Shown: piece by piece, positions 1-64,000 of the stretch
Numbering within the stretch: position 1 is the stretch's first letter
Layout of the letters: each line of letters starts with the position of its first letter
The notes under the pieces: generated by a model
What the model saw: the letters and a program-made list of their open reading frames with translations, nothing else
Told to the model about the DNA's origin: nothing
Databases searched by the model: none
Origin: Escherichia phage vB_EcoM_ESCO25
Strand: one strand, 5' to 3'
Sequence record: OM386656.1
Length of the DNA: 64,000 nucleotides
Position numbers and translations under genes: made by a program

Positions 1-994
1 CTAACCACCAATCGCCATCCCTCTCTTCCAAATGACCATCATGTTTCTTAGCAAAATTGATCATATGGTTAGTTGGCTCTAAGTTCTTTTTAATTTGCAA
101 CTTAGGTGGAATAAAAGCCTTAAGATAGCCTTTTGTTGCTGGTTTAGGTGGCAAAATAGGCTCAACGAGTAAACGAAGACGCTCCATTTCTGCATCCAAA
201 AAAGCAAGGTTCTCTTCTGCTTGCTTCATGTTAAAAGCAAACCCACGGTGTTCCTGGCGTGTGATAATGTCTGCTACACGTTGTTCAAGTTCAAATGGAC
301 CTTCCCATTTATCATAATCACCCCATTCTTCCATGAGGTAATTATATACACTTGTGTTGGCTTTGTTATCATAGATACAGTAATAAAGCATATCCGCAGC
401 AAAAGTCTTAAATCGATCTTCTTCTGGAATCTCTTTACGGAAATCTATTTTTACATCCCCGCCTGCCTTTCGAGAAAGTGCTGCCAAGCTATGTCCTGAT
501 TTGCCCTCAATCTTTCGATCTGGGTTTAACACTTTACTCAAAATTAAGGAGTCAATAAGTTTTACCTTGCTTTTACCCCACGTGTTATATTTAACACTGT
601 AATCTAATCCATAAAACAGTTTTGTAGCCAACCAGTCATAGTTGATACCGTTGTGTGCCACAGCCATTTCAACCAAATATTCAGGCTTGTCTTTAAAATA
701 ACCTTCATGATTAATAAAATCTGGGAAATCTTTTAGTTGAAAATGTGTGTAATCTTGCGCCACATATTCTTTAAGAACATATGTATATTTATCATCTGAC
801 TCTTCATAAGGACGACCATCAAAAATGTATTTAGGGCCATCGTGGAAAGCTACTATTTCTCCTGTTTCATGGTTCTCTAAGACAATACAGTGCATTTGAA
901 ATGTGTCTTTGAGACGATAAGGACTAGCTAAATAATCAATAGTATCATTATTCAACAATCCATTTGCTTCAATATCCCATGTAAACTTACTCAC
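1..994 (-). CDS. DNA polymerase, family A (T7 gp5-like), N-terminal 3'-5' exonuclease part; partial, continues beyond window start
   Basis: Minus-strand translation from GTG at 994 (GGAGG upstream) gives VSKFTWDIEANGLL...FHDGPKYIFD...DSLILSKVLNPDRK...GHSLAALSRKAGG, which parallels the T7 DNA polymerase N-terminus (SDIEANALL, FHNGHKYD, DTLVLSRLIH, GSHALEAWG). Not on the ORF track because it runs off the edge. Confidence 0.8.
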   Translation of the reverse strand, partial: MSKFTWDIEANGLLNNDTIDYLASPYRLKDTFQMHCIVLENHETGEIVAFHDGPKYIFDGRPYEESDDKYTYVLKEYVAQDYTHFQLKDFPDFINHEGYFKDKPEYLVEMAVAHNGINYDWLATKLFYGLDYSVKYNTWGKSKVKLIDSLILSKVLNPDRKIEGKSGHSLAALSRKAGGDVKIDFRKEIPEEDRFKTFAADMLYYCIYDNKANTSVYNYLMEEWGDYDKWEGPFELEQRVADIITRQEHRGFAFNMKQAEENLAFLDAEMERLRLLVEPILPPKPATKGYLKAFIPPKLQIKKNLEPTNHMINFAKKHDGHLEERDGDWWL

Positions 995-1788
995 TATTCC
1001 TCCTTTCTAATGTTCTCCAGAACCCACTGAAGTTCTTTTAAACTTAAACTTCTTACTCCCGCAGTTTTACTAGCTTCAGTTTTAAGTAACGGGTAAGCCT
1101 CAATGATACGTGTTTTAAGATCAGAAGTCAAGGCTTTTAAAAAATAGGTAGATGCTTCAGATAAAGAATCTTCTTCTGTTAGCACTTTACCTGCGCTTGC
1201 TCCGGCTCTCCTAACAGCTATGTCGTAGTCTTTGCTGTTACCTAATACGAACAGTCGATTCTCTCCTAAAACAACGGGAGAACGCTTCTGGCTGCGTTTA
1301 ATCCATATTTGGAATACACAAGGAACATCCCAAGGTTCTCCATGAAGAATAAAAGATCCTTTGGGACACTCTTCTTCGTGAAGAAGATGCATATAAGGAT
1401 TTAGTTTGTGTGCAAAAAAGATTTTTTGAAATGTGCGAGGTAAGATAAAACAAATACCACCTTCGTTATCCAGCATTTCAGCACAATGGTTAAAGAACTT
1501 AATGGCAAGACTAGCGTTTTTTCCGAATGGAGGATTACCAACAAAAGCCGTTACACTACCAACAGACTCAACAGATTGAGCTAAAAAATCTGCCTCAATA
1601 CAATCTTCAAACTTAGGGTCAATATCAAAAGAAGTTATGTTTTTAAAACAAGAAGAGAAAGCTCCTTCTCCCGCAGATGGTTCTACGTAGTTAGCTTCCT
1701 CTCCAAAAATTTCTTTGATCTTATCACATAAGAACCCCGCATAAGCGGGGTTAGTGTAATATTGATCAAGTGTGTTCAACTTGCTCAA
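994..1788 (-). CDS. DNA amino-methyltransferase (N6-adenine or N4-cytosine type)
   Basis: 264 aa; motif X-like DQYYTNP, AdoMet motif I VEPSAGEGAF, catalytic motif IV NPPFG. Confidence 0.7.
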   Translation of the reverse strand: MSKLNTLDQYYTNPAYAGFLCDKIKEIFGEEANYVEPSAGEGAFSSCFKNITSFDIDPKFEDCIEADFLAQSVESVGSVTAFVGNPPFGKNASLAIKFFNHCAEMLDNEGGICFILPRTFQKIFFAHKLNPYMHLLHEEECPKGSFILHGEPWDVPCVFQIWIKRSQKRSPVVLGENRLFVLGNSKDYDIAVRRAGASAGKVLTEEDSLSEASTYFLKALTSDLKTRIIEAYPLLKTEASKTAGVRSLSLKELQWVLENIRKEE

Positions 1789-1797
1789 TAGTCCTCC

Positions 1798-2229
1798 TTA
1801 GTTGTTAGCGAACTCAATAGTGAGGTCAACTTTACCATCATCAGAAATAACCATGTTTTTGGTATTTTTAAAGATGATATCTACTTTACCTTCACTTACA
1901 CGACAGAATGCAACACCATCTGCAACTTTATCGATATAATATTTGTAAGAAAGAATACCCACTTTACTACGACCAGCACCTTTTGTGAAAGAAGGGCTTA
2001 CATCGAAACGAAAACCTTTAGAAGAAACAACACGGTAAGAACGTCCAGTTGGAAGATGTTCAATAACAGAGACATTGTTCTCAACAACTTTTACAGCAAA
2101 CTCTTCAGGATGATCCTCAACAATCATGTGTGGGATGGCAAATGCCAACGCTTGTTTGTGTTTAATAACACCAGCACCCAGAGCACCAGCAGCTTTAACT
2201 TTTGCATTCAGATCGATTGTCATACGCAT
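1798..2229 (-). CDS. hypothetical protein
   Basis: 143 aa ORF; consensus promoter and RBS agaggag upstream; function not recognised. Confidence 0.55.
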   Translation of the reverse strand: MRMTIDLNAKVKAAGALGAGVIKHKQALAFAIPHMIVEDHPEEFAVKVVENNVSVIEHLPTGRSYRVVSSKGFRFDVSPSFTKGAGRSKVGILSYKYYIDKVADGVAFCRVSEGKVDIIFKNTKNMVISDDGKVDLTIEFANN

Positions 2230-2262
2230 TTTTACTTCTCCTCTTGTTTGGTTGATGAGACA

Positions 2263-2291
2263 AGTATAAGTCCCTTCCGCAAAGTTGTCAA
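2263..2291 (-). promoter_or_regulatory. sigma70-like promoter (TTGACA-N17-TATACT) for gene 1798..2229
   Basis: Minus-strand reading: TTGACA (2291-2286), 17-nt spacer, TATACT (2268-2263), then RBS and ATG. Confidence 0.6.
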
Positions 2292-2295
2292 CAGG

Positions 2296-2321
2296 TATTT
2301 TTAATAAAAGGGCCGAAGCCC
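2296..2321 (-). terminator. intrinsic terminator after primase-helicase
   Basis: Minus strand: GGGC-TTCG-GCCC hairpin followed by TTTTATT, directly after the stop at 2322. Confidence 0.55.
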
Positions 2322-4100
2322 TTAGTAGTTGCTATCCGTAGGTAAGTTAGCAGGGTTGTTAAAATACTGCTCTTTGTCGTGAAGAGTTGCAGTTCTAATG
2401 TCATAGTAAAACTGCCCTGCTGGACCAGTCTCCGAGAACTCACGGTTTTTTAGGATAAAGCAATGAGTTGTATTACGTTCTACAGGATCTTCAGCAGCCT
2501 TATCTCGTTCCAAAGCCAAGGTAATACCAGCACCTTTAGCCAAGAAACTACTACCCATTGCATCGTCCTCTGTTAAGTGCTCATTGCCACCATTAGCTGA
2601 CTTCTTAACGTGTGAGATGACGATAATAGTTATAGCATACTCTTTCATGATTCGCTTCAACCATGTTGCTAACTCTTCCTGGGCTTGAACATCCATACCA
2701 GAAAGCAAATCAGAATAAGGGTCGATAACAAGAATTGTTACTCCAAAATAGATGATCATCTCCAAAACTTTTTCTTTGATAGACTCCACATCTGCTCCAC
2801 GATCATCACACACGTAAAAACGTGGTGATCCATCTTCTCTTTCGTAAAAATCTAGGATTTTTTCTTTATTCTCTTCCAAGATTTGAAATTTCTCTTCCGG
2901 TGTTTTCCTGTGTAGAGGAATGTGTAGGAAAGAGGATAACAGGTTACGAGAATACTTTTTATAAGTCGCTTCCAAGGACAGAATACCTAGGGTATGTTCT
3001 GGGTGTGCAACAATAATATGTTTGGTGATCTCGTTCACCATCAAAGTTTTACCGATACTGGTCTTTGCCAGGATGACTGTAATCTCTTCCTCTACTAAAC
3101 CACCACCCAACATGTTTGCAGCAACACGCATAAAAGGAGGCAAGGTAATCATCTTGGATTCCAAGCATTCCAATGCAGCTTCATACAAGACATTAGAAGC
3201 ATAAACACCTGCTGGGGTGTATAGACGAGCACTCCAAAAAGCTTTTACGAAATCTTTTGCACGGCCTTCTTCCAGATACTGATTGGCATCCTTAAGATCC
3301 ATCTGCATACGGTAGACTTTGTTACGAGGCAGCACCTTAACAATATTTTCAAATGCCTCGTTACCTGCTTTGTCGTTATCCATGCAAACAATAATCTTCT
3401 TAAATTTTTCAAAGAAAGGATATTGTGCCTGAACTTGTTTATACATACTGGTTTCACCAGTTGTGCCACTTACTACGGCTGGAAGCTCATATTTACTGTC
3501 CAAGTTTTCAGATAGCATTTGATAAGCTGCCAGAGCATCGTGTTCACCACCTGTAATTACAACAGTATGAGAACGATCTGCAAAACGAATTTGTCCAAAA
3601 AGATCTACATCTTTACCTACTTGACCAATAGGTTTACTGAAATCTTTAGGATGAATACGACGCTTAAAACCAACCAATTCTTTACCGATGGTAGTTGGAT
3701 ATAAACAACTTTCTACTACCATCTGATCCCCTTCCTGACGGTATTCATAACGAACACCATAGAAAGATGAAACTTTTTCTTTAATGCCTCGATAACCACG
3801 TGGGTTGGTTGATGTTTCTTGAACAATTTTACGATGAATCTGTTTATTAAATTCCGAACCCACAATCTCCTCCTCTTCTTCTAAAACTTCACCATTTTCT
3901 CGTAACCATTCTACGCTAGGAATAGTGTATTCACACGCAAAGCACTTAGCACCTTTATGCTCTCCATTAGAATCTAATCCATAAACCATCAGGTTATTAC
4001 GAGAGCGATCCTTGCCATTTTTCATGCAGCGCGGACAACCTGTATGTCCTTCCTTGCTAAGATCAACATCAAATCCATATTTAGTTATAATGTGCGACAC
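2322..4100 (-). CDS. bifunctional DNA primase-helicase (T7 gp4-like)
   Basis: 592 aa; N-terminal zinc ribbon CPRC...CFAC; TOPRIM-like VVITGGEHDALAAY and CMDNDKAGNEA; C-terminal helicase Walker A AKTSIGKT and Walker B-like VLVIDPYSD. Confidence 0.85.
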   Translation of the reverse strand: MSHIITKYGFDVDLSKEGHTGCPRCMKNGKDRSRNNLMVYGLDSNGEHKGAKCFACEYTIPSVEWLRENGEVLEEEEEIVGSEFNKQIHRKIVQETSTNPRGYRGIKEKVSSFYGVRYEYRQEGDQMVVESCLYPTTIGKELVGFKRRIHPKDFSKPIGQVGKDVDLFGQIRFADRSHTVVITGGEHDALAAYQMLSENLDSKYELPAVVSGTTGETSMYKQVQAQYPFFEKFKKIIVCMDNDKAGNEAFENIVKVLPRNKVYRMQMDLKDANQYLEEGRAKDFVKAFWSARLYTPAGVYASNVLYEAALECLESKMITLPPFMRVAANMLGGGLVEEEITVILAKTSIGKTLMVNEITKHIIVAHPEHTLGILSLEATYKKYSRNLLSSFLHIPLHRKTPEEKFQILEENKEKILDFYEREDGSPRFYVCDDRGADVESIKEKVLEMIIYFGVTILVIDPYSDLLSGMDVQAQEELATWLKRIMKEYAITIIVISHVKKSANGGNEHLTEDDAMGSSFLAKGAGITLALERDKAAEDPVERNTTHCFILKNREFSETGPAGQFYYDIRTATLHDKEQYFNNPANLPTDSNY

Positions 4101-4112
4101 TTTGTTCTCCTG

Positions 4113-4391
4113 TTAAAATGGTTCGTTAGTCTCCATCATATATTCTGCTTCTAGTTCTTCCATGTGCTTTCTAAATTGGAAAGCAATTTCTGCTACAGTT
4201 ACATTTAAATCTTTTTCAAAAACTTCTGTAGATCCTTCATAAAAACGAATACCGTCAATTAAAAGCCCTCCGTGGTAATCCCAATCGCTTTCACGAGAAA
4301 GTGGATTAGGTTCTTCATAATAGTAATCCACCTCCACGACCAAGGCTTTCCCGTTACGAGTGGTGTATTCAAAATCAAAAGTGTTAATCAT
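4113..4391 (-). CDS. hypothetical protein
   Basis: 92 aa ORF, co-oriented and abutting neighbours. Confidence 0.5.
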   Translation of the reverse strand: MINTFDFEYTTRNGKALVVEVDYYYEEPNPLSRESDWDYHGGLLIDGIRFYEGSTEVFEKDLNVTVAEIAFQFRKHMEELEAEYMMETNEPF

Positions 4392-5335
4392 TATAGCTCC
4401 TCAAATAAAAGTCTACGACGCTCATTCAACACATCAATGTGATAATGAGTCCTGACATACTTAGCTAATGCTAATCCTTTCTCCATGCAAACATCGGGAG
4501 CACTTAATAAGTATTCCGTAATATCTTTCCACTCGGAAGGTGTTTCAGCAAAGAATAACAAATCTTTAAACTCTTGTGTATGATAATTCTCACGAGGAGA
4601 GCAGATTAAAGGTAAACCCTTAGCACCTGCCTCAAGAATTTTAAGATTGCTTTTTGCATTATTAAACACGTTATCGATCAATGGTGCAAGACTGATTTGA
4701 TGACCATCGTAAGATTCCATGTAGTTGGCATATGGTCTTACACCTTCATAAACACAAGTTGGTGCTACATTTTCCCTGATTAAAGACCATTCACGACTAC
4801 TTAAAACTTCAGAATCCCTACGAAAACCACATATTGTAAGATCTTTACCAAAATCGGGCAAGATAGCCAAATCTTGTTTATGTGTTTCACTTCCAGCCCA
4901 GACTAATGGAGTTTTGGAGTAGCGATCACGGGTCAACACAAATTGACCTTCATCGTAAGGAAGTCCATTAGGGATTATGTGCACATTATCATTGTATTGT
5001 GAAAGTTCAACTTGCAAGGCAGGTGTCGTAGTTGTAACAAGATCACTGTGCTCTAAAAACCATTTTAAATGTTCACGAATACCTGATTCAAAAATACCTT
5101 CTAACATGTGTCCTTTTGGAATAACTAAAGAGTCATCCAAATCCATAACCATTTTAAAGCCCAGGTTTTTAAGGGCTAAAAAGCCCTCTTTACCTTTTGT
5201 TGGCACTCCGTTAAAAACGAAAACGTTGTGTTTAGGTTGTGAAGAGAACTGCCTTGAGTAAGGCAGCACTACCCTATGGAAATCGCAGACACTATAATTG
5301 ATTCCGTTACGATTGTCAAGAATTATTTGTCCCAT
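4391..5335 (-). CDS. glycosyltransferase (GT-B-like C-terminal motif)
   Basis: 314 aa; C-terminal NLKILEAGAKGLPLICS resembles the GT4 family E-x7-E/EAG motif; paralog of 5343..6291. Confidence 0.55.
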   Translation of the reverse strand: MGQIILDNRNGINYSVCDFHRVVLPYSRQFSSQPKHNVFVFNGVPTKGKEGFLALKNLGFKMVMDLDDSLVIPKGHMLEGIFESGIREHLKWFLEHSDLVTTTTPALQVELSQYNDNVHIIPNGLPYDEGQFVLTRDRYSKTPLVWAGSETHKQDLAILPDFGKDLTICGFRRDSEVLSSREWSLIRENVAPTCVYEGVRPYANYMESYDGHQISLAPLIDNVFNNAKSNLKILEAGAKGLPLICSPRENYHTQEFKDLLFFAETPSEWKDITEYLLSAPDVCMEKGLALAKYVRTHYHIDVLNERRRLLFEEL

Positions 5336-5342
5336 ACTTCAC

Positions 5343-6291
5343 CTACAAACTTTCAATAACCTGGCGTCGCAATTCGTTTGCATCTGCCAGATTATAATGT
5401 GTTCGAACATGTTCCGCTAAGAACAAGCCGCGATCTTCCCGATAGTTCGGATTTCGAAGAAGCTTAACAATTTCGTAATGCCATTCTGCTTTATTCTCTG
5501 CATAAGCAACAGCGCGAGCATCTACAGGGTTAAAATAAGGTAATACCTTAGAACAAACAATCGGAATACCTTTTGCCCCCAGCTTCAAGGATTTTGAGAT
5601 TACTTTTACAATTATTAAAATCATTATCTACCAAAGGAGCTATAGCAATAGCATGACTTTCGTAAACACTCATGTAATTATCTAAATCTTTTACAGCAGC
5701 TTTATATTTGGCATTTGGTAAATTTCTACGGATCTTAATCCACTCTTGCCCTGTGATACTCTGCGATGCTTCATATCCTGCAATAGTAAGAAGTTCATCA
5801 TCGAAAGTATTAGAGACTAGTCGTAAATCGGGTTCGTGACTAGCACCGCCAGCCCATACAACAGGGGTACCGGATGAACGATCATTTGACAAAGTGAATT
5901 GTCCGCTATCAAAAGGAAGTGCATTTCGGATCACAACAACATTCCTATTTAAGTGACGGATCTTATATGCCAAATATTCCGTAGTCACAATGACCACATC
6001 GGCAAGCTTAACCATAGCTACAATAGCATGAGTGTTTGACTCATATAAACTTGCTAAATAATGTTCTGGATTAAGTTGGTAGAAATCATCTAAATCTACA
6101 ACAATCTTAACACCTTGACGTTTCAGGGACAGAACATATTCTGCCCCTTTAGAATGAATACGGTTAAACACGACAACATCTTTCTTAGGCTGAAAATTAT
6201 TGTTGTTAAATGGTATAACAATACGATGATAATCACAACCACTGTGAGGTTTTGCATCAATTTTCAGTTTAGTCCATTTTTTATTTGACAT
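5343..6291 (-). pseudogene. glycosyltransferase paralog interrupted by a frameshift (two overlapping ORFs 5548..6330 and 5343..5624)
   Basis: N-part ends ...NLKILEAGGKRYSDCLF*; C-part in another frame reads KLGAKGIPIVCSKVLPYFNPVDARAVAYAE...HVRTHYNLADANELRRQVIESL, colinear with the C-terminus of paralog 4391..5335 (...AKYVRTHYHIDVLNERRRLLFEEL). Confidence 0.5.
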
Positions 6292-6964
6292 GTGCCAGTG
6301 CCTCCTCATAAGAAATTCGGATTTTCCCATTTTTAATATCTTCTAAAGACGCTTTATATTCTTCCCAGTTAATGCCAATAGCAGCTTCTTTCTCTTCTTT
6401 TGTCAGATTAGCAAAAGGCATAGGATTGTTTCCAAAAACATCGTCTGGGTGGATATAAGCCATGATACGAAGTGGACAAGGTATTGCCTGAATGCCCTGA
6501 TTCAAACCAGCAGCTTTCAAACGGTGTACCCATTCAGCATCTTCAAAACCATAGCCGTGAGTGTAAGGGCGGAAATAACCCATCTTCTCAACAACGGCAC
6601 GAGAATACATTGCAAATTGACACATTGCAAGTTCCCAGAGAATAACTTCTCCTTTACTCCCAACAACTTTATCTTTGAAATACTCCGGCATACCAAAGAA
6701 ATCCCATCCTCCAGAGACAGCTTGATCTACAAAATATGTTTCCCATCCCTCCATGATTGGGTAGCAATCGTCGTCAAAAATAAACCAATAATCATAACCT
6801 TCTTCATAAAACTGGTGCATAAGTTCATTCCTGGCGTAAGCTACACCTTTACGATCTGGATCGTTGAATACTCGAAAATCTGCATGTGGATCTGTTACAA
6901 GATAGTCTTTAAGTGGACGGACACCTACAGTGATAACACCCACTCCGATTTTAATATTTTCCAT
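6281..6964 (-). CDS. glycosyltransferase, GT-A fold (DDD motif)
   Basis: 227 aa; YWFIFDDDCYP acidic motif typical of GT-A nucleotide-sugar transferases. Confidence 0.5.
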   Translation of the reverse strand: MENIKIGVGVITVGVRPLKDYLVTDPHADFRVFNDPDRKGVAYARNELMHQFYEEGYDYWFIFDDDCYPIMEGWETYFVDQAVSGGWDFFGMPEYFKDKVVGSKGEVILWELAMCQFAMYSRAVVEKMGYFRPYTHGYGFEDAEWVHRLKAAGLNQGIQAIPCPLRIMAYIHPDDVFGNNPMPFANLTKEEKEAAIGINWEEYKASLEDIKNGKIRISYEEALAHVK

Positions 6965-6972
6965 TTTCTCTC

Positions 6973-7536
6973 CTAGATAGTTTTACTGTGATCGTGACAG
7001 TGTAATAAATGATGTATAGACCGTTGAGGATTTGTTTGACCTAATCTGTAAATGTGAAACAGATACATTCCCCGCATCAATCCTAACCTTTTTCCTTTTT
7101 CATGTAAAGTGCGAGAGAAAATTAGGTCGAATTGGATAGATTTTTCTTCGAAAGGAATTTCATTCCACAATGATTTTCTAAAAAGCAAAAAGAAACCTGC
7201 CAGAGGTGTTCCGAAAGGAACTTCTTCAACACTCACTTTATGATATTCTCTTGCAATCTTAGCATATTCTATATGGTTTAGAATATTTGGATCATCGTTA
7301 ATTTGGTTAGAGAAAAGCTGATAACCACTACCTAACCTGTTACAAGTTGCACCTATTACATCAAAAGGCGGGTTTGACATAATAAGCTCTTCAAGCATAG
7401 ATGGTTGATCAGGCAGGAGGAACATTGTATCGGTATCTCTTAAGCACACCCAACTATCATCTGGAAGAACGGCAATAGCTTCATTGATAGCCTTGCCGAT
7501 ATTTCCTGTCAGATAGGGAGTAATATAATAAATCAT
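6973..7536 (-). CDS. hypothetical protein, possible GT-A glycosyltransferase (DTD motif)
   Basis: 187 aa; VCLRDTDTMF DxD-like motif. Confidence 0.4.
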   Translation of the reverse strand: MIYYITPYLTGNIGKAINEAIAVLPDDSWVCLRDTDTMFLLPDQPSMLEELIMSNPPFDVIGATCNRLGSGYQLFSNQINDDPNILNHIEYAKIAREYHKVSVEEVPFGTPLAGFFLLFRKSLWNEIPFEEKSIQFDLIFSRTLHEKGKRLGLMRGMYLFHIYRLGQTNPQRSIHHLLHCHDHSKTI

Positions 7537-7552
7537 TCTCCCCTCCGTTATA

Positions 7553-7744
7553 TTAACTGTCAGCTACAATCCCACGTTTAATCATTTCTTGTTGGATTTG
7601 GATGACACGATCTCGTGCTTCCATATATTCTTTAAAAGATTCTTGGAGATGGTCACGAGCTACATCCCGTAGTTTAATCAGCTTGTCGTTTGTCACTTCT
7701 TGAAGAGAGATCTCGCCAGTTTCATTGGTCCCAAGCGTTTTCAT
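7553..7744 (-). CDS. hypothetical protein
   Basis: 63 aa ORF in operon. Confidence 0.45.
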   Translation of the reverse strand: MKTLGTNETGEISLQEVTNDKLIKLRDVARDHLQESFKEYMEARDRVIQIQQEMIKRGIVADS

Positions 7745-7952
7745 TTACAACCTCCTTAATAGCTACTGCACAGTTCTTACAAATACATTGACCTTTGTTC
7801 TTAGAAATTTCAATGTAAGGTTCATTTTCGTTTTCTCCGCGTCGTGAATCGTATATTACAGTATTGAAGCAGACAACGCAAATGTTTTTAATAACAACAT
7901 ATTTTTGCACTTTTTGTTTAGTGCGAAAATTTACTTCAATGACTTCTCCCAT
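7722..7952 (-). CDS. small Cys-rich protein (zinc-ribbon-like)
   Basis: Track ORF trimmed to internal ATG (MGEVIEV...) that overlaps the upstream stop as TGATG; CVVCFN...CICKNC Cys pairs. Confidence 0.45.
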   Translation of the reverse strand: MGEVIEVNFRTKQKVQKYVVIKNICVVCFNTVIYDSRRGENENEPYIEISKNKGQCICKNCAVAIKEVVNENAWDQ

Positions 7953-8236
7953 CAGTGAATCTCCCCTAAAATGTTGTTTTGAGACATTACTGCGGAGCAT
8001 TCTACAGCATCATGAGTCCTTGCAAAACGCTCCCACAGCACAGCATCTACTTTAAGAACCATACAAGGATAAATACTGTCGTTGATCATATCAATGCTAT
8101 ATTTATCTACATCCTTTTCATCTTCCATAAACAAAGTAGCGTATGCTTCCAAATGTTTACGGGTGTAGTATACGTCCTCTTCGGTAAGACCGACAACCAG
8201 GTAACTTGCTACAACAACAGTATTATCTTCTTGCAT
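7952..8236 (-). CDS. hypothetical protein
   Basis: Track ORF 7952..8299 trimmed to ATG at 8236 (MQEDNTVVV...) with RBS aaggggag. Confidence 0.5.
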   Translation of the reverse strand: MQEDNTVVVASYLVVGLTEEDVYYTRKHLEAYATLFMEDEKDVDKYSIDMINDSIYPCMVLKVDAVLWERFARTHDAVECSAVMSQNNILGEIH

Positions 8237-8237
8237 T

Positions 8238-8759
8238 TTAACTCCCCTTTGGTAGATAGAAACCATGCACTTTATCTCGATAAACAAGACGCATATCACG
8301 CTCCCAGTGTGTCCTTATATTCCGTTTCTTGAAGTATAGAGCACCTTTAGTAACATCTAAAACAGACCGCAATTCAGGAAAATGTTTCTCTAAATAAAGT
8401 AAACGCTCCGCTATTGCTTTTGCTTCCTGCCACTTATCTTTCTCTGTCACGTTAAAAGTTTTCGCATATGAGAATTGCCCTTTCTGGAACAAGACTCCCT
8501 TGACTGTGTTAGGGAAGTAGGCATCATTTCTTCTGTTGATTACCACATTCCCAACGGCATTCATTCCTTTTTTACCCAGACCGCGACCTTCTGCGTAAAT
8601 TGCACAAGCTAATAGAATTTTATCATTATATTGCTTTGTACATTTGTGAACTACTTTAGCGGTTTTTACGTTTGCAGCTTCGGCTTTCGCCACAACAGGT
8701 GTAAATGTAAAAGCAGTTAAGGATAGTAACGCAACTGTTACAAAGTTTTTTATCAGCAA
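8238..8759 (-). CDS. SleB-like cell-wall hydrolase with signal peptide
   Basis: TTG start with GGAGG 6 nt upstream; N-terminal signal peptide LLSLTAFTFTPVVAKA; LACAIYAEGRG...AVGNVVINRR matches the hydrolase_2 (SleB) core. Confidence 0.6.
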   Translation of the reverse strand: MLIKNFVTVALLSLTAFTFTPVVAKAEAANVKTAKVVHKCTKQYNDKILLACAIYAEGRGLGKKGMNAVGNVVINRRNDAYFPNTVKGVLFQKGQFSYAKTFNVTEKDKWQEAKAIAERLLYLEKHFPELRSVLDVTKGALYFKKRNIRTHWERDMRLVYRDKVHGFYLPKGS

Positions 8760-8791
8760 ATTTTGCCTCCTTTTTAAGTTAACGAACTTCT

Positions 8792-8820
8792 AGTATAACA
8801 CGATAGAGGCTTTATTGCAA
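8792..8820 (-). promoter_or_regulatory. sigma70-like promoter (TTGCAA-N17-TATACT) for the SleB-like gene
   Basis: Minus-strand TTGCAA (8820-8815), 17-nt spacer, TATACT (8797-8792). Confidence 0.5.
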
Positions 8821-8841
8821 GAGGGGGACTTCTCCCCCCTC
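8821..8841 (-). terminator. GC-rich stem-loop after terD (possible terminator or processing site)
   Basis: GAGGGGGA-cttc-TCCCCCCTC inverted repeat directly after the terD stop; weak T-tract. Confidence 0.4.
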
Positions 8842-8859
8842 AAAATCATTTGTTAATTA

Positions 8860-9462
8860 TTATGGACATTCATACCATTCTTTTTTACCACCGAAGGCCA
8901 TCACCACATCGCAAATATCCAGACCAGCTTTACCTACACCATATGCTTTCAGCTTCCATTCTCCATCTTCACGAACCAGGGAAGCCACGTGGCAGATTGT
9001 GTTGCCAGCTACTTCAGGAGCCAGGAAGTCAAAATCCAGAATTTCCACATTGCGCTCGGAGTCGAAGATTTTAAGCATACCTTCAGAAGCATGACCAAAA
9101 CGTTTCAGACCTGTATCATCATCAATGGTCAGAACAAAGGCAATCTCTTGTGCATCAGGAGAGATTTTAGCCAGAGTAATATCAATCTGCTCCATGCTGC
9201 CAGTTCCATCACGAACATCGTCACCAGCGAAGGTAGAACGTTCAGGATCAAACTTGTTAGCATAGCAAACCAGATGACGTGCAGACAGCATTTCAGGATT
9301 GCCAGCGGCATTGTGACGACAAACCAGTGCACTTACATCCAGATCCAGTTTAGAATCAGATTTCCAAGAGAATTCCAGACGCAGTTCTTTCAGAGCCGGA
9401 GCAACTTTCTTCAGGGAAATTTTTTCGCTAGAACCTTTTTTCAGGGAAATTTTATCAGTCAT
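8860..9462 (-). CDS. terD: TerD-family stress protein
   Basis: 200 aa; N-terminal KISLKK repeats, then LDLDVSAL, GDDVRDGTG, EIAFVLTIDD and REDGEWKLKAYGVGKAGL matching the TerD/TerE/TerZ fold signature. Confidence 0.8.
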   Translation of the reverse strand: MTDKISLKKGSSEKISLKKVAPALKELRLEFSWKSDSKLDLDVSALVCRHNAAGNPEMLSARHLVCYANKFDPERSTFAGDDVRDGTGSMEQIDITLAKISPDAQEIAFVLTIDDDTGLKRFGHASEGMLKIFDSERNVEILDFDFLAPEVAGNTICHVASLVREDGEWKLKAYGVGKAGLDICDVVMAFGGKKEWYECP

Positions 9463-9477
9463 CTTTTGTCTCCTCTA

Positions 9478-9747
9478 TTATTTAAGTGTAATACCAGTTA
9501 CAGTCAATTCTACTTCCAAAAGCTTAGATGTGTTTTGGATTGATACTAATTGTGCATGATGGTTTAGTTCTACAGCAGAATAATCATTTTCCCCATCATC
9601 TACTTTTAAATAAACAATGATTTCACTAAGGTCTAAACCATTTTCGTCAAATGCATTTTCATAGACGAAAGTATCTCCTACATCCAAATCTTTAATGGTA
9701 AGGCATCGTTTATTTACTTTTTGCTCATCAATTTCGAAGTTTAACAC
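9478..9747 (-). CDS. hypothetical protein, paralog of 10769..11065
   Basis: 89 aa; shares DLDVGDTFVYENAFDENGLD and C-terminal LEVELTVTGITLK with 10769..11065 (DLGIGATFMYYDAYEDAGLD, VEVDLEVTNITLK). Confidence 0.55.
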   Translation of the reverse strand: MLNFEIDEQKVNKRCLTIKDLDVGDTFVYENAFDENGLDLSEIIVYLKVDDGENDYSAVELNHHAQLVSIQNTSKLLEVELTVTGITLK

Positions 9748-9976
9748 TTCTTCCTCCTAATGTTATCTCCGGTTTGTATATACGAAGAATTATAGCATTT
9801 TCATTTTCTTTGTCAACCCATTCTTCATAATCAGGCCATACATGAATCTCTACTCTACTTACAATATCTTCCATTCGCACAGTCCCAATGAAATACTCTT
9901 TGAGACTGCGCATAATGAAAGCTTCTCTCTCGCGCCAATAATTTTCTATGACTTGAGAGGCAAGCTCGTCGATCAT
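9728..9976 (-). CDS. hypothetical protein
   Basis: 82 aa ORF in operon. Confidence 0.5.
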   Translation of the reverse strand: MIDELASQVIENYWREREAFIMRSLKEYFIGTVRMEDIVSRVEIHVWPDYEEWVDKENENAIILRIYKPEITLGGRSVKLRN

Positions 9977-10767
9977 TTTTTAGCACCTACTTTAACAACC
10001 CACTCTCCGAACTCTTCAGATAAGAGTTTGTCATAAAGCTCTGAATCTGTCAAGTCTAAATCTTTAATGCCAATAAAACCAACATTATCATAAGCATTTG
10101 CCAGTTCTTTCAGGAAGCCAAACTTCTCATTACCAACGCCAACCATGAACCAATAAATAGGTTTATTCTTATTCTCTTCAATAAGACGACGAACAGCACT
10201 AGGATCACCATTCTCACCATCCGTCTGGAAGAATACAACACCAGGGGTAACGTCAGCACCTGGTTCAGACACAGCTACAACCTTTTCACGCTCTACAGAT
10301 ACTGTTTCAGTTTTACCAAGCAGACGATTAAAGAAGCCTTTCTTTGGAGCCTCCTCTTGTACCACTTGTTTAGTGGTAATATATTTGGTAACAGTGCCAA
10401 AATACTCATCGTAGATATCTGCCATTACAGGGGCGTAATTTGTTCCACCTCCGATACGAACATTGCGCATACATTTACCAACATAGTCATCGTAAACGTC
10501 TGCTGTTGCTGGAGTAAGCTCTTGGGAACTCGTATTGAAGGCCCACATATCAATTTGTTGATTATCGTCGAACAGCATACCAAAAGGAAGCAGTTTACCT
10601 ACAAAATCACTCACTACCCCACTAGAATATAGACCATGCATACTACCAGAAATATCTAGAGCACATGCTACACGAAGAACAATCTTACCTTCATTCAGGT
10701 TCTTATTCTTTTTCAGAGAGAAAGCAAGGTTTTCTTGACGTTTTTTCAGGCTGATTTTCTCGGACAT
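9973..10767 (-). CDS. von Willebrand factor A (vWA) domain protein, TerY-like, with TerD-like ISLKK N-terminus
   Basis: 264 aa; N-terminal KISLKK...FSLKK, then a MIDAS-type ACALDISGSM (DxSxS), GGGTNYAPVM and VVFFQTDGENG. Confidence 0.7.
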   Translation of the reverse strand: MSEKISLKKRQENLAFSLKKNKNLNEGKIVLRVACALDISGSMHGLYSSGVVSDFVGKLLPFGMLFDDNQQIDMWAFNTSSQELTPATADVYDDYVGKCMRNVRIGGGTNYAPVMADIYDEYFGTVTKYITTKQVVQEEAPKKGFFNRLLGKTETVSVEREKVVAVSEPGADVTPGVVFFQTDGENGDPSAVRRLIEENKNKPIYWFMVGVGNEKFGFLKELANAYDNVGFIGIKDLDLTDSELYDKLLSEEFGEWVVKVGAKK

Positions 10768-10768
10768 A

Positions 10769-11065
10769 TTATTTCTCCTTCTTAAGTGTAATATTGGTAA
10801 CTTCTAAATCTACTTCCACCATATTTGTATCTGGCGGGATGCAATGAGTATAGCCTCGTTGTGCTAGTGATCCATTAATACAGATCGCACTGTTTGTGGA
10901 ATTTTTAATGAACACCAAGTTACGGTAGGTATCCAACCCTGCGTCTTCATAGGCATCATAATACATGAATGTGGCCCCTATGCCAAGATCTTCGAAAGCA
11001 ATAGGTAAATCCTGACACTTTTCTTCTTGAATATTGAATCTAAACACGCATACCTCCTCTACCAA
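10769..11065 (-). CDS. hypothetical protein, paralog of 9478..9747
   Basis: 98 aa; see paralog motifs above. Confidence 0.5.
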   Translation of the reverse strand: MVEEVCVFRFNIQEEKCQDLPIAFEDLGIGATFMYYDAYEDAGLDTYRNLVFIKNSTNSAICINGSLAQRGYTHCIPPDTNMVEVDLEVTNITLKKEK

Positions 11066-11603
11066 TTTTGAAGCCCAAATCGTAAGCTTCTTTAGTGATC
11101 TTTTGCAACTCGCTTATAGGAAGTGTTACAAGAGGATCATCTTCTTCAATTTCCATCTTGTCATCTTCTGTTTCAATGAGAGTATTATGCACTTTATGAT
11201 AAGGGTTGTCAACACGTTTAAACTTATTCTTTTCTGTGCTGAAGAAACAATCTGGATCTTCTTCACCATCACCCCAACCTTGATTAGGATCTCTGTCAGA
11301 TTGTTCTGTAGGGATCTCACCTGTAAAGTACTCTTCCAGCACCATAGCGATGCCGTCCCTTGGATTTGAGGAATGCATCAAATCACAAACCTTACTCCAA
11401 TCCATAGCCCAGTCGAACCGTTCACGAACGCCATTTTCATCCTCTTTTCCAGAGAAAACACAACCATAACTATCATAGTTGCCATACATCTCTTCAATAA
11501 CAACACCGTCCTTCAAAAGAAAGAGGTAGCAAGGTGATCCGTCGAAAGAAGTAGAAAGGGCAGCTTTGCCCGATTCTTTGCACAAAAAGCTAAAACAACC
11601 CAT
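11040..11603 (-). CDS. hypothetical acidic protein
   Basis: 187 aa ORF; Asp/Glu-rich. Confidence 0.5.
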   Translation of the reverse strand: MGCFSFLCKESGKAALSTSFDGSPCYLFLLKDGVVIEEMYGNYDSYGCVFSGKEDENGVRERFDWAMDWSKVCDLMHSSNPRDGIAMVLEEYFTGEIPTEQSDRDPNQGWGDGEEDPDCFFSTEKNKFKRVDNPYHKVHNTLIETEDDKMEIEEDDPLVTLPISELQKITKEAYDLGFKIGRGGMRV

Positions 11604-11806
11604 TACAAACCCTCCTTCAGATTATCAAGAGCTACAGTGGTTTCACAAAATTCTCCATAAGCTTTATGATGTTCCAGAAAAGCTTCGGGTCCACCCCAAT
11701 CATTGTCTTGTGTATTCCAGCCATCAATAAAAGCATCTTCAATGATTGTGATCAGTTCTTGTCGGGTTAACTGGATAATATTAGGGTCGTTATCGTAGTT
11801 AAACAT
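11603..11806 (-). CDS. hypothetical protein
   Basis: 67 aa ORF. Confidence 0.45.
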   Translation of the reverse strand: MFNYDNDPNIIQLTRQELITIIEDAFIDGWNTQDNDWGGPEAFLEHHKAYGEFCETTVALDNLKEGL

Positions 11807-11972
11807 CCTCTTCCTCCTCTAAAATATGGAACCCGTAATTACAATAGTCCTGAAAGGTTTCGTGTGCAAGATCTTCTATATCCTCTTGAGACATATCATC
11901 TTCAATTTCGATATCCACAACCTCATTGCATCCACACCAAGCAGTTTCAATATTCACTCGTAATATTTTCAT
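11799..11972 (-). CDS. hypothetical small protein (57 aa), not on ORF track
   Basis: Manual translation MKILRVNIETAWCGCNEVVDIEIEDDMSQEDIEDLAHETFQDYCNYGFHILEEEDV; start overlaps the upstream stop as TAATG with a GAGGAGG RBS; fills an otherwise unexplained gap. Confidence 0.4.
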   Translation of the reverse strand: MKILRVNIETAWCGCNEVVDIEIEDDMSQEDIEDLAHETFQDYCNYGFHILEEEEDV

Positions 11973-12169
11973 TACTCCTCCTCCTCATTGAAGTCAATAT
12001 CTGCAAGGAGTTCGAATTTACGGAAGTTACGACAACCTTCATAAATATAACAATCACGACAAACTGCTAGAACACTTGGGGGATATATGCCTCCCATCGG
12101 CGCGAATCGTTTTTCGTCATCATAACGGACACCAATGTCCTCATCAATTATATAGATACGGATTCTCAT
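11972..12169 (-). CDS. hypothetical protein (Cys-containing)
   Basis: 65 aa ORF. Confidence 0.45.
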   Translation of the reverse strand: MRIRIYIIDEDIGVRYDDEKRFAPMGGIYPPSVLAVCRDCYIYEGCRNFRKFELLADIDFNEEEE

Positions 12170-13278
12170 TTACCAAGCCCTCGTTTCACAGCAGCTACCA
12201 TCCCGTCTTCCAAAGATTGAACTTCATTAATATAATCAACACGAGCAGCACGGGCTTCCGTATTGATGCGGTTAGTTTCTTCCAACATCTTAACCAAGTT
12301 TTCCTGATCGTGACGCAGAGTTTCAATATCCAACACTTGACGGTTAGCCAGTGCTGCTGCTTCGATCTGATTCTGTGTGGCAAGATCGCTACCCAGTTTA
12401 ATTGCCAGGTTAAATTCATCAAGAACGTTATTCTGCGTCTCTGCTGCTTTCATTTGACGTAAGCTCTCGATATACATTGAGAAGTTAGCAGAGTAAGCAG
12501 GAATAACATTATTTACTATGTTACGCGCAGATCGCATTAAGCTTGCAGAAACTTTTTGCATACCTTGTACACGCGGTCCCATTTGGACACACAGTAGGCG
12601 CAATGCTTTTAAATCTGCAATACGAATCTCCAGAAGATCCAAAGTATCTCGGATCACTTGTCGCTGTTCTACTGCATCTTCTGGAAGAGCAGCCAAAGCT
12701 TGTTCTTCTTTTTCATAGGTTGCTGTTAGAAGCTGCATATCTCGGTTCAAACTTGCAGCATATTGTCCAATAGCTTGATGTAGCTTTTCAAGATATACCA
12801 AGGAATCTTCTTCTTTGCGAATATCCATTTGAAGGTTTTTTACCAACTCTTCAATACGGTTATTAACATTATCAAACTCCCCAAACAGATCTTCTTTCAT
12901 ACCCATAACTTTTTTAATGAGTTTAGTAATACCCTTGCTTTGTTTAATAGAGTTTGGATCAAGTTGTTTTGCCTGTTTAATCAAAGCTGTGAGTCGTTCA
13001 CTCATCTGATCGCCTTGATTACTACGTTGATGTTTTAATACCTCGGCATTCAAGGAACGCAAGGTTGTTCCTGCCTCTGCCCCAATCTCTTCGATCTCCT
13101 GTCGGGTCATAGAAGGCAAAACTGGAACTTCTTGCGGTGCCGCTGGTGCATAAACAGGACTGGCATCTAACACGCTTGGAGCGAATACAGATTTACTTGC
13201 ATCTGTTGTTGCAGCAAATACGCTCATTTCAGGTTTCTTCTGACAGCCAGTAGCTGCTTTTAAAAATGGACTTGTCAT
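12166..13278 (-). CDS. TelA-like toxic-anion-resistance family protein
   Basis: 370 aa, predicted all-helical; N-terminal EIEEIGAEAGTTLRSLNAEVLKHQRSNQGDQMSERLTALIKQAKQLDP parallels the conserved TelA/KlaA N-terminal block. Confidence 0.6.
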   Translation of the reverse strand: MTSPFLKAATGCQKKPEMSVFAATTDASKSVFAPSVLDASPVYAPAAPQEVPVLPSMTRQEIEEIGAEAGTTLRSLNAEVLKHQRSNQGDQMSERLTALIKQAKQLDPNSIKQSKGITKLIKKVMGMKEDLFGEFDNVNNRIEELVKNLQMDIRKEEDSLVYLEKLHQAIGQYAASLNRDMQLLTATYEKEEQALAALPEDAVEQRQVIRDTLDLLEIRIADLKALRLLCVQMGPRVQGMQKVSASLMRSARNIVNNVIPAYSANFSMYIESLRQMKAAETQNNVLDEFNLAIKLGSDLATQNQIEAAALANRQVLDIETLRHDQENLVKMLEETNRINTEARAARVDYINEVQSLEDGMVAAVKRGLGK

Positions 13279-13865
13279 TCTTCATTCTCCTCTTCTGCAT
13301 CTCTTATATATGGTGAAACACCGTACTCTTTAGCTACTTTAACCCAATCGTCCCATTTATACAACCATAATTTTCCTTCGGTCCCTTCTTTATCTGATTT
13401 CAACCACATATTAGGTTGCTTACCTGGGTACATGCGATTAGGTTTACGATTATAACCTCTAACACATCTTGTCGCAAACCTATCTACCAGAACAAGAACA
13501 TATTTATATTCGTGGTTCAACGGCTCTTTGGAAGTGGCTTTAGGATTAGCCCCTAACTCTGCTGCCAGTTTTTGCCAATGAGCACCGTGTCTACTAAACT
13601 TACCCATACAACCATCAATAGCATGAGCAATTTCGTGCTTCATTGTATCCACGATCATATCTCTTGTAGAGTTCTTATGCAAGTGCCAATTTACAACAAC
13701 AATTTTATCTCGGTAGTTGCACCAACCGAAAGAGTTATTCACTTTGTTTCTAACACAAGCTTTATATCCTGCTTCACGTAACATGTTGTAGTAAACAGGA
13801 AAATCTTCTTTTATTTCCTGCATCACTTCCCACCACAAGAGTTGCAAGTCTCTCTCGGTATACAT
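13275..13865 (-). CDS. SprT-like zinc metallopeptidase domain protein
   Basis: 196 aa; HExxH motif MKHEIAHAIDGCMGKFSRHGAHW with an SprT-like N-terminal region. Confidence 0.55.
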   Translation of the reverse strand: MYTERDLQLLWWEVMQEIKEDFPVYYNMLREAGYKACVRNKVNNSFGWCNYRDKIVVVNWHLHKNSTRDMIVDTMKHEIAHAIDGCMGKFSRHGAHWQKLAAELGANPKATSKEPLNHEYKYVLVLVDRFATRCVRGYNRKPNRMYPGKQPNMWLKSDKEGTEGKLWLYKWDDWVKVAKEYGVSPYIRDAEEENEE

Positions 13866-13868
13866 AAC

Positions 13869-14462
13869 TTACACCTTAAAAGTGAAATGCGTGGTCGTGG
13901 TTTCAAAATCAGGACCAGATAAACGTGCACTGAAATCTGAAATATTTGTAATTAAAAAGCTTTTATGCATACCTAACACAGCTACGCTTTCAATATCTTC
14001 TACTAACATTTCAATCATGTTAGAAACATGGCTGAACGTAGAGTTTTGTTTTTTGATGGTGTAGAAAGAAAGATTCCCACCTGCTGTATAAGATACCTCT
14101 TCAAAATCTTTAATGGTATATTGTGTGCCATCAGTAAAGAAAATGGTAGCTTTATTAGTAGCACGTTTCTTGTTTTTTGGTCCTTTTTTACGTTTACTGC
14201 GAGTAGGCAAACCGTTTGGGAACACCATAGCTACAAATTCTTCAGCAGAAACCTCCTTACCGAAATCATAACCATAAGAAACAGCGTCTATAAACTCGTC
14301 ATCTTCATTTTTAAAATAATGGAAATAGGGCCAATTTGAAAGATTATCAAGCATCTTATGCTCGTCCACAGCAGAGAATGTATCCCTCAAAGCGCGTGTG
14401 ATTTGCAAAGCATTAGGCAACCTTTTAACACCTACGATGGAAGTACGAATAGAAATTGTCAT
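13869..14462 (-). CDS. hypothetical protein
   Basis: 197 aa ORF. Confidence 0.5.
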   Translation of the reverse strand: MTISIRTSIVGVKRLPNALQITRALRDTFSAVDEHKMLDNLSNWPYFHYFKNEDDEFIDAVSYGYDFGKEVSAEEFVAMVFPNGLPTRSKRKKGPKNKKRATNKATIFFTDGTQYTIKDFEEVSYTAGGNLSFYTIKKQNSTFSHVSNMIEMLVEDIESVAVLGMHKSFLITNISDFSARLSGPDFETTTTHFTFKV

Positions 14463-14476
14463 TGTTTTTCTCCTTA

Positions 14477-14914
14477 TTAACGTCGCTTGCTACGAGATGA
14501 ACTCTTTTTACTTAAAGGGCTATTGTAAGATTTACGAGTTGTATAGCTACTATTTGTTTTAAAAGTTTGTCTCGGCTTTTCATAAGTTTTTATCTCTTGT
14601 TTAGGCTTACTATAAAAATTAGTTTTCGGTTTAGGTGTATTATAATGCTTATTAATAATCGTTCTGTTATCGTTATAATCCCCACTGCTACGATTACTAC
14701 CGCCACTCATCATATGCCCTAACAACATACCTGTAGCAAACTCACCAACACCGCTACTACTAGAACCGCCACCATTGTTGATAATAGTTGTATCTCCGTC
14801 AGATCCTTGTTGAGCGTATTGTTGAGGAGGTTGTTGGTATTGTGCAGGATTTGTCTCATCCTCGCAAGCTGTTAAAAAGATACAACCAATTAAAATCAGG
14901 GCTAGTTTTTTCAT
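14477..14914 (-). CDS. lipoprotein, low-complexity Q/G/S-rich
   Basis: Start trimmed to MKKLALILIGCIFLTAC (lipobox LTAC); the remainder is Gln/Gly/Ser/Lys-rich. Confidence 0.6.
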   Translation of the reverse strand: MKKLALILIGCIFLTACEDETNPAQYQQPPQQYAQQGSDGDTTIINNGGGSSSSGVGEFATGMLLGHMMSGGSNRSSGDYNDNRTIINKHYNTPKPKTNFYSKPKQEIKTYEKPRQTFKTNSSYTTRKSYNSPLSKKSSSRSKRR

Positions 14915-15101
14915 ATTTGCTTTCCTCGTTTTGGCTATTAATACATCTGTGTTTGAAATCTCCAGAGAAGCAATAAAGTTGCTCTCCATCTCGGTATAAA
15001 CTCACTTTACTGCCGTTGATTACGCTTGTCAATACAAAAATTACAACAAACAACCCTATTGCAAAACAAATATTTTCAAACACAACCAACAAGTATTTCA
15101 T
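14856..15101 (-). CDS. possible small membrane protein
   Basis: 81 aa ORF with hydrophobic N-terminus LLVVFENICFAIGLFVVIFVLTSVI; overlaps the lipoprotein start, so uncertain. Confidence 0.35.
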   Translation of the reverse strand: MKYLLVVFENICFAIGLFVVIFVLTSVINGSKVSLYRDGEQLYCFSGDFKHRCINSQNEESKYEKTSPDFNWLYLFNSLRG

Positions 15102-15448
15102 TTTAAAAATACCTCATCATCAGTTTCATTATCCCAGAAGAACAAGTCCCAACCATTCGGATCATTCCATTTAGCTGCTGGAGAAGTCCATATTTGCTCG
15201 ATATCAATATTCAAAACTTCACCGTTTCGTTTTGAAACAGCTTTAGTTAATTCCCAACGGGATACAGGCTCCACTTCCCCTGAACCACTCCCACAACAAG
15301 CTACCACATTAGGAGGCAAATTAATTGGATCTTTGGTCACGATCATAACGCTTACCCCAGGGTAAACTTTTGAAAGATAATCTAAAACGTAATCCACATC
15401 ACCAGATAAATCCCAAACAAGTTCTTGAATTTCATCAAAATTACTCAT
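15098..15448 (-). CDS. hypothetical protein
   Basis: 116 aa ORF; RBS aggagag. Confidence 0.5.
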   Translation of the reverse strand: MSNFDEIQELVWDLSGDVDYVLDYLSKVYPGVSVMIVTKDPINLPPNVVACCGSGSGEVEPVSRWELTKAVSKRNGEVLNIDIEQIWTSPAAKWNDPNGWDLFFWDNETDDEVFLK

Positions 15449-15454
15449 AAGTCT

Positions 15455-15484
15455 CTCCTATAAAATAGCCTCCCGAAGGAGGCT
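15455..15484 (-). terminator. intrinsic terminator after terC
   Basis: AGCCTCC-cgaa-GGAGGCT hairpin (15467-15484), followed on the minus strand by TATTTTATA. Confidence 0.55.
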
Positions 15485-15490
15485 CATTTA

Positions 15491-16465
15491 TTAAACAGTA
15501 GCTTCTTCTTTTTCAGGGAAGATAAAGCTTGCAATAACACCAAGAGATAATGTGCCTAGAACAATCATCAGACTTACGTTAGGGGAAATATCATGCGGGA
15601 GGAATGACCACTTGGCATGAAGTGTTTCACCGAACGGGTGATACATAAGTTTAGCACCAACAAACACCAGAACCACAGCAACAGCTTTCTCTAAGTGAAC
15701 CAGATATTTCACAGCTACACTTAACACAAAGAAAAGTGCACGTAAACCAAGAACAGCCATCAGCATTGCAGAATAAACTAGCAGAGGTTCTTGTGTCACA
15801 CCGATCACAGCCGGAACTGAATCAAAAGAGAAGACAATATCTGTAAGCTCAATAACAAACACACAAAGAAGAGCAGGAGTTGCATATTTAATACCATTCT
15901 TAATGGTGATGAACTTTTCACCATCCAGTGCATTGTGCACAGGCAGAACTTTACCTACTAAACGAACAGCCCAATGTTTAGAGTAATCAATATCCTCTTC
16001 TTTGTCACCACCTTTGATGATAGCCACGGCAGACCAAGCTACAATCAAACCGAACAACACTTGGACCGACCAATGAAGGTTAAACAAAGCGGTCCCTGCT
16101 GCAACAAAAATACCTCGGAAGACAATGGCTCCTGCAATCCCCCAAAGTAGAATCTTATGTTGGAGATGTGTGCTCTTAATTCCAAAGCTTGCAAAAATTG
16201 CCATGAACACCATTAGGTTATCTACAGAAAGACTCTTTTCCAACACATAGCCACTTAGGAAAAGCGCGGCAAACTCTTTACCATGTTCTACCCAAATGAA
16301 TGCGTAATACCCTAAAGCTAAAGCAATCCAAAAAACAGACCAAAGCAAAGCAGATTTAATTCCAATTTCTTTATTCTCTTTATGACCAAAGAAATCGATA
16401 CCAATAGACAATGCTAAAATACCAACTAAAACAACTACATCAATAATTGGGAAACCGAGTTGCAT
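15491..16465 (-). CDS. terC: TerC-family integral membrane protein
   Basis: 324 aa, multiple transmembrane helices; LSGYVLEKSLSVDNLMVFMAIF and downstream helices match the TerC/Alx signature (LSxDNxxVF). Confidence 0.8.
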   Translation of the reverse strand: MQLGFPIIDVVVLVGILALSIGIDFFGHKENKEIGIKSALLWSVFWIALALGYYAFIWVEHGKEFAALFLSGYVLEKSLSVDNLMVFMAIFASFGIKSTHLQHKILLWGIAGAIVFRGIFVAAGTALFNLHWSVQVLFGLIVAWSAVAIIKGGDKEEDIDYSKHWAVRLVGKVLPVHNALDGEKFITIKNGIKYATPALLCVFVIELTDIVFSFDSVPAVIGVTQEPLLVYSAMLMAVLGLRALFFVLSVAVKYLVHLEKAVAVVLVFVGAKLMYHPFGETLHAKWSFLPHDISPNVSLMIVLGTLSLGVIASFIFPEKEEATV

Positions 16466-16482
16466 TCTTTTCTCCTCTCTTT

Positions 16483-16541
16483 GCGGGGAACTATTCCCCG
16501 CTTCATGTGATATATCTTACTCTTTTTAAGAACTATGTCAA
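16483..16541 (-). promoter_or_regulatory. PeSL-like cassette (promoter plus 5' stem-loop) upstream of terC
   Basis: Minus strand: TTGACA (16541-16536), N16, TAAGAT (16519-16514), atatcacatgaa, hairpin GCGGGGAATAGTTCCCCGC (16501-16483), RBS gagaggag; same architecture as the plus-strand array at 38.3-48.2 kb. Confidence 0.6.
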
Positions 16542-16544
16542 CAC

Positions 16545-16766
16545 TTATTTTGTTGAATGAGAGGAAAAGATTCCTCGTAATACCGCCAAAATAAACGAAA
16601 CACAAACCACGGTCCAGAAGGTTACTGGGACAGTGATATCTGCATGACCCATAACTTCAGCAACATAGTTGTAAGCCAGCAACAGTAACCAAGCTGGAAT
16701 CAAACTAAGCATAAAAGCAATAACAAAAAAGCTTACCACTGCAACAATACCTGCAAAAACACCCAT
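16545..16766 (-). CDS. small membrane protein
   Basis: 73 aa, two or three hydrophobic helices. Confidence 0.5.
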   Translation of the reverse strand: MGVFAGIVAVVSFFVIAFMLSLIPAWLLLLAYNYVAEVMGHADITVPVTFWTVVCVSFILAVLRGIFSSHSTK

Positions 16767-16778
16767 ACTAATCTCCTC

Positions 16779-17252
16779 TTAAAGTTTATAAATAGTCACA
16801 TCGTGACCTGTTTTTACTAAAGTTTCTTCAATCATCACTTGGATGATAGCCCAATTACCTCCGGCATGTCCCGCTCCAATCATAGGTAAACCGATCTTAC
16901 ATTTTTGGTCACGGAGAAGCAAATCATTAGCCATAGCTATTAGTGCATCGTAAAGTGCATCATAGTCCAACTGACGACCTTTAGCATTGTATCCGTAACG
17001 GTATTGCCCGTATAGATTATATACCAAAGGGTCTGATTGTTCGTCTGGCACCCCTAAACTAAAAGAACCTAACTTACTTTGATCACCAGCCATTGTGTCT
17101 AAATCTGCCGCATATGCATAAGGGAATGCTCGTTTAATTTGCGGAGCAATTCCTGCTCCCATATTACACATACAATTGCAACAATGAGCAATAACAGTTA
17201 CTTCACCTGCTTTAGCGGCATCAATAAGATTACCTGTTTTCATTTTAAGCAT
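16779..17252 (-). CDS. macro domain protein (ADP-ribose binding or hydrolysing)
   Basis: Start set at MLKMK with AAGGAG RBS; VIAHCCNCMCNMGAGIAPQIKRAFP and GLPMIGAGHAGG resemble the macro-domain Gly-rich loops. Confidence 0.65.
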   Translation of the reverse strand: MLKMKTGNLIDAAKAGEVTVIAHCCNCMCNMGAGIAPQIKRAFPYAYAADLDTMAGDQSKLGSFSLGVPDEQSDPLVYNLYGQYRYGYNAKGRQLDYDALYDALIAMANDLLLRDQKCKIGLPMIGAGHAGGNWAIIQVMIEETLVKTGHDVTIYKL

Positions 17253-17265
17253 TTTTAGCTCCTTA

Positions 17266-18093
17266 TTACAGAATGTGTTGTTTTGTGTAACGATCCAAGA
17301 ATTCAAAGTTTTCAGCATACTTTGAAATTCGGTTGTAACCTTCTCCCAAACATCCGAAGAAAAGTTGCTCTACATAGTAGTGTGGCAATTGGCTAAGAAT
17401 GATTTTGAAGTCTTCGTGATTTTGGCCCATAAGATACTTAATAGGACGAACAAGACACTGTGCATCACGTTCTTCATTAATCATTTTAACAAACGCTTCT
17501 GGTGTATTGATGTAGTTAAAATTCAGTTTAGCTTCAGTATCTGCTTGATTACCTTCATATTTTGCAAAATACAAGAAGTAAACATCATTTTTAACTTGAT
17601 TTTCATCAAGAATCTCAATCAGTTTGTCTTCATGAGTTCCGGTGATATTTACATCATCAATGAACACAAGCTTCTTATCACCCCAGAATTCTTTGTTGCA
17701 GTAGAATGTATCCCCATCAATAAGTTTCTTACGACTAGCTTTATCCAAGAAACCATAATCGTTGATATAGCTAACTTTACGATGAATAATATCCAGTTCT
17801 GCTGAACGACCTTGATCATATTGTGCTTGCAACATATTAAAGTAATTAATAAAATGATCTGTCATCATTGTTGCAGCATTGTGCACATGGTTATAAGGAG
17901 AAGGGATGATAACAAATTGTTCCCCAATATGTTTCATTGCCACTTGAGCAAAAAACTGAAGTACCAATTCTTTACCCATACGACGCGCAGCTTGGTTACT
18001 ACCAAATTTCAATTTTGAATAGTCTTTGATATCAAAAGTAGCAGTTTCCAGGTCATCAAATTTATTTGCAAAAATTTGAGTTTGATTACGCAT
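17266..18093 (-). CDS. phosphoribosyltransferase-like protein (type I PRTase motif)
   Basis: 275 aa; KKLVFIDDVNITGTHEDKL resembles the PRPP-binding motif (hydrophobic-DD-x-ITTG-T). Confidence 0.45.
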   Translation of the reverse strand: MRNQTQIFANKFDDLETATFDIKDYSKLKFGSNQAARRMGKELVLQFFAQVAMKHIGEQFVIIPSPYNHVHNAATMMTDHFINYFNMLQAQYDQGRSAELDIIHRKVSYINDYGFLDKASRKKLIDGDTFYCNKEFWGDKKLVFIDDVNITGTHEDKLIEILDENQVKNDVYFLYFAKYEGNQADTEAKLNFNYINTPEAFVKMINEERDAQCLVRPIKYLMGQNHEDFKIILSQLPHYYVEQLFFGCLGEGYNRISKYAENFEFLDRYTKQHIL

Positions 18094-18742
18094 TTACAAT
18101 TTCTCCTCTTTTAAGTTTCTCTAGTAAGTCGTTAGGGTTCTTAATATGACAGAAGTTAATCCCTATGTCAACACATTTACCATCAAATTCTTCGCTGTCC
18201 CCAACATGTAAAATCTCTTCAGCCTTCAAAGGAATGCTTGAATATGTGGCGGTCCTAACAAAGAATCTAGGATCTGGTTTACATAACAGATGTTCGTCTG
18301 AAAAATGCATAAATTCAAAACAATTCCAACTGTCGAACATACAAGCACGACGCAAAATATCCCCAGATATAAAATTAGTATTGCTTTTAATACTAAGATC
18401 ATATTTACCAGACAAGTATAGCAAACAAACTGGCAAATCTAAAGCGATATGTGGAGGAAATTTAAGAAACCATTGCTCACACTCAAAACGCATTTGTGCA
18501 GATTCTACAGGGGTTAAACCTATCTTTCTTCCCAACATATTCCATGCATATGCTACACCTTCTGCACACCCATTTAGTGCAGCATTATCCATAATTTCTT
18601 TGGCATCTTTATATGCTTCTTTTGCCGCACGTTCAGACATTCTACCATATGTAGCAATAGTGTGCGTACGTGCATCTGCATAGTTTTGATTGGCAGAAAT
18701 AAGAGTATTCCATACATCAAAAGAAATATGTTTTATTGTCAT
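18086..18742 (-). CDS. HAD-superfamily hydrolase-like protein
   Basis: Start set at MTIKHISFDVWNTL; HAD motif I-like FDVWNTL (second Asp absent, as in dehalogenase-like members), motif III KPDP, motif IV HVGDSEEFD. Confidence 0.5.
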   Translation of the reverse strand: MTIKHISFDVWNTLISANQNYADARTHTIATYGRMSERAAKEAYKDAKEIMDNAALNGCAEGVAYAWNMLGRKIGLTPVESAQMRFECEQWFLKFPPHIALDLPVCLLYLSGKYDLSIKSNTNFISGDILRRACMFDSWNCFEFMHFSDEHLLCKPDPRFFVRTATYSSIPLKAEEILHVGDSEEFDGKCVDIGINFCHIKNPNDLLEKLKRGEIVNA

Positions 18743-18743
18743 A

Positions 18744-19349
18744 CTAGGCCCACCACGCATCAAGATTTAAGTTACTGTCTACCACAACTTGTTCTATGTG
18801 GTAGCCTTTTATCTGTATCCCACTGTTCAAGAGCATATCATATGCTTCATTGAAACGCAACTTATCTTCTGCGGAATATAAGCGAGCATTGTAAAATCGG
18901 TAATCAAGTTCTTCAGCATTAGAAGAAATACGGAAGAAGTTTGTTTCTACTTCAGGATCACTTGCTGAAGTTTTAATGTGAACTTCTCCGTAATTTTCTT
19001 TGCTTAGATCCATGAAAAGAACACAGGCAACATGTTTAAACATTCGTTCCAGTTTGTAACGAACAACATTGAAACCTGCGTTCTCAAGTTTTTCTACACA
19101 TTGCAACATTAACGTAGTGTCGAGATCGCTTTGATACTTTGTTAACATACGATCACGTTGAGACTTTGTATCCCGATGTAAATCAATTGTTGTGCATTTG
19201 GCACCAATGATCTTAGCTGCTTTCATCAACTCTTCAGAACTAACGTTAGATAAAGTAAGATGAAAATGGGCTTTCCACACTTTTTTAGCAGGGACACCAA
19301 AAGATTTATCCCCACTATTCGGCATGTTGACTACTACACTATGTTGCAT
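18744..19349 (-). CDS. hypothetical protein
   Basis: 201 aa ORF. Confidence 0.5.
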   Translation of the reverse strand: MQHSVVVNMPNSGDKSFGVPAKKVWKAHFHLTLSNVSSEELMKAAKIIGAKCTTIDLHRDTKSQRDRMLTKYQSDLDTTLMLQCVEKLENAGFNVVRYKLERMFKHVACVLFMDLSKENYGEVHIKTSASDPEVETNFFRISSNAEELDYRFYNARLYSAEDKLRFNEAYDMLLNSGIQIKGYHIEQVVVDSNLNLDAWWA

Positions 19350-19364
19350 TACTTATCTCCTCAC

Positions 19365-19556
19365 TTAAAATGGAAGTCTTTGAAGTTCATCTCCTCCGAT
19401 ATCAAGTAATTTAGCAACATCTCGATCAGAAAGCAACTCTTTTCTTTGTAAAATATCCACAAGGGTTGCAAGAATGTCCTTAACGTCCCGATCATTGTTC
19501 TTCAAAAGTTCTCCTGCCGTCCCTACCCTATCTCCTACAGCAAAATATGTAACCAT
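19365..19556 (-). CDS. hypothetical small protein
   Basis: Start trimmed to ATG with GGAGG 5 nt upstream (MVTYFAVGD...). Confidence 0.4.
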   Translation of the reverse strand: MVTYFAVGDRVGTAGELLKNNDRDVKDILATLVDILQRKELLSDRDVAKLLDIGGDELQRLPF

Positions 19557-19569
19557 AAAACCTCCTACG

Positions 19570-20040
19570 CTAATCTGATTGCCAACCACTCGCCGTTTTG
19601 GTCCATAATCTTTGATTATCTGACCCTCTGAAAGGTTTTGTGGTTGGATTGTTTATTTCATACTTTCCGTCTACAATAATGTCAACAAGATTTTTAATAT
19701 ACAAAGGCACTTCCTCAAAAGTATATCCTGTATACACCATTATATCTTTGCTTGACCCATAAACGTCTCTAACCTTTTCTATAAGGTTTTTAACATTGTA
19801 AATATTCTGCGGATCTAATGGTTCTCCTCCTAAAATTGTTAAACCTTTTACAAACGGTCTTGACAAATCTTTTAAAACTTGCTCTACATTTTCGTTAGTG
19901 AACGGTTTCCCATAAGAATAAGACCAGGCTTTCTGGTTAAAACAGCCACGACAACCGTGGCTACAACCACTAACCCAGAGGGAGCACCTAACTCCCTCAC
20001 CATTAATAAGATCTACAGGTTCATATCCTGCAAAATTCAA
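19570..20040 (-). CDS. nrdG: anaerobic ribonucleotide reductase activating protein (radical SAM)
   Basis: 156 aa; CSLWVSGCSHGCRGCFN cysteine cluster; overlaps nrdD by 4 nt. Confidence 0.85.
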   Translation of the reverse strand: MNFAGYEPVDLINGEGVRCSLWVSGCSHGCRGCFNQKAWSYSYGKPFTNENVEQVLKDLSRPFVKGLTILGGEPLDPQNIYNVKNLIEKVRDVYGSSKDIMVYTGYTFEEVPLYIKNLVDIIVDGKYEINNPTTKPFRGSDNQRLWTKTASGWQSD

Positions 20041-21851
20041 AGATGTTTCTCCCTTTGCAAAACTTCCTGCATTTTACCTTTGTTATAAGGCCGTGAATTA
20101 GGGGCAGAAAGATACCCTGATACACGTCTAACTACAGAAATAGTTTCTTCTTCATGGTTGCCACAATTAGGACACTCAAACCCTTTAGCCGTTGCCTTAA
20201 ATTCTCCATGAAAACCACACTTAAAGCATTGATCCACGGGCTGATTAATACCAAAATAGTGAATATGTTCATAAGCGTAGTCTACTAAAGTCTCCAAAGC
20301 TTCTAAGTTATTCTTTAAGTTTGGTGTTTCGACATAACTTATGTTACCACCATTGCTAATCTGTGCAAAACCTGCTTCATAATCCCATTTTTCAAAAGGA
20401 TTTGTTACCAACCATACAGGTTGATGAAAAGAATTAGTAAGATAGTCTCTTTCTACCAGACCTGGATATTTTTCATTTAAAGCTGTTGCAAATTTATAGC
20501 ACAAGGATTCTGCTGGAGTTCCATAAAGACTAAATGCCAACTTAGATCGTTCTTTAAACACAGCACACACATCTTTCATATGTTGCAGAATGTTTTTACC
20601 TAGTTCCTTTTTATCTTTTTCCTCTGGATAAAGGATTTCCAAAGCTTCGGCAAGACCTACATAACCAATACTAATAGAAGCATAACCACCTTCAAACAAA
20701 GCACCAATTTCATCGTTGGCATTTAAACGCGCTAAAGCCCCTTCCATGAAAAGAATAGGGTTTTCAGATGCTTTGGTATGTCTGATACGGTTTACACGTA
20801 GCATGTGAGCATCGTAGGCTATCTCCATATGTTTATTAAGAAGATCGGTGAAAGATTCTCCTTTACTTCTCGCTTCCGCAGCAATCAGAGGCAAGTTGAT
20901 AGAAACTACTCCAAGGTTGAATCGTCCATCATATTTTTCTCCTTGTTCGGTGGCATAGTACGACAAAAAGGAACGACAACCCATACTCGTAACGGTACCA
21001 TCTGCTGATCCCGTAACTTCTTTGTTCAAAGGAACAGAAATAAAATCTGGATAAATACGATCAGCACAACATGCCAAAGCTTGTTGCTTAAGGTCGTAGT
21101 TAGGATCACTAGGTTTCATGTTAACACCTTCTTGTAAAAAGAAAATAACTTTAGGGAATACAGGCGTTACATGATCTTTACCTAGACCGTTACTATGCAC
21201 TTTAAGATAGTTAGCTGTGATCATTCTGCCAAAAACAGAGGTATCCAGACCCATACTGATTGTAATAAAAGGAGATTGTCCATTAACACTCATTAAAGTG
21301 TTAACCTGATACAAAAGAGTTTGCATAGCGTCATATACATCTTGTTCGGTCATTTCTAGGGCTTCTTTCCTTGCATAACAACCGTAGCGACGTTTGGTTA
21401 TCTCCATGTTTTTAAGGAAACTGGCTTCAACATAAGGACTAAGACCTTTATCAATGTGCGCACACGTCTGACCTCCATACTGACTGGAGGCAACAGCTTG
21501 GATGATTTGAGTTAGCACTGTAGTAGCTACTCCAATAGATTTTGGTTTTTCTATCTGTGCAGCACCGATCTTAAAACCATTCTCTAACATATCTTGATAA
21601 TTAACAAGACAACAGTTTGTAAGAGGAGAGAGCAGATAATCCAAGTCGTGAATATGTCCAAAACCTTCTGTATGCCATTCTGACAAGTTTTTTGGCAGTA
21701 TCTGTGTCATTGCCATATGTTTGCTTAAAATCCCCGCCAAGAGATCCCTGTGCGTGTTAACAAGGTGGGAAGGTTTGTTTGCATTCTCTCTAGTGTATGT
21801 TTCTGAAGTGCGATCTAAAAAAGAAAAAACATCTTGGTACAAATCTTTCAT
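20037..21851 (-). CDS. nrdD: anaerobic ribonucleoside-triphosphate reductase (class III)
   Basis: 604 aa; C-terminal zinc ribbon CFKCG...CPNCG and glycyl-radical motif RRVSGYL. Confidence 0.9.
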   Translation of the reverse strand: MKDLYQDVFSFLDRTSETYTRENANKPSHLVNTHRDLLAGILSKHMAMTQILPKNLSEWHTEGFGHIHDLDYLLSPLTNCCLVNYQDMLENGFKIGAAQIEKPKSIGVATTVLTQIIQAVASSQYGGQTCAHIDKGLSPYVEASFLKNMEITKRRYGCYARKEALEMTEQDVYDAMQTLLYQVNTLMSVNGQSPFITISMGLDTSVFGRMITANYLKVHSNGLGKDHVTPVFPKVIFFLQEGVNMKPSDPNYDLKQQALACCADRIYPDFISVPLNKEVTGSADGTVTSMGCRSFLSYYATEQGEKYDGRFNLGVVSINLPLIAAEARSKGESFTDLLNKHMEIAYDAHMLRVNRIRHTKASENPILFMEGALARLNANDEIGALFEGGYASISIGYVGLAEALEILYPEEKDKKELGKNILQHMKDVCAVFKERSKLAFSLYGTPAESLCYKFATALNEKYPGLVERDYLTNSFHQPVWLVTNPFEKWDYEAGFAQISNGGNISYVETPNLKNNLEALETLVDYAYEHIHYFGINQPVDQCFKCGFHGEFKATAKGFECPNCGNHEEETISVVRRVSGYLSAPNSRPYNKGKMQEVLQREKHL

Positions 21852-21921
21852 TATTAATCCTTATTTTGTGAGTAGAACTATTATTCTACCTCTTTCAACC
21901 GAAAAAAGCTTTGAGGGAAAT

Positions 21922-21947
21922 CAAAAAAGGCGCAAAGTGCGCCTTTA
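21922..21947 (-). terminator. intrinsic terminator after gene 21955..23370
   Basis: GGCGCA-aag-TGCGCC hairpin; on the minus strand followed by TTTTTTGATTT. Confidence 0.6.
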
Positions 21948-21954
21948 AGTTTTA

Positions 21955-23370
21955 TCATTTGGAGAGGAATTGTCTTCCCATGATCTTACCGTTCTTCACA
22001 GCGGTCCCATCGTGTCCATTGTAATCCCAGGTTCCATCGATATTACGCAAGAAGCTATCACGAACAGTATAGGCTTTACCGTTCTCTACTTTACTTTCTT
22101 CCACAATGATTGCCATAACAAGCTTATTTTCAATTTCGGTAGTAACCGATTCTTTGATACCCTCTGTAACTTCACGATCATATTGGATATAAACTCGCTC
22201 CTCGGTTACTTGCACGTCTACCACATTTTTAAATGTGTAGGTCTGTTGCGTAGTGTAGAGGACACGAACGACACTCTTCTTACCTACCGGAGGCTTCTTA
22301 CGAGGCTTACGGTAACGTGGTTTAGGGTTGTTAGTTGGAAGCCAACCAACAATATCCCGATCATATCCAACATGACCCCAAGTGAAATGCGTAGCCGATC
22401 CACTATCCGTAGTTCCGTCACGAAAGAGAACTTCTACGTGACCACCACAAGGGCGGTGTCCACCATTATTATAGTTGTATTTTGCCGTGCGCGGGAGAAT
22501 GAAGTATTCTTTAATCGCCCACTCTTCCAGATTGTCGATATTCCAAGTGAATACTGTTCCCTTAGCAACATCTGTTTGACCATTGTTGAAGCGAACCTGC
22601 ACGAAATCTTCCGAAGGCATAACACCTGTGTTCGGCAGATATTCAAATGCAGTATCTTCCGCTACAAACTGTTCTTCCTCTTGCTCCTCAATACTTGGCA
22701 CAGGCGCAGCTTCATCGTATTTCGCAGCAAACATATTTTTAAATTCTTGAGCCGTGACTTCTACAAGGCCGCGATCACCAGTAGCAGCAGAGTGTGGGCG
22801 TGGTAAATCCCCAACTTCAATATGCATTGCATCTAAGCCTGCTTGACGATCAAAGAAGATAACCTTGCGGAATTGTTTATCTTTATATTGTGGCAGTTCA
22901 TACATACTTGGATCGATTGTCTTCAAACGTTCAGCATCTTCTGGCTTCCAGAAGCTTTTACCTGTTGCAAATCTAAAGTCTACCAGTAGTTTAACAACAT
23001 CTCCTAATGATAAACTATCTGCATCTACGAAAACGTCTTCGATTCCCAATAACCCTGATTTCTTAAGAATCAAATCTAACATGTAACCTCCTGTGGTTTG
23101 TTCTGCGTCTGGATAACGATCAACACTGGTGCTGGTTACACCGTTTATTTCACCAGTGGAGGCATTGTAGGAAATATATGGGAAGGTCATATCGTTCATT
23201 GCAAAATCACCTGAACAGGTTGGATCATCTTCTCCCTCCCAGCCATACACCTTCACAATACCTTCACACAATTTGTCATACACACCAGCGCGACGTGCTG
23301 CTTCAGCAACTTCCTGTTTACGGGCAAATTTATTAATCATGATTCCTCCTGTTAATTGCCATAGATGCAC
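21955..23370 (-). CDS. hypothetical protein (471 aa)
   Basis: Long ORF, co-oriented; no motif recognised. Confidence 0.55.
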   Translation of the reverse strand: MHLWQLTGGIMINKFARKQEVAEAARRAGVYDKLCEGIVKVYGWEGEDDPTCSGDFAMNDMTFPYISYNASTGEINGVTSTSVDRYPDAEQTTGGYMLDLILKKSGLLGIEDVFVDADSLSLGDVVKLLVDFRFATGKSFWKPEDAERLKTIDPSMYELPQYKDKQFRKVIFFDRQAGLDAMHIEVGDLPRPHSAATGDRGLVEVTAQEFKNMFAAKYDEAAPVPSIEEQEEEQFVAEDTAFEYLPNTGVMPSEDFVQVRFNNGQTDVAKGTVFTWNIDNLEEWAIKEYFILPRTAKYNYNNGGHRPCGGHVEVLFRDGTTDSGSATHFTWGHVGYDRDIVGWLPTNNPKPRYRKPRKKPPVGKKSVVRVLYTTQQTYTFKNVVDVQVTEERVYIQYDREVTEGIKESVTTEIENKLVMAIIVEESKVENGKAYTVRDSFLRNIDGTWDYNGHDGTAVKNGKIMGRQFLSK

Positions 23371-23890
23371 GAGGTTCGGCTATGGCTGTTGCATAAATAT
23401 ATGGATGACCTTGTGGGGACAATCTTGTTCCGAATGACCCTAATTCTAAACCATTCATGTCTTCCACGTCAAGCCCTATTTCTGTTTCTACAATTCTTGT
23501 TTGGACTTTGTAGTAGGTCCAGAAGAAGTATCGCATTTCTTCGGCATACTCTTTCACTTCACCAAAGCTGGGATAGAACTCAATCAACTCCAGCTTCAAG
23601 AAGATGTTGAAGTGAGAATCATCCAACACTTCCTCTGTGCGGTAACATGGTGTCAGGGCCATGTAGGGATGACCAGCGATAAACTCGTAGCCATCCTTTT
23701 CCATTTGCAAGAATGATTGCTCGGCACTGGCAACATAAAACTTCCCATTAGGATGCCCCAAAGGAGCATCTTCTTTGCCAGGTGGCAGTGTGAATGCCAA
23801 AATATCTGCATCCACTAAATAAGGAACATCTAACATTTCAGCAAAGCGTCCATAACTCTGGATGGCTTCGGCAATCACACCTGTGTTCAT
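23333..23890 (-). CDS. hypothetical protein
   Basis: 185 aa ORF. Confidence 0.5.
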   Translation of the reverse strand: MNTGVIAEAIQSYGRFAEMLDVPYLVDADILAFTLPPGKEDAPLGHPNGKFYVASAEQSFLQMEKDGYEFIAGHPYMALTPCYRTEEVLDDSHFNIFLKLELIEFYPSFGEVKEYAEEMRYFFWTYYKVQTRIVETEIGLDVEDMNGLELGSFGTRLSPQGHPYIYATAIAEPRASMAINRRNHD

Positions 23891-24138
23891 GACCTTCCTC
23901 CTGTGCTGAAAGCGCGTTTAGTAATGTTGGACATAATGATTAAATCTTGTAAAGTCATATCTGGGAACTGTTGTTCTAAAACTCCCTCGACAGCCCCTAT
24001 AATATCTGACAATTCAACAAGTTGCATTATTTTGCAATCCTGCTCAACAGCATCAAAAAGTTCTTCTACTTCCTCTTTAATCTTTTCTATGCTGCCATAA
24101 GGTTGTTTCTTAATGTCTGTTATGTGATACCCTGCCAT
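23887..24138 (-). CDS. possible MazG-like nucleotide pyrophosphohydrolase domain protein
   Basis: 83 aa; IKEEVEELFDAV...ELSDIIGAVEGV resembles the MazG E-x2-E / E-x2-D helices; weak. Confidence 0.35.
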   Translation of the reverse strand: MAGYHITDIKKQPYGSIEKIKEEVEELFDAVEQDCKIMQLVELSDIIGAVEGVLEQQFPDMTLQDLIIMSNITKRAFSTGGRS

Positions 24139-25731
24139 TTAACGATCCTCTCTGATTTGATTAATCTTACGAGCAAGGGCAGCTATAAGCTTATCTTCTT
24201 CAGATACAGGAGCCGTGCTCTTACCTAAACGATGCATGTCTAAAATCTCTTGAACAGTTCGGTTCCATTGCAGACATTTAATACAACGTGTATGTGCAAC
24301 ATACAGAAGATTTCGTTCTGATTCTTCAAGACCTACCCACTCACCCTTCTTATCGTAATTAGAAGGGAAGTCATTTGCAACAATAACCTGATCCCATTCC
24401 AAACCTTTTGATTTGTGGGCTGTAGTTAAAGTAACTTTAGCCGTTGGAGAGTTACGGTGCATACGTAAAGTGTATGCAATATTATTAGCTTTACCAGAAA
24501 CAACAATGTTTAAAAGTCGTTTTGCATCAGGATCTGATTCTGCACACTCTACAAATTCTTCCCAAGAAGTGTAAGGTAGAACTGTCTCATGCTTAACTTT
24601 GTCCAAATCACCTCTACGTAAAGCATTAACACTATCAACCATAGAAATGAAATCTTTGGTATCTACGTTAATAATAATCTCTTCTCCGTTAGCGATTCGG
24701 TCCATAGCTTCGAGCAACAGGGTCAAATTCTTACGGAAAATAATGGTGTAAGGTTTACTATAATCTACCACATCAGAATGAAAACTTCCAGTGACAGTAT
24801 CATAACCTTTCCCTACCAGCGGATGCTTCAGAGGTGAGCGATCAGAAAGGATCGCATTAGCAATGTCCGCAACTTTAGGACCAAAGCGAAAACAAGCTGT
24901 CAGAGGCAACTCAACCCCATATGTAGCCGTTTGCTTCATCATGTTCTGGCTTCCACGGAACTGATAAATACTCTGAAACTCATCACCCACAACAACAATA
25001 CGTTTAGCCGATTTAGCATTGCGAAGGATAGACAGGAATGCAGGGTTAACATCCTGGAATTCATCTCCAAAAATAATATCGTATCCTAAATCTTCTTTAC
25101 TCAATTCAAAGAGTTTCACATAGGTGTCATGAGTCATAATGGTTTCTGATTTAGGATCAATACGCTCACGCCAAAGTTGCTTCGCATATTTAACAACTTC
25201 GTTAATAAGTTTTTGTTCGTTGATGTTCTTACGTTTAAGATCTGACATATGCACTTTAGGAAAATGTTTATGTCCAATATGTTCATCGTCAGAAAACTCG
25301 TATTTAGCTAAAGTTTGTTTTACCATTAACCCGATCATTGCACGAGTCAGTAGCACTTTACCATTCTTATCAATCAAGTTCTGAATCTTGAATTTTTTGG
25401 CAATCTCACTACCAGTTCCAGCTACGTTAACATATTGACCTTCTGGACGAGACAATTTGTGTCGAAGGTTTTGTGGAAGACGCTGGTAACAGATTGAATG
25501 TAGCGTTCGGCACATAACATTAGGCGGCATTTTACGTCGAGCTTCCTCTGCCATACTTTTGTTAAACGCCAAGTATAGAATACTATCATTTGTGCCATTA
25601 GCCAACATATACAGCGTTGACGTTTTACCTGATCCAGATTTAGCTTGAATTGTAACGAAACGATTTTCTTGATACCCACTTTCAATAGCGTATTGTTCGT
25701 CGGTAGGTGTAAAACTCAATTGTGTAGACAC
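24139..25731 (-). CDS. UvrD/Rep-like superfamily 1 DNA helicase
   Basis: 530 aa; Walker A AKSGSGKTS, DEFQD box (IIFGDEFQDVNPAF), C-terminal VAHTRC. Confidence 0.7.
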   Translation of the reverse strand: MSTQLSFTPTDEQYAIESGYQENRFVTIQAKSGSGKTSTLYMLANGTNDSILYLAFNKSMAEEARRKMPPNVMCRTLHSICYQRLPQNLRHKLSRPEGQYVNVAGTGSEIAKKFKIQNLIDKNGKVLLTRAMIGLMVKQTLAKYEFSDDEHIGHKHFPKVHMSDLKRKNINEQKLINEVVKYAKQLWRERIDPKSETIMTHDTYVKLFELSKEDLGYDIIFGDEFQDVNPAFLSILRNAKSAKRIVVVGDEFQSIYQFRGSQNMMKQTATYGVELPLTACFRFGPKVADIANAILSDRSPLKHPLVGKGYDTVTGSFHSDVVDYSKPYTIIFRKNLTLLLEAMDRIANGEEIIINVDTKDFISMVDSVNALRRGDLDKVKHETVLPYTSWEEFVECAESDPDAKRLLNIVVSGKANNIAYTLRMHRNSPTAKVTLTTAHKSKGLEWDQVIVANDFPSNYDKKGEWVGLEESERNLLYVAHTRCIKCLQWNRTVQEILDMHRLGKSTAPVSEEDKLIAALARKINQIREDR

Positions 25732-25745
25732 GTGTTTCTCCTCTC

Positions 25746-26255
25746 TTAATAAAAACTCTTGACAATCCTCATCATTTCCTTAGCTCTGCTGGCATAAGGT
25801 TCTTTTAGATTAGGTGGCAAATGTGCATTAATGTATCCCATTTGTTTTTCCCATGTCCACTTATCTTTAAATCTTGGCATGGTATCTCCTGCTAAACTGT
25901 TTTCTTTTCGTGTTTGAATAATCCAATTACATGGAAAATGCACACCACCTTTACGGAAGGGAATATAATGTCCCAATGTGAATGCCTTATTGTTCTTTAA
26001 ACGTCCAGCTAAATTAAGATTAACAATAAGACTACGAAACACATAGTATTGATAAAGATTGTCAACAGTATATACAGAGTAGTATGCTCTAAGTGCATTA
26101 TCTCTACTAAGATTACCAACATCCAAACTGCACCAGTTTAAATTACTTGGATCATAGTTGTGATTATCAATCCATTCTTCTCTTTCCTCAAATTCTGCAT
26201 TAACAGCAGATTGCCCTGCTGTAGATACAAAAAGAGAATTTGCATCAAAGAACAT
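25746..26255 (-). CDS. hypothetical protein, possible HNH-like nuclease
   Basis: 169 aa; GHYIPFRKGGVHFPCNW is HNH-like (His...GG...N); weak. Confidence 0.35.
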   Translation of the reverse strand: MFFDANSLFVSTAGQSAVNAEFEEREEWIDNHNYDPSNLNWCSLDVGNLSRDNALRAYYSVYTVDNLYQYYVFRSLIVNLNLAGRLKNNKAFTLGHYIPFRKGGVHFPCNWIIQTRKENSLAGDTMPRFKDKWTWEKQMGYINAHLPPNLKEPYASRAKEMMRIVKSFY

Positions 26256-26265
26256 ACTCCCTCCT

Positions 26266-26676
26266 TTAGTTTACATCGTTTAGAGCATTACCAATCTTTA
26301 AGATAATAACATCGTTAAGGGCTTCTTCTCCATTAAGGCCAGAGAAAGCAGGAGTAACGAAAGTTACCATATAATAATGGTCTTCTTGTAGGATTGCGAT
26401 AACGCCGTCTAGTTTAACATCTCCTGTGAAACGAAAAACTTTCAACTTTTGTTCTAAAGGAAGATCTCCTTCAACATTTAAAACCATATCTCCAACACCA
26501 AACTTTTCTGCCCCGATGTAGATGTAAGCTTGGTCCTCTTTTTTATGATAATACAGTGTTGCTTGTTTGTCTTGTAGTGTTGTGATACCAAACACATCTA
26601 CATCAATAATATTTTTCAAAAATTCTCCTCCCAAATCCAATAATTGTCTACATAAGTAGGATGCCTTTTGTCCCAC
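26266..26676 (-). CDS. hypothetical protein
   Basis: 136 aa; 61-nt overlap with the upstream gene; an alternative TTG start overlapping the upstream TGA (TTTTGA) is possible. Confidence 0.45.
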   Translation of the reverse strand: MGQKASYLCRQLLDLGGEFLKNIIDVDVFGITTLQDKQATLYYHKKEDQAYIYIGAEKFGVGDMVLNVEGDLPLEQKLKVFRFTGDVKLDGVIAILQEDHYYMVTFVTPAFSGLNGEEALNDVIILKIGNALNDVN

Positions 26677-26984
26677 TCTTTTCTAGCCCAAGCCACGGCT
26701 GCTATCAATACATCTCCATGACAAGGTTGAGGGGAGCAGAAGCAAACTAAATCTTTCCCTTCTAGCTCTAATAAATCTTCAAGAGTGATCTTACCACAAC
26801 GAATTTGCTCCCACAACCACTCTTTATACCTTTGTATAGTTGATCCTCGTGGTTCATCATCTTTTAACTTAAAAGGGTTTGCAAACTTGGAGGCTTTTAG
26901 TCCCATGTGTGGCATTGCTCTACCAATATAAACAGCACCTTCTGGGATTGTTTTGCCTAAATGGTAAAAGTTTAATACCTTCAT
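26616..26984 (-). CDS. conserved Cys/His-motif protein (DUF4326-like)
   Basis: 122 aa; LVCFCSPQPCHGDVL motif. Confidence 0.4.
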   Translation of the reverse strand: MKVLNFYHLGKTIPEGAVYIGRAMPHMGLKASKFANPFKLKDDEPRGSTIQRYKEWLWEQIRCGKITLEDLLELEGKDLVCFCSPQPCHGDVLIAAVAWARKEWDKRHPTYVDNYWIWEENF

Positions 26985-26985
26985 A

Positions 26986-27348
26986 TTAACCTAAACACAT
27001 ACGTGCGATCAGACCTTGAATTAGTTTATCTGCTTCTTCTCGATCATAGTCGGTATCTTCTATACCACCATCTTCGTCACGATAAACTTTACCTTCCAGG
27101 TACCCAGCATCGATCAAACCAATAATCAAATCGAACTGCCAACAAGAATTACCGAAAGGACGTTTTCCACTGAAACTGTCTTCTTCTTCCCAAAGTGTAG
27201 AGAGCAGTCGTCTGAAATATTCACGCACAGTAACAGTGCCAAGATCATCGTCTTCAAAAACAACATCTAAAGCATCTGGTTCAGCTTTATCTACAACAGG
27301 CACATAACGTTGACCATTAATAACAACATCTACAATCGTTTCTCTCAT
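26986..27348 (-). CDS. hypothetical protein
   Basis: 120 aa ORF. Confidence 0.5.
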   Translation of the reverse strand: MRETIVDVVINGQRYVPVVDKAEPDALDVVFEDDDLGTVTVREYFRRLLSTLWEEEDSFSGKRPFGNSCWQFDLIIGLIDAGYLEGKVYRDEDGGIEDTDYDREEADKLIQGLIARMCLG

Positions 27349-27707
27349 TTTTCCTCCTTCTTGTATTCTAAGAACATGTCAACTTCATAAGCTGCCCGTT
27401 CATTAAATTTACTAGGATCTACTAAAATAAAAAGTTGTTTATTTATATCTTGAAACTCTTTTACTACAATGTAAAGGTGTTTCTTACAAGAGAAGCCTGT
27501 TGCTTGATAAGCATCGCCCCAATCATCCACACCTTTTAATGTTTCTACATACTTACATTTTATTTTATCTTTACCGTCTTGGTAAAGTGCTTCACCTCCG
27601 AACCATGTGAAGAATTTAGTGCGATCTGCCCCAACCTTAAAGCCGTCACGAGCAAAAACACCAGTAGAGGCTAATAACAGCAAGGCAAACAGCACTTTTC
27701 TCATCAC
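27345..27707 (-). CDS. secreted protein (signal peptide)
   Basis: MMRKVLFALLLLASTGVFA signal peptide. Confidence 0.55.
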   Translation of the reverse strand: MMRKVLFALLLLASTGVFARDGFKVGADRTKFFTWFGGEALYQDGKDKIKCKYVETLKGVDDWGDAYQATGFSCKKHLYIVVKEFQDINKQLFILVDPSKFNERAAYEVDMFLEYKKEEK

Positions 27708-28015
27708 ATCTCCTCGTCGGACTTCAAGGCTTTAGAGAATACTACATTAAACATTTCACCGCAACCATTATTAACATAATACATGATGTAATTATCATCT
27801 TCGTCTACAGGCGCACGATACTCCAATTCATAACTATACAGATTAGAATTACTTGTGCAACCTTGTGGATACCAAAAGTAAAGTTCACCACAAGATTCTA
27901 CCCATTTAAGACCAGTCCGATCTTCAAACACCAATGTAGAAGGGTTTTCTGAATCTTTCACAGCTTCTTCATACTGTTGATGTACCATAACTGCTAATGA
28001 TAATGTACTCATCAC
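27704..28015 (-). CDS. hypothetical protein
   Basis: 103 aa ORF. Confidence 0.5.
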   Translation of the reverse strand: MMSTLSLAVMVHQQYEEAVKDSENPSTLVFEDRTGLKWVESCGELYFWYPQGCTSNSNLYSYELEYRAPVDEDDNYIMYYVNNGCGEMFNVVFSKALKSDEEM

Positions 28016-28185
28016 GCCTCCAAATAGTGTTTACAAATGACAAAACGCCATGTTTGTTTATAATAGTCTCTTTTTTCAAGAGCCTCTTTGTAAGAGGGTA
28101 TACGTTGCGACAGAAGCATCCATTCACAATCTGCACCCATTCTTCCATAAAGCGCGTAACGGATGTTACTTTGTTTATCTCCCAT
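28009..28185 (-). CDS. hypothetical small protein (58 aa), not on ORF track
   Basis: Manual translation MGDKQSNIRYALYGRMGADCEWMLLSQRIPSYKEALEKRDYYKQTWRFVICKHYLEA; RBS aaggagg; ATGA overlap with the next gene. Confidence 0.4.
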
Positions 28186-28228
28186 AAATGCCTCCTTAAT
28201 CTTGTTTACAAGTATACCCTCTAATTAG

Positions 28229-28426
28229 TTACACTTTTTCCCAAGTACCAAAAGCACAGGAAGGGTAGATTCCAACTTGAGGGTTTCCGTTATCATCTTT
28301 GAAAGTAAAACTGTTGTTGTCTTTATCAAGAACTGTAGAATAAATCTTACCAACAGTAACGCAGTTGGAAGCTTGACCCAGTTCAGTAAGAGTAAGACAT
28401 TTCATTTTCTGTTTCTTTGTAGCCAT
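28229..28426 (-). CDS. hypothetical protein
   Basis: 65 aa ORF directly downstream of promoter 28457..28486; RBS aggagac. Confidence 0.5.
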   Translation of the reverse strand: MATKKQKMKCLTLTELGQASNCVTVGKIYSTVLDKDNNSFTFKDDNGNPQVGIYPSCAFGTWEKV

Positions 28427-28456
28427 TTATAAAGTCTCCTTAGTAAGTGAATCTTT

Positions 28457-28499
28457 ATTCTACACAAAGAGCTTTGCACATGTCAAGTAACTCTTTGTG
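28457..28499 (-). promoter_or_regulatory. sigma70-like promoter (TTGACA-N18-TAGAAT) flanked by a 9-bp inverted repeat
   Basis: Minus strand: TTGACA (28486-28481), TAGAAT (28462-28457); inverted repeat CACAAAGAG (28463-71) / CTCTTTGTG (28491-99) brackets the -35. Confidence 0.55.
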
Positions 28500-28508
28500 A
28501 GATTAATC

Positions 28509-28775
28509 TTAATGATTGATGTTGATGACGATCTTAGTTTCAACCTTAGCCCAACAGGAATCTGCTTCATTAAAACGACTATTTGCAATGTATTCTCCTG
28601 CACGAGAACCTGTTAAGCAAACTGCACCTGTATCTGTAGCTAAGTAGTAGTCCCGTTCTTGTTCATTTACTTCTGAGTTGTAGTAATAGAAAACAGACAT
28701 AGGTTCAATTTCAGATAAACGGTATAACTTTGGAACAGGGGATTTCTCGATAAACTCAACAGAAGTTTTACTCAT
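28509..28775 (-). CDS. hypothetical protein
   Basis: 88 aa ORF. Confidence 0.5.
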   Translation of the reverse strand: MSKTSVEFIEKSPVPKLYRLSEIEPMSVFYYYNSEVNEQERDYYLATDTGAVCLTGSRAGEYIANSRFNEADSCWAKVETKIVININH

Positions 28776-28969
28776 TTGTTTTCTCCTAGATCTAAACTAA
28801 TTAAGAAGTCACGAAGGATGATCATTTGTTCTGTAGACAATGATAATACACCTTCTCCATAAATATCACCAGACCATTCAGCAGTTAGATCTAGTGTACC
28901 AGTACCAGGAAACCAATCAATAGTGATCTGATTACCATTAGAGTCAGGTAGTATTTCACTGACTAACAT
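28772..28969 (-). CDS. hypothetical protein
   Basis: Start trimmed to ATG with RBS aggagag (MLVSEIL...). Confidence 0.45.
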   Translation of the reverse strand: MLVSEILPDSNGNQITIDWFPGTGTLDLTAEWSGDIYGEGVLSLSTEQMIILRDFLISLDLGENK

Positions 28970-29138
28970 AACACACTCTCCTATTATTGTTCTTGATCTT
29001 ACGATCATCTACCGATAAGAACAAGTACTTAAATCTCTGTTCTTCGAACATCTAACGATAGAGATTAATCTATTACATAATCTATACTCGCTATCGCTCG
29101 ACCCTTCGGGGTTAGGGTAGCATATTTTTTGAAAAAAG

Positions 29139-29462
29139 TCAACACTTATTTTTGGTAAGTAGATAAATCAATTGTTCACCTGCTTCTGGTGCATATAGTG
29201 CTTTAGTATCGAAGTCAAAGAAGTGAGTGACTCCTGTTACTTTGGATGCCTGAATAGATAATCGTGCAAGCTTAAGCAGATTATCCATTTCTGCAATCTT
29301 TGCACGAAACACTGCACGTGTAGCGTCAAAAGCTGCATGTGGCATGTATTTACGATTTAGACTACTACGTTTAAATTTACGATAATCTGCAATGATCTTG
29401 TTACGTTCTTTGTTCAAGTGCTTTACCAGTGCAGTGTATACATGTGGTTCTTTGTTAGCCAT
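29139..29462 (-). CDS. hypothetical protein
   Basis: Start trimmed to MANKEPHVYT with RBS gaggag. Confidence 0.5.
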   Translation of the reverse strand: MANKEPHVYTALVKHLNKERNKIIADYRKFKRSSLNRKYMPHAAFDATRAVFRAKIAEMDNLLKLARLSIQASKVTGVTHFFDFDTKALYAPEAGEQLIYLLTKNKC

Positions 29463-29667
29463 TGTTAATCTCCTCTTCATATGTTGGTAGTGCATGGTAT
29501 GCGATCACAGGTGCCAAGTCAAAATAAAAATGACCATTGATAACAGCTATCGTGCCATTGCGTGTTTTGTTAACTTCACAGAATCCCTTCTTGCCGTTTG
29601 CCATGATTACAAGCCACTCTCCGATAGGAACATCCTCGGTACCAGATACTTTAATCCATCCACTCAC
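29455..29667 (-). CDS. hypothetical protein
   Basis: 70 aa ORF. Confidence 0.5.
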   Translation of the reverse strand: MSGWIKVSGTEDVPIGEWLVIMANGKKGFCEVNKTRNGTIAVINGHFYFDLAPVIAYHALPTYEEEINNG

Positions 29668-29921
29668 TTTACTTCCCCTTTGTAATCGGACACTATACCA
29701 GGTCTTACTTTTGCCTTAAGATGTTTCAACTCTACCATAGGAGTTGCCACTTGTATAGGGCTAACTTCAACCTTGTAGATAGTATATTCATAAGTCGCAT
29801 ATTTACCGATGGAATGCAAATACTTAATTGCGTGTTCAGGGGAATCTGCTTCAACATACCCTAAATCTTTCGTAGTACGACCTTCGGTATCGCCTTCAGT
29901 GGTTACGTGATAAAGTGTCAT
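29664..29921 (-). CDS. hypothetical protein
   Basis: 85 aa ORF. Confidence 0.5.
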   Translation of the reverse strand: MTLYHVTTEGDTEGRTTKDLGYVEADSPEHAIKYLHSIGKYATYEYTIYKVEVSPIQVATPMVELKHLKAKVRPGIVSDYKGEVK

Positions 29922-30241
29922 AAAACCTCCTTCTGGTTGGCTGCTTCAATCATAACGTTAAGAGTCTCCATACCGCTTTCAACTGCTTGAGCAATCTCTT
30001 GGAACACTGTTTTCTTAAAGATGTATAAAGATCCTGCCTGTAAGCGTTGCACACAGCATAAGAGGGTTTGGTGATCCATAACAAAGTCTCCATAAGCACA
30101 ATCAATTTTCCCTGTGATTGGGTTGTCTCGTGAGCGAGGATCGTATTCTAATGTGATATGCGTTACACCAGGTAAAGTAACAAACTGACAACGGATGTTG
30201 ACACGTGGTGCAATTGACACGCTAAACAAACTGTTTGACAT
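29918..30241 (-). CDS. hypothetical protein
   Basis: 107 aa ORF; RBS ggagg. Confidence 0.5.
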   Translation of the reverse strand: MSNSLFSVSIAPRVNIRCQFVTLPGVTHITLEYDPRSRDNPITGKIDCAYGDFVMDHQTLLCCVQRLQAGSLYIFKKTVFQEIAQAVESGMETLNVMIEAANQKEVL

Positions 30242-30388
30242 TTAAACCTCCTCGTAGTAAGGCAAAGCTTTGATCAGCTGTTCTGAAGTGCCATTCTCTG
30301 TCCATGTAACCCCGTTGTCAAGAGAAACATACCCTTTCTTATCGATAAATTTACGGAGACAACCAGTGAACTTGTTTTTGTAGATCAT
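30242..30388 (-). CDS. hypothetical small protein (48 aa), not on ORF track
   Basis: Manual translation MIYKNKFTGCLRKFIDKKGYVSLDNGVTWTENGTSEQLIKALPYYEEV; ATGA overlap with the upstream stop. Confidence 0.4.
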   Translation of the reverse strand: MIYKNKFTGCLRKFIDKKGYVSLDNGVTWTENGTSEQLIKALPYYEEV

Positions 30389-30819
30389 TTCTTCTTTCCT
30401 TTCTTTAATTTGTTGTGACCTTTACCCTTATAAAGCTTGTGATTACGAGCAGATGGGTTATTTTGGTTCTCCAGTCGGCTAACAGGTGTATTCCAAAGAT
30501 TTCCTGCTACAAAAGATGCTGCCACAAGTTCTTCCAGGTATACAAAATCCAAAGCAGGTATCTTTGTTTCCCTCATCTTGCGTTCTACATTAGACAACAC
30601 GCCTTCTTCCTTACTGTCTTCTTTTTCAATTACAGACCAACCCTCTTCCTGCCAAGCTTCCCCTCTGAACCAAGTTTCCATGTTATAACCTTGTTCGTCG
30701 AGAATAACACCATCTCGCATCTCAAACCATTCACCACCGCAAAAATAACTGTGCTCAACACGTCTACCTTCCTTCATTGCTTCTTTAGCTTCGGTCCAAG
30801 TCAGTTTGATGTTTTGCAT
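30385..30819 (-). CDS. hypothetical protein (first gene of minus-strand block)
   Basis: 144 aa; RBS agaggag; Lys-rich C-terminus. Confidence 0.5.
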   Translation of the reverse strand: MQNIKLTWTEAKEAMKEGRRVEHSYFCGGEWFEMRDGVILDEQGYNMETWFRGEAWQEEGWSVIEKEDSKEEGVLSNVERKMRETKIPALDFVYLEELVAASFVAGNLWNTPVSRLENQNNPSARNHKLYKGKGHNKLKKGKKK

Positions 30820-30849
30820 TTGTTTTCTCCTCTTGTTTTGTATGAGTTG

Positions 30850-30877
30850 ATCTTAACAGGACTAAAAAGCATGTCAA
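30850..30877 (-). promoter_or_regulatory. sigma70-like promoter (TTGACA-N16-TAAGAT) driving the minus-strand block
   Basis: Minus strand: TTGACA (30877-30872), TAAGAT (30855-30850). Confidence 0.5.
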
Positions 30878-30880
30878 TAC

Positions 30881-30908
30881 TTGATCTGAAATTATTTTCA
30901 GGTATCAT
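30881..30908 (+). promoter_or_regulatory. candidate divergent promoter (TTGATC-N16-TATCAT) for the plus-strand block
   Basis: TTGATC at 30881-86, TATCAT around 30903-08; gene 30934 follows with RBS agagagg. Confidence 0.4.
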
Positions 30909-30933
30909 ATATGAACATTAACAAGAGAGGTAG

Positions 30934-31227
30934 ATGATGAACATTACTTTAGCAACTAAGAATATTTCTGAGACAATTAACGGTTTTGGTGTCATTGTAG
31001 CCTTACACGGTAACAACGAGAAATGGTTGGCTTCTTTTGAAGAGGATCGTCAGCACAACATTATTTTAGATGCTCCTATAAAAGTTATGCATATCGTTGG
31101 TGAAAGCAAAGTGCTCACTTCCTCCCGTTCAAAAGAACAAATTACAAATGAATTAGTAAAACTGCTTGACAATGTTCTTAACATGTTTGATAATGCACCC
31201 ATCGATACAAAACGTGTCTTAATGTGA
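30934..31227 (+). CDS. hypothetical protein
   Basis: 97 aa ORF. Confidence 0.5.
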   Translation: MMNITLATKNISETINGFGVIVALHGNNEKWLASFEEDRQHNIILDAPIKVMHIVGESKVLTSSRSKEQITNELVKLLDNVLNMFDNAPIDTKRVLM

Positions 31228-31239
31228 GAGGAGAACCAA

Positions 31240-31527
31240 ATGTATTATTCACAAAATGAAGTAGCAAACATTAAACTGGCAGTTGGCGATCTTATTGTGT
31301 CACCTAACTACCATTGGGATAACACAGACTTGGTTGAAGTAGTAACTCATGTTGGGTTTGAGGGTGTTGTGCTCTACACCCTGGGTGGAGGTGTTGTTGG
31401 GGAAATGGAACGTTATACAACGACCAAGAAACTGGTAAGTTCTTATCGTATGTTCTTGCATCAAGGCTCAGAAGAGTATGCAACCTTCTTGTTGAAATTG
31501 GACGCAGATCGGGAGAAGGCACGATGA
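31240..31527 (+). CDS. hypothetical protein
   Basis: 95 aa ORF; RBS gagaggag. Confidence 0.5.
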   Translation: MYYSQNEVANIKLAVGDLIVSPNYHWDNTDLVEVVTHVGFEGVVLYTLGGGVVGEMERYTTTKKLVSSYRMFLHQGSEEYATFLLKLDADREKAR

Positions 31528-31880
31528 AAATTGTACACGATGAAATTCAAATAGAAGAAAGTGACCTGATGGATTTGGATGCAGCTTTGGGGAAGGTAAT
31601 CTATGCAGGAATTAAAGCCTTCCGTGAGAAGGCAAACAATAGCACGTTTGTCATGATCCCCACTAAACTGATGCGTGTTTTGTATCCAAATAGAAGTGCG
31701 CCGTATACAGATGAAGAAGAGGAGACAGGTAGAAGAGAGTGGTTAAATATTTTAGAAAAGATGGAGAATGCTTTTATTGATAGTGGTAATCCAGAAATCG
31801 TGTATGCTGAAGATCAAAGGAAGGCACGGTTAGAGGGCCGTCTTTTATTCGCTAGTTATTTTGATAATCTTTGGAGCTAA
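31524..31880 (+). CDS. hypothetical protein
   Basis: 118 aa ORF; ATGA overlap. Confidence 0.5.
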   Translation: MKIVHDEIQIEESDLMDLDAALGKVIYAGIKAFREKANNSTFVMIPTKLMRVLYPNRSAPYTDEEEETGRREWLNILEKMENAFIDSGNPEIVYAEDQRKARLEGRLLFASYFDNLWS

Positions 31881-31882
31881 AT

Positions 31883-32059
31883 ATGTCTGAATTCTTCACA
31901 ATGGCTTTCTTAGGGATCTATCTGATTATTAGTGCTGTTGGCTTAATCATGTCTCTAATAGAGGAAATGGGAATTAAGTGGAATTGTGCATTCGGTATAG
32001 CTCTTATGCTCACTCCGGTTTGGATCTACATCTGCAAAGCAGTTGAACTCATTGGTTAA
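31883..32059 (+). CDS. small membrane protein
   Basis: Start trimmed to MSEFFTMAFLGIYLIISAVGLIM...; two hydrophobic helices. Confidence 0.45.
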   Translation: MSEFFTMAFLGIYLIISAVGLIMSLIEEMGIKWNCAFGIALMLTPVWIYICKAVELIG

Positions 32060-32069
32060 TGGAGGTAAT

Positions 32070-32408
32070 ATGTTTAGTAAAGAAATGAGAGAGGTGATCG
32101 CTACTCTGGTAGTAGATCATGGTGTTGAAGTTGAGCGTCACGTTTGGAAAGATGAGCCTCCTTTCTTTGATTTGGCATCACGGGCTAAAAGTCACATGTA
32201 TCTCCTTGAAGATGATAAGGATTTTATTCTGCGTATGCGTTATGATCGAGAGTTTAGAATTCCTCTTGACACAGATCCTGGTGATGTAGTATTGTGGTTG
32301 GCAGAGCATTTCGCATTTAACGCTCTACATGGAAGAAGTTTTGGTAATGAACGTTGGGATACCATTTGTCGTAAACATAATATTGAACCAGAATACGGGA
32401 GTATGTAA
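32070..32408 (+). CDS. hypothetical protein
   Basis: Start trimmed to MFSKEM with RBS ggaggt. Confidence 0.5.
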   Translation: MFSKEMREVIATLVVDHGVEVERHVWKDEPPFFDLASRAKSHMYLLEDDKDFILRMRYDREFRIPLDTDPGDVVLWLAEHFAFNALHGRSFGNERWDTICRKHNIEPEYGSM

Positions 32409-32659
32409 TGTTAAGTATCAAACCTAAAATGATTACTGAAGATCAAAAAGATTACATTTATAAATGTGGTCGGGTGTGGAAAGAATACACTAAAGGTAAT
32501 GAAGTTATTGTAGTTACGGAACATGCTATTTCTTTATCAGATCTTTTTGGTGATTATTTGCAAGTCATTAAAATTGGTATTGACAGAGGTTTGGTGCAGG
32601 TGTTAACATTATCCCAAGTTGAAGCAGAACACTTAGACAAAATCATTGTCGAGTTCTAA
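32408..32659 (+). CDS. hypothetical protein
   Basis: 83 aa ORF. Confidence 0.5.
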   Translation: MLSIKPKMITEDQKDYIYKCGRVWKEYTKGNEVIVVTEHAISLSDLFGDYLQVIKIGIDRGLVQVLTLSQVEAEHLDKIIVEF

Positions 32660-32672
32660 GAGGAGAAAGAAT

Positions 32673-32837
32673 ATGATCTCTTTAGAATCAATAGCTTTTA
32701 AGAAGGGGTATACCGCAGGGTTCAAGTTTGGTATGTTTAATAAAGTAAATCCATATTGTCCAATGACACACAAAAAGGAATTCGAAGAATGGGAAGATGG
32801 ATTTTCTAAAGGCTATCAGGCAAAAGGTTGGTTGTAA
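32673..32837 (+). CDS. hypothetical small protein
   Basis: Start trimmed to MISLES with RBS gaggagaa. Confidence 0.45.
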   Translation: MISLESIAFKKGYTAGFKFGMFNKVNPYCPMTHKKEFEEWEDGFSKGYQAKGWL

Positions 32838-32846
32838 GGAGAGAAT

Positions 32847-33011
32847 ATGATTTTAAACTTCATCATCAACTTGTGTTTGACATTGGGGTTACTCTGTGCA
32901 ATAGTATCCCCTTTGGTTGGTGAATATTGTTCTGAACTGGCGATGTTTATAGTTCTTGGTGCGGCTATTGCTAATATGTTTGTCGCTGCGATTTGTATGT
33001 TGTGGGAATAG
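32847..33011 (+). CDS. small hydrophobic membrane peptide (54 aa), not on ORF track
   Basis: Manual translation MILNFIINLCLTLGLLCAIVSPLVGEYCSELAMFIVLGAAIANMFVAAICMLWE; RBS aaggagag. Confidence 0.45.
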   Translation: MILNFIINLCLTLGLLCAIVSPLVGEYCSELAMFIVLGAAIANMFVAAICMLWE

Positions 33012-33022
33012 GAGGGAAGTTT

Positions 33023-33379
33023 ATGAAAAAACTAATCTTAGCCACATTGCTGGCTACCGTAAGCTTCACCACTTACGCTCAAAAATTTGTAGCAGTTAAA
33101 ACAGATATTGGTAAAGATGTTGTGATCACAGGCAACAAGTTTTACTATACACCTGGGAATGGTGTTCTAGAAGAGTGTAAAGATGTTGAGGCATATACGG
33201 GAAAAGAAGATAACACGGAACGTCCTTTTTATTCGATTATAGCTACTTGCAAAAATGAAATAGTAGCTATTAAACAATACAAAGATGCCCCTGGAGGAGA
33301 ATACTTATTAGTCAAGAATATTAAGAGTGAAAAAACTGCAAAGTTTACAGTAATTATTTTAAAAGGAGAAACGTTCTAA
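33023..33379 (+). CDS. secreted or periplasmic protein (signal peptide)
   Basis: MKKLILATLLATVSFTTYAQ signal peptide; RBS ggaggga. Confidence 0.55.
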   Translation: MKKLILATLLATVSFTTYAQKFVAVKTDIGKDVVITGNKFYYTPGNGVLEECKDVEAYTGKEDNTERPFYSIIATCKNEIVAIKQYKDAPGGEYLLVKNIKSEKTAKFTVIILKGETF

Positions 33380-34518
33380 TGAAATACACTATTTTTGGAG
33401 ATGTAGCTGTTGTAAATAAGGAATATGGCGTTGAAGCTAATAAACTTCCTGCTGGAGTTTGGGTTGTCAACTGCGATCCGCACGGTAACTACTCTTTAGT
33501 GCGTGGTGAAAGTTTCTCTCTTCCGAACACTCTTTATGGGGAAACTAAAGATCGCGCCGCACATGTTATTAAAACATTTGCTCGTCGTAGTAAAGAAGGT
33601 AAAAATACTGGGGTGTTACTGACAGGGACAAAAGGCAGTGGTAAGACGATGTTAGCTAAACTAATTAGCATGTCTCTAATGTCCACAGAAGGTTTAGGTA
33701 TTCCAACCATTTTGGTTACACAGCCTTACACAGATGCTGGCTTCTTAGAATTTATGAGTAAAATTACAGATCGGGCTGTTGTTTTATTTGACGAATTTGA
33801 TAAAGTGTACGCTAAGAAAGAAGATCAGGAAGCACTGTTGACCTTGTTGGATGGAACAGGAAGTGGGAATAAACTTTACATCCTCACTAAAAATAGTGGT
33901 TATATCTCGGAATATTTTGTAAACCGTCCTAGTCGTATCTACTACAGTTTCAATTACGATAAACTGTCTAGTGAAACTATGTTAGATTACTTGGATAAGA
34001 ACTTGGTAAATAAAAAGCACGTAGATAACTTCCAACGTTTATGGGATGTTAGCACAGAGTTGTCTTTCGATGTTATTCAAGGCATTGTAGAAGAATTGAA
34101 TTTCTATCCAAAAATGACTTTTAAAGAATGTCTTGAAATGATGGGTATTTCTTTAGGGAACGATGCTAAATGGAATGTGGCTTCTATCGTAGCTAATGGC
34201 AAAACCTTGAAGGTGAATTGGATCAATAACTGGCACGACTTCACCCCTACTAAGTTTTTGTCGGGTGCTTGTTCCCTGAACATCTATCTACAAAGTTTGA
34301 AAGATGATGAAGTGGAAGCAATGGAAACCAACAGTTATGTTATCCTGGATGAAGATGGTGATCCACATATTGATCTATGTGCAACGGCTGATGGTCTAAC
34401 TTGTGATCTGATTGAAGGTGGTAAGATTCTGGTTATGAGCACTACACCAGGAAACACTTTGCGAGTGGTGCTGGAGCCTGTAACACAACGTTCCACTACA
34501 CTTGGTAGCGTGTTCTAA
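33379..34518 (+). CDS. AAA+ ATPase
   Basis: 379 aa; Walker A LLTGTKGSGKTMLAK, Walker B VVLFDEFDK. Confidence 0.7.
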   Translation: MKYTIFGDVAVVNKEYGVEANKLPAGVWVVNCDPHGNYSLVRGESFSLPNTLYGETKDRAAHVIKTFARRSKEGKNTGVLLTGTKGSGKTMLAKLISMSLMSTEGLGIPTILVTQPYTDAGFLEFMSKITDRAVVLFDEFDKVYAKKEDQEALLTLLDGTGSGNKLYILTKNSGYISEYFVNRPSRIYYSFNYDKLSSETMLDYLDKNLVNKKHVDNFQRLWDVSTELSFDVIQGIVEELNFYPKMTFKECLEMMGISLGNDAKWNVASIVANGKTLKVNWINNWHDFTPTKFLSGACSLNIYLQSLKDDEVEAMETNSYVILDEDGDPHIDLCATADGLTCDLIEGGKILVMSTTPGNTLRVVLEPVTQRSTTLGSVF

Positions 34519-34523
34519 TAAAG

Positions 34524-34546
34524 ATGCCCCGCAAGGGGCATTTGTT
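34524..34546 (+). terminator. intrinsic terminator after the AAA ATPase gene
   Basis: ATGCCCC-gcaa-GGGGCAT hairpin followed by TTGTTAT. Confidence 0.55.
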
Positions 34547-34606
34547 ATGGAGGGATTTTAGTTATTCTTTTGTTGTAGGCTCGCACTAATAGCTAAAGGG
34601 GGAGGT

Positions 34607-36067
34607 GTGCCAAAAATAGTCACTTGGGAACAATATAAAACAGATATAAAACAAGCTTATCAAGGTAAGTCTTGGACTGTTGTAGATTATATTGAGCCGT
34701 GGAACGGCAATAAAACTAAACTTAGATGCATCTGTGCTCTGCATGGAGAATGGAAAACAACAAGCATAAATACCGCTAAACTAGGGAGGGGTTGTCCAGA
34801 ATGCGGTAGGGAGATTATAAGTAAAGCAGTATCTATAAACAAATCAAAAACCTGGGAGCAATATAAAGAAGAAGTGCAAACCACTTACAATCAGGCAGGT
34901 AAGTTTTGGACTGTTACAGGATGGCACGGAGAATGGAAAGGATGGAATACTAAACTGGTTTGTTGTTGTGCTTTACATGGGGAGTGGAGGTCTACTTCTA
35001 TATCTTCTGCGAAAAACGGGAGTGGATGCAGGAAGTGTATGGGAGAAGCAAACAGAGAAAGAACATCGATTGCATGGGAGAAACATAAAGAAGAAGTAGA
35101 AGAAGCTTATAAAGAAAAACCCTGGATTGTTAGAGGCTATGTGGAACCGTGGAACGGTTCCCGCACTAAGTTGATTTGTGAGTGTAAGGTTCATGGTCAA
35201 TGGTGCACTACCACTGTAAACAGTGCTAAACAAGGGACTGGATGCTACAGTTGTCAAAGAGAAATGACGAAACAAAGGAATACAATGGAGGATAAACAAC
35301 ATGTTGAAGATTTTATAAAAGCTTGTCCTGATAATGTAGAGCGTAAATATTATCGTAGCGATAGAGTAGATAGATTAGGTCGTCAGGTTTACTGGATTGT
35401 AGAATGTCCTATATGTGCAGAGGATGATTATTGTAAAGAAGGCTTATGCGATAATAAATTTGAGATGAAGATGAGTCATTTGAAAAGGGGTGGCCTTCCT
35501 TGCCGTTGTTCTAAATATTATCATTACACTCCTGAACAATGGGCCTACCGTATGACCAAAGCTTGCCAGGAACGAGGGGATCAATTTATAGGATTCATTG
35601 ATAAGGTAAGCAATAACAGCAAGTTTAAATATCTATGTAGGGAGCATGGAGAGCAAACGATCACACCTACCGATTATCTCAATGGGAAAGGTTGTCCAGG
35701 CTGTAAGAACAGAAATATGCAAGAATTTTACATCAATATTATTCTTGATGAGTACGGAGAAGACACGGGAGCTTACAAGTTGGGGATTGCAAAGGACAGT
35801 GATATCAGGATCAAAGGGCAGAATGCAAACAACAATTACTCTATGCGCCGTATAGCATTGTTCGATCTGCCGTCCTACCAAGCTTGCAGGGCGTTAGAGA
35901 GTAAGCTAAAGTCTAAGACTGATCAGATTCTACCGTCTATTGGCTGTGTAGAACGCTTGCACATGAAAGATGGTCATAGTGAAACCTTCCTGCGCGAGGA
36001 TTTGGCTATCGTCTTAAGTGCTATCAACCAAGCAGGTGGAATAATGAGAGAGGAGGAAACATGTTAG
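34607..36067 (+). CDS. Cys-rich tandem-repeat protein with C-terminal GIY-YIG/T5orf172-like region
   Basis: 486 aa; three ~70-aa repeats (W-E-Q-Y-K ... TKL-C-C-ALHGEW ... AK-G-GC-x-C) plus a fourth degenerate Cys module; C-terminal EFYINIIL...AYKLGIAKD...RRIALFDL resembles a GIY-YIG-like motif. GTG start. Confidence 0.5.
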   Translation: MPKIVTWEQYKTDIKQAYQGKSWTVVDYIEPWNGNKTKLRCICALHGEWKTTSINTAKLGRGCPECGREIISKAVSINKSKTWEQYKEEVQTTYNQAGKFWTVTGWHGEWKGWNTKLVCCCALHGEWRSTSISSAKNGSGCRKCMGEANRERTSIAWEKHKEEVEEAYKEKPWIVRGYVEPWNGSRTKLICECKVHGQWCTTTVNSAKQGTGCYSCQREMTKQRNTMEDKQHVEDFIKACPDNVERKYYRSDRVDRLGRQVYWIVECPICAEDDYCKEGLCDNKFEMKMSHLKRGGLPCRCSKYYHYTPEQWAYRMTKACQERGDQFIGFIDKVSNNSKFKYLCREHGEQTITPTDYLNGKGCPGCKNRNMQEFYINIILDEYGEDTGAYKLGIAKDSDIRIKGQNANNNYSMRRIALFDLPSYQACRALESKLKSKTDQILPSIGCVERLHMKDGHSETFLREDLAIVLSAINQAGGIMREEETC

Positions 36068-36426
36068 TTGACGTTCAAATTATGCGCAACGAAAGAATGG
36101 ACTTCTTTGAAGCAGTAGAGAAACATCTGATCAGATGGGACTATGAATTTGTTCCTGCTGGATGTGGACCAGTAGAGCATTTAGCGGAAGACGACGATGT
36201 ATACATGATCATTCGTCAAGTGTACCAGACAGACCAGTGTGAAGAAACTCCCGAACTGATTTTGTTTGAGTGTAAAGATCTTGCAAAATATTTTGACTAT
36301 GGCGGAAAAGAGGGTCATAATCTCTCCAGATACAATAAACGTCTACTTATCTTAGACTACATGCGGAACAACAAACACAAACTCATCGACGCAGACGCAG
36401 TTTATGGCTACTGGTGGATGGACTAA
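36061..36426 (+). CDS. hypothetical protein
   Basis: 121 aa ORF. Confidence 0.5.
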   Translation: MLVDVQIMRNERMDFFEAVEKHLIRWDYEFVPAGCGPVEHLAEDDDVYMIIRQVYQTDQCEETPELILFECKDLAKYFDYGGKEGHNLSRYNKRLLILDYMRNNKHKLIDADAVYGYWWMD

Positions 36427-36439
36427 CAAAGGAGAAACT

Positions 36440-36619
36440 ATGGCACGTTTAGCAGATCATGAAATCTTTAAACCTATTCTGAACCACTATGATGAACTTA
36501 AAGCAGTGTTGGATTGTTATAGAGAGGATGAAGAACGTTTGGAAGTCAATCTTAAGATAGTTCTGATGAAAGCTTTTCAAGACGGGCAAGCTAAAGTTTT
36601 AGAAGGCATGAAAAAATGA
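36440..36619 (+). CDS. hypothetical small protein
   Basis: Start trimmed to MARLADH with RBS aaaggagaa. Confidence 0.45.
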   Translation: MARLADHEIFKPILNHYDELKAVLDCYREDEERLEVNLKIVLMKAFQDGQAKVLEGMKK

Positions 36620-37158
36620 GAATAACTGATGAATATGTATTCTTCTTTTCACATAAAGATGTGTTTAGTAATTGGTATATTGCACCCTTTACAGAAACTG
36701 AACCAGGTTACAATGAGACTTTCTGTTGTGTTGAGCAATATATGATGTGGCGTAAGGCTTTGCTGTTCAAGGATCATGCGATTGCAGCAGCTATCCTTGA
36801 TCACTCAACTATACGTGACAACGAGAGGAAACAAGCATACTACAAACGTATGGGTCGAGCGGTATCTGGTTTTAATAATGATATGTGGGAAGAGAACCGT
36901 GAGCGTATTGTTATGCGAGGCTTATGCTTGAAATATGTACAGAATCCAGATTTGTATGCAGACTTACACCTTTACCAATACAAAACGTTTGTTGAAGCAA
37001 GTCCTTACGATAAGGTTTACGGTATTGGAATGGGAATGTATGAACCAGGGGTGCTAAACCCTGCTACCTGGAAAGGGCAGAATCTTTTAGGAAAATATCA
37101 TAATAAACTGATCGAAATACTTTTCCCAGACAAAATACCGCAAAGACGATATTTGTGA
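36616..37158 (+). CDS. NADAR (YbiA-like) domain protein
   Basis: 180 aa; FFFSHKDVFSNWY, CVEQYMMWRKALLF, RERIVMRGLCLKYVQNPDL and VEASPYDKVYGIGMG match the NADAR/DUF1768 signature. Confidence 0.7.
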   Translation: MRITDEYVFFFSHKDVFSNWYIAPFTETEPGYNETFCCVEQYMMWRKALLFKDHAIAAAILDHSTIRDNERKQAYYKRMGRAVSGFNNDMWEENRERIVMRGLCLKYVQNPDLYADLHLYQYKTFVEASPYDKVYGIGMGMYEPGVLNPATWKGQNLLGKYHNKLIEILFPDKIPQRRYL

Positions 37159-37213
37159 TATTTTAACTTTTTTCATTTTTAGAACAAAGGTGTCACTTTG
37201 TAGCACAGAAATA

Positions 37214-37249
37214 AGGCTCCTACAGCACCGTAGAGAGCCTGTTATTTTG
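37214..37249 (+). terminator. intrinsic terminator after the NADAR gene
   Basis: Nested hairpin AGGCTC-[CTAC-agcacc-GTAG]-a-GAGCCT followed by GTTATTTTG. Confidence 0.55.
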
Positions 37250-37400
37250 TCCTATACAAACCCTTGTCTTTTTCAGTTTGCATCACTAGGATTCGATCTG
37301 AGTGGGTTCCTGAAGGTTTACCAATAAGATTAAAGGTTATATCAAATTCCCACTATCTTTTATCTCAAAAATCCCTCAAATTATTTAAACTTTTTAAGAA

Positions 37401-37578
37401 TTTACAAAAGTGAAAGTTGAAAACCAAAATTTAAAGTTTAGGAAAATTATCTTAAAATATTAGATACAAAACAAAACTCAAAAGTCAAGGAAAATTTTAA
37501 AAATTTTGCGCGCCCACAGTATTTAAAGTTTTTTTGCTTTTACAAAAATGAAAGTACAAAAGCAAAATTTAAAGTTTA
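37401..37578. repeat. two ~40-bp AT-rich direct repeats (37401-37440 and 37539-37578)
   Basis: TTTACAAAAGTGAAAGTTGAAAACCAAAATTTAAAGTTTA versus TTTACAAAAATGAAAGTACAAAAGCAAAATTTAAAGTTTA, about 34/40 identical. Confidence 0.6.
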
Positions 37579-37600
37579 CAAAAATTTTTATGCAGGTGAA

Positions 37601-37707
37601 AATGAGAAGAGTTCTCATATGGAAATGCAAATGATAATGATTCGCATTTAAGTTTATAAATGAGATTGATTCTTATTTAATAAGGTAAATGACAATCATT
37701 CTCATTT
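37601..37707. promoter_or_regulatory. array of four ~20-bp AT-rich palindromes at ~29-bp spacing (operator or Fur-box-like)
   Basis: AATGAGAAgagTTCTCAT (37601), AATGATAATGATTCGCATT (37629, contains GATAATGAT), AATGAGATTGATTCTTATT (37658), AATGACAATCATTCTCATT (37687). Confidence 0.45.
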
Positions 37708-37966
37708 AGAGAATGACGCGCAGGGGCGGTGTTTGTCTCGCGCTCCCGTGTCCCCTCGCCATGTAATAAGAATAACAGATCCAGCCAGGAAAGCAAGCGA
37801 TTATTTTATCTTTACATTTCTTTACAAATATATAGCACCCAGCCTACCGGCGATCAACCTTCCAACCAGTGCCCCCTGGTATGTTAGCCCCGCCTTTACG
37901 CCGTGGGGTGGCGCTTCCTCTTCTGTATGTAAAACAGTATAAGCCCGATCCCTGGGCTTGTCAAGA

Positions 37967-38233
37967 TTATTTTTTGTTTTCTTGCCAGGATAGGACACCT
38001 AACCAAAAATACATATCGCCCCGCGCCCCTGGTGGTATCTTGCTTTCCCCGCCGCCACTGCAAGCCCATAGATAACCATTTGCGAACGTATCAAAATGAT
38101 CTATCTCTTCCACCTTATGATCGCCCAGGTTGAGAACGGTTTCAACCTTTAAGCCCGTTGCGCTTGCTACCTGGTGCACCGTGCCGCCTTGCCAGCCCAA
38201 TGAGTGCATAAGGTGTAATGTAGTATTTGTCAT
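37967..38233 (-). CDS. possible hypothetical protein in an otherwise non-coding GC-rich island
   Basis: 88 aa ORF with weak RBS (aaggg); no recognisable promoter; low confidence. Confidence 0.3.
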   Translation of the reverse strand: MTNTTLHLMHSLGWQGGTVHQVASATGLKVETVLNLGDHKVEEIDHFDTFANGYLWACSGGGESKIPPGARGDMYFWLGVLSWQENKK

Positions 38234-38419
38234 GATATCGCCCTTTCTTTGTTGTGCGCCCTGGTTGGCGCGGTAGAAAGATAATAGCCCTTTTCTTTAT
38301 ATATAGCAAGCAAAAAGAAAATAAAAAAGATTGAAAAATGGTTGACGTTAACCAGGCGGCGGCGTAGTATTCATCTTGTAGGGCGGCAATGGTGCCGCTC
38401 ACTATTTGGAGTTAAGATC

Positions 38420-38617
38420 ATGGCAACATTGCACATTGTGGCGAAAGCTGGACAAATCAACGTAGTGGTAAACGGTTTTACTGAGTTCAGTCACCCCCAG
38501 GATGATCATGAAACGGTTTTATCTTTCATTGATTCCCTGTTAGAAATGGGAGTCATTACAGAAGACCAGCACGCTACAAAATGCAAGCGCGTTAATCAAA
38601 TCGCAGGAATAGAATAA
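38420..38617 (+). CDS. hypothetical small protein (cassette gene)
   Basis: Start set at ATG after cassette hairpin (MATLHIVAKAG...); the track ORF began upstream of the promoter. Confidence 0.5.
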   Translation: MATLHIVAKAGQINVVVNGFTEFSHPQDDHETVLSFIDSLLEMGVITEDQHATKCKRVNQIAGIE

Positions 38618-38707
38618 AAACTATTGACAACAAACAACAACCTGATAAGATGTATCACATAGGGCGGGAAGTGGTTTCCCGCTCGTAACAGAAGAGAGAT
38701 TATCATC

Positions 38708-38980
38708 ATGGCATCATATAGCGCAACAATGATCGTAGCTGGCACAACTGGTAAACCTATGAGCGGTGGCGGATCTTTCGCTAATATCAATATTGACGGG
38801 CGTTTATCCCTGGACGCAGCGATCGCTATTGCACGGGAAACATTTAAGAAAGAATGTAATTTCAACAAGCAAGATTATCTCGGTTTCGCTATTGAAAAAA
38901 CCGCGCGCTTTGTTGATTATAAAAGCCCGAAAATGGTTGATACTACACTAAAAGCGCAAGATGTAGCGTTTTTGCTTTAA
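38708..38980 (+). CDS. hypothetical small protein (cassette gene)
   Basis: 90 aa ORF after cassette; RBS agagag. Confidence 0.5.
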   Translation: MASYSATMIVAGTTGKPMSGGGSFANINIDGRLSLDAAIAIARETFKKECNFNKQDYLGFAIEKTARFVDYKSPKMVDTTLKAQDVAFLL

Positions 38981-39056
38981 GGCTTGACATTAACGAATAA
39001 TTTGTTAATATGTTACATAAAGCGGGAATAGTTCCCGCTATTTGTAAGGTGGTAGA

Positions 39057-39314
39057 ATGTTTTACATCAAATTAAAAGGTCACGTGATCGCGTTCAAAGA
39101 TAACGCTTTTTACAGATTAGCAAAATATGCGTTAATACATCCCCACTATGTTTATATAAGGAGGCGTGATGAAATAAATATCTTTGATCAAACAACATGC
39201 GAGAACATCGAGATCCGCAAGGTTGGCGTACGTGATTATCGTACATCTTTCTACCCTTGCAAGGATTCAGCAAGTCTTTTTAAAGTATGCCAATTGTTGA
39301 AAAAAGGTGGTTAA
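39057..39314 (+). CDS. hypothetical small protein (cassette gene)
   Basis: 85 aa ORF after cassette. Confidence 0.5.
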   Translation: MFYIKLKGHVIAFKDNAFYRLAKYALIHPHYVYIRRRDEINIFDQTTCENIEIRKVGVRDYRTSFYPCKDSASLFKVCQLLKKGG

Positions 39315-39873
39315 TATGGGCCGCGAATATGTGATCCAGTCTTGGGTAAAACATGAAGCAGATGATCCGCGCATCATTCCCGATCATCTTATCGATGAAT
39401 CCACGGGATATAGCGGTGAGCAAATAGGTAACAGATTAGCACGTAGTAACGGCAACGTAAAAGCGCGTTATGTGCGCCCTGGTTGGCTGGCAAATGGTAA
39501 CGCTGATTTATCCAGTGCGGAAGATGCGAGCGACGGCGCGAAAGATAATCCTTTGTACAAAGTTGATCCGGCTTTTCGTGTCCTGGATGAATACCCCAGC
39601 AAGATAGCGGCGCTCGATCAGGCCCTGGAAAGTAAGCGCATCACCTGGACCGCTTACAACATGGCAAAAAACGTACTTGATGGTAAATTGATTCAAGCTG
39701 AAAGAAAATTAGCCAAAATTGCAGCCATAGCCCAGGAGGAAGACGAGGAGACAACGGAAGAGGAAGAGTACGAAGAGATCCCGCCGTTGTTGTGTGTTGA
39801 TGCTTTTCCTGATTATCAGCCGACAGAGGAAGAAAAAAGGATCGCACTAGAAAACTTTGAAAATAGTCTTTGA
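39307..39873 (+). CDS. hypothetical protein, acidic C-terminus
   Basis: 188 aa ORF; EEDEETTEEEEYEE tail. Confidence 0.5.
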   Translation: MVNMGREYVIQSWVKHEADDPRIIPDHLIDESTGYSGEQIGNRLARSNGNVKARYVRPGWLANGNADLSSAEDASDGAKDNPLYKVDPAFRVLDEYPSKIAALDQALESKRITWTAYNMAKNVLDGKLIQAERKLAKIAAIAQEEDEETTEEEEYEEIPPLLCVDAFPDYQPTEEEKRIALENFENSL

Positions 39874-39955
39874 CATATCGCCGCCACTGGCATAATATTT
39901 ACCACGTAGGGCGGCAATGGTGCCGCTCATAGTGAAATTATGCAAGAGGCTTACA

Positions 39956-40051
39956 ATGATTAATAAAGAAAATAGCTTGACGGTTGGAACGATTAACGCT
40001 ATCATTCTAGCCGTTCCATTTTGGATTGTAGTAGCGGCTATTATTTTCTAA
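39956..40051 (+). CDS. hydrophobic micro-ORF (31 aa), not on ORF track
   Basis: MINKENSLTVGTINAIILAVPFWIVVAAIIF, downstream of cassette 39870..39927. Confidence 0.35.
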   Translation: MINKENSLTVGTINAIILAVPFWIVVAAIIF

Positions 40052-40141
40052 AAATATTCTTGACAACGTTTTTTAATCTGATAAGATGTATCACATAGGG
40101 CGGCGGAATACTTCCCCGCCAAAACAAAAAAGGGTAACACA

Positions 40142-40504
40142 ATGAGCAAGCAAATCAATACTATCATGTTAAACCTGGTATCCTTCCGCGATGATATGAA
40201 AAATTTACCACGTGAAACGGTTGATATTCATGTTTCAGCTTATCGCGCCCTTATTGACATGTTACCGCTAAAACGTGATCAACATGCCGCTAACATGATG
40301 CTTAATGCTATGCTTAAAAAGATGATTCAAACGGATCTCATCCTGGCGTATGAGTATCAAGGGCGCTTATATGCTACTTACAACAAGGCGGTACCTGGTC
40401 TGGGAAGTACCGAAGAGTTGCACGGCTTAAACCTGGATCAGAACACTTGGGATAGTATGCGCCGCGTTATGGTATGGGCCGAAAGCGGTAAAATTTACGA
40501 ATAA
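40142..40504 (+). CDS. hypothetical protein (cassette gene)
   Basis: 120 aa ORF after cassette. Confidence 0.5.
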   Translation: MSKQINTIMLNLVSFRDDMKNLPRETVDIHVSAYRALIDMLPLKRDQHAANMMLNAMLKKMIQTDLILAYEYQGRLYATYNKAVPGLGSTEELHGLNLDQNTWDSMRRVMVWAESGKIYE

Positions 40505-40586
40505 AACGGTTGACACTGTTTAAAATTCTGGTATAGTTTATCACGTAGGGCGGCAATGGTGCCGCCAACAATAAAAGGTTAACATC

Positions 40587-40766
40587 ATGACTATCATTGC
40601 AAAAACTGAGATTATAGGTTTAGATTCGATCCTCCTGGCTTATGAGGAAACTTTAAAAATGTATGTAGTGACCTATGGTGATTATGTGCGTGAATACGAA
40701 TACATTGATCTTGCTTTCGAATGTTACATTCGCCAGGTCAATAAAGCCTATAACGATTATCGTTAA
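40587..40766 (+). CDS. hypothetical small protein (59 aa), not on ORF track
   Basis: MTIIAKTEIIGLDSILLAYEETLKMYVVTYGDYVREYEYIDLAFECYIRQVNKAYNDYR after cassette 40510..40566. Confidence 0.45.
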   Translation: MTIIAKTEIIGLDSILLAYEETLKMYVVTYGDYVREYEYIDLAFECYIRQVNKAYNDYR

Positions 40767-40863
40767 AAGTTTTAGTCTTATACTATTGACAATGAGTGAT
40801 AGTATAAGCATAATAACTTTTATCGGGAATACTTCCCACTAACCAAAAAAAGAGAGTAATATC

Positions 40864-41229
40864 ATGGCTATTAATATCAATGTTTCCTCTTATGCTACCC
40901 TGGCTGACACGGCTAAAATTGAATTATCCAGCATTGAGGCGGTGCATATTAGCGCCCGTCGTTGGTTTCAACAGTCCTACGGTAACACATATTTTTCTTT
41001 AATGGTTGACGTTGAGATCGGCGGTAAACTGATCGAGGTGGTTAACGTTCCGTTTCAATATGGTTATGGTGATCATTTTGATACCGTCGCCCTGGAAGAA
41101 TTTAGCAAGGTTATTAATATGGAAGGTAAAGAGTTTTCACGCGGCGCGTATCTTTCCCGTTTTTGCCGTGACAATGGGATCACTGTATACAGTCATGCAA
41201 GCGATGTTAAACGTAAAAAAGATTTATAA
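40864..41229 (+). CDS. hypothetical protein (cassette gene)
   Basis: 121 aa ORF after cassette. Confidence 0.5.
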   Translation: MAININVSSYATLADTAKIELSSIEAVHISARRWFQQSYGNTYFSLMVDVEIGGKLIEVVNVPFQYGYGDHFDTVALEEFSKVINMEGKEFSRGAYLSRFCRDNGITVYSHASDVKRKKDL

Positions 41230-41321
41230 AAAGCATTGACAGCACGAATAAAAAGAGTAAACTGTATTACATCAAGGCGGCGGAATGGTCCACCGCCTAA
41301 CAAAGAGAAGAGGAAAACATC

Positions 41322-41489
41322 ATGATCACTTTCGCTACCCGTGAAGCCGCTCGCAACGTTGCCCGTAAAGTTAACGCCGCCAACCTGGGCGCTACGCTTA
41401 AAGCCCCTGTAAAAGATGAATCAGGAAAATGGATCTTCCCTGGTCTGCGTCATGCTGACAAGTTAGGTACTTTAAGCCTTAAAAAATAA
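41322..41489 (+). CDS. hypothetical small basic protein (55 aa), not on ORF track
   Basis: MITFATREAARNVARKVNAANLGATLKAPVKDESGKWIFPGLRHADKLGTLSLKK; shares the first 15 coding nt and RBS context with the next gene. Confidence 0.45.
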   Translation: MITFATREAARNVARKVNAANLGATLKAPVKDESGKWIFPGLRHADKLGTLSLKK

Positions 41490-41563
41490 TCGTTGACTTT
41501 TCGTTATAGCGCCTTATAATGGGCGCTATAGAGAAGAGAAACCACTACTAACAAGGAAACATC

Positions 41564-41785
41564 ATGATCACTTTCGCTATTGTCGCCGTTGTCGCTGGTC
41601 AGGTTTACATAAACGATACATTCACCACAGAAGACAAGGCCGCAGGAGACATAACCGCCGTTTACAATGAGTGCAAGGCAGTAGAAAGGATGTTAGCGCC
41701 TTGTATGCTAATGAGTGAACGCCAGGACGGGATAACAGTATTTACTAACATTGAAACAGGGTACCAAATGGTAGTAACAAAATAA
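41564..41785 (+). CDS. hypothetical small protein (cassette gene)
   Basis: 73 aa ORF; starts MITFA, identical 5' junction to the previous gene. Confidence 0.5.
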   Translation: MITFAIVAVVAGQVYINDTFTTEDKAAGDITAVYNECKAVERMLAPCMLMSERQDGITVFTNIETGYQMVVTK

Positions 41786-41864
41786 AGCTTGACACGGATT
41801 TAATTTTTAGTAAACTGTTACACGTAGGGCGGGAATAGTTCCCGCTCAAAAAGAGAGAAAGACC

Positions 41865-42218
41865 ATGAAAGCACAAAATGCAATTAAAGAGTACATCCTT
41901 GCCGCTATCGATTTTAATGATTACGGTATTACAACCGAAAAAGAGAAGATCGCGGAATTGATGCGCCGTTTTAATTCCGAGTACTGGTACCCTGATAACC
42001 AATCACGTTTTAATTATAGTATTGTTAAAGCACTTGCATCATGGTTACAAGGCTTGCCATCAGATATCAATATCGCTTTCGAATATTGGGAAATTGATCG
42101 CCTGTTAACATCCTGGGGATACATTAAAGAGAATAGCAGCGATGATAAAATCCAACGAGAAAGGGAAAATTATTGGCTTTATATTGCAGGCGTGATCCTT
42201 GCTTGCTCTTATGAATGA
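41865..42218 (+). CDS. hypothetical protein (cassette gene)
   Basis: 117 aa ORF. Confidence 0.5.
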   Translation: MKAQNAIKEYILAAIDFNDYGITTEKEKIAELMRRFNSEYWYPDNQSRFNYSIVKALASWLQGLPSDINIAFEYWEIDRLLTSWGYIKENSSDDKIQRERENYWLYIAGVILACSYE

Positions 42219-42297
42219 TAAACCTTGACAATTTTACAAAACAGTTTAAATTAACAATATAGCGGCAATGGTGCCGCTCATATGAAGAGGAAACAAA

Positions 42298-42444
42298 ATG
42301 AATACATCTAATCGCGCAGAAAAAATTCAATCTTCCAAGATCCGCAAGGCCTGGAACGAGGAAGTGATCCGCAAAGGCGACAAGCGCAATAAAACAAAGC
42401 GTGGGAAGAGTGACAAATATAATTGGATGGATTTAGAGGATTAA
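42298..42444 (+). CDS. hypothetical small basic protein (48 aa), not on ORF track
   Basis: MNTSNRAEKIQSSKIRKAWNEEVIRKGDKRNKTKRGKSDKYNWMDLED; followed by a terminator. Confidence 0.4.
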   Translation: MNTSNRAEKIQSSKIRKAWNEEVIRKGDKRNKTKRGKSDKYNWMDLED

Positions 42445-42452
42445 CATAACAA

Positions 42453-42479
42453 GGGGCGCACCAAGCGCCCTTTCTTTTT
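42453..42479 (+). terminator. intrinsic terminator (copy 1 of a repeated terminator)
   Basis: GGGGCGCACCAAGCGCCC followed by TTTCTTTTT; identical to the copy at 48656. Confidence 0.65.
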
Positions 42480-42500
42480 ACATGTAGAGGATAAACAAAG

Positions 42501-42686
42501 ATGACTTTAAGCGAGCTTAAAACAGCCTACAACGCAACGTTAAAAATAGCCGTGCGTTACCGTGACGAATACGGTTTTATTGCGCAGGGCGTGATCCTGG
42601 GCTTTTCTGACGATGGTTTGATCTATGTTGATGCACATCACAATAAGGTTAAACCTGAAAACGTCATTAGCATAAAATATCTTTAA
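42501..42686 (+). CDS. hypothetical small protein
   Basis: 61 aa ORF; RBS agagga. Confidence 0.45.
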   Translation: MTLSELKTAYNATLKIAVRYRDEYGFIAQGVILGFSDDGLIYVDAHHNKVKPENVISIKYL

Positions 42687-42770
42687 AAGTGGTTGACACC
42701 ATAACCGGACCTGTTAAACTGTATTACATCAGGCGGGGAATAGTTCCCACCATACAAAAAGGTAAATATT

Positions 42771-42977
42771 ATGATCACCGCAAAACAAGAAAAAATCATT
42801 ATCGACGTTGCAGCCGTTGCTGCTATTGCTATTATTGGATCTTATTATGACACCGCGCGTCCTTCCTCCTTGCATGAGGTCGCCGCCGTTGCATCAGTTG
42901 GCGTACTGTTTTACGTTGGTAAACGCTATTTATCACCAATGATTAACAAGCTGACACCGTGGAAAAATAAAGGTTGA
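42771..42977 (+). CDS. small membrane protein (cassette gene)
   Basis: 68 aa; hydrophobic IIIDVAAVAAIAIIGSYY. Confidence 0.5.
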   Translation: MITAKQEKIIIDVAAVAAIAIIGSYYDTARPSSLHEVAAVASVGVLFYVGKRYLSPMINKLTPWKNKG

Positions 42978-43048
42978 TCCTGTTTTATATTGTGTTATAG
43001 TTATCGTGTAGGGCGGCAATGGTGCCGCGCCCTTTTGAGGATGCAATC

Positions 43049-43333
43049 ATGAGTAAAGCTAACACCGTGCTAATGTTTTCCCTGATTAATGATTCCGCTT
43101 ACTTGTCCAACATGACGCAGGAGGGTAACACATTAACGGCAACATTCACCAATAAGCTTGACCGGGTGATCATCGTCTCACTGAAAACAGTTAGTAAAGG
43201 CTTTTACTCGTTAGCTTATCATTGGATCACCGATACCGATGAGACAAGCCAGGACTATAGCACCCCTTTCCCTGAATCAATGGCACGGGAGGTCATCGCC
43301 GCCGTTGTAAATGATGGTTTGTTTACTGCATAA
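43049..43333 (+). CDS. hypothetical protein (cassette gene)
   Basis: Start trimmed to MSKANTVLMF. Confidence 0.5.
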   Translation: MSKANTVLMFSLINDSAYLSNMTQEGNTLTATFTNKLDRVIIVSLKTVSKGFYSLAYHWITDTDETSQDYSTPFPESMAREVIAAVVNDGLFTA

Positions 43334-43431
43334 AATAATTTAGAAAAAGGCTTGCAATCATTTTGAGATAGTGTATATTTAATTCATAGGGCGGCGGGAA
43401 TAGTTCCCAAAGCAAACGAGAGGATTACACG

Positions 43432-43551
43432 ATGAGCAAGTACACAGTAGAATACACGGTAGAGAATCCGGCAGTATCCGAAGGTAAAAAGATGACATTT
43501 GCCATCAGTATAATCGCTTTCGTTGTCACTATCTTATCAATCATCTTATAA
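43432..43551 (+). CDS. hydrophobic micro-ORF (39 aa), not on ORF track
   Basis: MSKYTVEYTVENPAVSEGKKMTFAISIIAFVVTILSIIL after cassette 43352..43408. Confidence 0.4.
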   Translation: MSKYTVEYTVENPAVSEGKKMTFAISIIAFVVTILSIIL

Positions 43552-43561
43552 GGTGCACACC

Positions 43562-43723
43562 ATGAAAACAACAGATATTATCAAAGAGATCGCCCTTGCC
43601 GCTGACGTTGAGATCGAGGAAGTGATCGCGCTCAATCTTACAGAAAACGATCTGCGCAACTATGAAGCGGAAAGCGTGAAAGCAAGTGGCGCGGTCCTGG
43701 CATATAATCCGGCTAACAAATAG
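43562..43723 (+). CDS. hypothetical small protein
   Basis: Start trimmed to MKTTDIIKEI. Confidence 0.45.
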   Translation: MKTTDIIKEIALAADVEIEEVIALNLTENDLRNYEAESVKASGAVLAYNPANK

Positions 43724-43803
43724 TTTGACAAGCTGAATCAACCTGATAAGATGTATCACATAGGGGCGACAAGCGCCCCGCCTAACAGAAGAGAGAAAAA
43801 ATC

Positions 43804-44082
43804 ATGACCATCGTTAAATTAACAACCGAAGAAATGAAAACAATGTTAACCACTAATTTACAAAATTGGAAAATTGGTGTTGACGTTGAAACAGTGTGCA
43901 AGTTGAACGACAAACTAACACCGGACGACATTGAAACGATCATCCGTGCAGATTTCTATGATGCTTTATACGATGATTCCACAGTCCTTGAAACGATGTT
44001 GGATAACGCTTGGATCAATCCCGATTTGGCGGCTTATGGTCATCTTGCCTTTGAAGCCATCCATAATGTTTATAATCGTTAA
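43804..44082 (+). CDS. hypothetical protein (cassette gene)
   Basis: 92 aa ORF. Confidence 0.5.
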   Translation: MTIVKLTTEEMKTMLTTNLQNWKIGVDVETVCKLNDKLTPDDIETIIRADFYDALYDDSTVLETMLDNAWINPDLAAYGHLAFEAIHNVYNR

Positions 44083-44092
44083 GGGGGATAAC

Positions 44093-44203
44093 ATGAATCC
44101 GAAAGATATGCAAGCATGGAAAGGGTACGACGATCTAAGCGCCTTGCGCAATAAGTCAAGCCGTAACCTTAGACGGTTGGAAGCAAAGAAAAAGAAAAAA
44201 TAG
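44093..44203 (+). CDS. hypothetical small basic protein (36 aa)
   Basis: MNPKDMQAWKGYDDLSALRNKSSRNLRRLEAKKKKK; RBS aaggggga. Confidence 0.4.
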   Translation: MNPKDMQAWKGYDDLSALRNKSSRNLRRLEAKKKKK

Positions 44204-44281
44204 TTTGACAAGTCCGCCTAGTCTGATAATATGTATCTTGTAGGGCGGCAATGGTGCCGCTCACAAGAAGAGAGAAAAATC

Positions 44282-44566
44282 ATGAAAATCACAAAAAGCC
44301 TGACTAATTATGCAGCACGTCGCGGATTATGTTTAACCGTTGAAAACTTAGGGAAAGAAGACTTTTTGTGTTTTTGGGAGCTTGAAAATGATTGCGAGTG
44401 GATGTTTTCTTATTCTATCTGCGAAGATCAAAACGGTTGTTTGTTAACCTGGCGCGGTAATATCTATTTACCGGAAGAAATTAAAGAAGAGTTACCAGGT
44501 ACGATCATGACAGAGAGACAGCTTAAGGAAGTGATCAATTTTGTAGGGCAAAACATTAAAAAATAA
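44282..44566 (+). CDS. hypothetical protein (cassette gene)
   Basis: Start trimmed to MKITKSLTNY. Confidence 0.5.
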   Translation: MKITKSLTNYAARRGLCLTVENLGKEDFLCFWELENDCEWMFSYSICEDQNGCLLTWRGNIYLPEEIKEELPGTIMTERQLKEVINFVGQNIKK

Positions 44567-44651
44567 TTTGACAGTAGGCAAACAACGTAGTAAAGTTTAT
44601 TACATAGGGCGGCGGAATGGTCCACCGCTCACAACAGAAGAGAAACAAATC

Positions 44652-44822
44652 ATGATCCCGACTATGTTTTATGTATCGCGCAAAGGTCATAATATTTTTT
44701 GGTCTGAAGATTTAAATGAAGCCATGACGTTTGCCCGTGATCGTGTCGCTATCGGTGGCGTTAACATCACCGTAACCGATGAAAACGGCATTGAATACTA
44801 TAACGGCAACGATGAAGAGTAA
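44652..44822 (+). CDS. hypothetical small protein (cassette gene)
   Basis: Start trimmed to MIPTMFYVSRKG. Confidence 0.5.
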   Translation: MIPTMFYVSRKGHNIFWSEDLNEAMTFARDRVAIGGVNITVTDENGIEYYNGNDEE

Positions 44823-44866
44823 TCAACAAGGCGGGATTAATCCCGCCTGTATTAAAGGGTAATATA

Positions 44867-45013
44867 ATGAAAACTTTCAACGCAACAGCCTCGACAATTG
44901 GTTATATTATTACAGTGCAAGCCGTGGATCTGGTAGCAGCAACAAACAAGATTAAAAGAATGATCCCGATAGGCAGTGAATTTTCCGTTTGGGAAGTAAA
45001 AAATAAATCTTGA
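44867..45013 (+). CDS. hypothetical small protein (48 aa), not on ORF track
   Basis: MKTFNATASTIGYIITVQAVDLVAATNKIKRMIPIGSEFSVWEVKNKS; preceded by hairpin GGCGGGATTAATCCCGCC. Confidence 0.4.
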   Translation: MKTFNATASTIGYIITVQAVDLVAATNKIKRMIPIGSEFSVWEVKNKS

Positions 45014-45089
45014 CGATAATTTGTTATCTGATAGAATGTATTTCGTAGGGCGGGGCAATAAGGCAACGCCCATTAATGAGGGTAGAATC

Positions 45090-45194
45090 ATGTTAGAGAA
45101 AATTTTCACGGTTGTAGTAGTTGGCCTGGCGTTATCGGTTGGAGTGGTTGCAACTATGGCTAACATGATCCTATCTTCCCACGGTATCGGTTAA
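45090..45194 (+). CDS. hydrophobic micro-ORF (34 aa), not on ORF track
   Basis: MLEKIFTVVVVGLALSVGVVATMANMILSSHGIG after cassette 45010..45070. Confidence 0.4.
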   Translation: MLEKIFTVVVVGLALSVGVVATMANMILSSHGIG

Positions 45195-45195
45195 G

Positions 45196-45420
45196 GTGAA
45201 ACAAATGATCACGAACAAAACAGGCAAAACGGAATTTTTACGCGGCTTACAAGTTGGTAAGCCTGAGATCTGGCATTGCACGAAGTCCGCGCATAATGAA
45301 ATGAAAGATTTCACCGCTACTTTACAACGTGTTAAAATATCTATCACACAGAAAAAAGCCTTGTTGGTAGTAGAAAACGAGATCCCGCAAACTATTATTA
45401 TTGTCGAGCGTACAGCATGA
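45196..45420 (+). CDS. hypothetical small protein
   Basis: 74 aa ORF (GTG start; ATG at 45205 is an alternative). Confidence 0.45.
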   Translation: MKQMITNKTGKTEFLRGLQVGKPEIWHCTKSAHNEMKDFTATLQRVKISITQKKALLVVENEIPQTIIIVERTA

Positions 45421-45803
45421 AAACAGAAATCATTAACGAAATCATCAACGGCTATAAAGAAGCCTTTATTTTTGCTGAATCAGCAAGGGATCATGAAGGT
45501 AATTTTATTGATAACTTAGACGATTATGATTTTTCTCCTAGCGCGGACGAACGGATCGCCCAGGATGTAACAGCCTTTATTAATGCTAATCTTGCCGCTA
45601 TCTCTGAGGCAATGAGCGACGGCGCAACAGCCAACCAGATCGGGAATGATTTACATTTTACCCGTAACAGTCACGGCGTAGGCTTTTGGGATCGCCCTGA
45701 AATATACACCACTAACACGGCGAACCGCCTAACCAATGCAGCTAAGTTTATGCCGAACGTGTCGGCTTACATTGGTGAAGATAATTTGATTTATATTGAA
45801 TAA
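45417..45803 (+). CDS. hypothetical protein
   Basis: 128 aa ORF; ATGA overlap. Confidence 0.5.
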   Translation: MKTEIINEIINGYKEAFIFAESARDHEGNFIDNLDDYDFSPSADERIAQDVTAFINANLAAISEAMSDGATANQIGNDLHFTRNSHGVGFWDRPEIYTTNTANRLTNAAKFMPNVSAYIGEDNLIYIE

Positions 45804-45884
45804 AAAGTATTGACACAGATCGCCAGTGTGCTAATATTTACCACGTAGGGCGGCAATGGTGCCGCCGATAATGAGGAAAGTAAA

Positions 45885-46184
45885 ATGGAAACTATCGCTA
45901 TTGTTACCGTAGAAAAACTGGTTGTTGGTGATGTATTCGCGTTAATGGTGCCTAACAGCAGCAAACTGGGTGCTTATGAAGTAATGGATCATAAAAATGA
46001 ATCATTTGGCGACGGTTGCACAATGGCGGTAAAATCTTTAAAGGATGGAATCATCCGCCAGGCTAACTGGCACAAAGGGAATCAAGTCGGTTTAATATCA
46101 GCTAATTTCTTGCCAGAAGAGCAAACGTTAGACCAACTATCAGGCGGTAAGACGTTAGCCGAACTACTGGAAACAGCGATCTAA
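45885..46184 (+). CDS. hypothetical protein (cassette gene)
   Basis: 99 aa ORF. Confidence 0.5.
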   Translation: METIAIVTVEKLVVGDVFALMVPNSSKLGAYEVMDHKNESFGDGCTMAVKSLKDGIIRQANWHKGNQVGLISANFLPEEQTLDQLSGGKTLAELLETAI

Positions 46185-46228
46185 TCAACAAAGGGGCGGC
46201 AACGCCCCACATCAGAAAGGAAAAGATT

Positions 46229-46465
46229 ATGAGTATTGCAACAGTATTAAACGCCGTTAAAACCGCTGAATCATCCGGCTTGCATGTTGAGCTTATAGAT
46301 CAACCAGGTGGCGATCTCCTTGTCCAGGTTTACCCGCCGAAAGTAGGGGATGATTATTATTGGGCTTATTCTGATACGTTCGAACAAGTAGACACGAAAG
46401 CGATCACGGCTTTTATTTTAAAAGCTATTGAAGAAAATAACTTTCATCATAACATCAATCAATAA
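46229..46465 (+). CDS. hypothetical protein
   Basis: 78 aa ORF after hairpin GGGGCGGCAACGCCCC. Confidence 0.5.
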   Translation: MSIATVLNAVKTAESSGLHVELIDQPGGDLLVQVYPPKVGDDYYWAYSDTFEQVDTKAITAFILKAIEENNFHHNINQ

Positions 46466-46519
46466 ACCATAAGCGGGGCGGTAACGCCCCATTAAACGCA
46501 ATAGGAAGAGGATAGGCGC

Positions 46520-46804
46520 ATGAAAAAGATGATCGCAGTAGTTGCCCTGGTTGTTGGTATTAACGCGCCTGTAATGGCGAAAGAGTTGCCAGAATCCATC
46601 ACGTTAACCGATATTAACGCAGTGAACCGGATCGGCGTTAATTATCGCCTATACCTTGCCGCTAAAACTTTCCAGGACGGCACAACAGAGTACTACGGAT
46701 TCGAGGGTGTCCGGTGCGGTGAGCTTGCACGCGACCTTAAGGAAGATCCAGACCTTGAGGCCATACCGATGACCGTAAACGGTAAAGCCCAGGTAAACCG
46801 CTAA
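46520..46804 (+). CDS. secreted protein (signal peptide)
   Basis: MKKMIAVVALVVGINAPVMA signal peptide. Confidence 0.55.
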   Translation: MKKMIAVVALVVGINAPVMAKELPESITLTDINAVNRIGVNYRLYLAAKTFQDGTTEYYGFEGVRCGELARDLKEDPDLEAIPMTVNGKAQVNR

Positions 46805-46806
46805 CC

Positions 46807-46941
46807 ATGAGAAAGGTAATCATCACAATGGGGATCGTAGTAGCAACGCTGGCGCTTATCCCCTTCATGGTTGAATATGTGCTGATTAATGTTGTCCTGG
46901 TAGTCAGTGACCTATTGGAAACGGTTGGCACCTGGTTTTAA
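46807..46941 (+). CDS. hydrophobic micro-ORF (44 aa), not on ORF track
   Basis: MRKVIITMGIVVATLALIPFMVEYVLINVVLVVSDLLETVGTWF. Confidence 0.4.
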   Translation: MRKVIITMGIVVATLALIPFMVEYVLINVVLVVSDLLETVGTWF

Positions 46942-46953
46942 GGAGTAATAAAA

Positions 46954-47145
46954 ATGAATGCAGAACAAGTTAGAAAGGTATTAGCAGCGTTGCGGTATCA
47001 CAACCATAGCAAGGTAAAAAATGATCCTGATTATGTGGATTCAAGCCTGGAAGAAGACACATTGCAAGCTATAAGCCATATGCAAGAATTGTTTAAGCGT
47101 ATGACAGAGAAGAACAGATCTGATTATATAGGTGACGAGATCTAA
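46954..47145 (+). CDS. hypothetical small protein
   Basis: 63 aa ORF; RBS aaggag. Confidence 0.5.
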   Translation: MNAEQVRKVLAALRYHNHSKVKNDPDYVDSSLEEDTLQAISHMQELFKRMTEKNRSDYIGDEI

Positions 47146-47154
47146 TCTTTACAA

Positions 47155-47186
47155 AAACAGGGCTTGCTTTTGTCCTGTTTTTTGTT
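47155..47186 (+). terminator. intrinsic terminator
   Basis: AACAGG-gcttgcttttgt-CCTGTT followed by TTTTTG. Confidence 0.5.
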
Positions 47187-47399
47187 ATGCTTATTGAACG
47201 GGCGGCACTTGGGAGCAGGGGAAGATAATCACCGGAAGACCCCGCTATATATTGATAGCTAATACCTATCAAACAACAAAACATCAAAGAGATAAACTAT
47301 CAAATCTTTACAATCCCACCTATTGACACCGGATCACGCTTACATTATTATTTATCACGTAGGGCGGGAATGTTTCCCACCTGATTTAGGAGTCATATC

Positions 47400-47633
47400 A
47401 TGATCGAACAAATTAAAAGCACTACACCAAATGTTAACGGTAATGTTTCTCACTTTATCAGGGATAATGAAAGAGGTACACCGTACGCCGCCGTAACCGT
47501 TCAACCTAACGGGGATTATTGGTTTACCGTGTACGGATCTTACTCTTTTGGACGTTCGGCACATGATAAGATCTTGCAAGTGGTTAAGCCTACTGGGAAG
47601 AATATCACAGCAGAAAAATTTTATAAAAAATAA
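47400..47633 (+). CDS. hypothetical protein (cassette gene)
   Basis: 77 aa ORF; RBS aggag. Confidence 0.5.
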   Translation: MIEQIKSTTPNVNGNVSHFIRDNERGTPYAAVTVQPNGDYWFTVYGSYSFGRSAHDKILQVVKPTGKNITAEKFYKK

Positions 47634-47711
47634 CTTGCTTTATAGCTCCTGTTAACTTATAGTTATTGCGTAGGGCGAGCAATACAGCAAGCCCACAAAG
47701 AGGAAAATAAA

Positions 47712-48080
47712 ATGAGCAAATCAGCAATTAAAGCACTTGAAAAAGCACAAGAAGTGATCGCAACGTCAACCACTGGCGCAAAGGTTAATCTCGTTGGTTA
47801 TCTGACAGATGAAACTATCCGTAAAAATTGGCGTAATGCTGATTTACTGGCTTGCTTATTGATTAATAGTGTCGCTAATGCTTTCCAGTGTGAAACAGCC
47901 GAGAGCCTGGAGGAAAACTTGTTTGATAATATGGATCAAGCCATTGAAACCTATATACAATCAAACCTGGATAGCTGGAACAGTAAAACATGGCCCGACA
48001 ATTTACGCGATACAACTGATCAACTGATCCGCCTTGCCCTGATGGTTGAACGCGATAACGTTCACAACCGCACAAAGTAA
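47712..48080 (+). CDS. hypothetical protein (cassette gene)
   Basis: 122 aa ORF. Confidence 0.5.
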   Translation: MSKSAIKALEKAQEVIATSTTGAKVNLVGYLTDETIRKNWRNADLLACLLINSVANAFQCETAESLEENLFDNMDQAIETYIQSNLDSWNSKTWPDNLRDTTDQLIRLALMVERDNVHNRTK

Positions 48081-48090
48081 GATTATACAA

Positions 48091-48112
48091 GGGGCGCACT
48101 AAGCGCCCTTTA
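48091..48112 (+). terminator. stem-loop/terminator, near-copy of the 42453 element
   Basis: GGGGCGCACTAAGCGCCC followed by TTTAACG (weak T-tract). Confidence 0.45.
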
Positions 48113-48220
48113 ACGTAAAGAAATGTAAATAATGCGCTATCCCCTATTGACAGGGGATCGGCGTTATATTATATTTAACTCACTGGCAGCAAACAACGAA
48201 ACGAAACAAAGGACAACATC

Positions 48221-48640
48221 ATGAACATTAAATCAAATAATCCAGCTTACTCCTTCGATAACGCTTTTTGTCACGGTAGCGCCGCCAAAGGCTTCGAAAT
48301 CGATGGTAAATTGGTTATCGTGAACGTTGACGGGGAAGAGGTTGCAGTGTATCCGGTAAACGATGTTAAAAGCCGTTTACAATGCCGCATGGATGTTACC
48401 GCATATCAGCTTGATCCGGTCCGTGTAGTTGCCCTGGTATTAGAGGAAGAGATCAAAGCAATGCATCACAGTAATAAGTTTATTGGTGACGCGCAGGATA
48501 ATATGAACGTTTGCCGCCATAAAGTTAACGAAGCATTGAAAGAATACGGTTTTAAGGATCTGATGATCAAACGTGATGAAAAATTCCGCTTTCGTAATGA
48601 CCTGGCAAACCGGATCTACTCAATCTATGAAGCTTTATAA
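48221..48640 (+). CDS. hypothetical protein (last cassette gene)
   Basis: 139 aa ORF. Confidence 0.5.
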   Translation: MNIKSNNPAYSFDNAFCHGSAAKGFEIDGKLVIVNVDGEEVAVYPVNDVKSRLQCRMDVTAYQLDPVRVVALVLEEEIKAMHHSNKFIGDAQDNMNVCRHKVNEALKEYGFKDLMIKRDEKFRFRNDLANRIYSIYEAL

Positions 48641-48655
48641 TCAACAACAAAACAA

Positions 48656-48682
48656 GGGGCGCACCAAGCGCCCTTTCTTTTT
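48656..48682 (+). terminator. intrinsic terminator (copy 2 of the repeated terminator)
   Basis: GGGGCGCACCAAGCGCCC followed by TTTCTTTTT. Confidence 0.65.
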
Positions 48683-48888
48683 GCCCGAACAATGTTGATA
48701 GCTTTCGCCTATGAAAAACCGACACAGAACAAAACTGAATAAATCGCGGTATCGAGCTAATCAACCAGCAAACGAATAACCATACCTCCCAGGGTTACAG
48801 GCTGTTAGAGAGCTATTTAGAGCGGTTAAAATCGATCAACAACCAACAACAAACCATCAAAAACACCCTTTTACCTCCTTTCTAGTGC

Positions 48889-48906
48889 AATGATAACCAT
48901 TATCAT
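48889..48906. promoter_or_regulatory. Fur-box-like palindrome
   Basis: AATGATAACCATTATCAT, close to the Fur consensus core AATGATAATCATTATC. Confidence 0.4.
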
Positions 48907-50102
48907 CTACCCATGATTATCTATGCAATATAAGCGCATAATTATAATGTTGATAATAGTTCGCAACAACTAACCAACAAACAACATAAAACAATAAGCA
49001 AACTAATCATAATCAAAGGAATAATAGCAAGATGATTGATAACGACAAACAATCAAACCATGATGAATACTAAGCAAAATAACGATAACACGACAAAACA
49101 ACCAACTAACGAACAATAACAAACGAAACCATTAAAATAATAACTATTAGCAAAATAGTGCCTGAATGAAATCATTACAAAACGAATCATTCACAGAGTC
49201 ATCATTAGCACGCTATGCCGGACACATAGCGAGCTAATAATAAGCCAACTACACCCCAACAATCATAACCATCGGTGATGGTTATTTCTTGTTACTGCGT
49301 AGCTTGCAATAATTGCAAGCGTAATGACGCTTACACTTATTGCGCTGGCTTATTATTAGCATTATATGTAATTACCAAGATCATAACATTAGCGCAATAA
49401 CAATAATCATTGTAATAATTATGTAAGGAAATAATTAACATGGCAATAATTATGGGGGCGAAATGTTACCGCCACAGGCGGGAATGTTGAGCAAGTTCTC
49501 TTAAACGTAAATAAAATCAGAAAATTCTTGATTTATTTTAGTTTTTATGTTAATAAACGTTTAAATAATAATCATTCTCATATAAATAATAGTCCGTCTG
49601 TCATGAGCGGCATTAGTTGACATTGTTCCGTCATATGATGAAGTTGCCAAGCCATTGATAAATAAGTGTTTGTGTGATTTATAATCAGGTGGCCCACCTT
49701 GTCGCTATGTTGGCATGAGCCTTGCATAAGTCATTGAATACGAATGATAATTATTCTCATTCGCATGATATTTGGGAATTGTCGCTGCGTGGACCTGACG
49801 GCCCGAAAATTCGCGTTAAGCACTTCTTACGTATGCGCCATGATTTTTGCCATATCATATTGATTCTATTAGATATTCTTGCCATGATTGCCATGAAACA
49901 GGGTGTCCCGAAATAATCTCTCCCCGTAGATATTTTGGGTTACTTTTTATACAAGAGCGGGGTGTCAAAAATAATCGGTATATATGGGATAATTGATAGG
50001 AATCCCCTATGATAATTCGATTGTAATTCCCTAAGATTGATCGTATGATGTTGGTGATTGATGATTGCCATGAAAGATGGCTAACGATGAGAGGAGATTG
50101 TC

Positions 50103-50447
50103 ATGCAAGAGAGTAAAAATGTTCCGTTGAGTAGTTTACGTCTAATGAAGTTTTACAAAGCTTGGCTTGCTGGTGAGGTAGAAGGTCACACAACGAGTGG
50201 TTTGTGCATATGTTTGATTAAGTATGTAGAGGGAACATACCCTGATGAACTGTTACCTCGTCTACAACAAGAGATGAAATCACAGTTTATTGGTGCAGGA
50301 TTGGATTACAATTTCCCGTTTAATGAAGGTGGTTATGAGGAATACACCTTTGAACATAAAAAACATATTTGCCATAAAAACAAACATCGTATACAATGGG
50401 TGCTAGATAGAATTCAAGATTATGAAGGAGAGAAAGATGACAAATAG
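50103..50447 (+). CDS. paralog family A member 1 (GLC...WV-D-R small protein)
   Basis: 114 aa; FYKAWL...TSGLCICL...GLDYNFPF...RIQWVLDR; RBS gagaggag. Confidence 0.55.
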   Translation: MQESKNVPLSSLRLMKFYKAWLAGEVEGHTTSGLCICLIKYVEGTYPDELLPRLQQEMKSQFIGAGLDYNFPFNEGGYEEYTFEHKKHICHKNKHRIQWVLDRIQDYEGEKDDK

Positions 50448-50805
50448 TATTCCGTTGAGCAGTGCAACATTGCTTCGCTTCTATAAAGCATGGATTGCCA
50501 ACTATCCTGCAATGAATCGCACAACGAGTGGCTTATGTGGTTGTCTGGTAGATTATGTAGATGATTTTGTTGGTGATACACCTAGAGAAGAAGATAGAAA
50601 ATGGCGTGATCATTTGTTGGACCGTTTGAAATATGAAATGAGGAAACAATTTACATGTGCAGGGCTGGACTACAATCTTCCGTTCAATGTGGATTGCATG
50701 GATTACCTTTCAGAGTGTATAAACTTGGCGTGTCATACCAACACGTTACGTCTTCAGTGGGTGAAAGATCGGATTGAAGATGCAAATAATGCTTGCATTG
50801 AATAA
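50437..50805 (+). CDS. paralog family A member 2
   Basis: Start trimmed to MTNSIPLSS; FYKAWI...TSGLCGCL...GLDYNLPF...RLQWVKDR. Confidence 0.55.
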   Translation: MTNSIPLSSATLLRFYKAWIANYPAMNRTTSGLCGCLVDYVDDFVGDTPREEDRKWRDHLLDRLKYEMRKQFTCAGLDYNLPFNVDCMDYLSECINLACHTNTLRLQWVKDRIEDANNACIE

Positions 50806-50854
50806 AGATGTTTGTATAATGGATGACATAACAGATAGCCAATGAGGAGGTGAA

Positions 50855-51064
50855 ATGAAGAATTTGAAAACTGTCGCAATGTTCTTGACTGATCCTACAC
50901 GTGTGCAAGCACTGGCTAAAGCCAGCCGTGTAGCTGTAGAATTCCAAAACTTTAAGCCGTCCGTTGTGACAGGCAGTGAAACGTGTGTTATCGATTTCAT
51001 TAACGAATACTTCCGAGGGAATCCGGTTGGTCGTTACTTTATTAAGGGTCTGAAGGATGCATAA
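50855..51064 (+). CDS. hypothetical protein
   Basis: 69 aa ORF; RBS gaggagg. Confidence 0.5.
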   Translation: MKNLKTVAMFLTDPTRVQALAKASRVAVEFQNFKPSVVTGSETCVIDFINEYFRGNPVGRYFIKGLKDA

Positions 51065-51065
51065 C

Positions 51066-51287
51066 ATGAAACGCATGAAAATTCGTATTGAGAATGATGG
51101 TGGTTATAAAGGATTGGCACATGCAAAATTTCCACTTGTGTTGGAAGCTACTGTGGAATACAGTGGGCTTGCTCATGTGCGATTCTCGAAGATGATGGAA
51201 GTGCAGGAATGGTTTTGGGACGAGATAGATGCACGAGAAGGGGAAGATTATGTTTTCTTTCCTCACGAATATGAAATTGTCTATTAA
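51066..51287 (+). CDS. hypothetical protein, paralog of 56151..56372
   Basis: WFWDEIDAREGEDYVFFPHEYEIV versus WEWFEEDVWEGCDYVFFSDEVKVL. Confidence 0.5.
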   Translation: MKRMKIRIENDGGYKGLAHAKFPLVLEATVEYSGLAHVRFSKMMEVQEWFWDEIDAREGEDYVFFPHEYEIVY

Positions 51288-51299
51288 GGGTTGTGTGCA

Positions 51300-51539
51300 A
51301 TGATCACACCACAACAGAATGAAGCAGCAATGGATCTTCTCGATAGTTTGTATTTCGATAATTGGTACTCTGAATGTGAATGGATGAATATGCAAACTCT
51401 GAAAGAGAAGACAGAAGCGTTGATTACAGCAGATCAATTTCTTGCAGAGACGGAAAGAATGAATTATGATATGGCATCTCGCGCACGACGCGTTTCCATT
51501 TTCAATAAAATGTTAGCATTATGGGGAGGTAGAAAATGA
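51300..51539 (+). CDS. hypothetical protein
   Basis: ORF 51291..51539 with probable ATG at 51300. Confidence 0.45.
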   Translation: MITPQQNEAAMDLLDSLYFDNWYSECEWMNMQTLKEKTEALITADQFLAETERMNYDMASRARRVSIFNKMLALWGGRK

Positions 51540-51997
51540 GACAATTCACTATACTGGCAGCTTATGTGCAATGTGTTCACGATTATGTTAGTGCTCATAC
51601 AGGTTTGCTGGAAGTTACCAGTAAAATTGAAGGTAATATGGGTACTGTCTGTGTGCAACATACTTTATCCAATGTGCCGTTTAAAGTGTTCACTGTTGTA
51701 GCTGCCGATTACAATCGTGTAGATGTGCGTTTCTTGGATCATAATTTTCGTAACGCACTAGATAATATTGAAGATTATCTTCCCGTGAAACCTTTGTCAT
51801 TTCCACCAAGTCGTGCAAATAATGTAGTGACAAATCTTAATGAAAGAAATGTGGCTATGCACAAAAAAGTCCGTCAATTGAAAATGCTGATGGAAATGCA
51901 AGAAGAGATTGAAAAAGAGCTAAAAGAAGATTTTGGTATGCTTCCAAAAGACGCTTTGAAATGGTATGATGAACTAGGAGGAGAGAGCAATGTTTAA
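51536..51997 (+). CDS. hypothetical protein
   Basis: 153 aa ORF; ATGA overlap. Confidence 0.5.
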   Translation: MRQFTILAAYVQCVHDYVSAHTGLLEVTSKIEGNMGTVCVQHTLSNVPFKVFTVVAADYNRVDVRFLDHNFRNALDNIEDYLPVKPLSFPPSRANNVVTNLNERNVAMHKKVRQLKMLMEMQEEIEKELKEDFGMLPKDALKWYDELGGESNV

Positions 51998-52448
51998 AGA
52001 AGGTCATGTCTACCGTTTCCAGGATGAGGATTATATGCGACTATATTCTACCTTTGATAACAGTATTGCGGCTATCATTGGAGAGAATTTTTTCGAGGTG
52101 TTGAGCACTGATGCAAATGGTAATATCTTGTCAATGGTTGTAATAGGTATGAGAGATGGTATTATCACTGCTGGTGATGGGGATCGTTACATAATCAATT
52201 CTGCTCATATAGATTATTTTGTTGACGGCGGTGTTCGTGGTGGTCGTGGAAAACCCCAAGAAGAACCTGTTGATACAACAAAAGAAGAGTGGTATGTTGT
52301 AATGACTGGTGACACCTGTATTTCTGGATCTCAAAATTATGAAGAAGCTTTGAAAGAAGCAGCGGAGCATAAAATGGCTAATCCTACAGAAGAGGTTGAA
52401 GTTTATAAACGTTTGGTTGTTGCTACCATCGGCGTATCTTTTGTTTAA
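51990..52448 (+). CDS. MFK-family paralog 1
   Basis: 152 aa; N-terminal MFKEGHVYRFQDEDY shared with the next two genes. Confidence 0.5.
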   Translation: MFKEGHVYRFQDEDYMRLYSTFDNSIAAIIGENFFEVLSTDANGNILSMVVIGMRDGIITAGDGDRYIINSAHIDYFVDGGVRGGRGKPQEEPVDTTKEEWYVVMTGDTCISGSQNYEEALKEAAEHKMANPTEEVEVYKRLVVATIGVSFV

Positions 52449-52460
52449 AAGGAGAATGTT

Positions 52461-53246
52461 ATGTTTAAAGTAGGTTTTGTTTACAACTTCAAATCGGAAG
52501 ATACCAAAAACAATTTTGGTAAAGCTAGTATTCGTAATGCCTTTTTTGTAGGTTGCATCCAAGATAGTAAATTTAAAGTTTTGGATGTTGATTTTCTTGG
52601 TTCTGTATCCAAGGTGAAGGTATTAGACACAAATAAAATCATCGAAGGTGGTTCTGGGCTTTTCCCTGAAGGTTATAAGCTTGTAAGTTGTATGGATTAT
52701 ACTCGTTTTGAAGAACATACCCCTGAAGATTATGAAGATTCTCCTACAGGAGGCTGTGTCTTTGTAGAAGGTGGTGTCTATAAGTTTGCAAGTGAACAAG
52801 ATCGTAAGCTTTTCGCCAATTATATTGACGGAGGACAAACGACAAACAATGTAAACCGAAAAATTTCCGATCTTATTGGTGATGATCCTTTCGTGATCAC
52901 AAAGATGGTTGGACAAGATGTAACAGCAATCCGTAGGCTTGTATGTAATACAAATCATGTAGCAGGTGAAGGTTGGTTCAAGGAAGCTTGTGCGCTGCTA
53001 ATCAAAAGCGATAACCCTTATTTTAAAAATATTAAAGATGTTGTTGAGCCTAAACAAGAGGAATCCGCAGCGAATTTTAAACACTATGCTATTGTTAAAG
53101 GTATGAATGTCCAACTGGTGTCACATTCTTACGAAGAGATCGCCACAGAAGCAAAAAAGATGAAAGAAGAATACCCAATTTCTACTGTTGAGATCTATGA
53201 GCGTATTGGTGTTGTTAGTATTGAGCCTACTGCGGTAATAAAATAA
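52461..53246 (+). CDS. MFK-family paralog 2 (internally duplicated)
   Basis: 261 aa; MFKVGFVYNFKSEDTKNNF and an internal second copy VFVEGGVYKFASEQDRKLF. Confidence 0.5.
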   Translation: MFKVGFVYNFKSEDTKNNFGKASIRNAFFVGCIQDSKFKVLDVDFLGSVSKVKVLDTNKIIEGGSGLFPEGYKLVSCMDYTRFEEHTPEDYEDSPTGGCVFVEGGVYKFASEQDRKLFANYIDGGQTTNNVNRKISDLIGDDPFVITKMVGQDVTAIRRLVCNTNHVAGEGWFKEACALLIKSDNPYFKNIKDVVEPKQEESAANFKHYAIVKGMNVQLVSHSYEEIATEAKKMKEEYPISTVEIYERIGVVSIEPTAVIK

Positions 53247-53255
53247 GGAGCTATT

Positions 53256-53693
53256 ATGTTCAAAGCTAATGCTGTTTACTGTTTCAAAAGCAAAGCTGCA
53301 TGTGAAGCTTTCTCTACAATCTCTGATGAAAATTTCAAAATGGCAGCTTTGATTGAAGGGTCTTGTTTCCGCGTCGAAGATGTTAGTGAATCAGGATCTG
53401 TTTGCTCGTTGACTTTATTGGACAGCGGAGATATTATTGAAGCTGGACAGTATCCGTTCAGAAGTTGGGAGATATTGTTAGCTCGCGGAGAGCGTAACTT
53501 TTTTATGTGCGTGTCTGCGGGGGAAGTTGTGAAAGAAACTAAGGATGTTTCTGTTTACAATTCTGAATTTATAAGTTATAGTGAGTATCAACATCTGGAA
53601 GGCATTGTTGGTCACTTGTTATCTCTGATTGACATTGAATGTGACTTGCCTGAATCATTGAAAGAAGAGTTGAAAGCATTAGATCTGCTGTAA
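53256..53693 (+). CDS. MFK-family paralog 3
   Basis: 145 aa; MFKANAVYCFKSKAACEAF. Confidence 0.5.
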   Translation: MFKANAVYCFKSKAACEAFSTISDENFKMAALIEGSCFRVEDVSESGSVCSLTLLDSGDIIEAGQYPFRSWEILLARGERNFFMCVSAGEVVKETKDVSVYNSEFISYSEYQHLEGIVGHLLSLIDIECDLPESLKEELKALDLL

Positions 53694-53720
53694 TGTTCCG
53701 CACAACGAAAGGAGAATAAA

Positions 53721-54020
53721 ATGAATCTGACCGAACAGTTACGCCGTATTGCAAAAGAAGCTTCCTTCAACTTCCCTGTTGAAGAAGTGATCGAGACATG
53801 TTTTGCTGAAGCACGAGCGGGAAACTCTTCAAGAAATTTCACGCCATCTGATTTTGGTCTGGATAATTCCCCTACCCACCCAGGGGAGATCTACAATCAG
53901 GTGAAGTGGATGGATGAAGCAGTAGCAATTCTTCGTGAGCGTGGGCTTATTGTTTATAAAGAAATGGATCTGAACGGGGCATACGAGTGGATCACTATTG
54001 ATTGGTCGGAGGTGAAATAA
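53721..54020 (+). CDS. hypothetical protein
   Basis: 99 aa ORF; RBS aaggagaa. Confidence 0.5.
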   Translation: MNLTEQLRRIAKEASFNFPVEEVIETCFAEARAGNSSRNFTPSDFGLDNSPTHPGEIYNQVKWMDEAVAILRERGLIVYKEMDLNGAYEWITIDWSEVK

Positions 54021-54229
54021 TGGTTACTATCACATTGACAGTTACACAAGAGCAAGCAGAAGAATTACGTGATGCAGTGGCATACATGGGACGCTCTTAT
54101 TATATGCCTTATAAATCACAAGATGTTTTTGCTACAGCCATTGAGAAAGCTTTAAACAAATATCGAGAAACTCATGCCGTTCCTAAAGTATCAGCAGAAG
54201 AGTTTGGCACTTGGCACGAAGTTAACTAA
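54020..54229 (+). CDS. hypothetical small protein
   Basis: Start trimmed to MVTITLTV with RBS ggaggtg. Confidence 0.45.
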   Translation: MVTITLTVTQEQAEELRDAVAYMGRSYYMPYKSQDVFATAIEKALNKYRETHAVPKVSAEEFGTWHEVN

Positions 54230-54239
54230 GGAGGTATCG

Positions 54240-54473
54240 ATGAAAGGTAACAAGATGAAAGTTAATCAGGTACCGAGTGCATACACTTTGTGGCTTGCGC
54301 GAGCGTTACACCAGACGATCAAAAATCCTAAGAAGCCAATGAAGAGTGGGAAGAAGTTTATGTCTAAGGGCAAAACAACCTTTGGCTTCACTCGTATGTC
54401 TGTTAAGATGAAAAGGCTGGGGTATAAGCCAAACTACGCTCGTTACCCTTCTGAATACAACTGGTTTGACTAA
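54240..54473 (+). CDS. hypothetical small basic protein
   Basis: Start trimmed to MKGNKMKV with RBS aaggagg. Confidence 0.45.
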   Translation: MKGNKMKVNQVPSAYTLWLARALHQTIKNPKKPMKSGKKFMSKGKTTFGFTRMSVKMKRLGYKPNYARYPSEYNWFD

Positions 54474-54488
54474 AAAGGAGAACAAAAC

Positions 54489-54707
54489 ATGAAAACATCT
54501 ATTCGCGTGAAACATGATCCGAACAGCAGTTACCCATACGTGTATGTTGAACGTCATGAAGGGGACTATTACACCATAAAACGTAAAGTCCCAACTGATA
54601 CAGGGTTTAACTTTGATGTTATTGCGCTGGATGATCAAGGTGTTGATAATCTGGTGAATGCATTACTCGCATTGAAGGAAGTACGATATGAAAATCAGAC
54701 TAATTGA
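54489..54707 (+). CDS. hypothetical protein
   Basis: 72 aa ORF; RBS aaggaga. Confidence 0.5.
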   Translation: MKTSIRVKHDPNSSYPYVYVERHEGDYYTIKRKVPTDTGFNFDVIALDDQGVDNLVNALLALKEVRYENQTN

Positions 54708-54879
54708 AAAGGGTGATACCATCTTCGAAACCCGTAAAGGTGAAATCACAGAGGTTCCAGAAGAAAGATCAACAATTCTTGTCGATGGTGTTTTGAAATA
54801 TTGCTGTAGTGTCTATAAATCTTACGAGAAGGATCAGTATGGCGATCCAGAAATCTGGTTTGTAGGTGATGTGTATTAA
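54688..54879 (+). CDS. hypothetical small protein
   Basis: 63 aa ORF. Confidence 0.45.
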   Translation: MKIRLIEKGDTIFETRKGEITEVPEERSTILVDGVLKYCCSVYKSYEKDQYGDPEIWFVGDVY

Positions 54880-54888
54880 GGGGGTAAA

Positions 54889-55248
54889 ATGAGCGGAGAA
54901 TTTCGTAAAGTAAAAGATATCTCCCTCTTTGAGGGAGACGTTGTTCGGATCAATGGGAGATTGTTAAAATTTCACCAGTTGATGTATCCAAGTACATCTC
55001 GTAATGTGATGGTGATCTTCCAGGACGCTTTTGCTGCAAGCGATTACACTCCGTATTCAGCAGAAACTGAAGTATATTTTGAAGGATATGTTGATCGACC
55101 ACTTGCAAAAGAGATGTGGGACAAGTATCATATAAACATTACAGATTCACAGGGTGTCTTCTGGAACTACCCTAGTGAAGGTAAGATGGCTTTCGATTCT
55201 TGTGATCGTTTAGCCGAAGAGATTGCCGAATGGCGTGATACTCACTAA
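54889..55248 (+). CDS. hypothetical protein
   Basis: 119 aa ORF. Confidence 0.5.
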   Translation: MSGEFRKVKDISLFEGDVVRINGRLLKFHQLMYPSTSRNVMVIFQDAFAASDYTPYSAETEVYFEGYVDRPLAKEMWDKYHINITDSQGVFWNYPSEGKMAFDSCDRLAEEIAEWRDTH

Positions 55249-55263
55249 AACAGGAGAAAGATT

Positions 55264-55440
55264 ATGGCTACTTTTCAACAATTGAAAGATGTTTCACGTT
55301 TAGTAAGAAAAATCCGAGAAGCAGACGCTGCTGTGCGGAATGCATTAACGCCAGCAGAGCGTGAAGATCTTGAAGAGGAGGTGAAAACAGCCGAGAATGC
55401 TTTTGCTGTGTATCTTTCGACACTGCATACAGGAGGTTAA
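55264..55440 (+). CDS. hypothetical small protein (58 aa), not on ORF track
   Basis: MATFQQLKDVSRLVRKIREADAAVRNALTPAEREDLEEEVKTAENAFAVYLSTLHTGG; RBS caggaga. Confidence 0.4.
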   Translation: MATFQQLKDVSRLVRKIREADAAVRNALTPAEREDLEEEVKTAENAFAVYLSTLHTGG

Positions 55441-55755
55441 ATGTCAGAGGAACTTAAAGAATTTTATCAGGCATATCATAACTGGCTATTAGCTGGTGCT
55501 CCAGATAATAATCCTTTCTGGCATGATAAAGGATTATGTAGTTGCCTCTATCTTTGGTCTGGTGGTTATGATGACCTAAATTATGAAATGCAAATGCAAT
55601 TTCGAGAAGCAGGATTGTCTGAAGAATACCCGTTTGATGACGGAGACTGGTTTAAATATGATTTTGCACAAAGAAACGGGCTATTGCATTTGAATGCTGC
55701 CCGTATAAAATGGGTAAAAGATCATGCTACACAGGAGGATGTGCAATGCCAATAG
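55441..55755 (+). CDS. paralog family A member 3
   Basis: 104 aa; FYQAYHNWL...KGLCSCL...AGLSEEYPF...RIKWVKDH. Confidence 0.55.
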   Translation: MSEELKEFYQAYHNWLLAGAPDNNPFWHDKGLCSCLYLWSGGYDDLNYEMQMQFREAGLSEEYPFDDGDWFKYDFAQRNGLLHLNAARIKWVKDHATQEDVQCQ

Positions 55756-55946
55756 TGTTTAGTTTCTTGGTAATTGTTATGGTTGTTCTTTTCGCGGCAT
55801 GGCTTTGGGATTTTGACCCAGGAGCAGCGCAGCAAAGAGCTACAGACTGGAAAGAACAATGTATTGTGCTCAAACATGAACGAAATGCGGAGAAATTTCT
55901 TGACCTGGAGTGTGATCGCCTTGTAAGATACAAGCAAGACAAATAA
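55746..55946 (+). CDS. small membrane protein
   Basis: Start trimmed to MPIVFSFLVIVMVVLFAAWLW; RBS caggagga. Confidence 0.45.
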   Translation: MPIVFSFLVIVMVVLFAAWLWDFDPGAAQQRATDWKEQCIVLKHERNAEKFLDLECDRLVRYKQDK

Positions 55947-55960
55947 CCTTGAGGTGCAAA

Positions 55961-56149
55961 ATGGTAATTGAGATTAAACTTGAGTATGCTGGCGCTGTTG
56001 CTCTGATCGCACAAATGCTTGGAGCAAAGATTGAAGAAGTGTATATCAACGCTTGGAGCGTAGAGATTGATGTTCCTATGGACAACATTGCTAATCGCTT
56101 GCTGGTGGCAGAGTGTGAACGCACCAACATAATCTACAAAGGAGCATAA
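55961..56149 (+). CDS. hypothetical small protein
   Basis: Start trimmed to MVIEIKLEY. Confidence 0.45.
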   Translation: MVIEIKLEYAGAVALIAQMLGAKIEEVYINAWSVEIDVPMDNIANRLLVAECERTNIIYKGA

Positions 56150-56150
56150 T

Positions 56151-56372
56151 ATGAAAATTAGAGTTTGTGATGTATTGGGTTATGTTGGTTTTGAGAATGT
56201 TCAGATTCCTTTTGTTGTTGAAGCACATCTTGTTAGTGAGGATATGACAACATTCTTTGTTACGATAGAAGAAATGTCCAAAGTCGAGGGATGGGAGTGG
56301 TTTGAAGAAGATGTTTGGGAAGGTTGTGATTACGTATTCTTCTCTGACGAAGTGAAGGTTCTTGCGGAGTAG
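56151..56372 (+). CDS. hypothetical protein, paralog of 51066..51287
   Basis: 73 aa; see paralog motif above. Confidence 0.5.
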   Translation: MKIRVCDVLGYVGFENVQIPFVVEAHLVSEDMTTFFVTIEEMSKVEGWEWFEEDVWEGCDYVFFSDEVKVLAE

Positions 56373-56374
56373 GC

Positions 56375-56581
56375 ATGTCTTGTTTTACGAAAGCAGTGTC
56401 CATATGTAAGAAACAGTATGAAAGTGATTACGGAATATTTAATATTCCTGCGGATCATACAGAGTATTGTTCATGCGGTGGCAGAATGAAGAAAACAGTG
56501 ATTTATGCGGATAATGGAGATGAACTTGTTCCGGTTATTGTTTGCAAAGCTTGTCATTCTGTTAAAACATTAAAAGCGTAA
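56375..56581 (+). CDS. small Cys-containing protein
   Basis: 68 aa; CSCGG...CKAC. Confidence 0.45.
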   Translation: MSCFTKAVSICKKQYESDYGIFNIPADHTEYCSCGGRMKKTVIYADNGDELVPVIVCKACHSVKTLKA

Positions 56582-56676
56582 GGAGTCGGGACACCCGACG
56601 ATTGGAGCTAAAAATTTTGCGTACAACCCTTTCCGCCCAACAGGGGCGCGTCGGGTAAATAAAGAGGAGAGTTTAT

Positions 56677-57075
56677 ATGAAAAAGATCATTGTAGGTTTA
56701 TTGCTACTCGTTGCATCACTTGGAACAGCAAATGCGTCTCAAGTTTATGAGTGTGTGTCAGATGTGGTTGTTAAAAATCTGAAAGGTGAAGTGATTTCTG
56801 GTCCTAAGAAAATGGCTTCTGTTGTCATTAATAAAGATAACTCCTTTATCCTTAAAAATTCAGGTGGTGCTTTGATGAGTGGCATTCTGCAATACACAGG
56901 AGAAAAAAGTAAAGATGGTAGTGCTATGTACGGTTCACAACAATTTATTGGCACTACTGAAGTAGTAATGATGCGCACAGAGTATCGAGACACTTTGGCT
57001 TGGTTTGCATTTCTAAAAAATGATAAAACAATAACGAATGTTCTTACTCTAGAAGCTGATTGTACGCAACGATAA
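56677..57075 (+). CDS. secreted protein (signal peptide)
   Basis: MKKIIVGLLLLVASLGTANA signal peptide; RBS agaggaga. Confidence 0.55.
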   Translation: MKKIIVGLLLLVASLGTANASQVYECVSDVVVKNLKGEVISGPKKMASVVINKDNSFILKNSGGALMSGILQYTGEKSKDGSAMYGSQQFIGTTEVVMMRTEYRDTLAWFAFLKNDKTITNVLTLEADCTQR

Positions 57076-57084
57076 GGGGGATTT

Positions 57085-57531
57085 ATGACTAAAATGAGAC
57101 ATTACGCTGTAAACTGCAACGATGTTTGGCGTTTGTGTCCTGATGATCCGACAGAAGGCACATTTGTAAGATATGAGGATTATAAAGAGTTATCGGATGC
57201 TGTAGTCGCATTGTTAACAGATATCCGTTCACGTTATCCAGGACAAGATTTCACTTGCCCTCACATCAAACTTCTTGCCCTTCTGGTAGAAGGTGAGAAA
57301 GAAGTGGAAGATGGCTTCAAGCGTGTAGAGTATCAAGGTGAAACTTTAGAGGTTCCTGAATTTGTTAATTATATTGCAACAGATTCGAGTGGCGAGCGTT
57401 ATGGCTACAGCCATAAGCCAGAGATTCCTGATTGGATTCCCGCTTGGAGATATTCCGTTAGTACCGGAGACTATATCTTCCTTGGTGTAGGTAGTAGTAA
57501 GGATTGGCGTTTCTCTTTGACAGAGGTTTAA
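57085..57531 (+). CDS. hypothetical protein
   Basis: 148 aa ORF; RBS aaggggga. Confidence 0.5.
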   Translation: MTKMRHYAVNCNDVWRLCPDDPTEGTFVRYEDYKELSDAVVALLTDIRSRYPGQDFTCPHIKLLALLVEGEKEVEDGFKRVEYQGETLEVPEFVNYIATDSSGERYGYSHKPEIPDWIPAWRYSVSTGDYIFLGVGSSKDWRFSLTEV

Positions 57532-57535
57532 TAAT

Positions 57536-57799
57536 ATGAAAGAGACATTGCCAGCAGCATACCGTTTGAATGATGAACGTATTTGGGAGTGGACCGACGT
57601 TTCTTGTTTTTACCCTGAAATAGTTCAATATTGGCGAGCAAAAGGGTGTGTTGTAGTTATCAACCCTTGTGGACCAGTGGATGAAGATTGCTTGTATCTC
57701 GATGGAAAGTGGCACAGTTATTGTCGCTGGCCTTTTGAGTGGATGTGTAAAGAAGATCTCCCAGAGGGTTGGGAGTATCCAAAAGCAAATAGGAGATAA
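57536..57799 (+). CDS. hypothetical protein
   Basis: 87 aa ORF. Confidence 0.5.
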   Translation: MKETLPAAYRLNDERIWEWTDVSCFYPEIVQYWRAKGCVVVINPCGPVDEDCLYLDGKWHSYCRWPFEWMCKEDLPEGWEYPKANRR

Positions 57800-57800
57800 T

Positions 57801-58163
57801 ATGTCTAAAGATTTTGTTGAAGTGTTTGTCAAAGATGAAGAAACTGGTTTAGGCACGGGTTTCATTTGTGAAGAAACTTTTAAACGTGAACAAGAAAAAG
57901 CTATCCTTATGCGAAACTATGATCATGCATTAGAACAATGGAAAAATGCAGAACAAAAATGCAAAAACCTTTATGCAGAAAATAGAAAACTACAAGATCA
58001 AATGGAGTTGTTAGCTATCAGTTTACGATCTCTCATTTTGGCTGTAGAAGACGGTTTTAAAAATCCAGATGGTTTTCCTGTGAGCGATATTGAACATGAT
58101 TTGTATCTTGCTCGTGGTGCTTACTTTTATGTTAAACAGAAGTCTGTAGAAGGAGAGAAGTGA
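57801..58163 (+). CDS. hypothetical protein
   Basis: Start trimmed to MSKDFVEVFV with RBS ataggaga. Confidence 0.5.
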   Translation: MSKDFVEVFVKDEETGLGTGFICEETFKREQEKAILMRNYDHALEQWKNAEQKCKNLYAENRKLQDQMELLAISLRSLILAVEDGFKNPDGFPVSDIEHDLYLARGAYFYVKQKSVEGEK

Positions 58164-58360
58164 TGGAAGAAAAACTGGAACGTATTATCGAGTTAGCCAT
58201 GTCTATTGGCTACGACGATTGTTTTCTCCAAACTATTGGAGAAACACAGAACGATTACGACTCTTGGGTGAAAGAGTTGGAAGAACTCAAAACTTCCTTG
58301 ATTGCTGACTTTGCTGAAGCCGAGGATAAAGCAGATCGTTACAACTATCTGTGTCGATAA
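58160..58360 (+). CDS. hypothetical small protein
   Basis: 66 aa ORF; ATGA overlap. Confidence 0.45.
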   Translation: MMEEKLERIIELAMSIGYDDCFLQTIGETQNDYDSWVKELEELKTSLIADFAEAEDKADRYNYLCR

Positions 58361-58422
58361 GCCTTGACATTTATTTTATGTATGGTATACATACATTATC
58401 AACGTGAGCAAGGTGGTGTAAT

Positions 58423-58695
58423 ATGAATAAAGATCGGTTTCTTTCTTTAGTCGCGGAAGCTCCTTTTGATGTTCTTGGGGTGAGATTATGGAAAGACAGA
58501 AACTATGGGTTAGATGTTCAAACATATTCTCTTTGGTTGGTTGGGGAGCACAGCTTAGATGAAAGCTTGTGCATGGGTAGGGATTCTCGTTCCCTTTGTT
58601 TAAAGTTCAGAAGCTTAGAACGCGCAAACAAAGAGCAAGAAAAACTAACGAGGTGGCTAAATGAAAACAAGCACAGGGTTGATGGAGTTTTATAA
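58423..58695 (+). CDS. hypothetical protein
   Basis: 90 aa ORF; candidate promoter TTGACA at 58374 upstream. Confidence 0.5.
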   Translation: MNKDRFLSLVAEAPFDVLGVRLWKDRNYGLDVQTYSLWLVGEHSLDESLCMGRDSRSLCLKFRSLERANKEQEKLTRWLNENKHRVDGVL

Positions 58696-58987
58696 AATTT
58701 ATCTAGCATGGATTGATGTTGGTGCTCCTGATGGTAAACCTTTTCGGCGGGATTGTGGTTTGTGTGCCAACTTGTTCGATTATGTGCACAGAGGTAATTA
58801 CAACCCCATTATAACAACCTTGTCAGATGAAATGCACGCACAGTTTTACCATAAAGGGTTGAATCAAGGACTCCCTTTCAATGAGAACTACGATGCATAT
58901 GTCTTAGAGTCAGATGCAGATGCCTGTCACCTGAACGTGGACAGAATTAATTGGGTAAGAGATCGTATTGCAGAGGAGGATGAATAA
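58661..58987 (+). CDS. paralog family A member 4
   Basis: 108 aa; FYKIYLAWI...CGLCANL...KGLNQGLPF...RINWVRDR. Confidence 0.55.
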   Translation: MKTSTGLMEFYKIYLAWIDVGAPDGKPFRRDCGLCANLFDYVHRGNYNPIITTLSDEMHAQFYHKGLNQGLPFNENYDAYVLESDADACHLNVDRINWVRDRIAEEDE

Positions 58988-59214
58988 TGTCGGATTATAA
59001 CTGGTATGAACTTGAAGCTGTTTGTCAGTTTTATGATTCAATAGTTCTACGTGATCCAATCTGTCAAGAATTGAGTCGCCGTGCAAGTGCATTGGCAATC
59101 CGTGTTAAAATAAATGGTTGGAACCCAGACTTGGAAAAAGAGTTGGAATTTCTCTTAGAAACAACACGTGTCTTCCACAAAGTGTTCCCTGAATGGTTCG
59201 AGATGGAAGAATGA
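58987..59214 (+). CDS. hypothetical protein
   Basis: 75 aa ORF. Confidence 0.5.
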   Translation: MSDYNWYELEAVCQFYDSIVLRDPICQELSRRASALAIRVKINGWNPDLEKELEFLLETTRVFHKVFPEWFEMEE

Positions 59215-59432
59215 TCATGTGGATTGTACGTCTTAAATATGATGGCCCTGATCCTTGGGTGCATAACGTTTGCGGTTGTGATTCCGAAGAAGCAGCACAT
59301 AAAGCAGGAAGAGCAGCAAGTGCCTTCTATAATGACAAACCTTTTTGTTTAGAAATGGCAGGTGTGGTTTGTATGAGCATGTTCGAATACTACTCTTATG
59401 AAATCAAAGAACACCAAGGGGAATGGAAATAA
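59211..59432 (+). CDS. hypothetical small Cys-containing protein
   Basis: Start trimmed to MIMWIVRLKY. Confidence 0.4.
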   Translation: MIMWIVRLKYDGPDPWVHNVCGCDSEEAAHKAGRAASAFYNDKPFCLEMAGVVCMSMFEYYSYEIKEHQGEWK

Positions 59433-59494
59433 ATCGTTGACAGAAGGATCTGTCTTTGTCATAATCATCTCATCGAAACAAAGAGGAGAAAATC

Positions 59495-60049
59495 ATGAAA
59501 AAGTTTATTTGCACCCGTTCCACTAACAGTGATATCCTTGTAGGTAAGGTTATCAAAGGAGAACTCTTCCATGCAAACGGTAAGAAATATATTCTGCTGA
59601 AAGATTCTTTCAACGGGGAATATCCGCGCTGCACTTTCTTCAATTACAACACTCCATTTGCTTTAGAAGGAGATGCTTGGGACTGGGCTGAACTTCATCC
59701 TTTCTGTGAAGATGGACAGACAGAAGAGCAGGAAGAATCTACGGGAAGTTTACGTGATAAACTGCGTAATAAAGCACTGCAAGCAAATTCCCATTTTACT
59801 GAAATGGTAGACGCCGTTCTATTAGAGATTGAAGATTGTGCGGAACAAGGGAAGTTTGAAAAATACTTTGAACCTTCCAGTTTTGGTTTGTGCAATAACC
59901 CTTCTTCTTATGAACAGATAAGTGAACAGAAAAGAGGGGCAAATGTTGTAGCTACAATGCTACGTGCAAAAGGTTTGGATGTAACATTGGCAACCGCAGA
60001 GCACAGTATTTTTGGGATTATCAAACACATCATTATTAGTTGGAACTAA
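59495..60049 (+). CDS. hypothetical protein
   Basis: 184 aa ORF; candidate promoter (ttgaca at 59447) and RBS agaggaga upstream. Confidence 0.5.
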   Translation: MKKFICTRSTNSDILVGKVIKGELFHANGKKYILLKDSFNGEYPRCTFFNYNTPFALEGDAWDWAELHPFCEDGQTEEQEESTGSLRDKLRNKALQANSHFTEMVDAVLLEIEDCAEQGKFEKYFEPSSFGLCNNPSSYEQISEQKRGANVVATMLRAKGLDVTLATAEHSIFGIIKHIIISWN

Positions 60050-60060
60050 AGGAGATAGAT

Positions 60061-60360
60061 ATGCAAGTTGAAGACCTGATCAAAATTTTGAATAAAGCAA
60101 AAGAAAAAGGTGCTATCAAGGACTGGAAACGTGAAACAAGTGAAGACCTATCTCACTGTTGCCGAGAATTTTACATCGAAGGTATTGCTGACGATCATTA
60201 TATTATCGAATGGTATATCAACTTAATGACTCTTAAGCACGGTTCGTTTGAGGTTTGGTTTGATGACATTGATGTAAATGGTTTTCATCCTGGCTATAAA
60301 ATCGCTATGCAGTTATCTTATCGTAGAGAAGTTGTAGCACATTTGGGTTTACATAACTAA
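60061..60360 (+). CDS. hypothetical protein
   Basis: Start trimmed to MQVEDLIKIL with RBS aaggaga. Confidence 0.5.
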   Translation: MQVEDLIKILNKAKEKGAIKDWKRETSEDLSHCCREFYIEGIADDHYIIEWYINLMTLKHGSFEVWFDDIDVNGFHPGYKIAMQLSYRREVVAHLGLHN

Positions 60361-60370
60361 GGAGAAAAGA

Positions 60371-60694
60371 ATGCAAGCAGTTGTTAACGAAGCTATTATG
60401 AACTTATCCTTTTTGTTAGCTGGTTTAGGAGGTGTTCTCATAGGTTTGGCTCTTATCTGGTGTATTCGTCGATTAATCGGGTACCGACAAAAAGGTGTTT
60501 CATGTTTTGTATCTTACAATTTTACAACTGCTTACAGCAATGAGGTTGGATCTGGCAATGCTCAAGCATTTTTACCAACATATCCTCCTACGGTGGAAGA
60601 TATTCGAAACTTGGAAGTAGAACTTATGGGACTAAGTGATAACTATACATCTCTAGTTATTCAAAATATTTTTCGACTAAAACAGGAGGCGTGA
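60371..60694 (+). CDS. membrane-anchored protein
   Basis: 107 aa; N-terminal helix LSFLLAGLGGVLIGLALIWCI. Confidence 0.5.
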   Translation: MQAVVNEAIMNLSFLLAGLGGVLIGLALIWCIRRLIGYRQKGVSCFVSYNFTTAYSNEVGSGNAQAFLPTYPPTVEDIRNLEVELMGLSDNYTSLVIQNIFRLKQEA

Positions 60695-60907
60695 ATGAAG
60701 GTACATTACCCTCATCCCTTTGATCCTAAAAACAAAGCCGTAATTCTTCGTCAGTGGCAACGGGTTTGTCGTACTAAATGTCCAATCAATAGCCCACACA
60801 ATGTAGACAAGGACTATCTTGGGACATTTGTTGAATACACTTACATAGACAAAAACAAGCGTAAACAACATGTCGAGGAATACTGCTTAAGAGTAGAATG
60901 GCTGTAA
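60695..60907 (+). CDS. hypothetical small protein
   Basis: 70 aa ORF. Confidence 0.45.
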   Translation: MKVHYPHPFDPKNKAVILRQWQRVCRTKCPINSPHNVDKDYLGTFVEYTYIDKNKRKQHVEEYCLRVEWL

Positions 60908-60977
60908 ATAATAAATACCTTGACAAGTGTTTATTCGTTTTGTAAAGTGAGGATACAGCAATGGTTTAGGAGTGGTT

Positions 60978-61649
60978 ATGAAAAAGTTTGTTGTTTACAG
61001 TCGTCTTTCTAAACAGAAAAAAGGTGAGGCACAATATGGTATGGAGAGCCAAGAGAATGATATCCGTTACTTCTTAGACTCTGTGCCTGATGCGGAAGTT
61101 ATTGGTCAATTTTCTGAATACTATTCGGGTAAGGGCGATTGGAAGCAACGTAAGGAACTGGTTAAAGCGGTTGAAATGTGTAAAGCTACCGGAGCAACTT
61201 TATTGGTAGCTAAAGTTGACCGCTTGGGTCGTAACAACGCCTCCGTAGCAACTCTTCTAGAAATGATTGATGTTAAGATAGCCATCATGCCAGACGCAGA
61301 TAAAATGGTTATACAGCTTCTGTCTGTTCTGGCTGAACAAGAAGTTAGAGGTATTGCTGATCGTATTAAAAAGGGTCTTGCTGTAGCAAAAAGCAAAGGT
61401 GTTTTATTAGGCAGTGCTAATCCTAAAACTGCCGCTGCACGTAGAAAAGGAAAAATGGAATACAATTCTGTTAAAGCAGACGCTTTTGCAGAGACATTTC
61501 GTGAACGCTTGGAGATCCTTAGAGATTTAAATACACCTTACAAAACTATTGCTGAAAAATTCAATAGTAAGAAAATAGCAACAGCACGTGGTGGTAAATG
61601 GGATGCTAAAACTGTTTCTCGTTTGTGTGCCAGACTGAACATTAAATAG
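60978..61649 (+). CDS. small serine recombinase (resolvase/invertase family)
   Basis: Start trimmed to MKKFVVYSRLSKQKKGEAQYGMESQ (catalytic-Ser region), LLVAKVDRLGRN, C-terminal HTH-like region; own promoter (ttgacaagtg...) at about 60921. Confidence 0.65.
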   Translation: MKKFVVYSRLSKQKKGEAQYGMESQENDIRYFLDSVPDAEVIGQFSEYYSGKGDWKQRKELVKAVEMCKATGATLLVAKVDRLGRNNASVATLLEMIDVKIAIMPDADKMVIQLLSVLAEQEVRGIADRIKKGLAVAKSKGVLLGSANPKTAAARRKGKMEYNSVKADAFAETFRERLEILRDLNTPYKTIAEKFNSKKIATARGGKWDAKTVSRLCARLNIK

Positions 61650-61657
61650 GAGAGGAT

Positions 61658-62068
61658 ATGAAACAAGAAAATGAATCTGTAGATCACTTAATCATGCTGT
61701 CAGCCCTTTTTGCCGGATGGGAGGTATTTTTTGAAAATTTGTTCAATTCTGCTACAGATGGTTCTGATTTTATGCGCCAATTTAAACGACGAACTGTTGA
61801 GGACTATACTTTCTATTCAGGTCGGATTGAAAAAGGTTACGAAGATATAGATACAATACTTACAATTAAAGTTTTAGATGTGATGTTTAGTGTTATAGAT
61901 GCTATCGATGAAAGTCTTCCGATTTTAGAAGATTGCAATACGAAAGCTTATGTTTACAAAATAGCCCGTGCTTATGTGTCTGCAAACAGTTGTCTTCTTT
62001 CCACCCAAATTGCGGTGAACAATCTTGCCAACTTGTTCGATGAAGGAGAAACTTTTTATGACAATTGA
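61658..62068 (+). CDS. hypothetical protein
   Basis: 136 aa ORF; RBS aggagagga. Confidence 0.5.
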   Translation: MKQENESVDHLIMLSALFAGWEVFFENLFNSATDGSDFMRQFKRRTVEDYTFYSGRIEKGYEDIDTILTIKVLDVMFSVIDAIDESLPILEDCNTKAYVYKIARAYVSANSCLLSTQIAVNNLANLFDEGETFYDN

Positions 62069-62423
62069 TTTGAAGTGTAAGAGGATTCTTTTAGATTTCT
62101 ATAATAATTGGTTAGAACACCTCCGTCTCTTTCCACGAGAAAGTGGTTACGCTGATGTTGGCTTATGCCGAGGTCTACGTATGTATATAAGTGATGAATT
62201 TCGAGCCGATCATTCTTTAGCATATTCTGTTTATGGTATGCAATTAGCCAGTTTTGAAAATGCTGGTTTAGATACAACTTTCCCGTTTAACACAGCAAAA
62301 TCTTTTGAGCAAGAGTGTAAGGAAAAACGTTGCATGTTTAATGAAAAACGTGTACAGTGGGTTAAGGATCGAGTTAAACAACTGGAACAAGAGTTGGATT
62401 TCTTCTATGATGAGGCAGAATAA
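62058..62423 (+). CDS. paralog family A member 5
   Basis: Start trimmed to MTIDLKCKRILLDFYNNWL; ...VGLCRGL...AGLDTTFPF...RVQWVKDR. Confidence 0.55.
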   Translation: MTIDLKCKRILLDFYNNWLEHLRLFPRESGYADVGLCRGLRMYISDEFRADHSLAYSVYGMQLASFENAGLDTTFPFNTAKSFEQECKEKRCMFNEKRVQWVKDRVKQLEQELDFFYDEAE

Positions 62424-62695
62424 TGGATAGACAAACCTTAAAAACAATGGCAGATGCCACTAATTCCCCGTACTTTGAAAAAGTAAGTAAATTGGTAGCT
62501 CAAGCCGCAGAGGAAGGATATTATAACATAAACATCCACAACCCAAGTCTTATACTAGAAATGCCAAGTGATAAGAAGATACAAGAGAGTATCTGTGAAG
62601 GTATTGTTAGTTACTGGCGCGAGCGTGGGTGTGGTGCAAACATGGCTTTAGACAGTGCAAACATTGTAAGATATATAAATATTTCTTGGGGGTGA
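62423..62695 (+). CDS. hypothetical protein
   Basis: 90 aa ORF. Confidence 0.5.
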   Translation: MDRQTLKTMADATNSPYFEKVSKLVAQAAEEGYYNINIHNPSLILEMPSDKKIQESICEGIVSYWRERGCGANMALDSANIVRYINISWG

Positions 62696-62700
62696 TTTTT

Positions 62701-63312
62701 ATGATCCAATGCACTCATATCCAAATTACTTGGAGAGATGAACTTTACCATTTAGGACAATTTACTGTAGGGGAAACATACCCTGTCATTAAACATAATC
62801 CTAACATCGCAAACTTTGACAGGATGGTTCTTGTTGAGGACGATCTAGGTCAAACTTATTCTTTAGATCTAAAATATCCGTTTTCTTACGGCTACGATTG
62901 GATCGTTACTTTTGAAGACGTGGAGGAAAATAAAGCAATGAACGAAAAAAATTCTTGGTATTATCGTTGTGAACTGCCGCCAGTAGGTGAAAAGGTTATC
63001 TTTGTTCCTGATTTGGAAAGATATTCTTGGGACAGTTCTTATTCTGTTCCTAAAGAAGGCACCGAAGTTGAAGTTATTGCACATCGCACAACTTCGCATG
63101 GTAACGATGTAGCAGTTGTTTTCTGGGATGATGAAGGCGCTGCTTGTGCAGGTGGCTTTGTTGCAGGTAATTTTGAACCCCTGCCAGATCCTTTGAAGGA
63201 GGCAATTTTAGGCGTAGCTTCTTTTGGACTCTCTTACACATCTGCACAAGAGATCGTAGAAGGTATTTTAAACGGTACCGTTCCAAACGAAATTTTTAAA
63301 CAGATTAAATAA
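62701..63312 (+). CDS. hypothetical protein
   Basis: Start trimmed to MIQCTHIQITW. Confidence 0.5.
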   Translation: MIQCTHIQITWRDELYHLGQFTVGETYPVIKHNPNIANFDRMVLVEDDLGQTYSLDLKYPFSYGYDWIVTFEDVEENKAMNEKNSWYYRCELPPVGEKVIFVPDLERYSWDSSYSVPKEGTEVEVIAHRTTSHGNDVAVVFWDDEGAACAGGFVAGNFEPLPDPLKEAILGVASFGLSYTSAQEIVEGILNGTVPNEIFKQIK

Positions 63313-63363
63313 TAGTTGCACCCCGTTCTGCGGGGTGTTATTGTATACGTAAAGGAGGCGCTA

Positions 63364-63702
63364 ATGTATTACACTGAAGACTACATATTGTATAACTTTT
63401 TTAAAGGCTGGTTGGAATGGGCGGAAAAAGCTCCTGTTGGAGATTGTGTTTTTCCTTGGGACTCTCGTCAAGGTTTGTGTCGTTGTTTGGAAGACTGGCT
63501 TATAACCACAAGCTACAATTCAGAGACTAAGAAATCTACATCAAAGAGACTAAAAATGTTATTTGAAGAAGATGGTTTAGATCCGATTTATCCTTTCGGT
63601 GCTGAAAGCTTCCACAATGGTCTTTTTCTTGGCACTCAACATTATGACAAAGATCGCGTAGATTGGGTAAAAGAAAAGGTAGCACAATATGAATGGGGCT
63701 AA
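63364..63702 (+). CDS. paralog family A member 6
   Basis: Start trimmed to MYYTEDYILYNFFKGWL (RBS aaggagg); ...QGLCRCL...DGLDPIYPF...RVDWVKEK. Confidence 0.55.
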   Translation: MYYTEDYILYNFFKGWLEWAEKAPVGDCVFPWDSRQGLCRCLEDWLITTSYNSETKKSTSKRLKMLFEEDGLDPIYPFGAESFHNGLFLGTQHYDKDRVDWVKEKVAQYEWG

Positions 63703-63892
63703 GATTTATCATCGTTGGTTAGAAAGTTATATTAAGAAATGTGAACTTGGTGTTCCAGGCTATACTTACGACACGGACGAGATTCTTGATGAAATGGAAG
63801 TTTGGTTTAAAGAGCCTCGTGAACTATTGGAAAACATTCTAATGGCTTGGAATGGTACGGCACAAAGCATCGGAGGAGGTAGAAATGAGTAA
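63689..63892 (+). CDS. hypothetical small protein
   Basis: 67 aa ORF. Confidence 0.45.
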   Translation: MNGAKIYHRWLESYIKKCELGVPGYTYDTDEILDEMEVWFKEPRELLENILMAWNGTAQSIGGGRNE

Positions 63893-64000
63893 GAAATTGT
63901 TTAATATTCGTGAGAATCGTGATGGATCGTTCTCTGTAGTCAATGAGTTTAACGTTTCGGTTGGGACTTTTATTACTAAACGTCAAGCAGAACAAGTAAG
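63885..64000 (+). CDS. hypothetical protein, partial (runs off window end)
   Basis: ATG at 63885 after RBS ggaggagg; MSKKLFNIRENRDGSFSVVNEFNVSVGTFITKRQAEQV... Confidence 0.4.
   Translation, partial: MSKKLFNIRENRDGSFSVVNEFNVSVGTFITKRQAEQV

What the first reader, a model, noticed from the sequence alone, without database searches (positions are those of the whole stretch)
48700..49450. Strand-asymmetric A/C-rich non-coding tract of about 750 bp
The plus strand is dominated by A and C (many CAACAA, AACAA, GATAAC, ATAAC motifs) with very little G, and has no credible ORF on either strand. Such strong strand-composition bias is unusual for coding phage DNA and may mark a replication or transcription boundary, a structured non-coding RNA, or a protein-binding scaffold.
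Basis: seen in the sequence. Interest (0 to 1): 0.5.

Follow-up and report, generated by a model that had tools for sequence, protein, structure and literature searches.

The report
Non-coding DNA beside phage genome end
The A/C-rich stretch is real and non-coding: it is the last unique DNA before the 329-bp terminal repeat at the physical end of a phAPEC8-like coliphage genome, and it lies beside a previously undescribed conserved DNA/RNA fold and the conserved end-cutting motif.

Summary
Observation confirmed. A+C content here is the maximum of the whole 64 kb at every window size, at 4-5 SD. The core has 9% G against 22.5% in other intergenic DNA. No conserved ORF exists.

The window is a Phapecoctavirus. 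The tract lies in a 1.46-kb gene-free gap (48641-50102). The gap runs from the last gene of a + strand operon, with its terminator, to the direct terminal repeat (DTR, 49490-49818). I mapped the DTR from two independently determined relatives.

The 750 bp are heterogeneous:
- unique conserved motifs (48695-48835);
- a Fur-box-like operator/promoter block (48886-48965);
- the truly skewed, unstructured core (48830-48880 and 48960-49260);
- a 165-nt multi-helix element (49199-49364) with strong covariation, pairing better on the minus strand;
- TTAGCR repeats, a GC hairpin and the cut motif TGTTG^AGCA.

The core's sequence diverges freely, yet its G depletion and negative GC skew persist in all 10 lineages examined. 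The skew turns positive across the repeat.

Best reading (about 0.4): a cis-acting genome-end module. Its bottom strand is the sense or exposed strand, through leftward transcription or strand opening beside the repeat. It would serve end replication or packaging, as at the T7 right end.

The region is not in Rfam, and the few papers I read do not describe its anatomy.

The parts
48654..48676 (.). Intrinsic terminator that closes the upstream + strand operon (139-aa gene, 48221-48640). It is also terminator-like on the - strand in this phage (48673..48657, tail CTTGTTTTGT).
   Evidence: 9-bp stem, 6 GC pairs, tail CTTTTTGCCC. Invariant GGGCGC...GCGCCCTTTCTTTTT in 6 and 13 lineages. Annotated as a terminator in phAPEC8 and Schickermooser.
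48695..48835 (.). Block B: conserved motifs that occur only once in the 64-kb window (TGATAGC..CCTAT; AAAAGTGAATAAATCGCGnTAT; TTAGAGAGCnTTTTAGAnCGCTTAAAAT). No consensus RNA fold.
   Evidence: Cross-genus alignments. Each motif occurs once in 64 kb. RNAalifold finds only the terminator.
48830..48880 (+). First G-free island (A 43, C 35, G 2, T 20%); CAACAACCAACAACAAACC repeats.
48886..48965 (.). Block C, an operator/promoter block. It holds the Fur-box-like palindrome AATGATAACCATTATCAT (48889-48906, 15/19 to the E. coli Fur consensus) and -10-like CATAAT (48937-48942) and TATAAT (48943-48948) on the + strand. A second box-like TGATAAT(A/C) follows at about +1. The promoter scan reports a - strand promoter-like site TTATCA-18-TATATT (48956..48927); by eye there is a further TTGCAT-N18-GATAAT at 48928..48899.
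   Evidence: (family D1). GCATAA/G and the boxes are conserved in all lineages. The homologous boxes in muut and BME3 match the Fur consensus 16-17/19, counted by eye on the sequences.
48960..49195 (+). Main A/C-rich, G-poor core. It is non-coding and poorly conserved in sequence and length. G depletion and negative GC skew are conserved in position in 10 lineages.
   Evidence: GC skew -0.23 to -0.55 in all lineages. Large indels and low identity. Unstructured as + RNA. No helical periodicity.
49199..49364 (-). Conserved multi-helix element. H1 is 49211-17 x 49225-31. The long-range helix P0 is 49233-47 x 49346-60. H5 is 49250-54 x 49297-301. H2 is 49265-73 x 49277-85. H3 is 49302-09 x 49313-20. 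H4 is about 49321-26 x 49338-43. An alternative long hairpin is 49306-22 x 49327-43. The element pairs better on the - strand.
   Evidence: RNAalifold on 19 sequences, + strand -43.5 and - strand -54.9 kcal/mol. 45 pairs: 98.2% of cells paired on - against 92.9% on +; 12 pairs with two-sided changes; 0/500 shuffles; slid controls 20-52%. H4 per lineage. DNA fold z = -10.0 (-) and -8.3 (+). No Rfam match.
49147..49394 (+). TTAGCR repeats in direct (+) orientation at 49147, 49205, 49356 and 49389. They resemble the end-cutting motif and are candidate terminase or initiator recognition sites.
   Evidence: ATTAGC occurs 6 times in the gap against about 1.1 expected. Three to five + oriented copies cluster from -180 to +260 of P0 in most lineages, with few on the - strand.
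49399..49446 (-). Sigma-70-like promoter on the - strand, TTGCCA-17-CATAAT (49446..49418). A weaker copy of the palindromic box (49399-49416) lies over its predicted start. It would transcribe leftward through the structured element and the tract.
   Evidence: 10/12 match; D1 copy. Its position is not conserved outside Phapecoctavirus.
49452..49489 (+). Terminus-proximal signal: GGGGGCGAAA motif, GC hairpin CCGCC-ACA-GGCGG (49469-49481), then TGTTG (49485-49489). The end is cut after 49489.
   Evidence: Every lineage has a GC-rich hairpin of lineage-specific sequence followed by TGTTGAGC, and some have two or three copies. The ends of the Schickermooser and BME3 records fall exactly here.
49490..49818 (.). 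Direct terminal repeat (one copy in this collapsed or permuted window). Both boundaries carry GTTR^AGCA(n)TTCT. It contains promoter-like sites reading toward the early genes (TTGATT-17-TAATAA 49527-49555; TTGCAT-18-GATAAT 49722-49751) and two palindromic boxes (49564-81, 49743-60).
   Evidence: The exact 329-bp suffix=prefix of the Schickermooser record maps to 49490-49818. A 328-bp repeat is reported in PMC6563267. The BME3 342-bp DTR (PhageTerm, PMC12210895) has homologous boundaries. Many records start or end at about 49810-49818. The promoter-like sites inside the repeat were read by eye and were not returned by the promoter scan.

Best explanation
The tract is non-coding, once-per-genome DNA belonging to the genome-end control module of Stephanstirmvirinae phages. 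It is the sequence-unconstrained spacer between an operator/promoter block and a conserved multi-hairpin element. That element sits 130-290 bp left of the terminal repeat and its cut site.

Its composition says that the bottom (-) strand is the sense or exposed strand here. On the bottom strand G exceeds C, as on the sense strand of the other transcription units in this window. The adjacent element folds best on that same strand.

I therefore propose the following mechanism. The region is opened or transcribed leftward, starting beside the repeat (in this phage from TTGCCA-17-CATAAT at 49446..49418). This yields a C-poor, G/U-rich, untranslated transcript or displaced strand whose first ~165 nt fold into the P0/H1-H5 structure. 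C-poverty would make such an RNA a poor Rho substrate. The same composition makes any rightward read-through RNA (C-rich, G-poor, unstructured) an ideal Rho substrate. The tract would then act as a directional valve that shields the end-processing site.

By analogy with the T7 right end (promoter phiOR and a hairpin-forming inverted repeat just left of the terminal repeat), the opened, AT-rich tract plus the bottom-strand fold would serve replication priming or terminal-repeat duplication and cutting at the concatemer junction.

Shown: location, non-coding status, conserved skew, covarying structure with strand bias, cut-site motif. Inferred: transcription direction, Rho logic, role in replication or packaging.
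For: 1. Position. The tract lies between the last gene with its terminator and the DTR. The DTR is documented for this subfamily (PMC6563267, PMC12210895, PMC12695924). The same architecture occurs in Vequintavirus LL12, with the 139-aa gene homologue placed.

2. Composition. G depletion and negative GC skew are conserved in 10 lineages although the sequence diverges with large indels. The skew turns positive in the DTR and beyond. Other + transcribed spacers have G>C. Sense strands have G>C in both the - strand half and the + strand half of the window.

3. Structure. The element has 12 covarying pairs and 0/500 shuffles reach the observed score. It pairs better on the - strand, 98.2% against 92.9%. 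G.U cells number 47 on - against 2 on +, which I count by hand as roughly 10 independent events against 1-2. RNAalifold gives -54.9 against -43.5 kcal/mol and the DNA fold -47.4 against -40.7.

4. Transcription signals. A sigma-70-like - strand promoter (10/12) with an operator copy lies at its start, and a - strand terminator-like site lies at 48673..48657.

5. Unstructured core. The tract has almost no structure as + RNA, which fits Rho's known preference for C-rich, G-poor, unstructured RNA (established knowledge).

6. Recognition signals. TTAGCR repeats, a GC hairpin and the cut motif lie next to the structure.

7. T7 parallel. phiOR lies 549 bp left of the TR, and an imperfect inverted repeat lies about 190 bp left of it. 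The functional role of the T7 hairpin is from my memory of Chung, Nardone and Hinkle 1990.
Against: - There are no expression data. No paper in the library holds both 'Phapecoctavirus' and 'RNA-seq', and the four that hold 'Stephanstirmvirinae' and 'transcriptom' were judged from their titles only.
- The - strand promoter right of the structure is not positionally conserved outside Phapecoctavirus.
- The - strand terminator tail looks weak in other genera (read by eye).
- A conserved + strand -10-like CATAAT with a Fur-like box at about +1 lies at the left edge of the tract and would drive the opposite direction.
- Helix H4 carries a U.G on the + strand in this phage's clade.
- Two of the hairpins have 3-nt loops, which may fit a DNA hairpin better than an RNA one (my own judgement, not tested).
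- A/T skew is strong only in Phapecoctavirus and the Klebsiella clade.
- The skew could be a mutational footprint without function.
Confidence: 0.4

Rival explanations
1. Rho-dependent insulator for rightward transcription. The C-rich, G-poor, unstructured, untranslated + strand RNA made by read-through of the 48654-76 terminator is a long rut region. Rho loads on it and stops RNA polymerase at the hairpins, before it can enter the packaging site, the terminal repeat and (in concatemers) the early genes of the next genome.
For: In the core C is 20% and G 9%, and the C/G ratio is 2-4 in all lineages. The + RNA MFE is -11.6 kcal/mol for 236 nt. There is no ORF. The tract lies directly downstream of an operon end and upstream of strong hairpins.
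Against: A strong, invariant intrinsic terminator already precedes it. A conserved zone of 300-450 nt is much longer than a rut site needs to be. This reading does not explain the - strand bias of the adjacent structure or the unique conserved blocks. It is compatible with the best explanation, which includes it as the 'valve' idea.
Confidence: 0.2
2. Rightward, operator-controlled non-coding transcript, like T7 phiOR. A promoter in block C (-10 CATAAT/TATAAT 48937-48948), repressed by host Fur or a phage regulator, makes a G-free leader RNA. This RNA runs through the structured element into the terminal repeat. It would activate replication or junction processing, or act as a free ncRNA.
For: The -10-like GCATAA(T/G) is conserved in all lineages, with a Fur-like box at about +1 and another upstream. 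The distance from promoter to DTR is 547 bp, against 549 bp for T7 phiOR to the TR. The element still pairs at 92.9% on the + strand.
Against: The -35 is poor (by-eye reading; the + strand scan reports no promoter there). Wobble asymmetry and folding energy favour the - strand. The skew sign is opposite to that of + transcribed spacers. No terminator is conserved after the element. There is no Rfam family. Such an RNA would be highly Rho-sensitive.
Confidence: 0.15
3. Mutational footprint without function of its own. The tract is an unconstrained spacer whose bottom strand is often single-stranded, for example as a displaced strand or a late-primed lagging template near the end. Cytosine (and adenine) deamination has removed C (and A) from that strand, as in vertebrate mitochondrial DNA.
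For: Sequence and length are free to vary while only composition is kept. The pattern (- strand poor in C, and in Phapecoctavirus also poor in A) matches the deamination signature known from the mtDNA H strand (established knowledge). The skew is confined to the parts that lack conserved motifs.
Against: It needs an exceptional, local single-stranded state that has not been demonstrated. That state would itself be the biologically interesting feature. The tract has been retained at 200-540 bp in every lineage rather than deleted.
Confidence: 0.15
4. Unrecognised protein-coding gene, for example small hydrophobic peptides on the G/T-rich bottom strand, or a gene broken by a sequencing error.
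For: Automatic annotation of some records places tiny - strand CDSs here (ETEC-TG). The - strand has ORFs of 36-45 aa.
Against: I saw no ORF conserved across genera; similarities appeared in several frames and on both strands, as expected for conserved DNA (positions not tabulated). Large indels that are not multiples of three occur. The records of phAPEC8, Schickermooser and phiWec188 annotate no CDS here. More than 40 independent assemblies share the same gap.
Confidence: 0.02

Closest known systems
Right-end region of phage T7 DNA (promoter phiOR, hairpin-forming inverted repeat about 190 bp left of the terminal repeat, concatemer-junction processing signals)
   Same: Both have a short direct terminal repeat (160 bp against 329 bp). 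In both, a non-coding or low-coding stretch lies left of it, with a promoter about 550 bp upstream and intrastrand pairing potential 130-290 bp upstream of the repeat. The related rV5 encodes a T7-type DNA polymerase A and a gp4-like primase-helicase (PMC3606486); I did not check this phage's own replication genes.
   Different: T7 has a single imperfect inverted repeat, not a 15-bp long-range helix enclosing several hairpins. T7 uses its own RNA polymerase promoter. T7 has a gene (19.5) where this phage has a G-free non-coding tract. No function has been tested here. The role of the T7 hairpin is recalled from the literature and was not re-read.
T7 SRL array (nt about 160-350, just inside the left terminal repeat; ACCTAAAG repeats)
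   Same: A strand-asymmetric, A/C-rich, G-poor non-coding stretch directly flanks a terminal repeat (T7: A 38-44, C 22-40, G 8-16%).
   Different: T7's lies on the other side of the repeat, with the opposite polarity relative to the end. It is built of a clear repeated heptamer. No consistent repeat array is found here or in the relatives. The function of SRL is itself unknown, as far as I know.
Rho utilisation (rut) regions of Rho-dependent terminators
   Same: C>G, unstructured, untranslated RNA downstream of an operon.
   Different: It is several times longer than known rut sites, it follows an efficient-looking intrinsic terminator, and Rho dependence is untested.
R-loop or transcription-activated origins (ColE1 RNA II, T4 ori(uvsY)/ori(34), T7 primary origin) and single-strand initiation signals (G4-type ssi, plasmid sso)
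   Same: The features in common are a promoter, an easily melted AT-rich zone with G>C on the non-template strand, a strand-specific folded element and a local origin-type GC-skew switch.
   Different: No initiation has been mapped, there is no sequence similarity to these elements, and the skew switch is only local.
The 'non-coding' box of coliphage rV5 and the terminal-repeat region of LL12 (Vequintavirinae)
   Same: Both lie downstream of the 93%-identical 139-aa gene and contain the terminal repeat and the same palindromic box.
   Different: The DNA is not homologous. C>G is only mild, and the structured element, TTAGCR repeats and TGTTGAGC motif are absent.

Membership tests
DTR-flanking genome-end cis region (T7-type packaging / concatemer-processing region) | Immediately adjacent to the direct terminal repeat at the physical genome end | tested here: met
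   The 329-bp DTR of Schickermooser maps to 49490-49818. The BME3 342-bp DTR has homologous boundaries. Literature.
DTR-flanking genome-end cis region (T7-type packaging / concatemer-processing region) | Intrastrand pairing (hairpin) potential within about 200-300 bp of the repeat | tested here: met
   Covarying helices at 49211-49360. z = -8 to -10.
DTR-flanking genome-end cis region (T7-type packaging / concatemer-processing region) | Required in cis for end formation or packaging | not testable with these tools
   Needs a plasmid-transduction or deletion assay.
DTR-flanking genome-end cis region (T7-type packaging / concatemer-processing region) | Conserved cleavage-site sequence at the repeat boundaries | tested here: met
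   GTTR^AGCA at both boundaries. TGTTGAGC is conserved in all lineages.
Rho-dependent terminator (rut region) | C-rich, G-poor, unstructured, untranslated RNA of at least about 80 nt | tested here: met
   (for the + strand RNA).
Rho-dependent terminator (rut region) | Termination depends on Rho | not testable with these tools
   Needs bicyclomycin, a rho mutant or in vitro transcription.
Known non-coding RNA family (Rfam) | Match to a curated covariance model | tested here: not met
   Only four chance-level hits, E 0.9-8, far below the gathering scores.
Non-coding RNA gene in general | Conserved promoter and terminator delimiting the structured part | tested here: inconclusive
   A - strand promoter and terminator are present in this phage but are not conserved across genera. 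The + strand -10-like element is conserved, but its -35 is weak and there is no terminator.
Non-coding RNA gene in general | Compensatory base changes supporting a fold | tested here: met
   Met for 49199-49364 only. Not met for the A/C-rich core or block B. A single-stranded DNA fold would give the same signal.
Replication origin | AT-rich unwinding zone, repeated binding motifs and a local skew switch | tested here: inconclusive
   The core is 71% A+T (76-77% in muut and inny) against 61% for the genome. TTAGCR repeats. The skew changes from - to + across the terminus. No initiator is known and no initiation has been mapped.
T7 SRL/SRR-type repeat arrays | Array of a short conserved repeat unit | tested here: not met
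   Only weak, lineage-specific repeats. The composition is alike.
Protein-coding gene | ORF conserved in frame among relatives | tested here: not met
Fur-regulated promoter (boxes flanking the tract) | 19-bp Fur box match overlapping promoter elements | tested here: met
   14-15/19 at 48886, 49396, 49561, 49740 and 49746. Seven of the 19 sites scoring at least 14/19 in 64 kb lie in the 1.46-kb gap. 16-17/19 in muut and BME3, counted by eye. Binding by Fur is not testable here.

The most novel reading that the evidence does not exclude
The G-free tract and the bottom-strand multi-helix element together form a previously unknown end-replication device of large DTR myoviruses. Under this reading, leftward transcription or strand displacement beside the repeat exposes the bottom strand. 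Its 15-bp long-range helix then folds back, giving a structured cap. The cap primes or licenses duplication of the terminal repeat, or genome replication from the end. The whole device would be under the control of Fur-like operators, which would couple end processing of a virulent phage to host iron status.
Probability: 0.12. Interest if true: 0.75.

Novelty: new variant of a known kind. Interest (0 to 1): 0.45.

Why it matters
phAPEC8-, phi92- and rV5-like phages are common therapy candidates. Their genomes are usually deposited with arbitrary start points, and automatic annotation sometimes places spurious small ORFs in this gap.

This analysis gives three practical things:
- the gap holds the true genome end;
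- the conserved cut motif (TGTTG^AGCA / GTTA^AGCA) gives a rule for orienting and annotating these genomes;
- the tiny CDSs called in the gap should be removed.

It also defines testable cis elements for a group whose replication origin and packaging signal I found described nowhere. These are a covarying 165-nt fold absent from Rfam, a strand-specific G-free tract conserved only in composition, direct TTAGCR repeats, and Fur-box-like operators. If the strand-exposure model holds, it would be a new example of how short terminal repeats are duplicated or how replication starts near a linear end.

Tried and rejected
- Rfam scan of 48000-50500 at E<=10: only chance snoRNA-like hits.
- Conserved ORFs on either strand: none.
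- Tandem or iteron-like repeat arrays as the basis of the tract: weak in the window, absent in L019 and L008, and only a lineage-specific 16-mer array in muut.
- Intrinsic curvature or protein wrapping: no 10-11-bp periodicity of AA, AAA or C above background.
- Hfq (ARN)n or CrcZ-like sponge idea: dropped. By eye only very short ARN runs exist, and the A-richness is not conserved outside Phapecoctavirus and the Klebsiella clade.
- RNA structure in block B: none beyond the terminator.
- Block B motifs as general promoter motifs: each occurs once in 64 kb.
- A positionally conserved sigma-70 promoter right of the structured element: not found.
- The structured element in bacterial genomes: five chance matches only. 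In IMG/VR and metagenomes it occurs only in relatives of this phage group.
- Homology of the rV5 2.6-kb gap: none except the palindromic box.
- TGTTGAGC elsewhere in the window: seven other copies, whose contexts look like ordinary coding sequence.
- Function of flanking proteins: Pfam gave nothing, and the PHROG families are all 'unknown'.
- tRNAs in 36-51 kb: none.
- Literature on transcription of these phages or on this gap: nothing usable. One Fur-box search was badly framed and uninformative.
Full report
**Identity and setting**

The 1.55 kb around the finding matches 75 phage records at 80-99% identity. Almost all are Phapecoctavirus (phAPEC8-like myoviruses of about 150 kb, subfamily Stephanstirmvirinae).

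The finding lies in a gene-free gap, window 48641-50102.
- On its left is the last gene of a + strand run of small genes (139 aa, 48221-48640), followed by a strong intrinsic terminator at 48654-48676.
- On its right the next + strand genes start at 50103.
- The phAPEC8, Schickermooser and phiWec188 records annotate no CDS in the gap. An automatically annotated record fills it with tiny CDSs.

- Window 48700-49450 has A 41.9, C 20.9, G 13.3, T 23.8%. The whole window has 31.0, 19.5, 19.7, 29.8%.
- The highest A+C of the whole 64 kb falls here at window sizes 100, 200, 400 and 750, at 4-5 SD above the mean. The core 48960-49140 is A 56, C 20, G 9, T 15.
- Other + strand spacers of this phage have G 22.5% and C 17.6%, so the bias is not a general property of intergenic DNA.
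- No ORF exceeds 45 aa. Six-frame translations of nine lineages show matches in several frames and on both strands, as expected for conserved DNA blocks. I saw no single-frame cross-genus match in the G-poor core, though I did not tabulate the positions.

The 750 bp are not uniform. The skewed parts are 48830-48880 and 48960-49260. An unskewed conserved block separates them, and a structured block follows.

**The tract abuts the physical genome end**

Several GenBank records of relatives begin or end inside the gap at the same point.
- The Schickermooser record has an exact 329-bp suffix=prefix that maps to window 49490-49818. Its authors reported a 328-bp terminal repeat (PMC6563267).
- Phage BME3 belongs to another genus, Justusliebigvirus, and its 342-bp DTR was called with PhageTerm (PMC12210895). 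Its record ends fall at the homologous positions, 342 bp apart.
- Both boundaries carry the same motif: TGTTG^AGCAAGTTCTC on the left and CGTTA^AGCACTTCTTA on the right.
- A third paper states that Stephanstirmvirinae genomes end in direct terminal repeats.
- In the Vequintavirus LL12 the 459-bp repeat also lies in a non-coding region. It is about 1.1 kb downstream of the homologue of the same 139-aa gene.

So the A/C-rich tract is the last unique DNA before the right-hand copy of the terminal repeat.

**Comparative anatomy**

I compared the gap in 10-19 sequences. They came from Phapecoctavirus, a divergent phiWec188-type lineage, Justusliebigvirus, two Klebsiella lineages and five metagenomic lineages. 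The order of elements is conserved:

1. The terminator.
2. Block B, 48695-48835. It holds conserved motifs that each occur only once in the 64-kb window. It has no RNA fold.
3. A short G-free island.
4. Block C, 48886-48965. It holds palindromic boxes that resemble the E. coli Fur box, and a conserved -10-like GCATAA(T/G).
5. The G-poor core. Its sequence and length diverge freely, with large indels and 200-540 bp in different lineages.
6. A strongly conserved structured element, 49199-49364.
7. TTAGCR repeats in direct orientation.
8. A G-rich motif, then a GC hairpin whose sequence differs between lineages although a hairpin is always there, then TGTTG^AGC. Some lineages carry two or three copies of the hairpin and cut motif.
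9. The terminal repeat, with promoter-like sites reading toward the early genes. I read these sites by eye; the promoter scan did not report them.

**What is conserved in the tract is its composition**

G is 2-12% per 50 nt in the equivalent stretch of every lineage.

| Region | GC skew across all 10 lineages |
|---|---|
| Tract | -0.23 to -0.55 |
| Structured and recognition part | about 0 |
| Terminal repeat | +0.09 to +0.26 |
| Beyond the repeat | +0.05 to +0.31 |

The additional depletion of T, which makes the tract 'A/C-rich', is confined to Phapecoctavirus and the Klebsiella lineages.

As + strand RNA the core is essentially structure-free: -11.6 kcal/mol for 236 nt, no better than shuffles. 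The - strand gives -30.9 kcal/mol, also no better than shuffles. There is no helical periodicity and no consistent repeat array.

**The structured element**

RNAalifold and explicit pair counting on 19 sequences support these helices:

| Helix | Window coordinates |
|---|---|
| H1 | 49211-17 x 49225-31 |
| P0 (15-bp long-range helix) | 49233-47 x 49346-60 |
| H5 | 49250-54 x 49297-301 |
| H2 | 49265-73 x 49277-85 |
| H3 | 49302-09 x 49313-20 |
| H4 | about 49321-26 x 49338-43 |

P0 encloses H5, H2, H3 and H4.

- Twelve pairs change on both sides while staying paired, in 60 cells. No shuffle out of 500 reaches this. Sliding the partners drops pairing to 20-52%.
- A long-range helix with compensatory changes argues for a single-stranded nucleic acid rather than a duplex protein site.
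- The same 45 pairs are 98.2% paired on the - strand and 92.9% on the + strand. There are 47 G.U cells on - against 2 on +.
- Counting lineage-level events by hand, about ten favour the - strand: H2 in five or six lineages, H5 in two states, and H3 once. One or two favour the + strand: H4 in this phage's clade.
- The - strand also folds more stably, as RNA (-54.9 against -43.5 kcal/mol consensus) and as DNA (-47.4 against -40.7; z = -10.0 and -8.3).
- An alternative long hairpin (49306-22 x 49327-43) competes with H3 and H4 in this phage.
- Nothing in Rfam resembles the element. Outside this phage group the core motif gives only chance matches.

**Interpretation**

Two independent features point to the bottom strand as the functional single strand.
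- The skew. G exceeds C on the bottom strand, as on the sense strand of the other transcription units here and opposite to + transcribed spacers.
- The wobble asymmetry of the adjacent fold.

In this phage a good sigma-70-like promoter on the - strand sits just right of the fold. It is TTGCCA-17-CATAAT at 49446..49418, a 10/12 match, and a copy of the palindromic box lies over its start. The operon terminator also reads as a terminator on the - strand.

A C-poor RNA is a poor Rho substrate. The complementary rightward RNA is the ideal one, being C-rich, G-poor and unstructured. This rests on established knowledge of Rho. The composition can therefore be read as a directional valve. It would let leftward transcription or opening proceed and stop rightward read-through before the end-processing site.

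The layout recalls the T7 right end. There the promoter phiOR lies 549 bp left of the repeat, and an inverted repeat about 190 bp left of it forms a hairpin end during concatemer processing. The mechanistic part of that comparison is from my memory of Chung, Nardone and Hinkle 1990.

I therefore favour, at about 0.4, a cis-acting genome-end module. In it, opening of the AT-rich, skewed tract and folding of the bottom strand serve replication priming or duplication and cutting of the terminal repeat.

Only the following are shown: the location, non-coding status, conserved skew, covarying structure, strand bias and cut motif. The transcription direction, the Rho logic and the role in replication or packaging are inferred.

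**Rivals**

- *Rho-dependent insulator for + strand read-through (0.2).* It fits the composition but not the strand bias of the fold. It is compatible with the valve idea.
- *Rightward operator-controlled transcript from block C (0.15).* The -10-like element and a Fur-like box at about +1 are conserved in all lineages. However, the -35 is poor, the skew has the wrong sign, and the fold favours the other strand.
- *Mutational footprint (0.15).* Deamination of a frequently single-stranded bottom strand, as in mitochondrial DNA. It explains why only composition is kept, but it presupposes the same strand exposure.
- *Coding (0.02).* Not supported.

Weaknesses of the favoured model:
- There are no expression data. 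No paper in the library holds both 'Phapecoctavirus' and 'RNA-seq', and the four that hold 'Stephanstirmvirinae' and 'transcriptom' were judged from their titles only.
- The - strand promoter is not positionally conserved outside Phapecoctavirus.
- The - strand terminator tail looks weak in other genera (read by eye).
- Several hairpins have 3-nt loops, which may suit DNA better than RNA (my own judgement).

**Known or new**

The existence of an ORF-free box in rV5 and the position of the terminal repeat in a non-coding region are in the literature. I found no description of the following:
- the G-free tract;
- the covarying fold;
- the cut-site motif shared by both boundaries and by several genera;
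- the TTAGCR repeats;
- the Fur-like boxes.

The search was limited to the library and terms, and I read only a few of the papers returned. I rate this a new variant of a known kind (a phage genome-end cis region), of moderate interest (0.45). Its practical value lies in genome orientation and annotation, and in designing experiments on replication and packaging of these therapy-relevant phages.

Noticed in passing
window 37160-38340 (boxes at 37601, 37630, 37659, 37688): This is a second gene-free, AT-rich region (GC about 0.32). It holds four tandem copies of the same palindromic box (AATGAnAAnnAnTCTCAT, Fur-box-like), spaced exactly 29 bp apart. It also holds TTTAAAGTTT-type repeats, followed by a GC-rich stretch. 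Together with the terminus gap it is the only place in 64 kb with near-perfect copies of the box. It could be a regulatory hub or an origin.
   Followed up: partly
window 48886-48906, 49396-49416, 49561-49581, 49740-49764; L003 and L042 homologues: The palindromic boxes match the E. coli Fur consensus GATAATGATAATCATTATC at 14-15/19 here. In Justusliebigvirus (muut block C, BME3 terminal repeat) they match at 16-17/19, counted by eye. Seven of the 19 sites scoring at least 14/19 in the window lie in the 1.46-kb gap. Host Fur control of promoters at the ends of a virulent phage genome would be unusual. Alternatively a phage regulator binds these boxes.
   Followed up: partly
window 48221-48640: The 139-aa protein of unknown function (phrog_12277, no Pfam) is 90-93% identical in rV5-like Vequintavirinae, which otherwise share little DNA with this phage. 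In Phapecoctavirus (three records) and in rV5, and by coordinates in LL12, it is the last gene before the non-coding terminus region. Justusliebigvirus and the Klebsiella lineages carry a different last gene there. This suggests either exchange of the gene between subfamilies or a functional link with the genome end.
   Followed up: partly
L003 3588-3626 (phage muut), also L009, L014, L016, L025: The cut-site motif with its preceding hairpin is duplicated or triplicated in several lineages (TATTTGTTGAGCC x3.2 in muut). This raises the question of which copy is cut.
   Followed up: no
L041/L042 (BME3, PP239276): The deposited record ends agree with a 342-bp repeat. However, the annotated 'DTR-L' feature is offset by 73 bp, contains N, and is followed by sequence from inside the structured element. 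This suggests an assembly or annotation problem at the ends.
   Followed up: partly
window 50103-50447 and 50422-50805: The first two genes after the terminal repeat are overlapping paralogues (both phrog_2510, shared LSS..L.RFYKAW motif) of unknown function.
   Followed up: no
window about 14600-16800: This region holds the next most A/C-rich + strand stretches of the window (up to 0.75 per 100 nt). It lies in the half of the window that I infer from GC skew to be transcribed on the - strand, so a sense strand there would be unusually G/T-rich. I did not examine the ORFs.
   Followed up: no
(records MG065650 and other 'Campylobacter phage' entries, OR584014 'Pseudomonas phage PsgM04F', OP562383 'Acinetobacter phage ABPW7'): Records labelled with non-enterobacterial hosts match this E. 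coli phage at 94-97%: the Campylobacter and Acinetobacter records in this DNA region, and the Pseudomonas record in the 139-aa protein. The host labels are doubtful.
   Followed up: no
window 49306-49343: The segment TTGCAAGCGT can pair either upstream (H3) or downstream (long hairpin 49306-22 x 49327-43). In muut and KP2025 an inserted hairpin at the same spot duplicates one pairing partner. This may be a conformational switch.
   Followed up: partly

What the first reader, a model, noticed from the sequence alone, without database searches (positions are those of the whole stretch)
50103..63702. Six-member paralogous family of ~110-aa proteins (F-Y-x2-W-L ... G-L-C-x-C-L ... G-L-D-x2-F-P-F ... 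R-[IV]-x-W-V-[KL]-D-R) dispersed over 14 kb
Members at 50103, 50437, 55441, 58661, 62058 and 63364 share a conserved skeleton but are otherwise highly diverged, and two are tandem. I do not recognise the family. Multi-copy, rapidly diversifying small-protein families in phage early regions are characteristic of host-interaction or anti-defence arsenals in which each paralog may target a different host factor.
Basis: seen in the sequence. Interest (0 to 1): 0.65.

Follow-up and report, generated by a model that had tools for sequence, protein, structure and literature searches.

The report
Six-copy uncharacterised early phage protein family
Six diverged copies of a small all-helical protein really are encoded here in a phAPEC8-like E. 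coli phage; they belong to a very large phage-borne family (it includes gp3 of phage N4) that catalogues list only as "unknown function", and its role, possibly host takeover or counter-defence, is still untested.

Summary
Six + strand genes at exactly the stated starts, each with a Shine-Dalgarno site, encode 104-122 aa homologues. A profile of the six finds only these six in the window (E 1e-39 to 1e-45; next hit 0.036).

The window is a Phapecoctavirus (98% identical to phAPEC8_ev052). The family is already catalogued as PHROG 2510 and pVOG VOG7392, function unknown. It has no Pfam, NCBIfam, PADLOC or PDB match. It is large: 2,055 50%-identity clusters, found in early regions of N4 (gp3), N4-like, phiKMV-like and rV5-like phages.

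AlphaFold gives a confident five-helix domain (pLDDT 91.6) with no solved-structure relative. C35, P72, F73, R95 and W98 are essentially invariant. Natural two- and three-domain fusions exist, and one modelled fusion is rigid, which suggests dimers.

"Rapidly diversifying" is not supported. Orthologues are under purifying selection (pN/pS 0.13, neighbours 0.20). What changes is gene content: 6 to at least 8 copies per genome, a chimeric gene, a replaced cassette, and one copy exchanged between genera.

An anti-defence or host-takeover role is plausible from position alone and remains untested.

The parts
50103..50447 (+). Paralogue m1 (114 aa). First gene after the roughly 1.5 kb gene-free stretch. 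Tandem with m2; its last 11 nt overlap the start of m2.
   Evidence: ORF; SD GAGGAG upstream; PHROG 2510 E 6e-26; HMM E 1e-43; orthologue annotated VOG7392 in phage anhysbys; pN/pS 0.09.
50437..50805 (+). Paralogue m2 (122 aa). It has a long insertion between helices 2 and 3. It is 47% identical to m1.
   Evidence: (E 4e-25). The gene is 90-95% identical at DNA level to genes in Justusliebigvirus muut and other ~146 kb phage genomes that share nothing else of the region at that level (H74-H78). pN/pS 0.28.
55441..55755 (+). Paralogue m3 (104 aa). Its start abuts the stop of the upstream gene, and its end overlaps the next gene.
   Evidence: (E 9e-29); pN/pS 0.02.
58661..58987 (+). Paralogue m4 (108 aa), the copy closest to the family consensus. 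It was used for the structure model and for residue numbering.
   Evidence: E 8e-32; E 3e-45. AlphaFold2 model pLDDT 91.6, pTM 0.84, five helices. BLASTP to N4 gp3 2.5e-12. pN/pS 0.27.
62058..62423 (+). Paralogue m5 (121 aa). It is divergent and lacks E57 and H90 of the family consensus.
   Evidence: (E 2e-26); pN/pS 0.04. No orthologue was found in phiWec190.
63364..63702 (+). Paralogue m6 (112 aa), the most divergent copy. It lacks E57 and Q61 and has N92D. It is preceded by a terminator-like hairpin at 63318-63338.
   Evidence: (E 1e-26); pN/pS 0.07.

Best explanation
The six genes are old, individually conserved paralogues of a very large phage-borne domain family that I call N4 gp3-like (PHROG 2510, pVOG VOG7392).

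Most likely each product is a small, soluble, mildly acidic five-helix protein made early in infection as an accessory factor. The aromatic-rich core and a few invariant residues (C35, P72-F73, R95, W98, numbered on m4) would hold a common scaffold. The variable parts would give each paralogue its own macromolecular partner. These parts are the end of helix 2, the length-variable loop between helices 2 and 3, helix 4 with the loop after it, and the C-terminal tail. The working unit is probably a homo- or heterodimer. The partners are most plausibly host proteins (takeover or counter-defence).

Shown here: homology, distribution, fold prediction, purifying selection and gene-content flux. Inferred: early expression, dimerisation, binding through the variable surfaces, and host targets.
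For: Family and spread:
- Real family, six copies only.
- 2,055 50%-identity clusters at E<=1e-3 and 1,220 at E<=1e-10.
- 256 phage records and 631 places by tblastn with m4 alone.

Early or left-end position:
- m1 is gene 1 next to the record start in Schickermooser, and the first CDS after the record end in Mt1B1_P17.
- N4 gp3 lies in the left-end gene block upstream of the RNAP1/RNAP2 genes.
- JG068 gp5 lies between annotated host promoters and a terminator.
- A relative sits in the same left-end block as Gp1 and Gp2 homologues, upstream of the RNA polymerase gene, in an N4-like contig.

Accessory behaviour:
- 6 to at least 8 copies among Phapecoctavirus genomes and 3 in Justusliebigvirus muut.
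- The tandem pair is collapsed to one chimeric gene in PNJ1809-36.
- The seventh copy of other genomes is replaced by another cassette in this window.
- m2 has been exchanged between genera.

Each copy is maintained: pN/pS 0.02-0.28.

Scaffold with variable surface:
- Conservation across 198 domains is concentrated in aromatic or hydrophobic positions and in helix-cap or turn positions (N92 or D before helix 5; N, G or D at position 74).
- Residues 39-56 and 81-89 are near-random and variable in length.

Dimer inference:
- Natural two- and three-domain fusions exist.
- The modelled fusion has pLDDT 94.7 and pTM 0.81 with a 4-residue linker.
- m1 and m2 overlap and are probably translationally coupled.

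Distribution outside phage records:
- No relative found in 185,579 species-representative bacterial genomes with three motif patterns.
- Only one hit among 72,556 plasmids, a 93 kb record carrying Phd/Doc genes that looks like a P1-type phage-plasmid.
Against: - No experiment or homologue links any member to a host target or a defence system.
- There is no similarity to known anti-defence proteins. AntiDefenseFinder and dbAPIS profiles were not available to test.
- No transcript data exist for this phage, so early expression rests on position and analogy.
- C35 (195 of 196) and R95 (197 of 198) are invariant, and E57, Q61, H90 and N92 are strongly conserved. That is more than a pure scaffold usually needs and points to a shared site.
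- An arms-race reading predicts elevated dN/dS, which is not seen.
- The family's presence in phages of alpha-, beta- and gamma-proteobacteria argues that at least part of the function is directed at something universal.
Confidence: 0.4

Rival explanations
1. All members share one biochemical activity carried by a conserved site: an enzyme, or a binder of a small ligand or phosphate group. C35 lies in the first turn of helix 2 and R95 in the first turn of helix 5, with N92 and H90 in the preceding loop and the P72-F73 loop nearby. The paralogues would then differ only in substrate range, timing or dose.
For: Across 198 domain instances, C35 is present in 195 of 196, R95 in 197 of 198, P72 in 198 of 198 and N92 (or D) in 194 of 198. 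E57+Q61 occur together in 146 of 198, and H90 in 153 of 198. A Cys at a helix N-terminus next to an Arg at another helix N-terminus is a classic arrangement for a reactive thiol or anion site (established knowledge; the spatial proximity was not checked). The wide host range of the family fits a universal target.
Against: - m5 and m6 have lost E57 and Q61, and m5 has also lost H90, yet both are under strong purifying selection.
- H90 is Y or W in about 14% of members.
- There is no co-occurrence of C37 with C89 (odds ratio 1.07, p 0.85), so a Cys3His zinc site is not supported.
- N92 and N74 are explained as helix-cap or turn residues.
- I could not obtain the model coordinates to test whether C35 and R95 are close.
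Confidence: 0.2
2. The proteins serve the phage's own programme rather than attacking the host. Examples would be adaptors or chaperones for early proteins, or regulators of phage transcription, replication or translation.
For: They sit among other early genes of unknown function. In N4 the neighbouring genes gp1 and gp2 are cofactors of the phage RNA polymerase II (PMC4496689). Strong purifying selection and long-term retention of each paralogue fit housekeeping-like roles.
Confidence: 0.15
3. The copies are redundant duplicates or selfish passengers of recombination hot spots with little function, or they are structural or assembly proteins.
For: There are chimeric genes and cassette replacement at the loci, and a serine recombinase gene lies in the same block.
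Against: - Every copy is intact and has an SD site.
- pN/pS is 0.02-0.28.
- The paralogues are only 24-47% identical, so they are ancient and retained.
- No flanking DNA repeats were found.
- There is no match to any structural or assembly family in Pfam, PHROGs, NCBIfam or the PDB.
- The genes lie far from the morphogenesis module.
Confidence: 0.04

Closest known systems
PHROG 2510 (with weaker matches to PHROGs 6418 and 27059) and pVOG VOG7392
   Same: All six proteins match the PHROG 2510 profile at E 6e-26 to 8e-32. Their orthologues in phage anhysbys are annotated VOG7392. This is the same family, already clustered by others.
   Different: These catalogue entries carry no function, no structure and no literature. 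The PHROG profile is 219 positions long because it includes two-domain members; the window's genes cover only one domain (profile positions about 5-113).
Bacteriophage N4 gp3 (ABK54374.1), a protein of unknown function encoded in the left-end gene block
   Same: It is homologous: HMM E 3e-20 and BLASTP to m4 2.5e-12 at 32% identity over 103 aa. It has the same size (104 aa) and a left-end position, as the third gene between gp2 and gp4.
   Different: N4 has one copy and this phage has six. No function is published for gp3. The N4 review names gp1, gp2, gp15 and gp16 as the early products needed for middle transcription, not gp3. Pfam has families for N4 Gp1 and Gp2 but none for gp3.
Small early counter-defence and host-takeover proteins of virulent phages, such as T7 gp0.3 Ocr, T7 gp5.9, lambda Gam, anti-CRISPR proteins, and the nucleotide sponges Acb2, Tad1 and Tad2 (named from my own knowledge)
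   Same: They share the size class (about 100 aa), the position in early or left-end accessory regions, variable presence among relatives, horizontal exchange, and oligomeric working units.
   Different: There is no sequence or fold similarity to any solved structure, and those proteins are in the PDB. The window proteins are only mildly acidic (pI 4.5-5.9), so they are not obvious DNA mimics. Orthologues show no sign of positive selection. No functional test exists.
Other paralogous small-gene families in the same block, such as the goF-annotated trio at 51990-53693
   Same: They show the same genomic behaviour: several diverged copies of small genes of unknown function within one + strand block.
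   Different: They are unrelated in sequence. None has the family's breadth, which spans phages of alpha-, beta- and gamma-proteobacteria.

Membership tests
PHROG 2510 (unknown function) | Significant full-domain match to the family profile HMM | tested here: met
   All six match at E 6e-26 to 8e-32, covering profile positions about 5-113 of 219.
pVOG VOG7392 | Orthology to proteins assigned to this group | tested here: met
   The seven family genes of phage anhysbys are annotated VOG7392. Six of them are 89-99% identical in protein sequence to the window's six.
N4 gp3-like domain (my working name for the superfamily) | A domain of about 100 aa and five helices with invariant C35, P72-F73, R95 and W98, plus the near-invariant motifs L-x2-F-Y, W17, G-L-C, Q-F and N92 | tested here: met
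   All six keep C35, P72, F73, R95 and W98. Conservation was measured over 198 domains. The helix pattern comes from the AlphaFold2 models. m5 and m6 deviate at E57, Q61, H90 or N92.
Characterised anti-defence proteins (Acr, Ocr/ArdA, Gam/gp5.9, Acb, Tad, Gad and similar) | Sequence or structural homology to a member with demonstrated activity | tested here: not met
Characterised anti-defence proteins | Demonstrated neutralisation of a defence system, or binding to its components | not testable with these tools
   This needs wet-lab work or multimer modelling. No literature exists on any member.
Phage early genes | Transcribed in the first minutes of infection | tested here: inconclusive
   The evidence is positional only. 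The genes lie next to the reported genome end, and homologues lie in the N4 left-end gene block and in the JG068 host-promoter-driven region. The sigma-70 consensus scan is not enriched over shuffled sequence (48 sites against 43.9±7.5). No transcriptome was found.
Defence-system components (PADLOC) | Match to a defence protein model | tested here: not met
   The only hit is one spurious PifA match at E 0.022 for 1 of 6 proteins.
Virion structural or assembly proteins | Homology to a structural family, or location in the morphogenesis module | tested here: not met
   No Pfam, PHROG, NCBIfam or PDB structural match. The morphogenesis genes lie about 45 kb away in the reference genome.
Cys3His zinc-binding module | Co-conserved set of four metal ligands | tested here: not met
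   Only C35 is invariant. C37 is present in 17% of members, C89 in 37% and H90 in 77%. C37 and C89 do not co-occur (odds ratio 1.07, p 0.85).

The most novel reading that the evidence does not exclude
The N4 gp3-like domain is a structurally new dimeric scaffold carried by phages. Virulent phages of Proteobacteria would expand it into arrays of inhibitors, so that the six copies here form a true counter-defence or host-takeover arsenal, each copy blocking a different host factor. An alternative reading is that the invariant Cys and Arg form a new kind of small thiol-dependent active site. Either reading would give a function to more than 2,000 protein clusters and to an N4 gene that has gone unexplained since the genome was sequenced.
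Probability: 0.3. Interest if true: 0.75.

Novelty: already known. Interest (0 to 1): 0.42.

Why it matters
The family's existence is not new. It is clustered in PHROGs and pVOGs and annotated as "hypothetical protein" in more than 100 GenBank genomes. Its scale and the complete absence of knowledge about it are what stand out.

- It comprises at least 2,055 clusters at 50% identity.
- It sits in the early or left-end regions of several phage lineages used as models or for therapy: N4-like, phiKMV-like, rV5/phi92/phAPEC8-like and Pakpunavirus-like phages.
- A confident predicted fold has no solved relative.
- A handful of residues are invariant.
- The family repeatedly expands and fuses.

This makes it a well-defined, tractable target for assigning function to phage "dark matter". 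N4 gp3 and the six phAPEC8-type copies are easy genetic entry points. If the proteins prove to be host or defence inhibitors, that would bear on host-range prediction for therapeutic Phapecoctavirus phages.

Tried and rejected
Database and fold searches that found nothing:
- Pfam, on the six proteins and on 136 diverse members: no family.
- NCBIfam and PADLOC: nothing.
- PDB by sequence profile, twice: nothing below E 0.36. A weak repeated hit to 4rd8 (an uncharacterised protein) aligns two segments with the wrong spacing and was judged spurious.
- The afdb50 fold library was unavailable. BFVD returned only uncharacterised phage proteins.

Hypotheses tested and dropped:
- DNA mimicry: pI is only 4.5-5.9.
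- A Cys3His zinc site: no covariation.
- Informative domain fusions: extra regions in P0096 and P0105 are N-terminal hydrophobic stretches that may be mis-called starts. P0131 has an unknown 125-aa insert. None matches Pfam.
- Conserved partner genes: N4 and JG068 neighbours have no homologues next to the window's copies.
- DNA repeats flanking the copies: none.
- Rfam families in the window: none.

Searches for relatives elsewhere:
- Pattern scans of bacterial genomes found no relative.
- An IMG/VR pattern scan gave a single locus and was not pursued.

Literature searches (N4 gp3, PHROG and VOG identifiers, accession numbers, Phapecoctavirus paralogues or transcriptomes, Stephanstirmvirinae anti-defence) found nothing on function.

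One error of mine: an apparent dN/dS of 4.25 for the gene upstream of m6 came from a start coordinate that was off by one. The corrected value is 0.09.


Full report
**1. The observation**

ORF listing shows six + strand ORFs at the stated places. Each of these starts has a Shine-Dalgarno sequence 5-10 nt upstream; the longer alternative starts do not. The same starts are used in the GenBank annotation of the closest relative.

MAFFT aligns the six with 15 invariant columns and 28-48% identity to m1. Pairwise BLASTP is significant for 14 of 15 pairs. A profile of the six, run with all filters off against all 671 six-frame ORFs of the window, finds the six at E 3e-45 to 3e-39 and nothing else below 0.036.

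So the family is real, has exactly six members in the window, and m1 and m2 are tandem with an 11-nt overlap.

**2. Where the window comes from**

The region is 97-98% identical to Escherichia phage phAPEC8_ev052 and to about 100 other Phapecoctavirus genomes (Stephanstirmvirinae, roughly 150 kb myoviruses). All six genes are annotated "hypothetical protein" there. Scanning the complete reference genome with the family HMM gives the same six copies and no others.

The genes lie in a long + strand block of small, tightly packed genes. In the reference genome this block runs from about 137.6 kb, across the record ends, to about 25.9 kb, and it is flanked by - strand replication and nucleotide-metabolism blocks.

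Several deposited genomes start about 600 nt upstream of m1, so m1 is gene 00001 in Schickermooser. Neighbouring genes have almost no annotation. The exceptions are a serine recombinase and three tandem genes annotated as goF in some records.

**3. What the family is**

All six match PHROG 2510 ("unknown function") at E 6e-26 to 8e-32. The orthologues in phage anhysbys are annotated pVOG VOG7392. There is no Pfam, NCBIfam or PADLOC family for the six, or for 136 diverse relatives. No PDB chain matches by sequence profile.

An exhaustive HMMER search of 1.84 billion cluster representatives finds 2,055 proteins at E<=1e-3 and 1,220 at E<=1e-10. Most are single domains of 95-130 aa. Some carry two or three tandem copies of the domain in one polypeptide.

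tblastn with m4 alone finds 631 places in 256 phage records, covering the following groups:
- Phapecoctavirus, Justusliebigvirus and rV5-like phages;
- Klebsiella phages;
- N4 and many N4-like phages of Achromobacter, Erwinia, Delftia and Rhizobium;
- phiKMV-like phages of Ralstonia and Burkholderia.

The N4 member is gp3, the third gene of the left-end gene block. In Burkholderia phage JG068 the member is gp5, which lies between annotated host promoters and a terminator. In an N4-like metagenomic contig the member sits just downstream of the Gp1 and Gp2 homologues.

Motif-based scans of 185,579 species-representative bacterial genomes found no relative. This negative is limited by the exact-pattern method. 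Among 72,556 plasmids there is one hit, a 93 kb record carrying Phd/Doc genes that looks like a P1-type phage-plasmid. No paper in the library mentions the family or a function for N4 gp3.

**4. Anatomy of the protein**

AlphaFold2 with a 24-sequence alignment gives a confident model of m4: pLDDT 91.6, pTM 0.84, and five helices at residues 5-19, 34-43, 49-64, 77-85 and 93-107.

Conservation across 198 domain instances, numbered on m4:
- C35 (195 of 196), P72 (198 of 198), F73, R95 (197 of 198) and W98 are essentially invariant.
- L7, F10, Y11, W17, G33, L34, F62, N92 and V99 exceed 90%.
- E57, Q61, Y80, E83 and H90 are at 70-82%.

Much of this is an aromatic core. N92 (or D) immediately precedes helix 5, and N, G or D at position 74 follows the Pro-Phe turn, so these look like capping or turn residues. 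C35 lies in the first turn of helix 2 and R95 in the first turn of helix 5. Their invariance is not explained by packing alone.

By contrast, residues 39-56 and 81-89 are almost random in sequence, and the loop between helices 2 and 3 varies in length.

The six proteins are mildly acidic (pI 4.5-5.9) and rich in aromatic residues. A Cys3His metal site is not supported, because C37 and C89 do not co-occur.

A natural two-domain member models as one rigid body, with pLDDT 94.7, pTM 0.81 and a 4-residue linker. Together with the overlapping m1/m2 genes, this suggests that single-domain members work as homo- or heterodimers. That is an inference.

**5. Evolutionary behaviour**

I compared the window with six other Phapecoctavirus genomes by the Nei-Gojobori method. 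Each paralogue is under purifying selection (pN/pS 0.02-0.28). The family pooled gives 0.13 and the other 35 genes of the block give 0.20. One apparent outlier among the neighbours was my own frame error; its corrected value is 0.09. The paralogues are therefore ancient (24-47% identity) and stably kept, not rapidly diversifying.

What does change is gene content:
- Copy number is 6 in the window, ev052 and Schickermooser, 7 in Mt1B1_P17 and anhysbys, at least 8 in phiWec190, and 3 in Justusliebigvirus muut. One of the muut copies is a 194-aa gene annotated VOG7392 that is long enough for two domains, although my HMM scan resolved only one.
- In PNJ1809-36 the tandem pair is a single chimeric gene. 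Database proteins P0002 and P0005 are m1/m2 chimeras. Several relatives share m1's N-terminus and m2's C-terminus around divergent middles.
- The seventh copy of other genomes lies between m4 and the gene at 59495. In the window that segment is replaced by a different cassette.
- m2 is 90-95% identical at DNA level to genes in Justusliebigvirus muut and other ~146 kb phage genomes, which share nothing else of the 14.5 kb region at that level. This indicates recent exchange between genera.

No DNA repeats flank the copies.

**6. Interpretation**

The data fit accessory early proteins built on a conserved helical, probably dimeric, scaffold with paralogue-specific variable surfaces. I commit to this reading at about 0.4 confidence, with host proteins as the most plausible partners. 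The supporting points are the position in early regions, the accessory gene-content dynamics, the scarcity in the bacterial chromosomes and plasmids searched, and the pattern of conserved core and variable surface.

The main rival (about 0.2) is a shared biochemical site built on the invariant Cys and Arg. Two facts weaken a strict catalytic reading: E57, Q61 and H90 are lost in m5 or m6, which are nonetheless well conserved, and the fold resembles no enzyme.

A phage-internal role (about 0.15) is disfavoured by the family's spread across phages with unrelated expression strategies and by its copy-number flux. Junk-duplicate and structural-protein readings are essentially excluded by the selection data and by the absence of any structural match.

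**7. Comparison with what is known, and verdict**

As a family this is already catalogued (PHROG 2510, VOG7392), and the genes are annotated in more than 100 genomes, so the existence of the six paralogues is not new. Nothing is known about function, structure or expression.

"Rapidly diversifying" is contradicted at the orthologue level, and "anti-defence" is untested.

Interest is moderate. A specialist would not be surprised to see a paralogous unknown family in a 150 kb phage. The size of the family, its new predicted fold, its invariant Cys and Arg, its membership of N4 gp3, and its repeated expansion and fusion still make it a good target for functional work.

Noticed in passing
window 48690-50100: A gene-free stretch of about 1.5 kb lies directly upstream of m1. 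Its first half (about 48.7-49.2 kb) is strikingly A+C-rich, with CAA- and ACAA-like runs on the + strand, followed by short direct and inverted repeats (49224-49369, 49399-49454). Several deposited genomes (Schickermooser, Mt1B1_P17, BI-EHEC, 10C3) begin at about window 49490, and a comparable gap exists in all relatives examined. It may be a genome terminus, a packaging site or a regulatory region.
   Followed up: partly
window 48087-48111 and 48652-48676: The same GC-rich terminator-like hairpin (ACAAGGGGCGCAC[TC]AAGCGCCCTTT, 96% identical) occurs twice, 565 nt apart. It appears to bracket a single small gene that has a near-consensus sigma-70 promoter at 48147-48175. This looks like a one-gene promoter-terminator module.
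   Followed up: no
window 51057-51287 and 56151-56372: A second paralogous pair of small proteins (76 and 73 aa; 36% identity, E 2e-10) lies in the same block. Both end in a shared EGxDYVFF motif.
   Followed up: no
window 51990-52448, 52461-53246 and 53256-53693: Three tandem genes share an N-terminal module (MFK-x-G/A-x-VY-x-F; PHROGs 3710, 622 and 22975). The 261-aa middle gene contains the module twice. Some GenBank records call them "goF mRNA metabolism modulator", but the PHROG goF matches are weak (E about 1e-6).
   Followed up: partly
window 53721-54020 and 59495-60049: The C-terminal half of the 184-aa protein is homologous to the 99-aa protein (30% identity, E 1e-7). This is a third small paralogous family in the block.
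   Followed up: no
window 60978-61649: This gene encodes a serine recombinase or DNA invertase (Pfam Resolvase E 5e-18; PHROG 125). Several GenBank records mis-annotate it as "methionine ABC transporter ATP-binding protein". A recombinase in a virulent phage's small-gene block is unexplained.
   Followed up: partly
window 59200-60050: This is a cassette-replacement hot spot. Other Phapecoctavirus genomes carry a 213-nt gene, a seventh family copy and a 414-nt gene here. The window, ev052 and Schickermooser instead carry a divergent 73-aa gene (56-61% identical to the version in the genomes that carry the seventh copy) and the longer 184-aa gene.
   Followed up: partly
window 50437-50816: The m2 gene is an island of 90-95% DNA identity with Justusliebigvirus muut and other ~146 kb phage genomes. 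Records labelled "Campylobacter phage C3" are among the hits and are probably mislabelled coliphages.
   Followed up: partly
window 56677-57075: A 132-aa protein with a clear N-terminal signal peptide (MKKIIVGLLLLVASLGTANA) sits among cytoplasmic small proteins. It may be a secreted or periplasmic factor, for example for superinfection exclusion.
   Followed up: no
window 26619-26990 (- strand): This ORF is homologous to N4 gp12 (35% identity over 100 aa, E 6e-14). It is a second link between this myovirus and the gene set at the left end of N4.
   Followed up: no
L018 (NZ_CP148392.1) 4968-5447: The only plasmid-database relative is a 159-aa protein in a 93 kb E. coli record that carries Phd/Doc genes and looks like a P1-type phage-plasmid. 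It has the family domain at the N-terminus plus a C-terminal extension. A DUF2829 gene (the family of the anti-Thoeris protein Tad2, from my own knowledge) lies about 4 kb away.
   Followed up: no

What the first reader, a model, noticed from the sequence alone, without database searches (positions are those of the whole stretch)
51990..53693. Tandem triplet of MFK-family paralogs, the middle one internally duplicated
Three consecutive genes begin MFK-x-G/N-x-VY-x-F (51990, 52461, 53256); the 261-aa middle gene contains a second internal copy of the N-terminal motif (VFVEGGVYKFASEQDRKLF), indicating domain duplication followed by tandem gene duplication.
Basis: seen in the sequence. Interest (0 to 1): 0.4.

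Follow-up and report, generated by a model that had tools for sequence, protein, structure and literature searches.

The report
Tandem GoF-like phage early genes
Three neighbouring genes of a phAPEC8-like E. coli phage are diverged copies of the phage T4 GoF "mRNA metabolism modulator" family, and the middle one carries two copies of the family's small beta-barrel domain; this extends a recently described family but is not a new kind of system.

Summary
Genes A (51990-52448), B (52461-53246) and C (53256-53693) share an ~87-aa N-terminal domain. B has two copies: an HMM built only from outside homologs scores residues 1-86 at E=2e-16 and 101-192 at E=7e-14. The window is a Phapecoctavirus (98% identical to phAPEC8_ev052). 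The domain is the N-terminal barrel of T4 GoF: a family HMM built without T4 proteins hits GoF residues 5-91 at E=1.6e-13. That family (GoF/MotB.1/Frd.2, "LSm-like fold") was described for Tevenvirinae in 2025. AlphaFold2 models B (pLDDT 86) as barrel-linker-barrel-linker-ββαβ module; A has one barrel plus that module, and C has a different tail. B's second barrel plus tail is collinear with all of A, its first barrel is closest to C's, and an AGGAGG sits 4 nt before the second barrel, so gene fusion after tandem duplication is more likely. Near-identical phages carry ABC, AC, BC or an A::B chimera, with crossovers at the MFK start or in the linker. A T4-like contig has five adjacent family genes with 12 barrels. 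Function is inferred only: non-essential early host-takeover factors, possibly acting on RNA metabolism. Interest is low to moderate.

The parts
51990..52448 (+). Gene A, 152 aa, pI 4.5. GoF-type N-terminal barrel (res 1-80, nt 51990-52229), Gly/Arg/Pro/Glu-rich linker (res 81-95), and C-terminal ββαβ 'VEIY' module (res 96-152, nt 52275-52445). The start overlaps the stop of the upstream gene by 8 nt.
   Evidence: ORF. Outside-only N-domain HMM i-E 1.6e-12. Ct-module HMM i-E 5e-17. phrog_3710 E=2.5e-34. The ortholog in LR597654 is annotated 'goF mRNA metabolism modulator of RB69'. pI.
52461..53246 (+). Gene B, 261 aa, pI 5.4. Barrel 1 (res 1-90, nt 52461-52730), linker (res 91-99), barrel 2 (res 100-195, nt 52758-53045), linker (res 196-202), and the ββαβ 'VEIY' module (res 203-261, nt 53067-53243).
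   Evidence: Two domains found by the outside-only HMM, 1-86 (1.8e-16) and 101-192 (6.5e-14). AF2 mean pLDDT 85.9, with low-confidence linkers at 93-97 and 200-202. Ct HMM 6.5e-11. T4 GoF vs B 2-95 BLASTP E=1e-7.
52748..52753 (+). AGGAGG inside the B1-B2 linker coding sequence, 4 nt upstream of codon V100 (GTC), which aligns with the ATG of gene A. Candidate relic ribosome-binding site of a formerly separate gene. No in-frame start codon follows it.
   Evidence: Sequence. Of 13 AGGAGG in 50103-64000, 9 precede true starts and 4 are internal. The chance that an internal one falls in this ~8-nt slot is about 0.002. The feature is not general in other multi-barrel genes.
53256..53693 (+). Gene C, 145 aa, pI 4.4. 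GoF-type barrel (res 1-87, nt 53256-53516) plus a different, acidic C-terminal region (res 88-145) that lacks the VEIY module.
   Evidence: Outside-only HMM i-E 1.9e-23. phrog_22975 E=7e-99. No Ct-module hit. The tail is shared with P0018 and the L005 C-like gene. The ortholog is annotated 'RNA metabolism moderator of RB51'.
51976..51981 (+). Shine-Dalgarno AGGAGG of gene A, 8 nt before the ATG. Equivalent AGGAG motifs precede B (52450-52454) and C (53246-53250).
52257..52267 (+). Linker microhomology CAAGAAGAACC in A. Its partner CAAGAGGAATCC lies at 53055-53066 in B. This is the crossover site of the phAPEC8 A::B chimera, which lacks about 798 bp relative to the window.
   Evidence: phAPEC8_0024 is A 1-~90 joined to the B tail, with the tail identical to B. 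Nucleotide junction. The chimera is found only in phAPEC8.
52461..52469 (+). ATGTTTAAA (MFK) start of B. Its partner ATGTTCAAA lies at 53256-53264 at the start of C. This is the crossover site that removes exactly one 795-bp gene unit (B) in phage ESCO5.
   Evidence: ESCO5 has A followed directly by C. The junction carries B's RBS and ATGTTTAAA followed by C's body.
51536..51997 (+). Upstream neighbour, 153 aa, overlapping gene A by 8 nt. It is not a family member. Its 153-aa, syntenic counterpart in phi92 (gp001; orthology not tested here) is annotated 'predicted transcription-repair coupling factor fold'.

Best explanation
SHOWN: The window comes from a phAPEC8-like E. coli myovirus (Phapecoctavirus, Stephanstirmvirinae). 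Genes A, B and C are closely packed on one strand, 2-3.5 kb from where several relatives' genome records begin, and lie in a block of small genes. They encode modular, acidic proteins of the T4 GoF family. Each starts with an ~87-aa small beta-barrel (five strands with a helical hairpin between strands 1 and 2; SH3-like/'LSm-like') that is homologous to the GoF N-terminal domain. A flexible linker and a small C-terminal module follow. That module is a ββαβ 'VEIY' unit in A and B and a different acidic tail in C. B carries two barrels in tandem. The locus recombines at module boundaries: close relatives carry ABC, AC, BC or an A-barrel::B-tail chimera. INFERRED: B most likely arose by fusion of two adjacent paralogous genes, not by an internal duplication that came before the gene duplication. 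By analogy with GoF (an abundant, non-essential early protein; its D25Y mutant stabilises T4 gene 41 mRNA post-transcriptionally and suppresses the growth defect on rho mutants), A, B and C are most likely dispensable early host-takeover factors. The barrel would dock onto a host or phage macromolecule of the RNA synthesis/decay machinery. Given the net negative charge, that partner is more probably a protein than naked RNA. The C-terminal module would supply a second contact or dimerisation, and the two-barrel protein would act as a bivalent version. The low identity between paralogs and the presence/absence polymorphism suggest the copies have different targets and are tuned to different hosts.
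For: Genome identity: 98.3% over 2.6 kb to phAPEC8_ev052. Homology among A, B and C, and the two barrels in B. GoF membership: BLASTP of T4 GoF vs B1 gives E=8e-8; a family HMM built without any T4 protein hits GoF 5-91 at i-E 1.6e-13 and Frd.2 4-87 at 0.0017; there are weak hits to three 'goF mRNA metabolism modulator' PHROGs; orthologs of A and C are already annotated goF-like. Structure: AF2 pLDDT 85.9 with three domains and low-confidence linkers, and both barrels have the order E-H-H-E-E-E-H-E. The Ct module alone reaches pLDDT 90.6 as ββαβ. BFVD gives 64 hits at E<=1e-3, almost all uncharacterised proteins of T4-like phages. The weak PDB neighbours are all SH3-like (FeoA, Fyn SH3, tandem SH3-like KIN17 and Mib repeats, IdeR), the same neighbourhood reported for GoF in PMC12152347. 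Modularity and recombination. Fusion origin: A is collinear with B 100-254, B1 is closest to C, and the AGGAGG relic is in place. GoF biology: PMC12152347. Acidic pI of 4.4-5.4. Recurrent tandem multi-barrel arrays: B-like followed by C-like in L005, and 12 barrels in 5 adjacent genes in L012.
Against: No function is known even for wild-type GoF. WT GoF and MotB.1 had no clear effect in the reporter assay, and only the D25Y gain-of-function mutant did. The Asp25 and Gly84 suppressor positions are not conserved in A, B or C. No PDB structural match is significant (best E=0.035), so 'LSm-like' rather than generic SH3-like cannot be decided. The proteins are acidic, which argues against direct RNA binding. 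Early expression is inferred from position and analogy only; the promoter scan was uninformative (36 sites found, 31.5 expected). The relic-RBS argument rests on one site and does not generalise.
Confidence: 0.6

Rival explanations
1. The proteins belong to the GoF family by descent, but the barrels are SH3-like protein-protein interaction modules with no connection to RNA. For example, they could be inhibitors or decoys of host proteins or of anti-phage defence components. The paralog diversity and cassette polymorphism would then reflect an arms race.
Against: The only functional data for any family member (GoF D25Y, suppression on rho mutants) concern mRNA levels. No defence-related profile match was found. 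No partner has been identified.
Confidence: 0.3
2. One reading: an internal duplication of the N-domain within one ancestral gene came first, followed by tandem duplication of the gene and loss of one barrel in A and C.
For: The two-barrel architecture is old. P0014 is only 29% identical to B yet has the same barrel-barrel-VEIY layout. Multi-barrel genes without any SD-like relic are common in L012. All barrel copies are roughly equidistant at 21-32% identity, so the order is not resolved.
Against: B1 is closer to C's barrel than to B2, and B2 plus the tail is collinear with A. AGGAGG sits at the B1/B2 junction. Observed recombination events join modules of different paralogs. This history also needs two independent barrel losses.
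Confidence: 0.25
3. The similarity is a chance or compositional artefact of short AT-rich ORFs that begin with MFK, and the ORFs are not real related genes.
For: Direct comparison of B's two halves is not significant (z=1.2). There are no Pfam or NCBIfam matches.
Against: z-scores of 8-16 with 0 of 300 shuffles reaching the observed score. Independent HMM E-values down to 1e-23. Confident AF2 models. Conserved homologs at 20-40% identity in other phages. Canonical RBSs.
Confidence: 0.01

Closest known systems
Phage T4 GoF (ComC-alpha; 'mRNA metabolism modulator'), NP_049624, and the GoF/MotB.1/Frd.2 'LSm-like fold' family of Tevenvirinae (Kim et al. 2025, PMC12152347)
   Same: The ~87-aa N-terminal barrel is homologous (profile E=1.6e-13 to GoF 5-91; BLASTP E=8e-8). 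The overall design is the same: N-terminal barrel, flexible acidic linker, small variable C-terminal domain. Both are acidic proteins of 140-150 aa encoded among small accessory genes of large E. coli myoviruses, with several paralogs per genome.
   Different: The host phage is a Stephanstirmvirinae (Phapecoctavirus), not a Tevenvirinae. [quoted passage not shown] B carries two barrels in one polypeptide. A and B carry a conserved ββαβ 'VEIY' C-terminal module that did not align with GoF's tail. The GoF suppressor residues D25 and G84 are not conserved. MotB.1 is not detectable by sequence from this side.
PHROG families phrog_3710, phrog_622 and phrog_22975 (unknown function) and phrog_2980, phrog_13003 and phrog_8944 ('goF mRNA metabolism modulator')
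   Same: A and B match phrog_3710 over their full length, and C matches phrog_22975. These are the existing database clusters for these proteins.
   Different: The PHROGs carry no functional or architectural description. Neither the split of B into two barrels plus a tail nor the link between the 'unknown' and 'goF' PHROGs is recorded there.
FeoA / SH3-like small beta-barrels, and tandem SH3-like proteins (KIN17 C-terminal tandem, Mind bomb Mib repeats)
   Same: Weak structural resemblance of each barrel to FeoA and Fyn SH3 (TM normalised to the target of about 0.5), and of the two-barrel unit to tandem SH3-like domains.
   Different: None of the matches is statistically significant (E>=0.035), and sequence identity is 5-16%. 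The window barrels have a helical hairpin inserted between strands 1 and 2. The comparison is a fold analogy, not family membership.
Hfq / Sm-LSm RNA chaperones
   Same: A five-stranded bent antiparallel sheet, which is the analogy drawn for GoF by Kim et al..
   Different: No Hfq or Sm hit appeared in the top 50 Foldseek PDB matches. There is no N-terminal Sm helix and no evidence of ring oligomers. The proteins are acidic rather than basic.

Membership tests
GoF/MotB.1/Frd.2 family (Kim et al. 2025) | Sequence homology of the N-terminal domain to the GoF NTD (residues ~1-91) | tested here: met
   BLASTP of T4 GoF vs B1 gives E=8e-8, and vs C gives 0.002-0.005. An HMM of window plus outside barrels, without T4 proteins, hits GoF 5-91 at i-E 1.6e-13 and Frd.2 4-87 at 0.0017; MotB.1 is not significant.
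GoF/MotB.1/Frd.2 family (Kim et al. 2025) | NTD predicted as a bent five-stranded antiparallel beta-sheet (LSm-like/SH3-like) | tested here: met
   In the AF2 model of B, both barrels have five strands (E7-10, 38-43, 49-54, 59-62, 83-86 and E106-109, 144-150, 153-159, 165-167, 188-190) at pLDDT above 90. Weak PDB neighbours are FeoA and SH3, as reported for GoF. Whether it is specifically LSm-like rather than SH3-like is unresolved.
GoF/MotB.1/Frd.2 family (Kim et al. 2025) | NTD joined by a flexible linker to a variable C-terminal domain | tested here: met
   Low-pLDDT linkers at B 93-97 and 200-202. A and B share one tail module and C has another. The natural A::B chimera joins within the linker.
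GoF/MotB.1/Frd.2 family (Kim et al. 2025) | Encoded by Tevenvirinae (T4-like) phages | tested here: not met
   The window is a Phapecoctavirus, subfamily Stephanstirmvirinae. phi92 (Justusliebigvirus) also has one member. This widens the family's range and does not exclude membership.
GoF/MotB.1/Frd.2 family (Kim et al. 2025) | Early, abundant, non-essential protein | not testable with these tools
   Only positional inference is available. The genes lie in a block of small same-strand genes that starts 2-3.5 kb from where several relatives' records begin and about 1 kb from the phi92 left terminal repeat. Dispensability is supported by natural loss of A (ukendt) or B (ESCO5 and most relatives).
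GoF/MotB.1/Frd.2 family (Kim et al. 2025) | Effect on mRNA level or stability (shown only for GoF D25Y) | not testable with these tools
   The D25 and G84 equivalents are not conserved: A has a gap and D, B1 has A and T, B2 has T and P, and C has I and N.
Hfq/Sm-LSm superfamily | Sm1/Sm2 motifs, an N-terminal helix followed by five strands, and ring oligomerisation | tested here: not met
   No Pfam LSM or Hfq hit at E<=1. No Hfq or Sm structure appears among the top 50 Foldseek PDB matches. The helices lie between strands 1 and 2, not N-terminal. Oligomerisation was not tested.
FeoA (PF04023) / SH3-like | Significant sequence or structural match to FeoA | tested here: not met
   No Pfam hit. 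Foldseek E values are 1.3-5.5 for FeoA chains.

The most novel reading that the evidence does not exclude
GoF-type barrels form a large, fast-recombining 'Lego' family of early host-takeover proteins in big enterobacterial myoviruses, well beyond Tevenvirinae. Barrels and tails are shuffled at fixed module boundaries (the MFK start and the acidic linker) to generate one-, two- and three-barrel proteins. Multi-barrel forms such as B would act as multivalent adaptors that bridge two components of the host RNA synthesis/decay machinery (for example Rho, the degradosome or nascent RNA). The ABC, AC, BC and chimera polymorphism would then determine performance on particular E. coli hosts.
Probability: 0.15. 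Interest if true: 0.55.

Novelty: new member of a known kind. Interest (0 to 1): 0.3.

Why it matters
GoF has been a puzzle since the 1970s-90s: its mutants suppress T4's growth defect on rho mutants, yet the wild-type function is still unknown. This locus shows that the GoF barrel is not confined to T4-like phages. It also occurs in tandem gene arrays and in multi-barrel polypeptides, and it pairs with a conserved, previously undescribed ββαβ tail module. Nature has already made the domain swaps and deletions (ABC, AC, BC and A::B chimera in ~98%-identical phages), and these isolates could be compared directly for host range or mRNA effects. That gives a cheap experimental handle on the family. 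The locus is otherwise an ordinary example of paralog expansion in phage early regions.

Tried and rejected
- Pfam, NCBIfam and PADLOC scans of A, B and C gave nothing usable. The only hit, GajA at E=0.038 on 24 residues of C, was dismissed as noise.
- Sequence searches against PDB chains with the family profile and with C found nothing.
- Foldseek against the PDB, with full-length B and with the isolated Ct module, gave no significant match (best E=0.035 and 1.1). The PII-like and RuBisCO small-subunit resemblance of the Ct module was rejected as generic ββαβ similarity.
- The word-indexed protein search returned only close orthologs. When GoF was included in the query it was swamped by T4-like GoF proteins.
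- I tested whether A, B or C naturally carry an aromatic residue at the GoF D25Y position. By eye B2 and A seemed to, but hmmalign placed other residues or a gap there, so the idea was dropped.
- I tested whether relic RBS motifs mark all internal barrel starts. Only B does so convincingly, L005 less so, and 7 junctions in L012 show none, so the point is kept as suggestive only.
- The sigma-70 promoter and terminator scan of the region was uninformative (36 found, 31.5 expected).
- MotB.1 could not be linked by sequence.
- About 38 kb of the genome (the structural-gene region) was not scanned for further copies.
Full report
**What is there**

The window is from a phAPEC8-like E. coli myovirus. 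The 2.6 kb around the finding is 98.3% identical to Escherichia phage phAPEC8_ev052 (Phapecoctavirus, Stephanstirmvirinae) and 96-99% identical to many other Phapecoctavirus genomes.

Each is preceded by an AGGAG(G) Shine-Dalgarno motif 7-8 nt upstream. A overlaps the stop of the upstream gene by 8 nt, and the B and C spacers are 12 and 9 nt. The genes sit in a block of small + strand genes that starts at 50103. This follows about 1.4 kb of AT-rich non-coding DNA and two copies of a GC-rich hairpin terminator. Several relatives' genome records begin within window 48.6-50.1 kb, and in phi92 the single homolog is about 1 kb from the left terminal repeat.

**Is the similarity real**

Yes. Local alignment scores for A-B, A-C and B-C are 9-16 standard deviations above shuffled controls, and 0 of 300 shuffles reached the observed score. 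BLASTP gives B-C 40.6% identity over 64 aa (E=3e-9), A-C E=9e-5 and A-B(1-66) E=6e-4.

B's two halves compared directly are not significant (z=1.2), and A's N-domain against B 99-190 alone gives E about 0.1. Three independent lines establish it:
- The whole of A aligns collinearly with B 100-254 (E=1e-5).
- phrog_3710 matches B in two stretches, the best-scoring one covering residues 98-260.
- An HMM built only from eleven outside single-domain homologs plus T4 GoF, with no window sequence in it, finds two complete domains in B, at 1-86 (i-E 1.8e-16) and 101-192 (i-E 6.5e-14). The same HMM finds one domain each in A (1.6e-12) and C (1.9e-23).

No other ORF in the window or in another 49 kb of a near-identical genome has it.

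**Anatomy**

AlphaFold2 with a 29-sequence family alignment models B with mean pLDDT 85.9. It has three compact domains (1-90, 100-195 and 205-250) separated by low-confidence linkers at 93-97 and 200-202. Both N-domains have the same element order, strand-helix-helix-strand-strand-strand-helix-strand. That describes a five-stranded small barrel with a helical hairpin between strands 1 and 2.

The C-terminal module modelled alone reaches pLDDT 90.6 and is ββαβ. An HMM of this 'VEIY' module from outside homologs hits A (5e-17) and B (6.5e-11) but not C. C's tail is a different, acidic region shared with C-type orthologs (P0018 and the L005 C-like gene).

The architecture is therefore:
- A = barrel + VEIY
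- B = barrel + barrel + VEIY
- C = barrel + other tail

All three are acidic, with pI 4.5, 5.4 and 4.4.

**What family**

Pfam and NCBIfam have no model for these proteins. PHROGs place A and B in phrog_3710 and C in phrog_22975 (both unknown function), with weaker hits to three PHROGs labelled 'goF mRNA metabolism modulator'. In LR597654 the orthologs of A and C are already annotated as goF-like.

I tested this directly. T4 GoF (NP_049624) aligns with B 2-96 at BLASTP E=8e-8 and with C at 0.002-0.005. A family HMM built without any T4 protein hits GoF residues 5-91 end to end at i-E 1.6e-13, hits Frd.2 4-87 marginally at 0.0017, and does not hit MotB.1.

An exhaustive profile search of 1.84 billion representative proteins found only 21 at E<=1e-3, so by sequence this branch is small. 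It includes two-barrel proteins (P0014, P0019, P0024) and three-barrel proteins (P0016, P0021).

**How the arrangement arose and how it behaves**

The four barrel copies are 21-32% identical to each other in the family alignment, and only C-type orthologs reach 38-40%. The duplications are therefore old.

The two-barrel layout is also old. P0014 is 29% identical to B, has the same barrel-barrel-VEIY layout, and is followed directly by a C-like gene on a metagenomic phage contig.

- B2 plus the tail is collinear with A.
- B1 is closest to C's barrel.
- A perfect AGGAGG (52748-52753) lies 4 nt before the codon that aligns with A's ATG. Of the 13 AGGAGG in this 13.9-kb block, 9 are real RBSs and 4 are internal. 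The chance of an internal one falling in that slot is about 0.002.

This suggests fusion of an upstream barrel to the RBS and body of a downstream A-like gene. The relic is not general: the L005 homolog has AAGGAG-N6-GTG a little further upstream, and seven junctions in other multi-barrel genes have none. I therefore treat fusion as likely but unproven.

Present-day relatives show that recombination happens at exactly these boundaries:
- phAPEC8 itself has only two genes. phAPEC8_0024 is A's barrel and linker joined to B's VEIY module, with the crossover in an 11-12-nt linker microhomology, CAAGA(A/G)GAA(C/T)CC. This chimera is unique to phAPEC8.
- ESCO5 has A followed directly by C. The crossover lies inside the shared RBS/ATGTT(T/C)AAA start, and exactly one 795-bp unit is missing.
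- ukendt has an unrelated 64-aa ORF in place of A.
- Full-length B occurs in only 16 phage records, whereas at least 56 carry A.

On a T4-like 71-kb contig (SegE and NrdD are neighbours), five adjacent genes carry 2, 2, 3, 3 and 2 barrels. Tandem arrays of multi-barrel genes are therefore a recurrent feature of the family, and the window holds a small example.

**Function**

Nothing here tests function directly. GoF is an abundant (about 20,000 molecules per cell), non-essential T4 early protein that runs as monomer and dimer. Its D25Y mutant suppresses T4's growth defect on rho mutants and stabilises gene 41 mRNA post-transcriptionally, while wild-type GoF and MotB.1 show little effect. The D25 and G84 positions are variable surface sites and are not conserved in A, B or C.

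My best reading is that A, B and C are dispensable early host-takeover factors. Their barrels would dock on a component of the host RNA synthesis/decay machinery, and given the negative charge that partner is more likely a protein than naked RNA. The tail would add a second contact or dimerisation, and B would be a bivalent version. I put about 0.9 on family membership, about 0.35-0.4 on an RNA-metabolism role, and about 0.3 on the rival that they are SH3-like protein-binding modules aimed at unrelated host targets.

**Verdict**

This is a cluster of new members of a known, recently described family. Its modest novelties are occurrence outside Tevenvirinae, tandem genes, a two-barrel protein, a conserved VEIY tail, and natural module-swap variants. 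Interest is 0.3.

Noticed in passing
window 50103-50447, 50422-50805, 55441-55755, 58661-58987, 62040-62423, 63364-63702 (+): A six-member paralog family of ~105-127-aa proteins (25-39% identity; motif FYKAWLAG...TSGLC.CL...AGLDYNFPF...RIQWVKDRI) is dispersed through the same small-gene block. The three members scanned had no Pfam match. It is a larger expansion than the GoF-like triplet.
   Followed up: partly
window 51057-51287 and 56151-56372 (+); 53721-54020 vs the C-terminal half of 59495-60049 (+): Two further small paralog pairs lie in the same block (37% and 31% identity). None has a significant Pfam match.
   Followed up: partly
window 4391-5335, 5343-5624 and 5548-6330 (-): Adjacent paralogs on the minus strand (43% and 39% identity). 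The 314-aa one has a borderline glycosyltransferase match (PF13524, E=1.7e-5, just at the cut-off). The layout may be a duplicated or split glycosyltransferase gene.
   Followed up: partly
window 48087-48111 and 48652-48676: Two 96%-identical copies of a GC-rich hairpin (ACAAGGGGCGCAC(T/C)AAGCGCCCTTT) each follow a gene. About 1.4 kb of AT-rich DNA without long ORFs (48.7-50.1 kb) comes next, and several relatives' genome records start there. This is probably the terminator and genome-end/early-promoter region.
   Followed up: partly
window 51536-51997 (+): This 153-aa gene overlaps the start of A by 8 nt. It has no Pfam hit. Its 153-aa, syntenic counterpart in phi92 (gp001; orthology not tested) was annotated by its depositors as 'predicted transcription-repair coupling factor fold', which could be another small-barrel protein next to the GoF-like cluster.
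   Followed up: no
L005:3098-3874 (metagenomic B-like gene), linker around codons 82-88: AAGGAG followed 6 nt later by an in-frame GTG, five codons before the second barrel. This could be a relic RBS or a functional internal start producing a one-barrel isoform.
   Followed up: partly
L012:920-6569 (Logan SRR14300940_297, 71-kb T4-like contig): Five adjacent GoF-family genes (259, 250, 354, 354 and 269 aa) carry 12 barrel domains in total, with non-family 125- and 143-aa genes interspersed. A SegE-like GIY-YIG endonuclease and NrdD lie next to the array.
   Followed up: partly
window ~30000-32000: GC skew changes sign from negative to positive at about 30-32 kb, marking a switch in the predominant coding strand within the window.
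   Followed up: no
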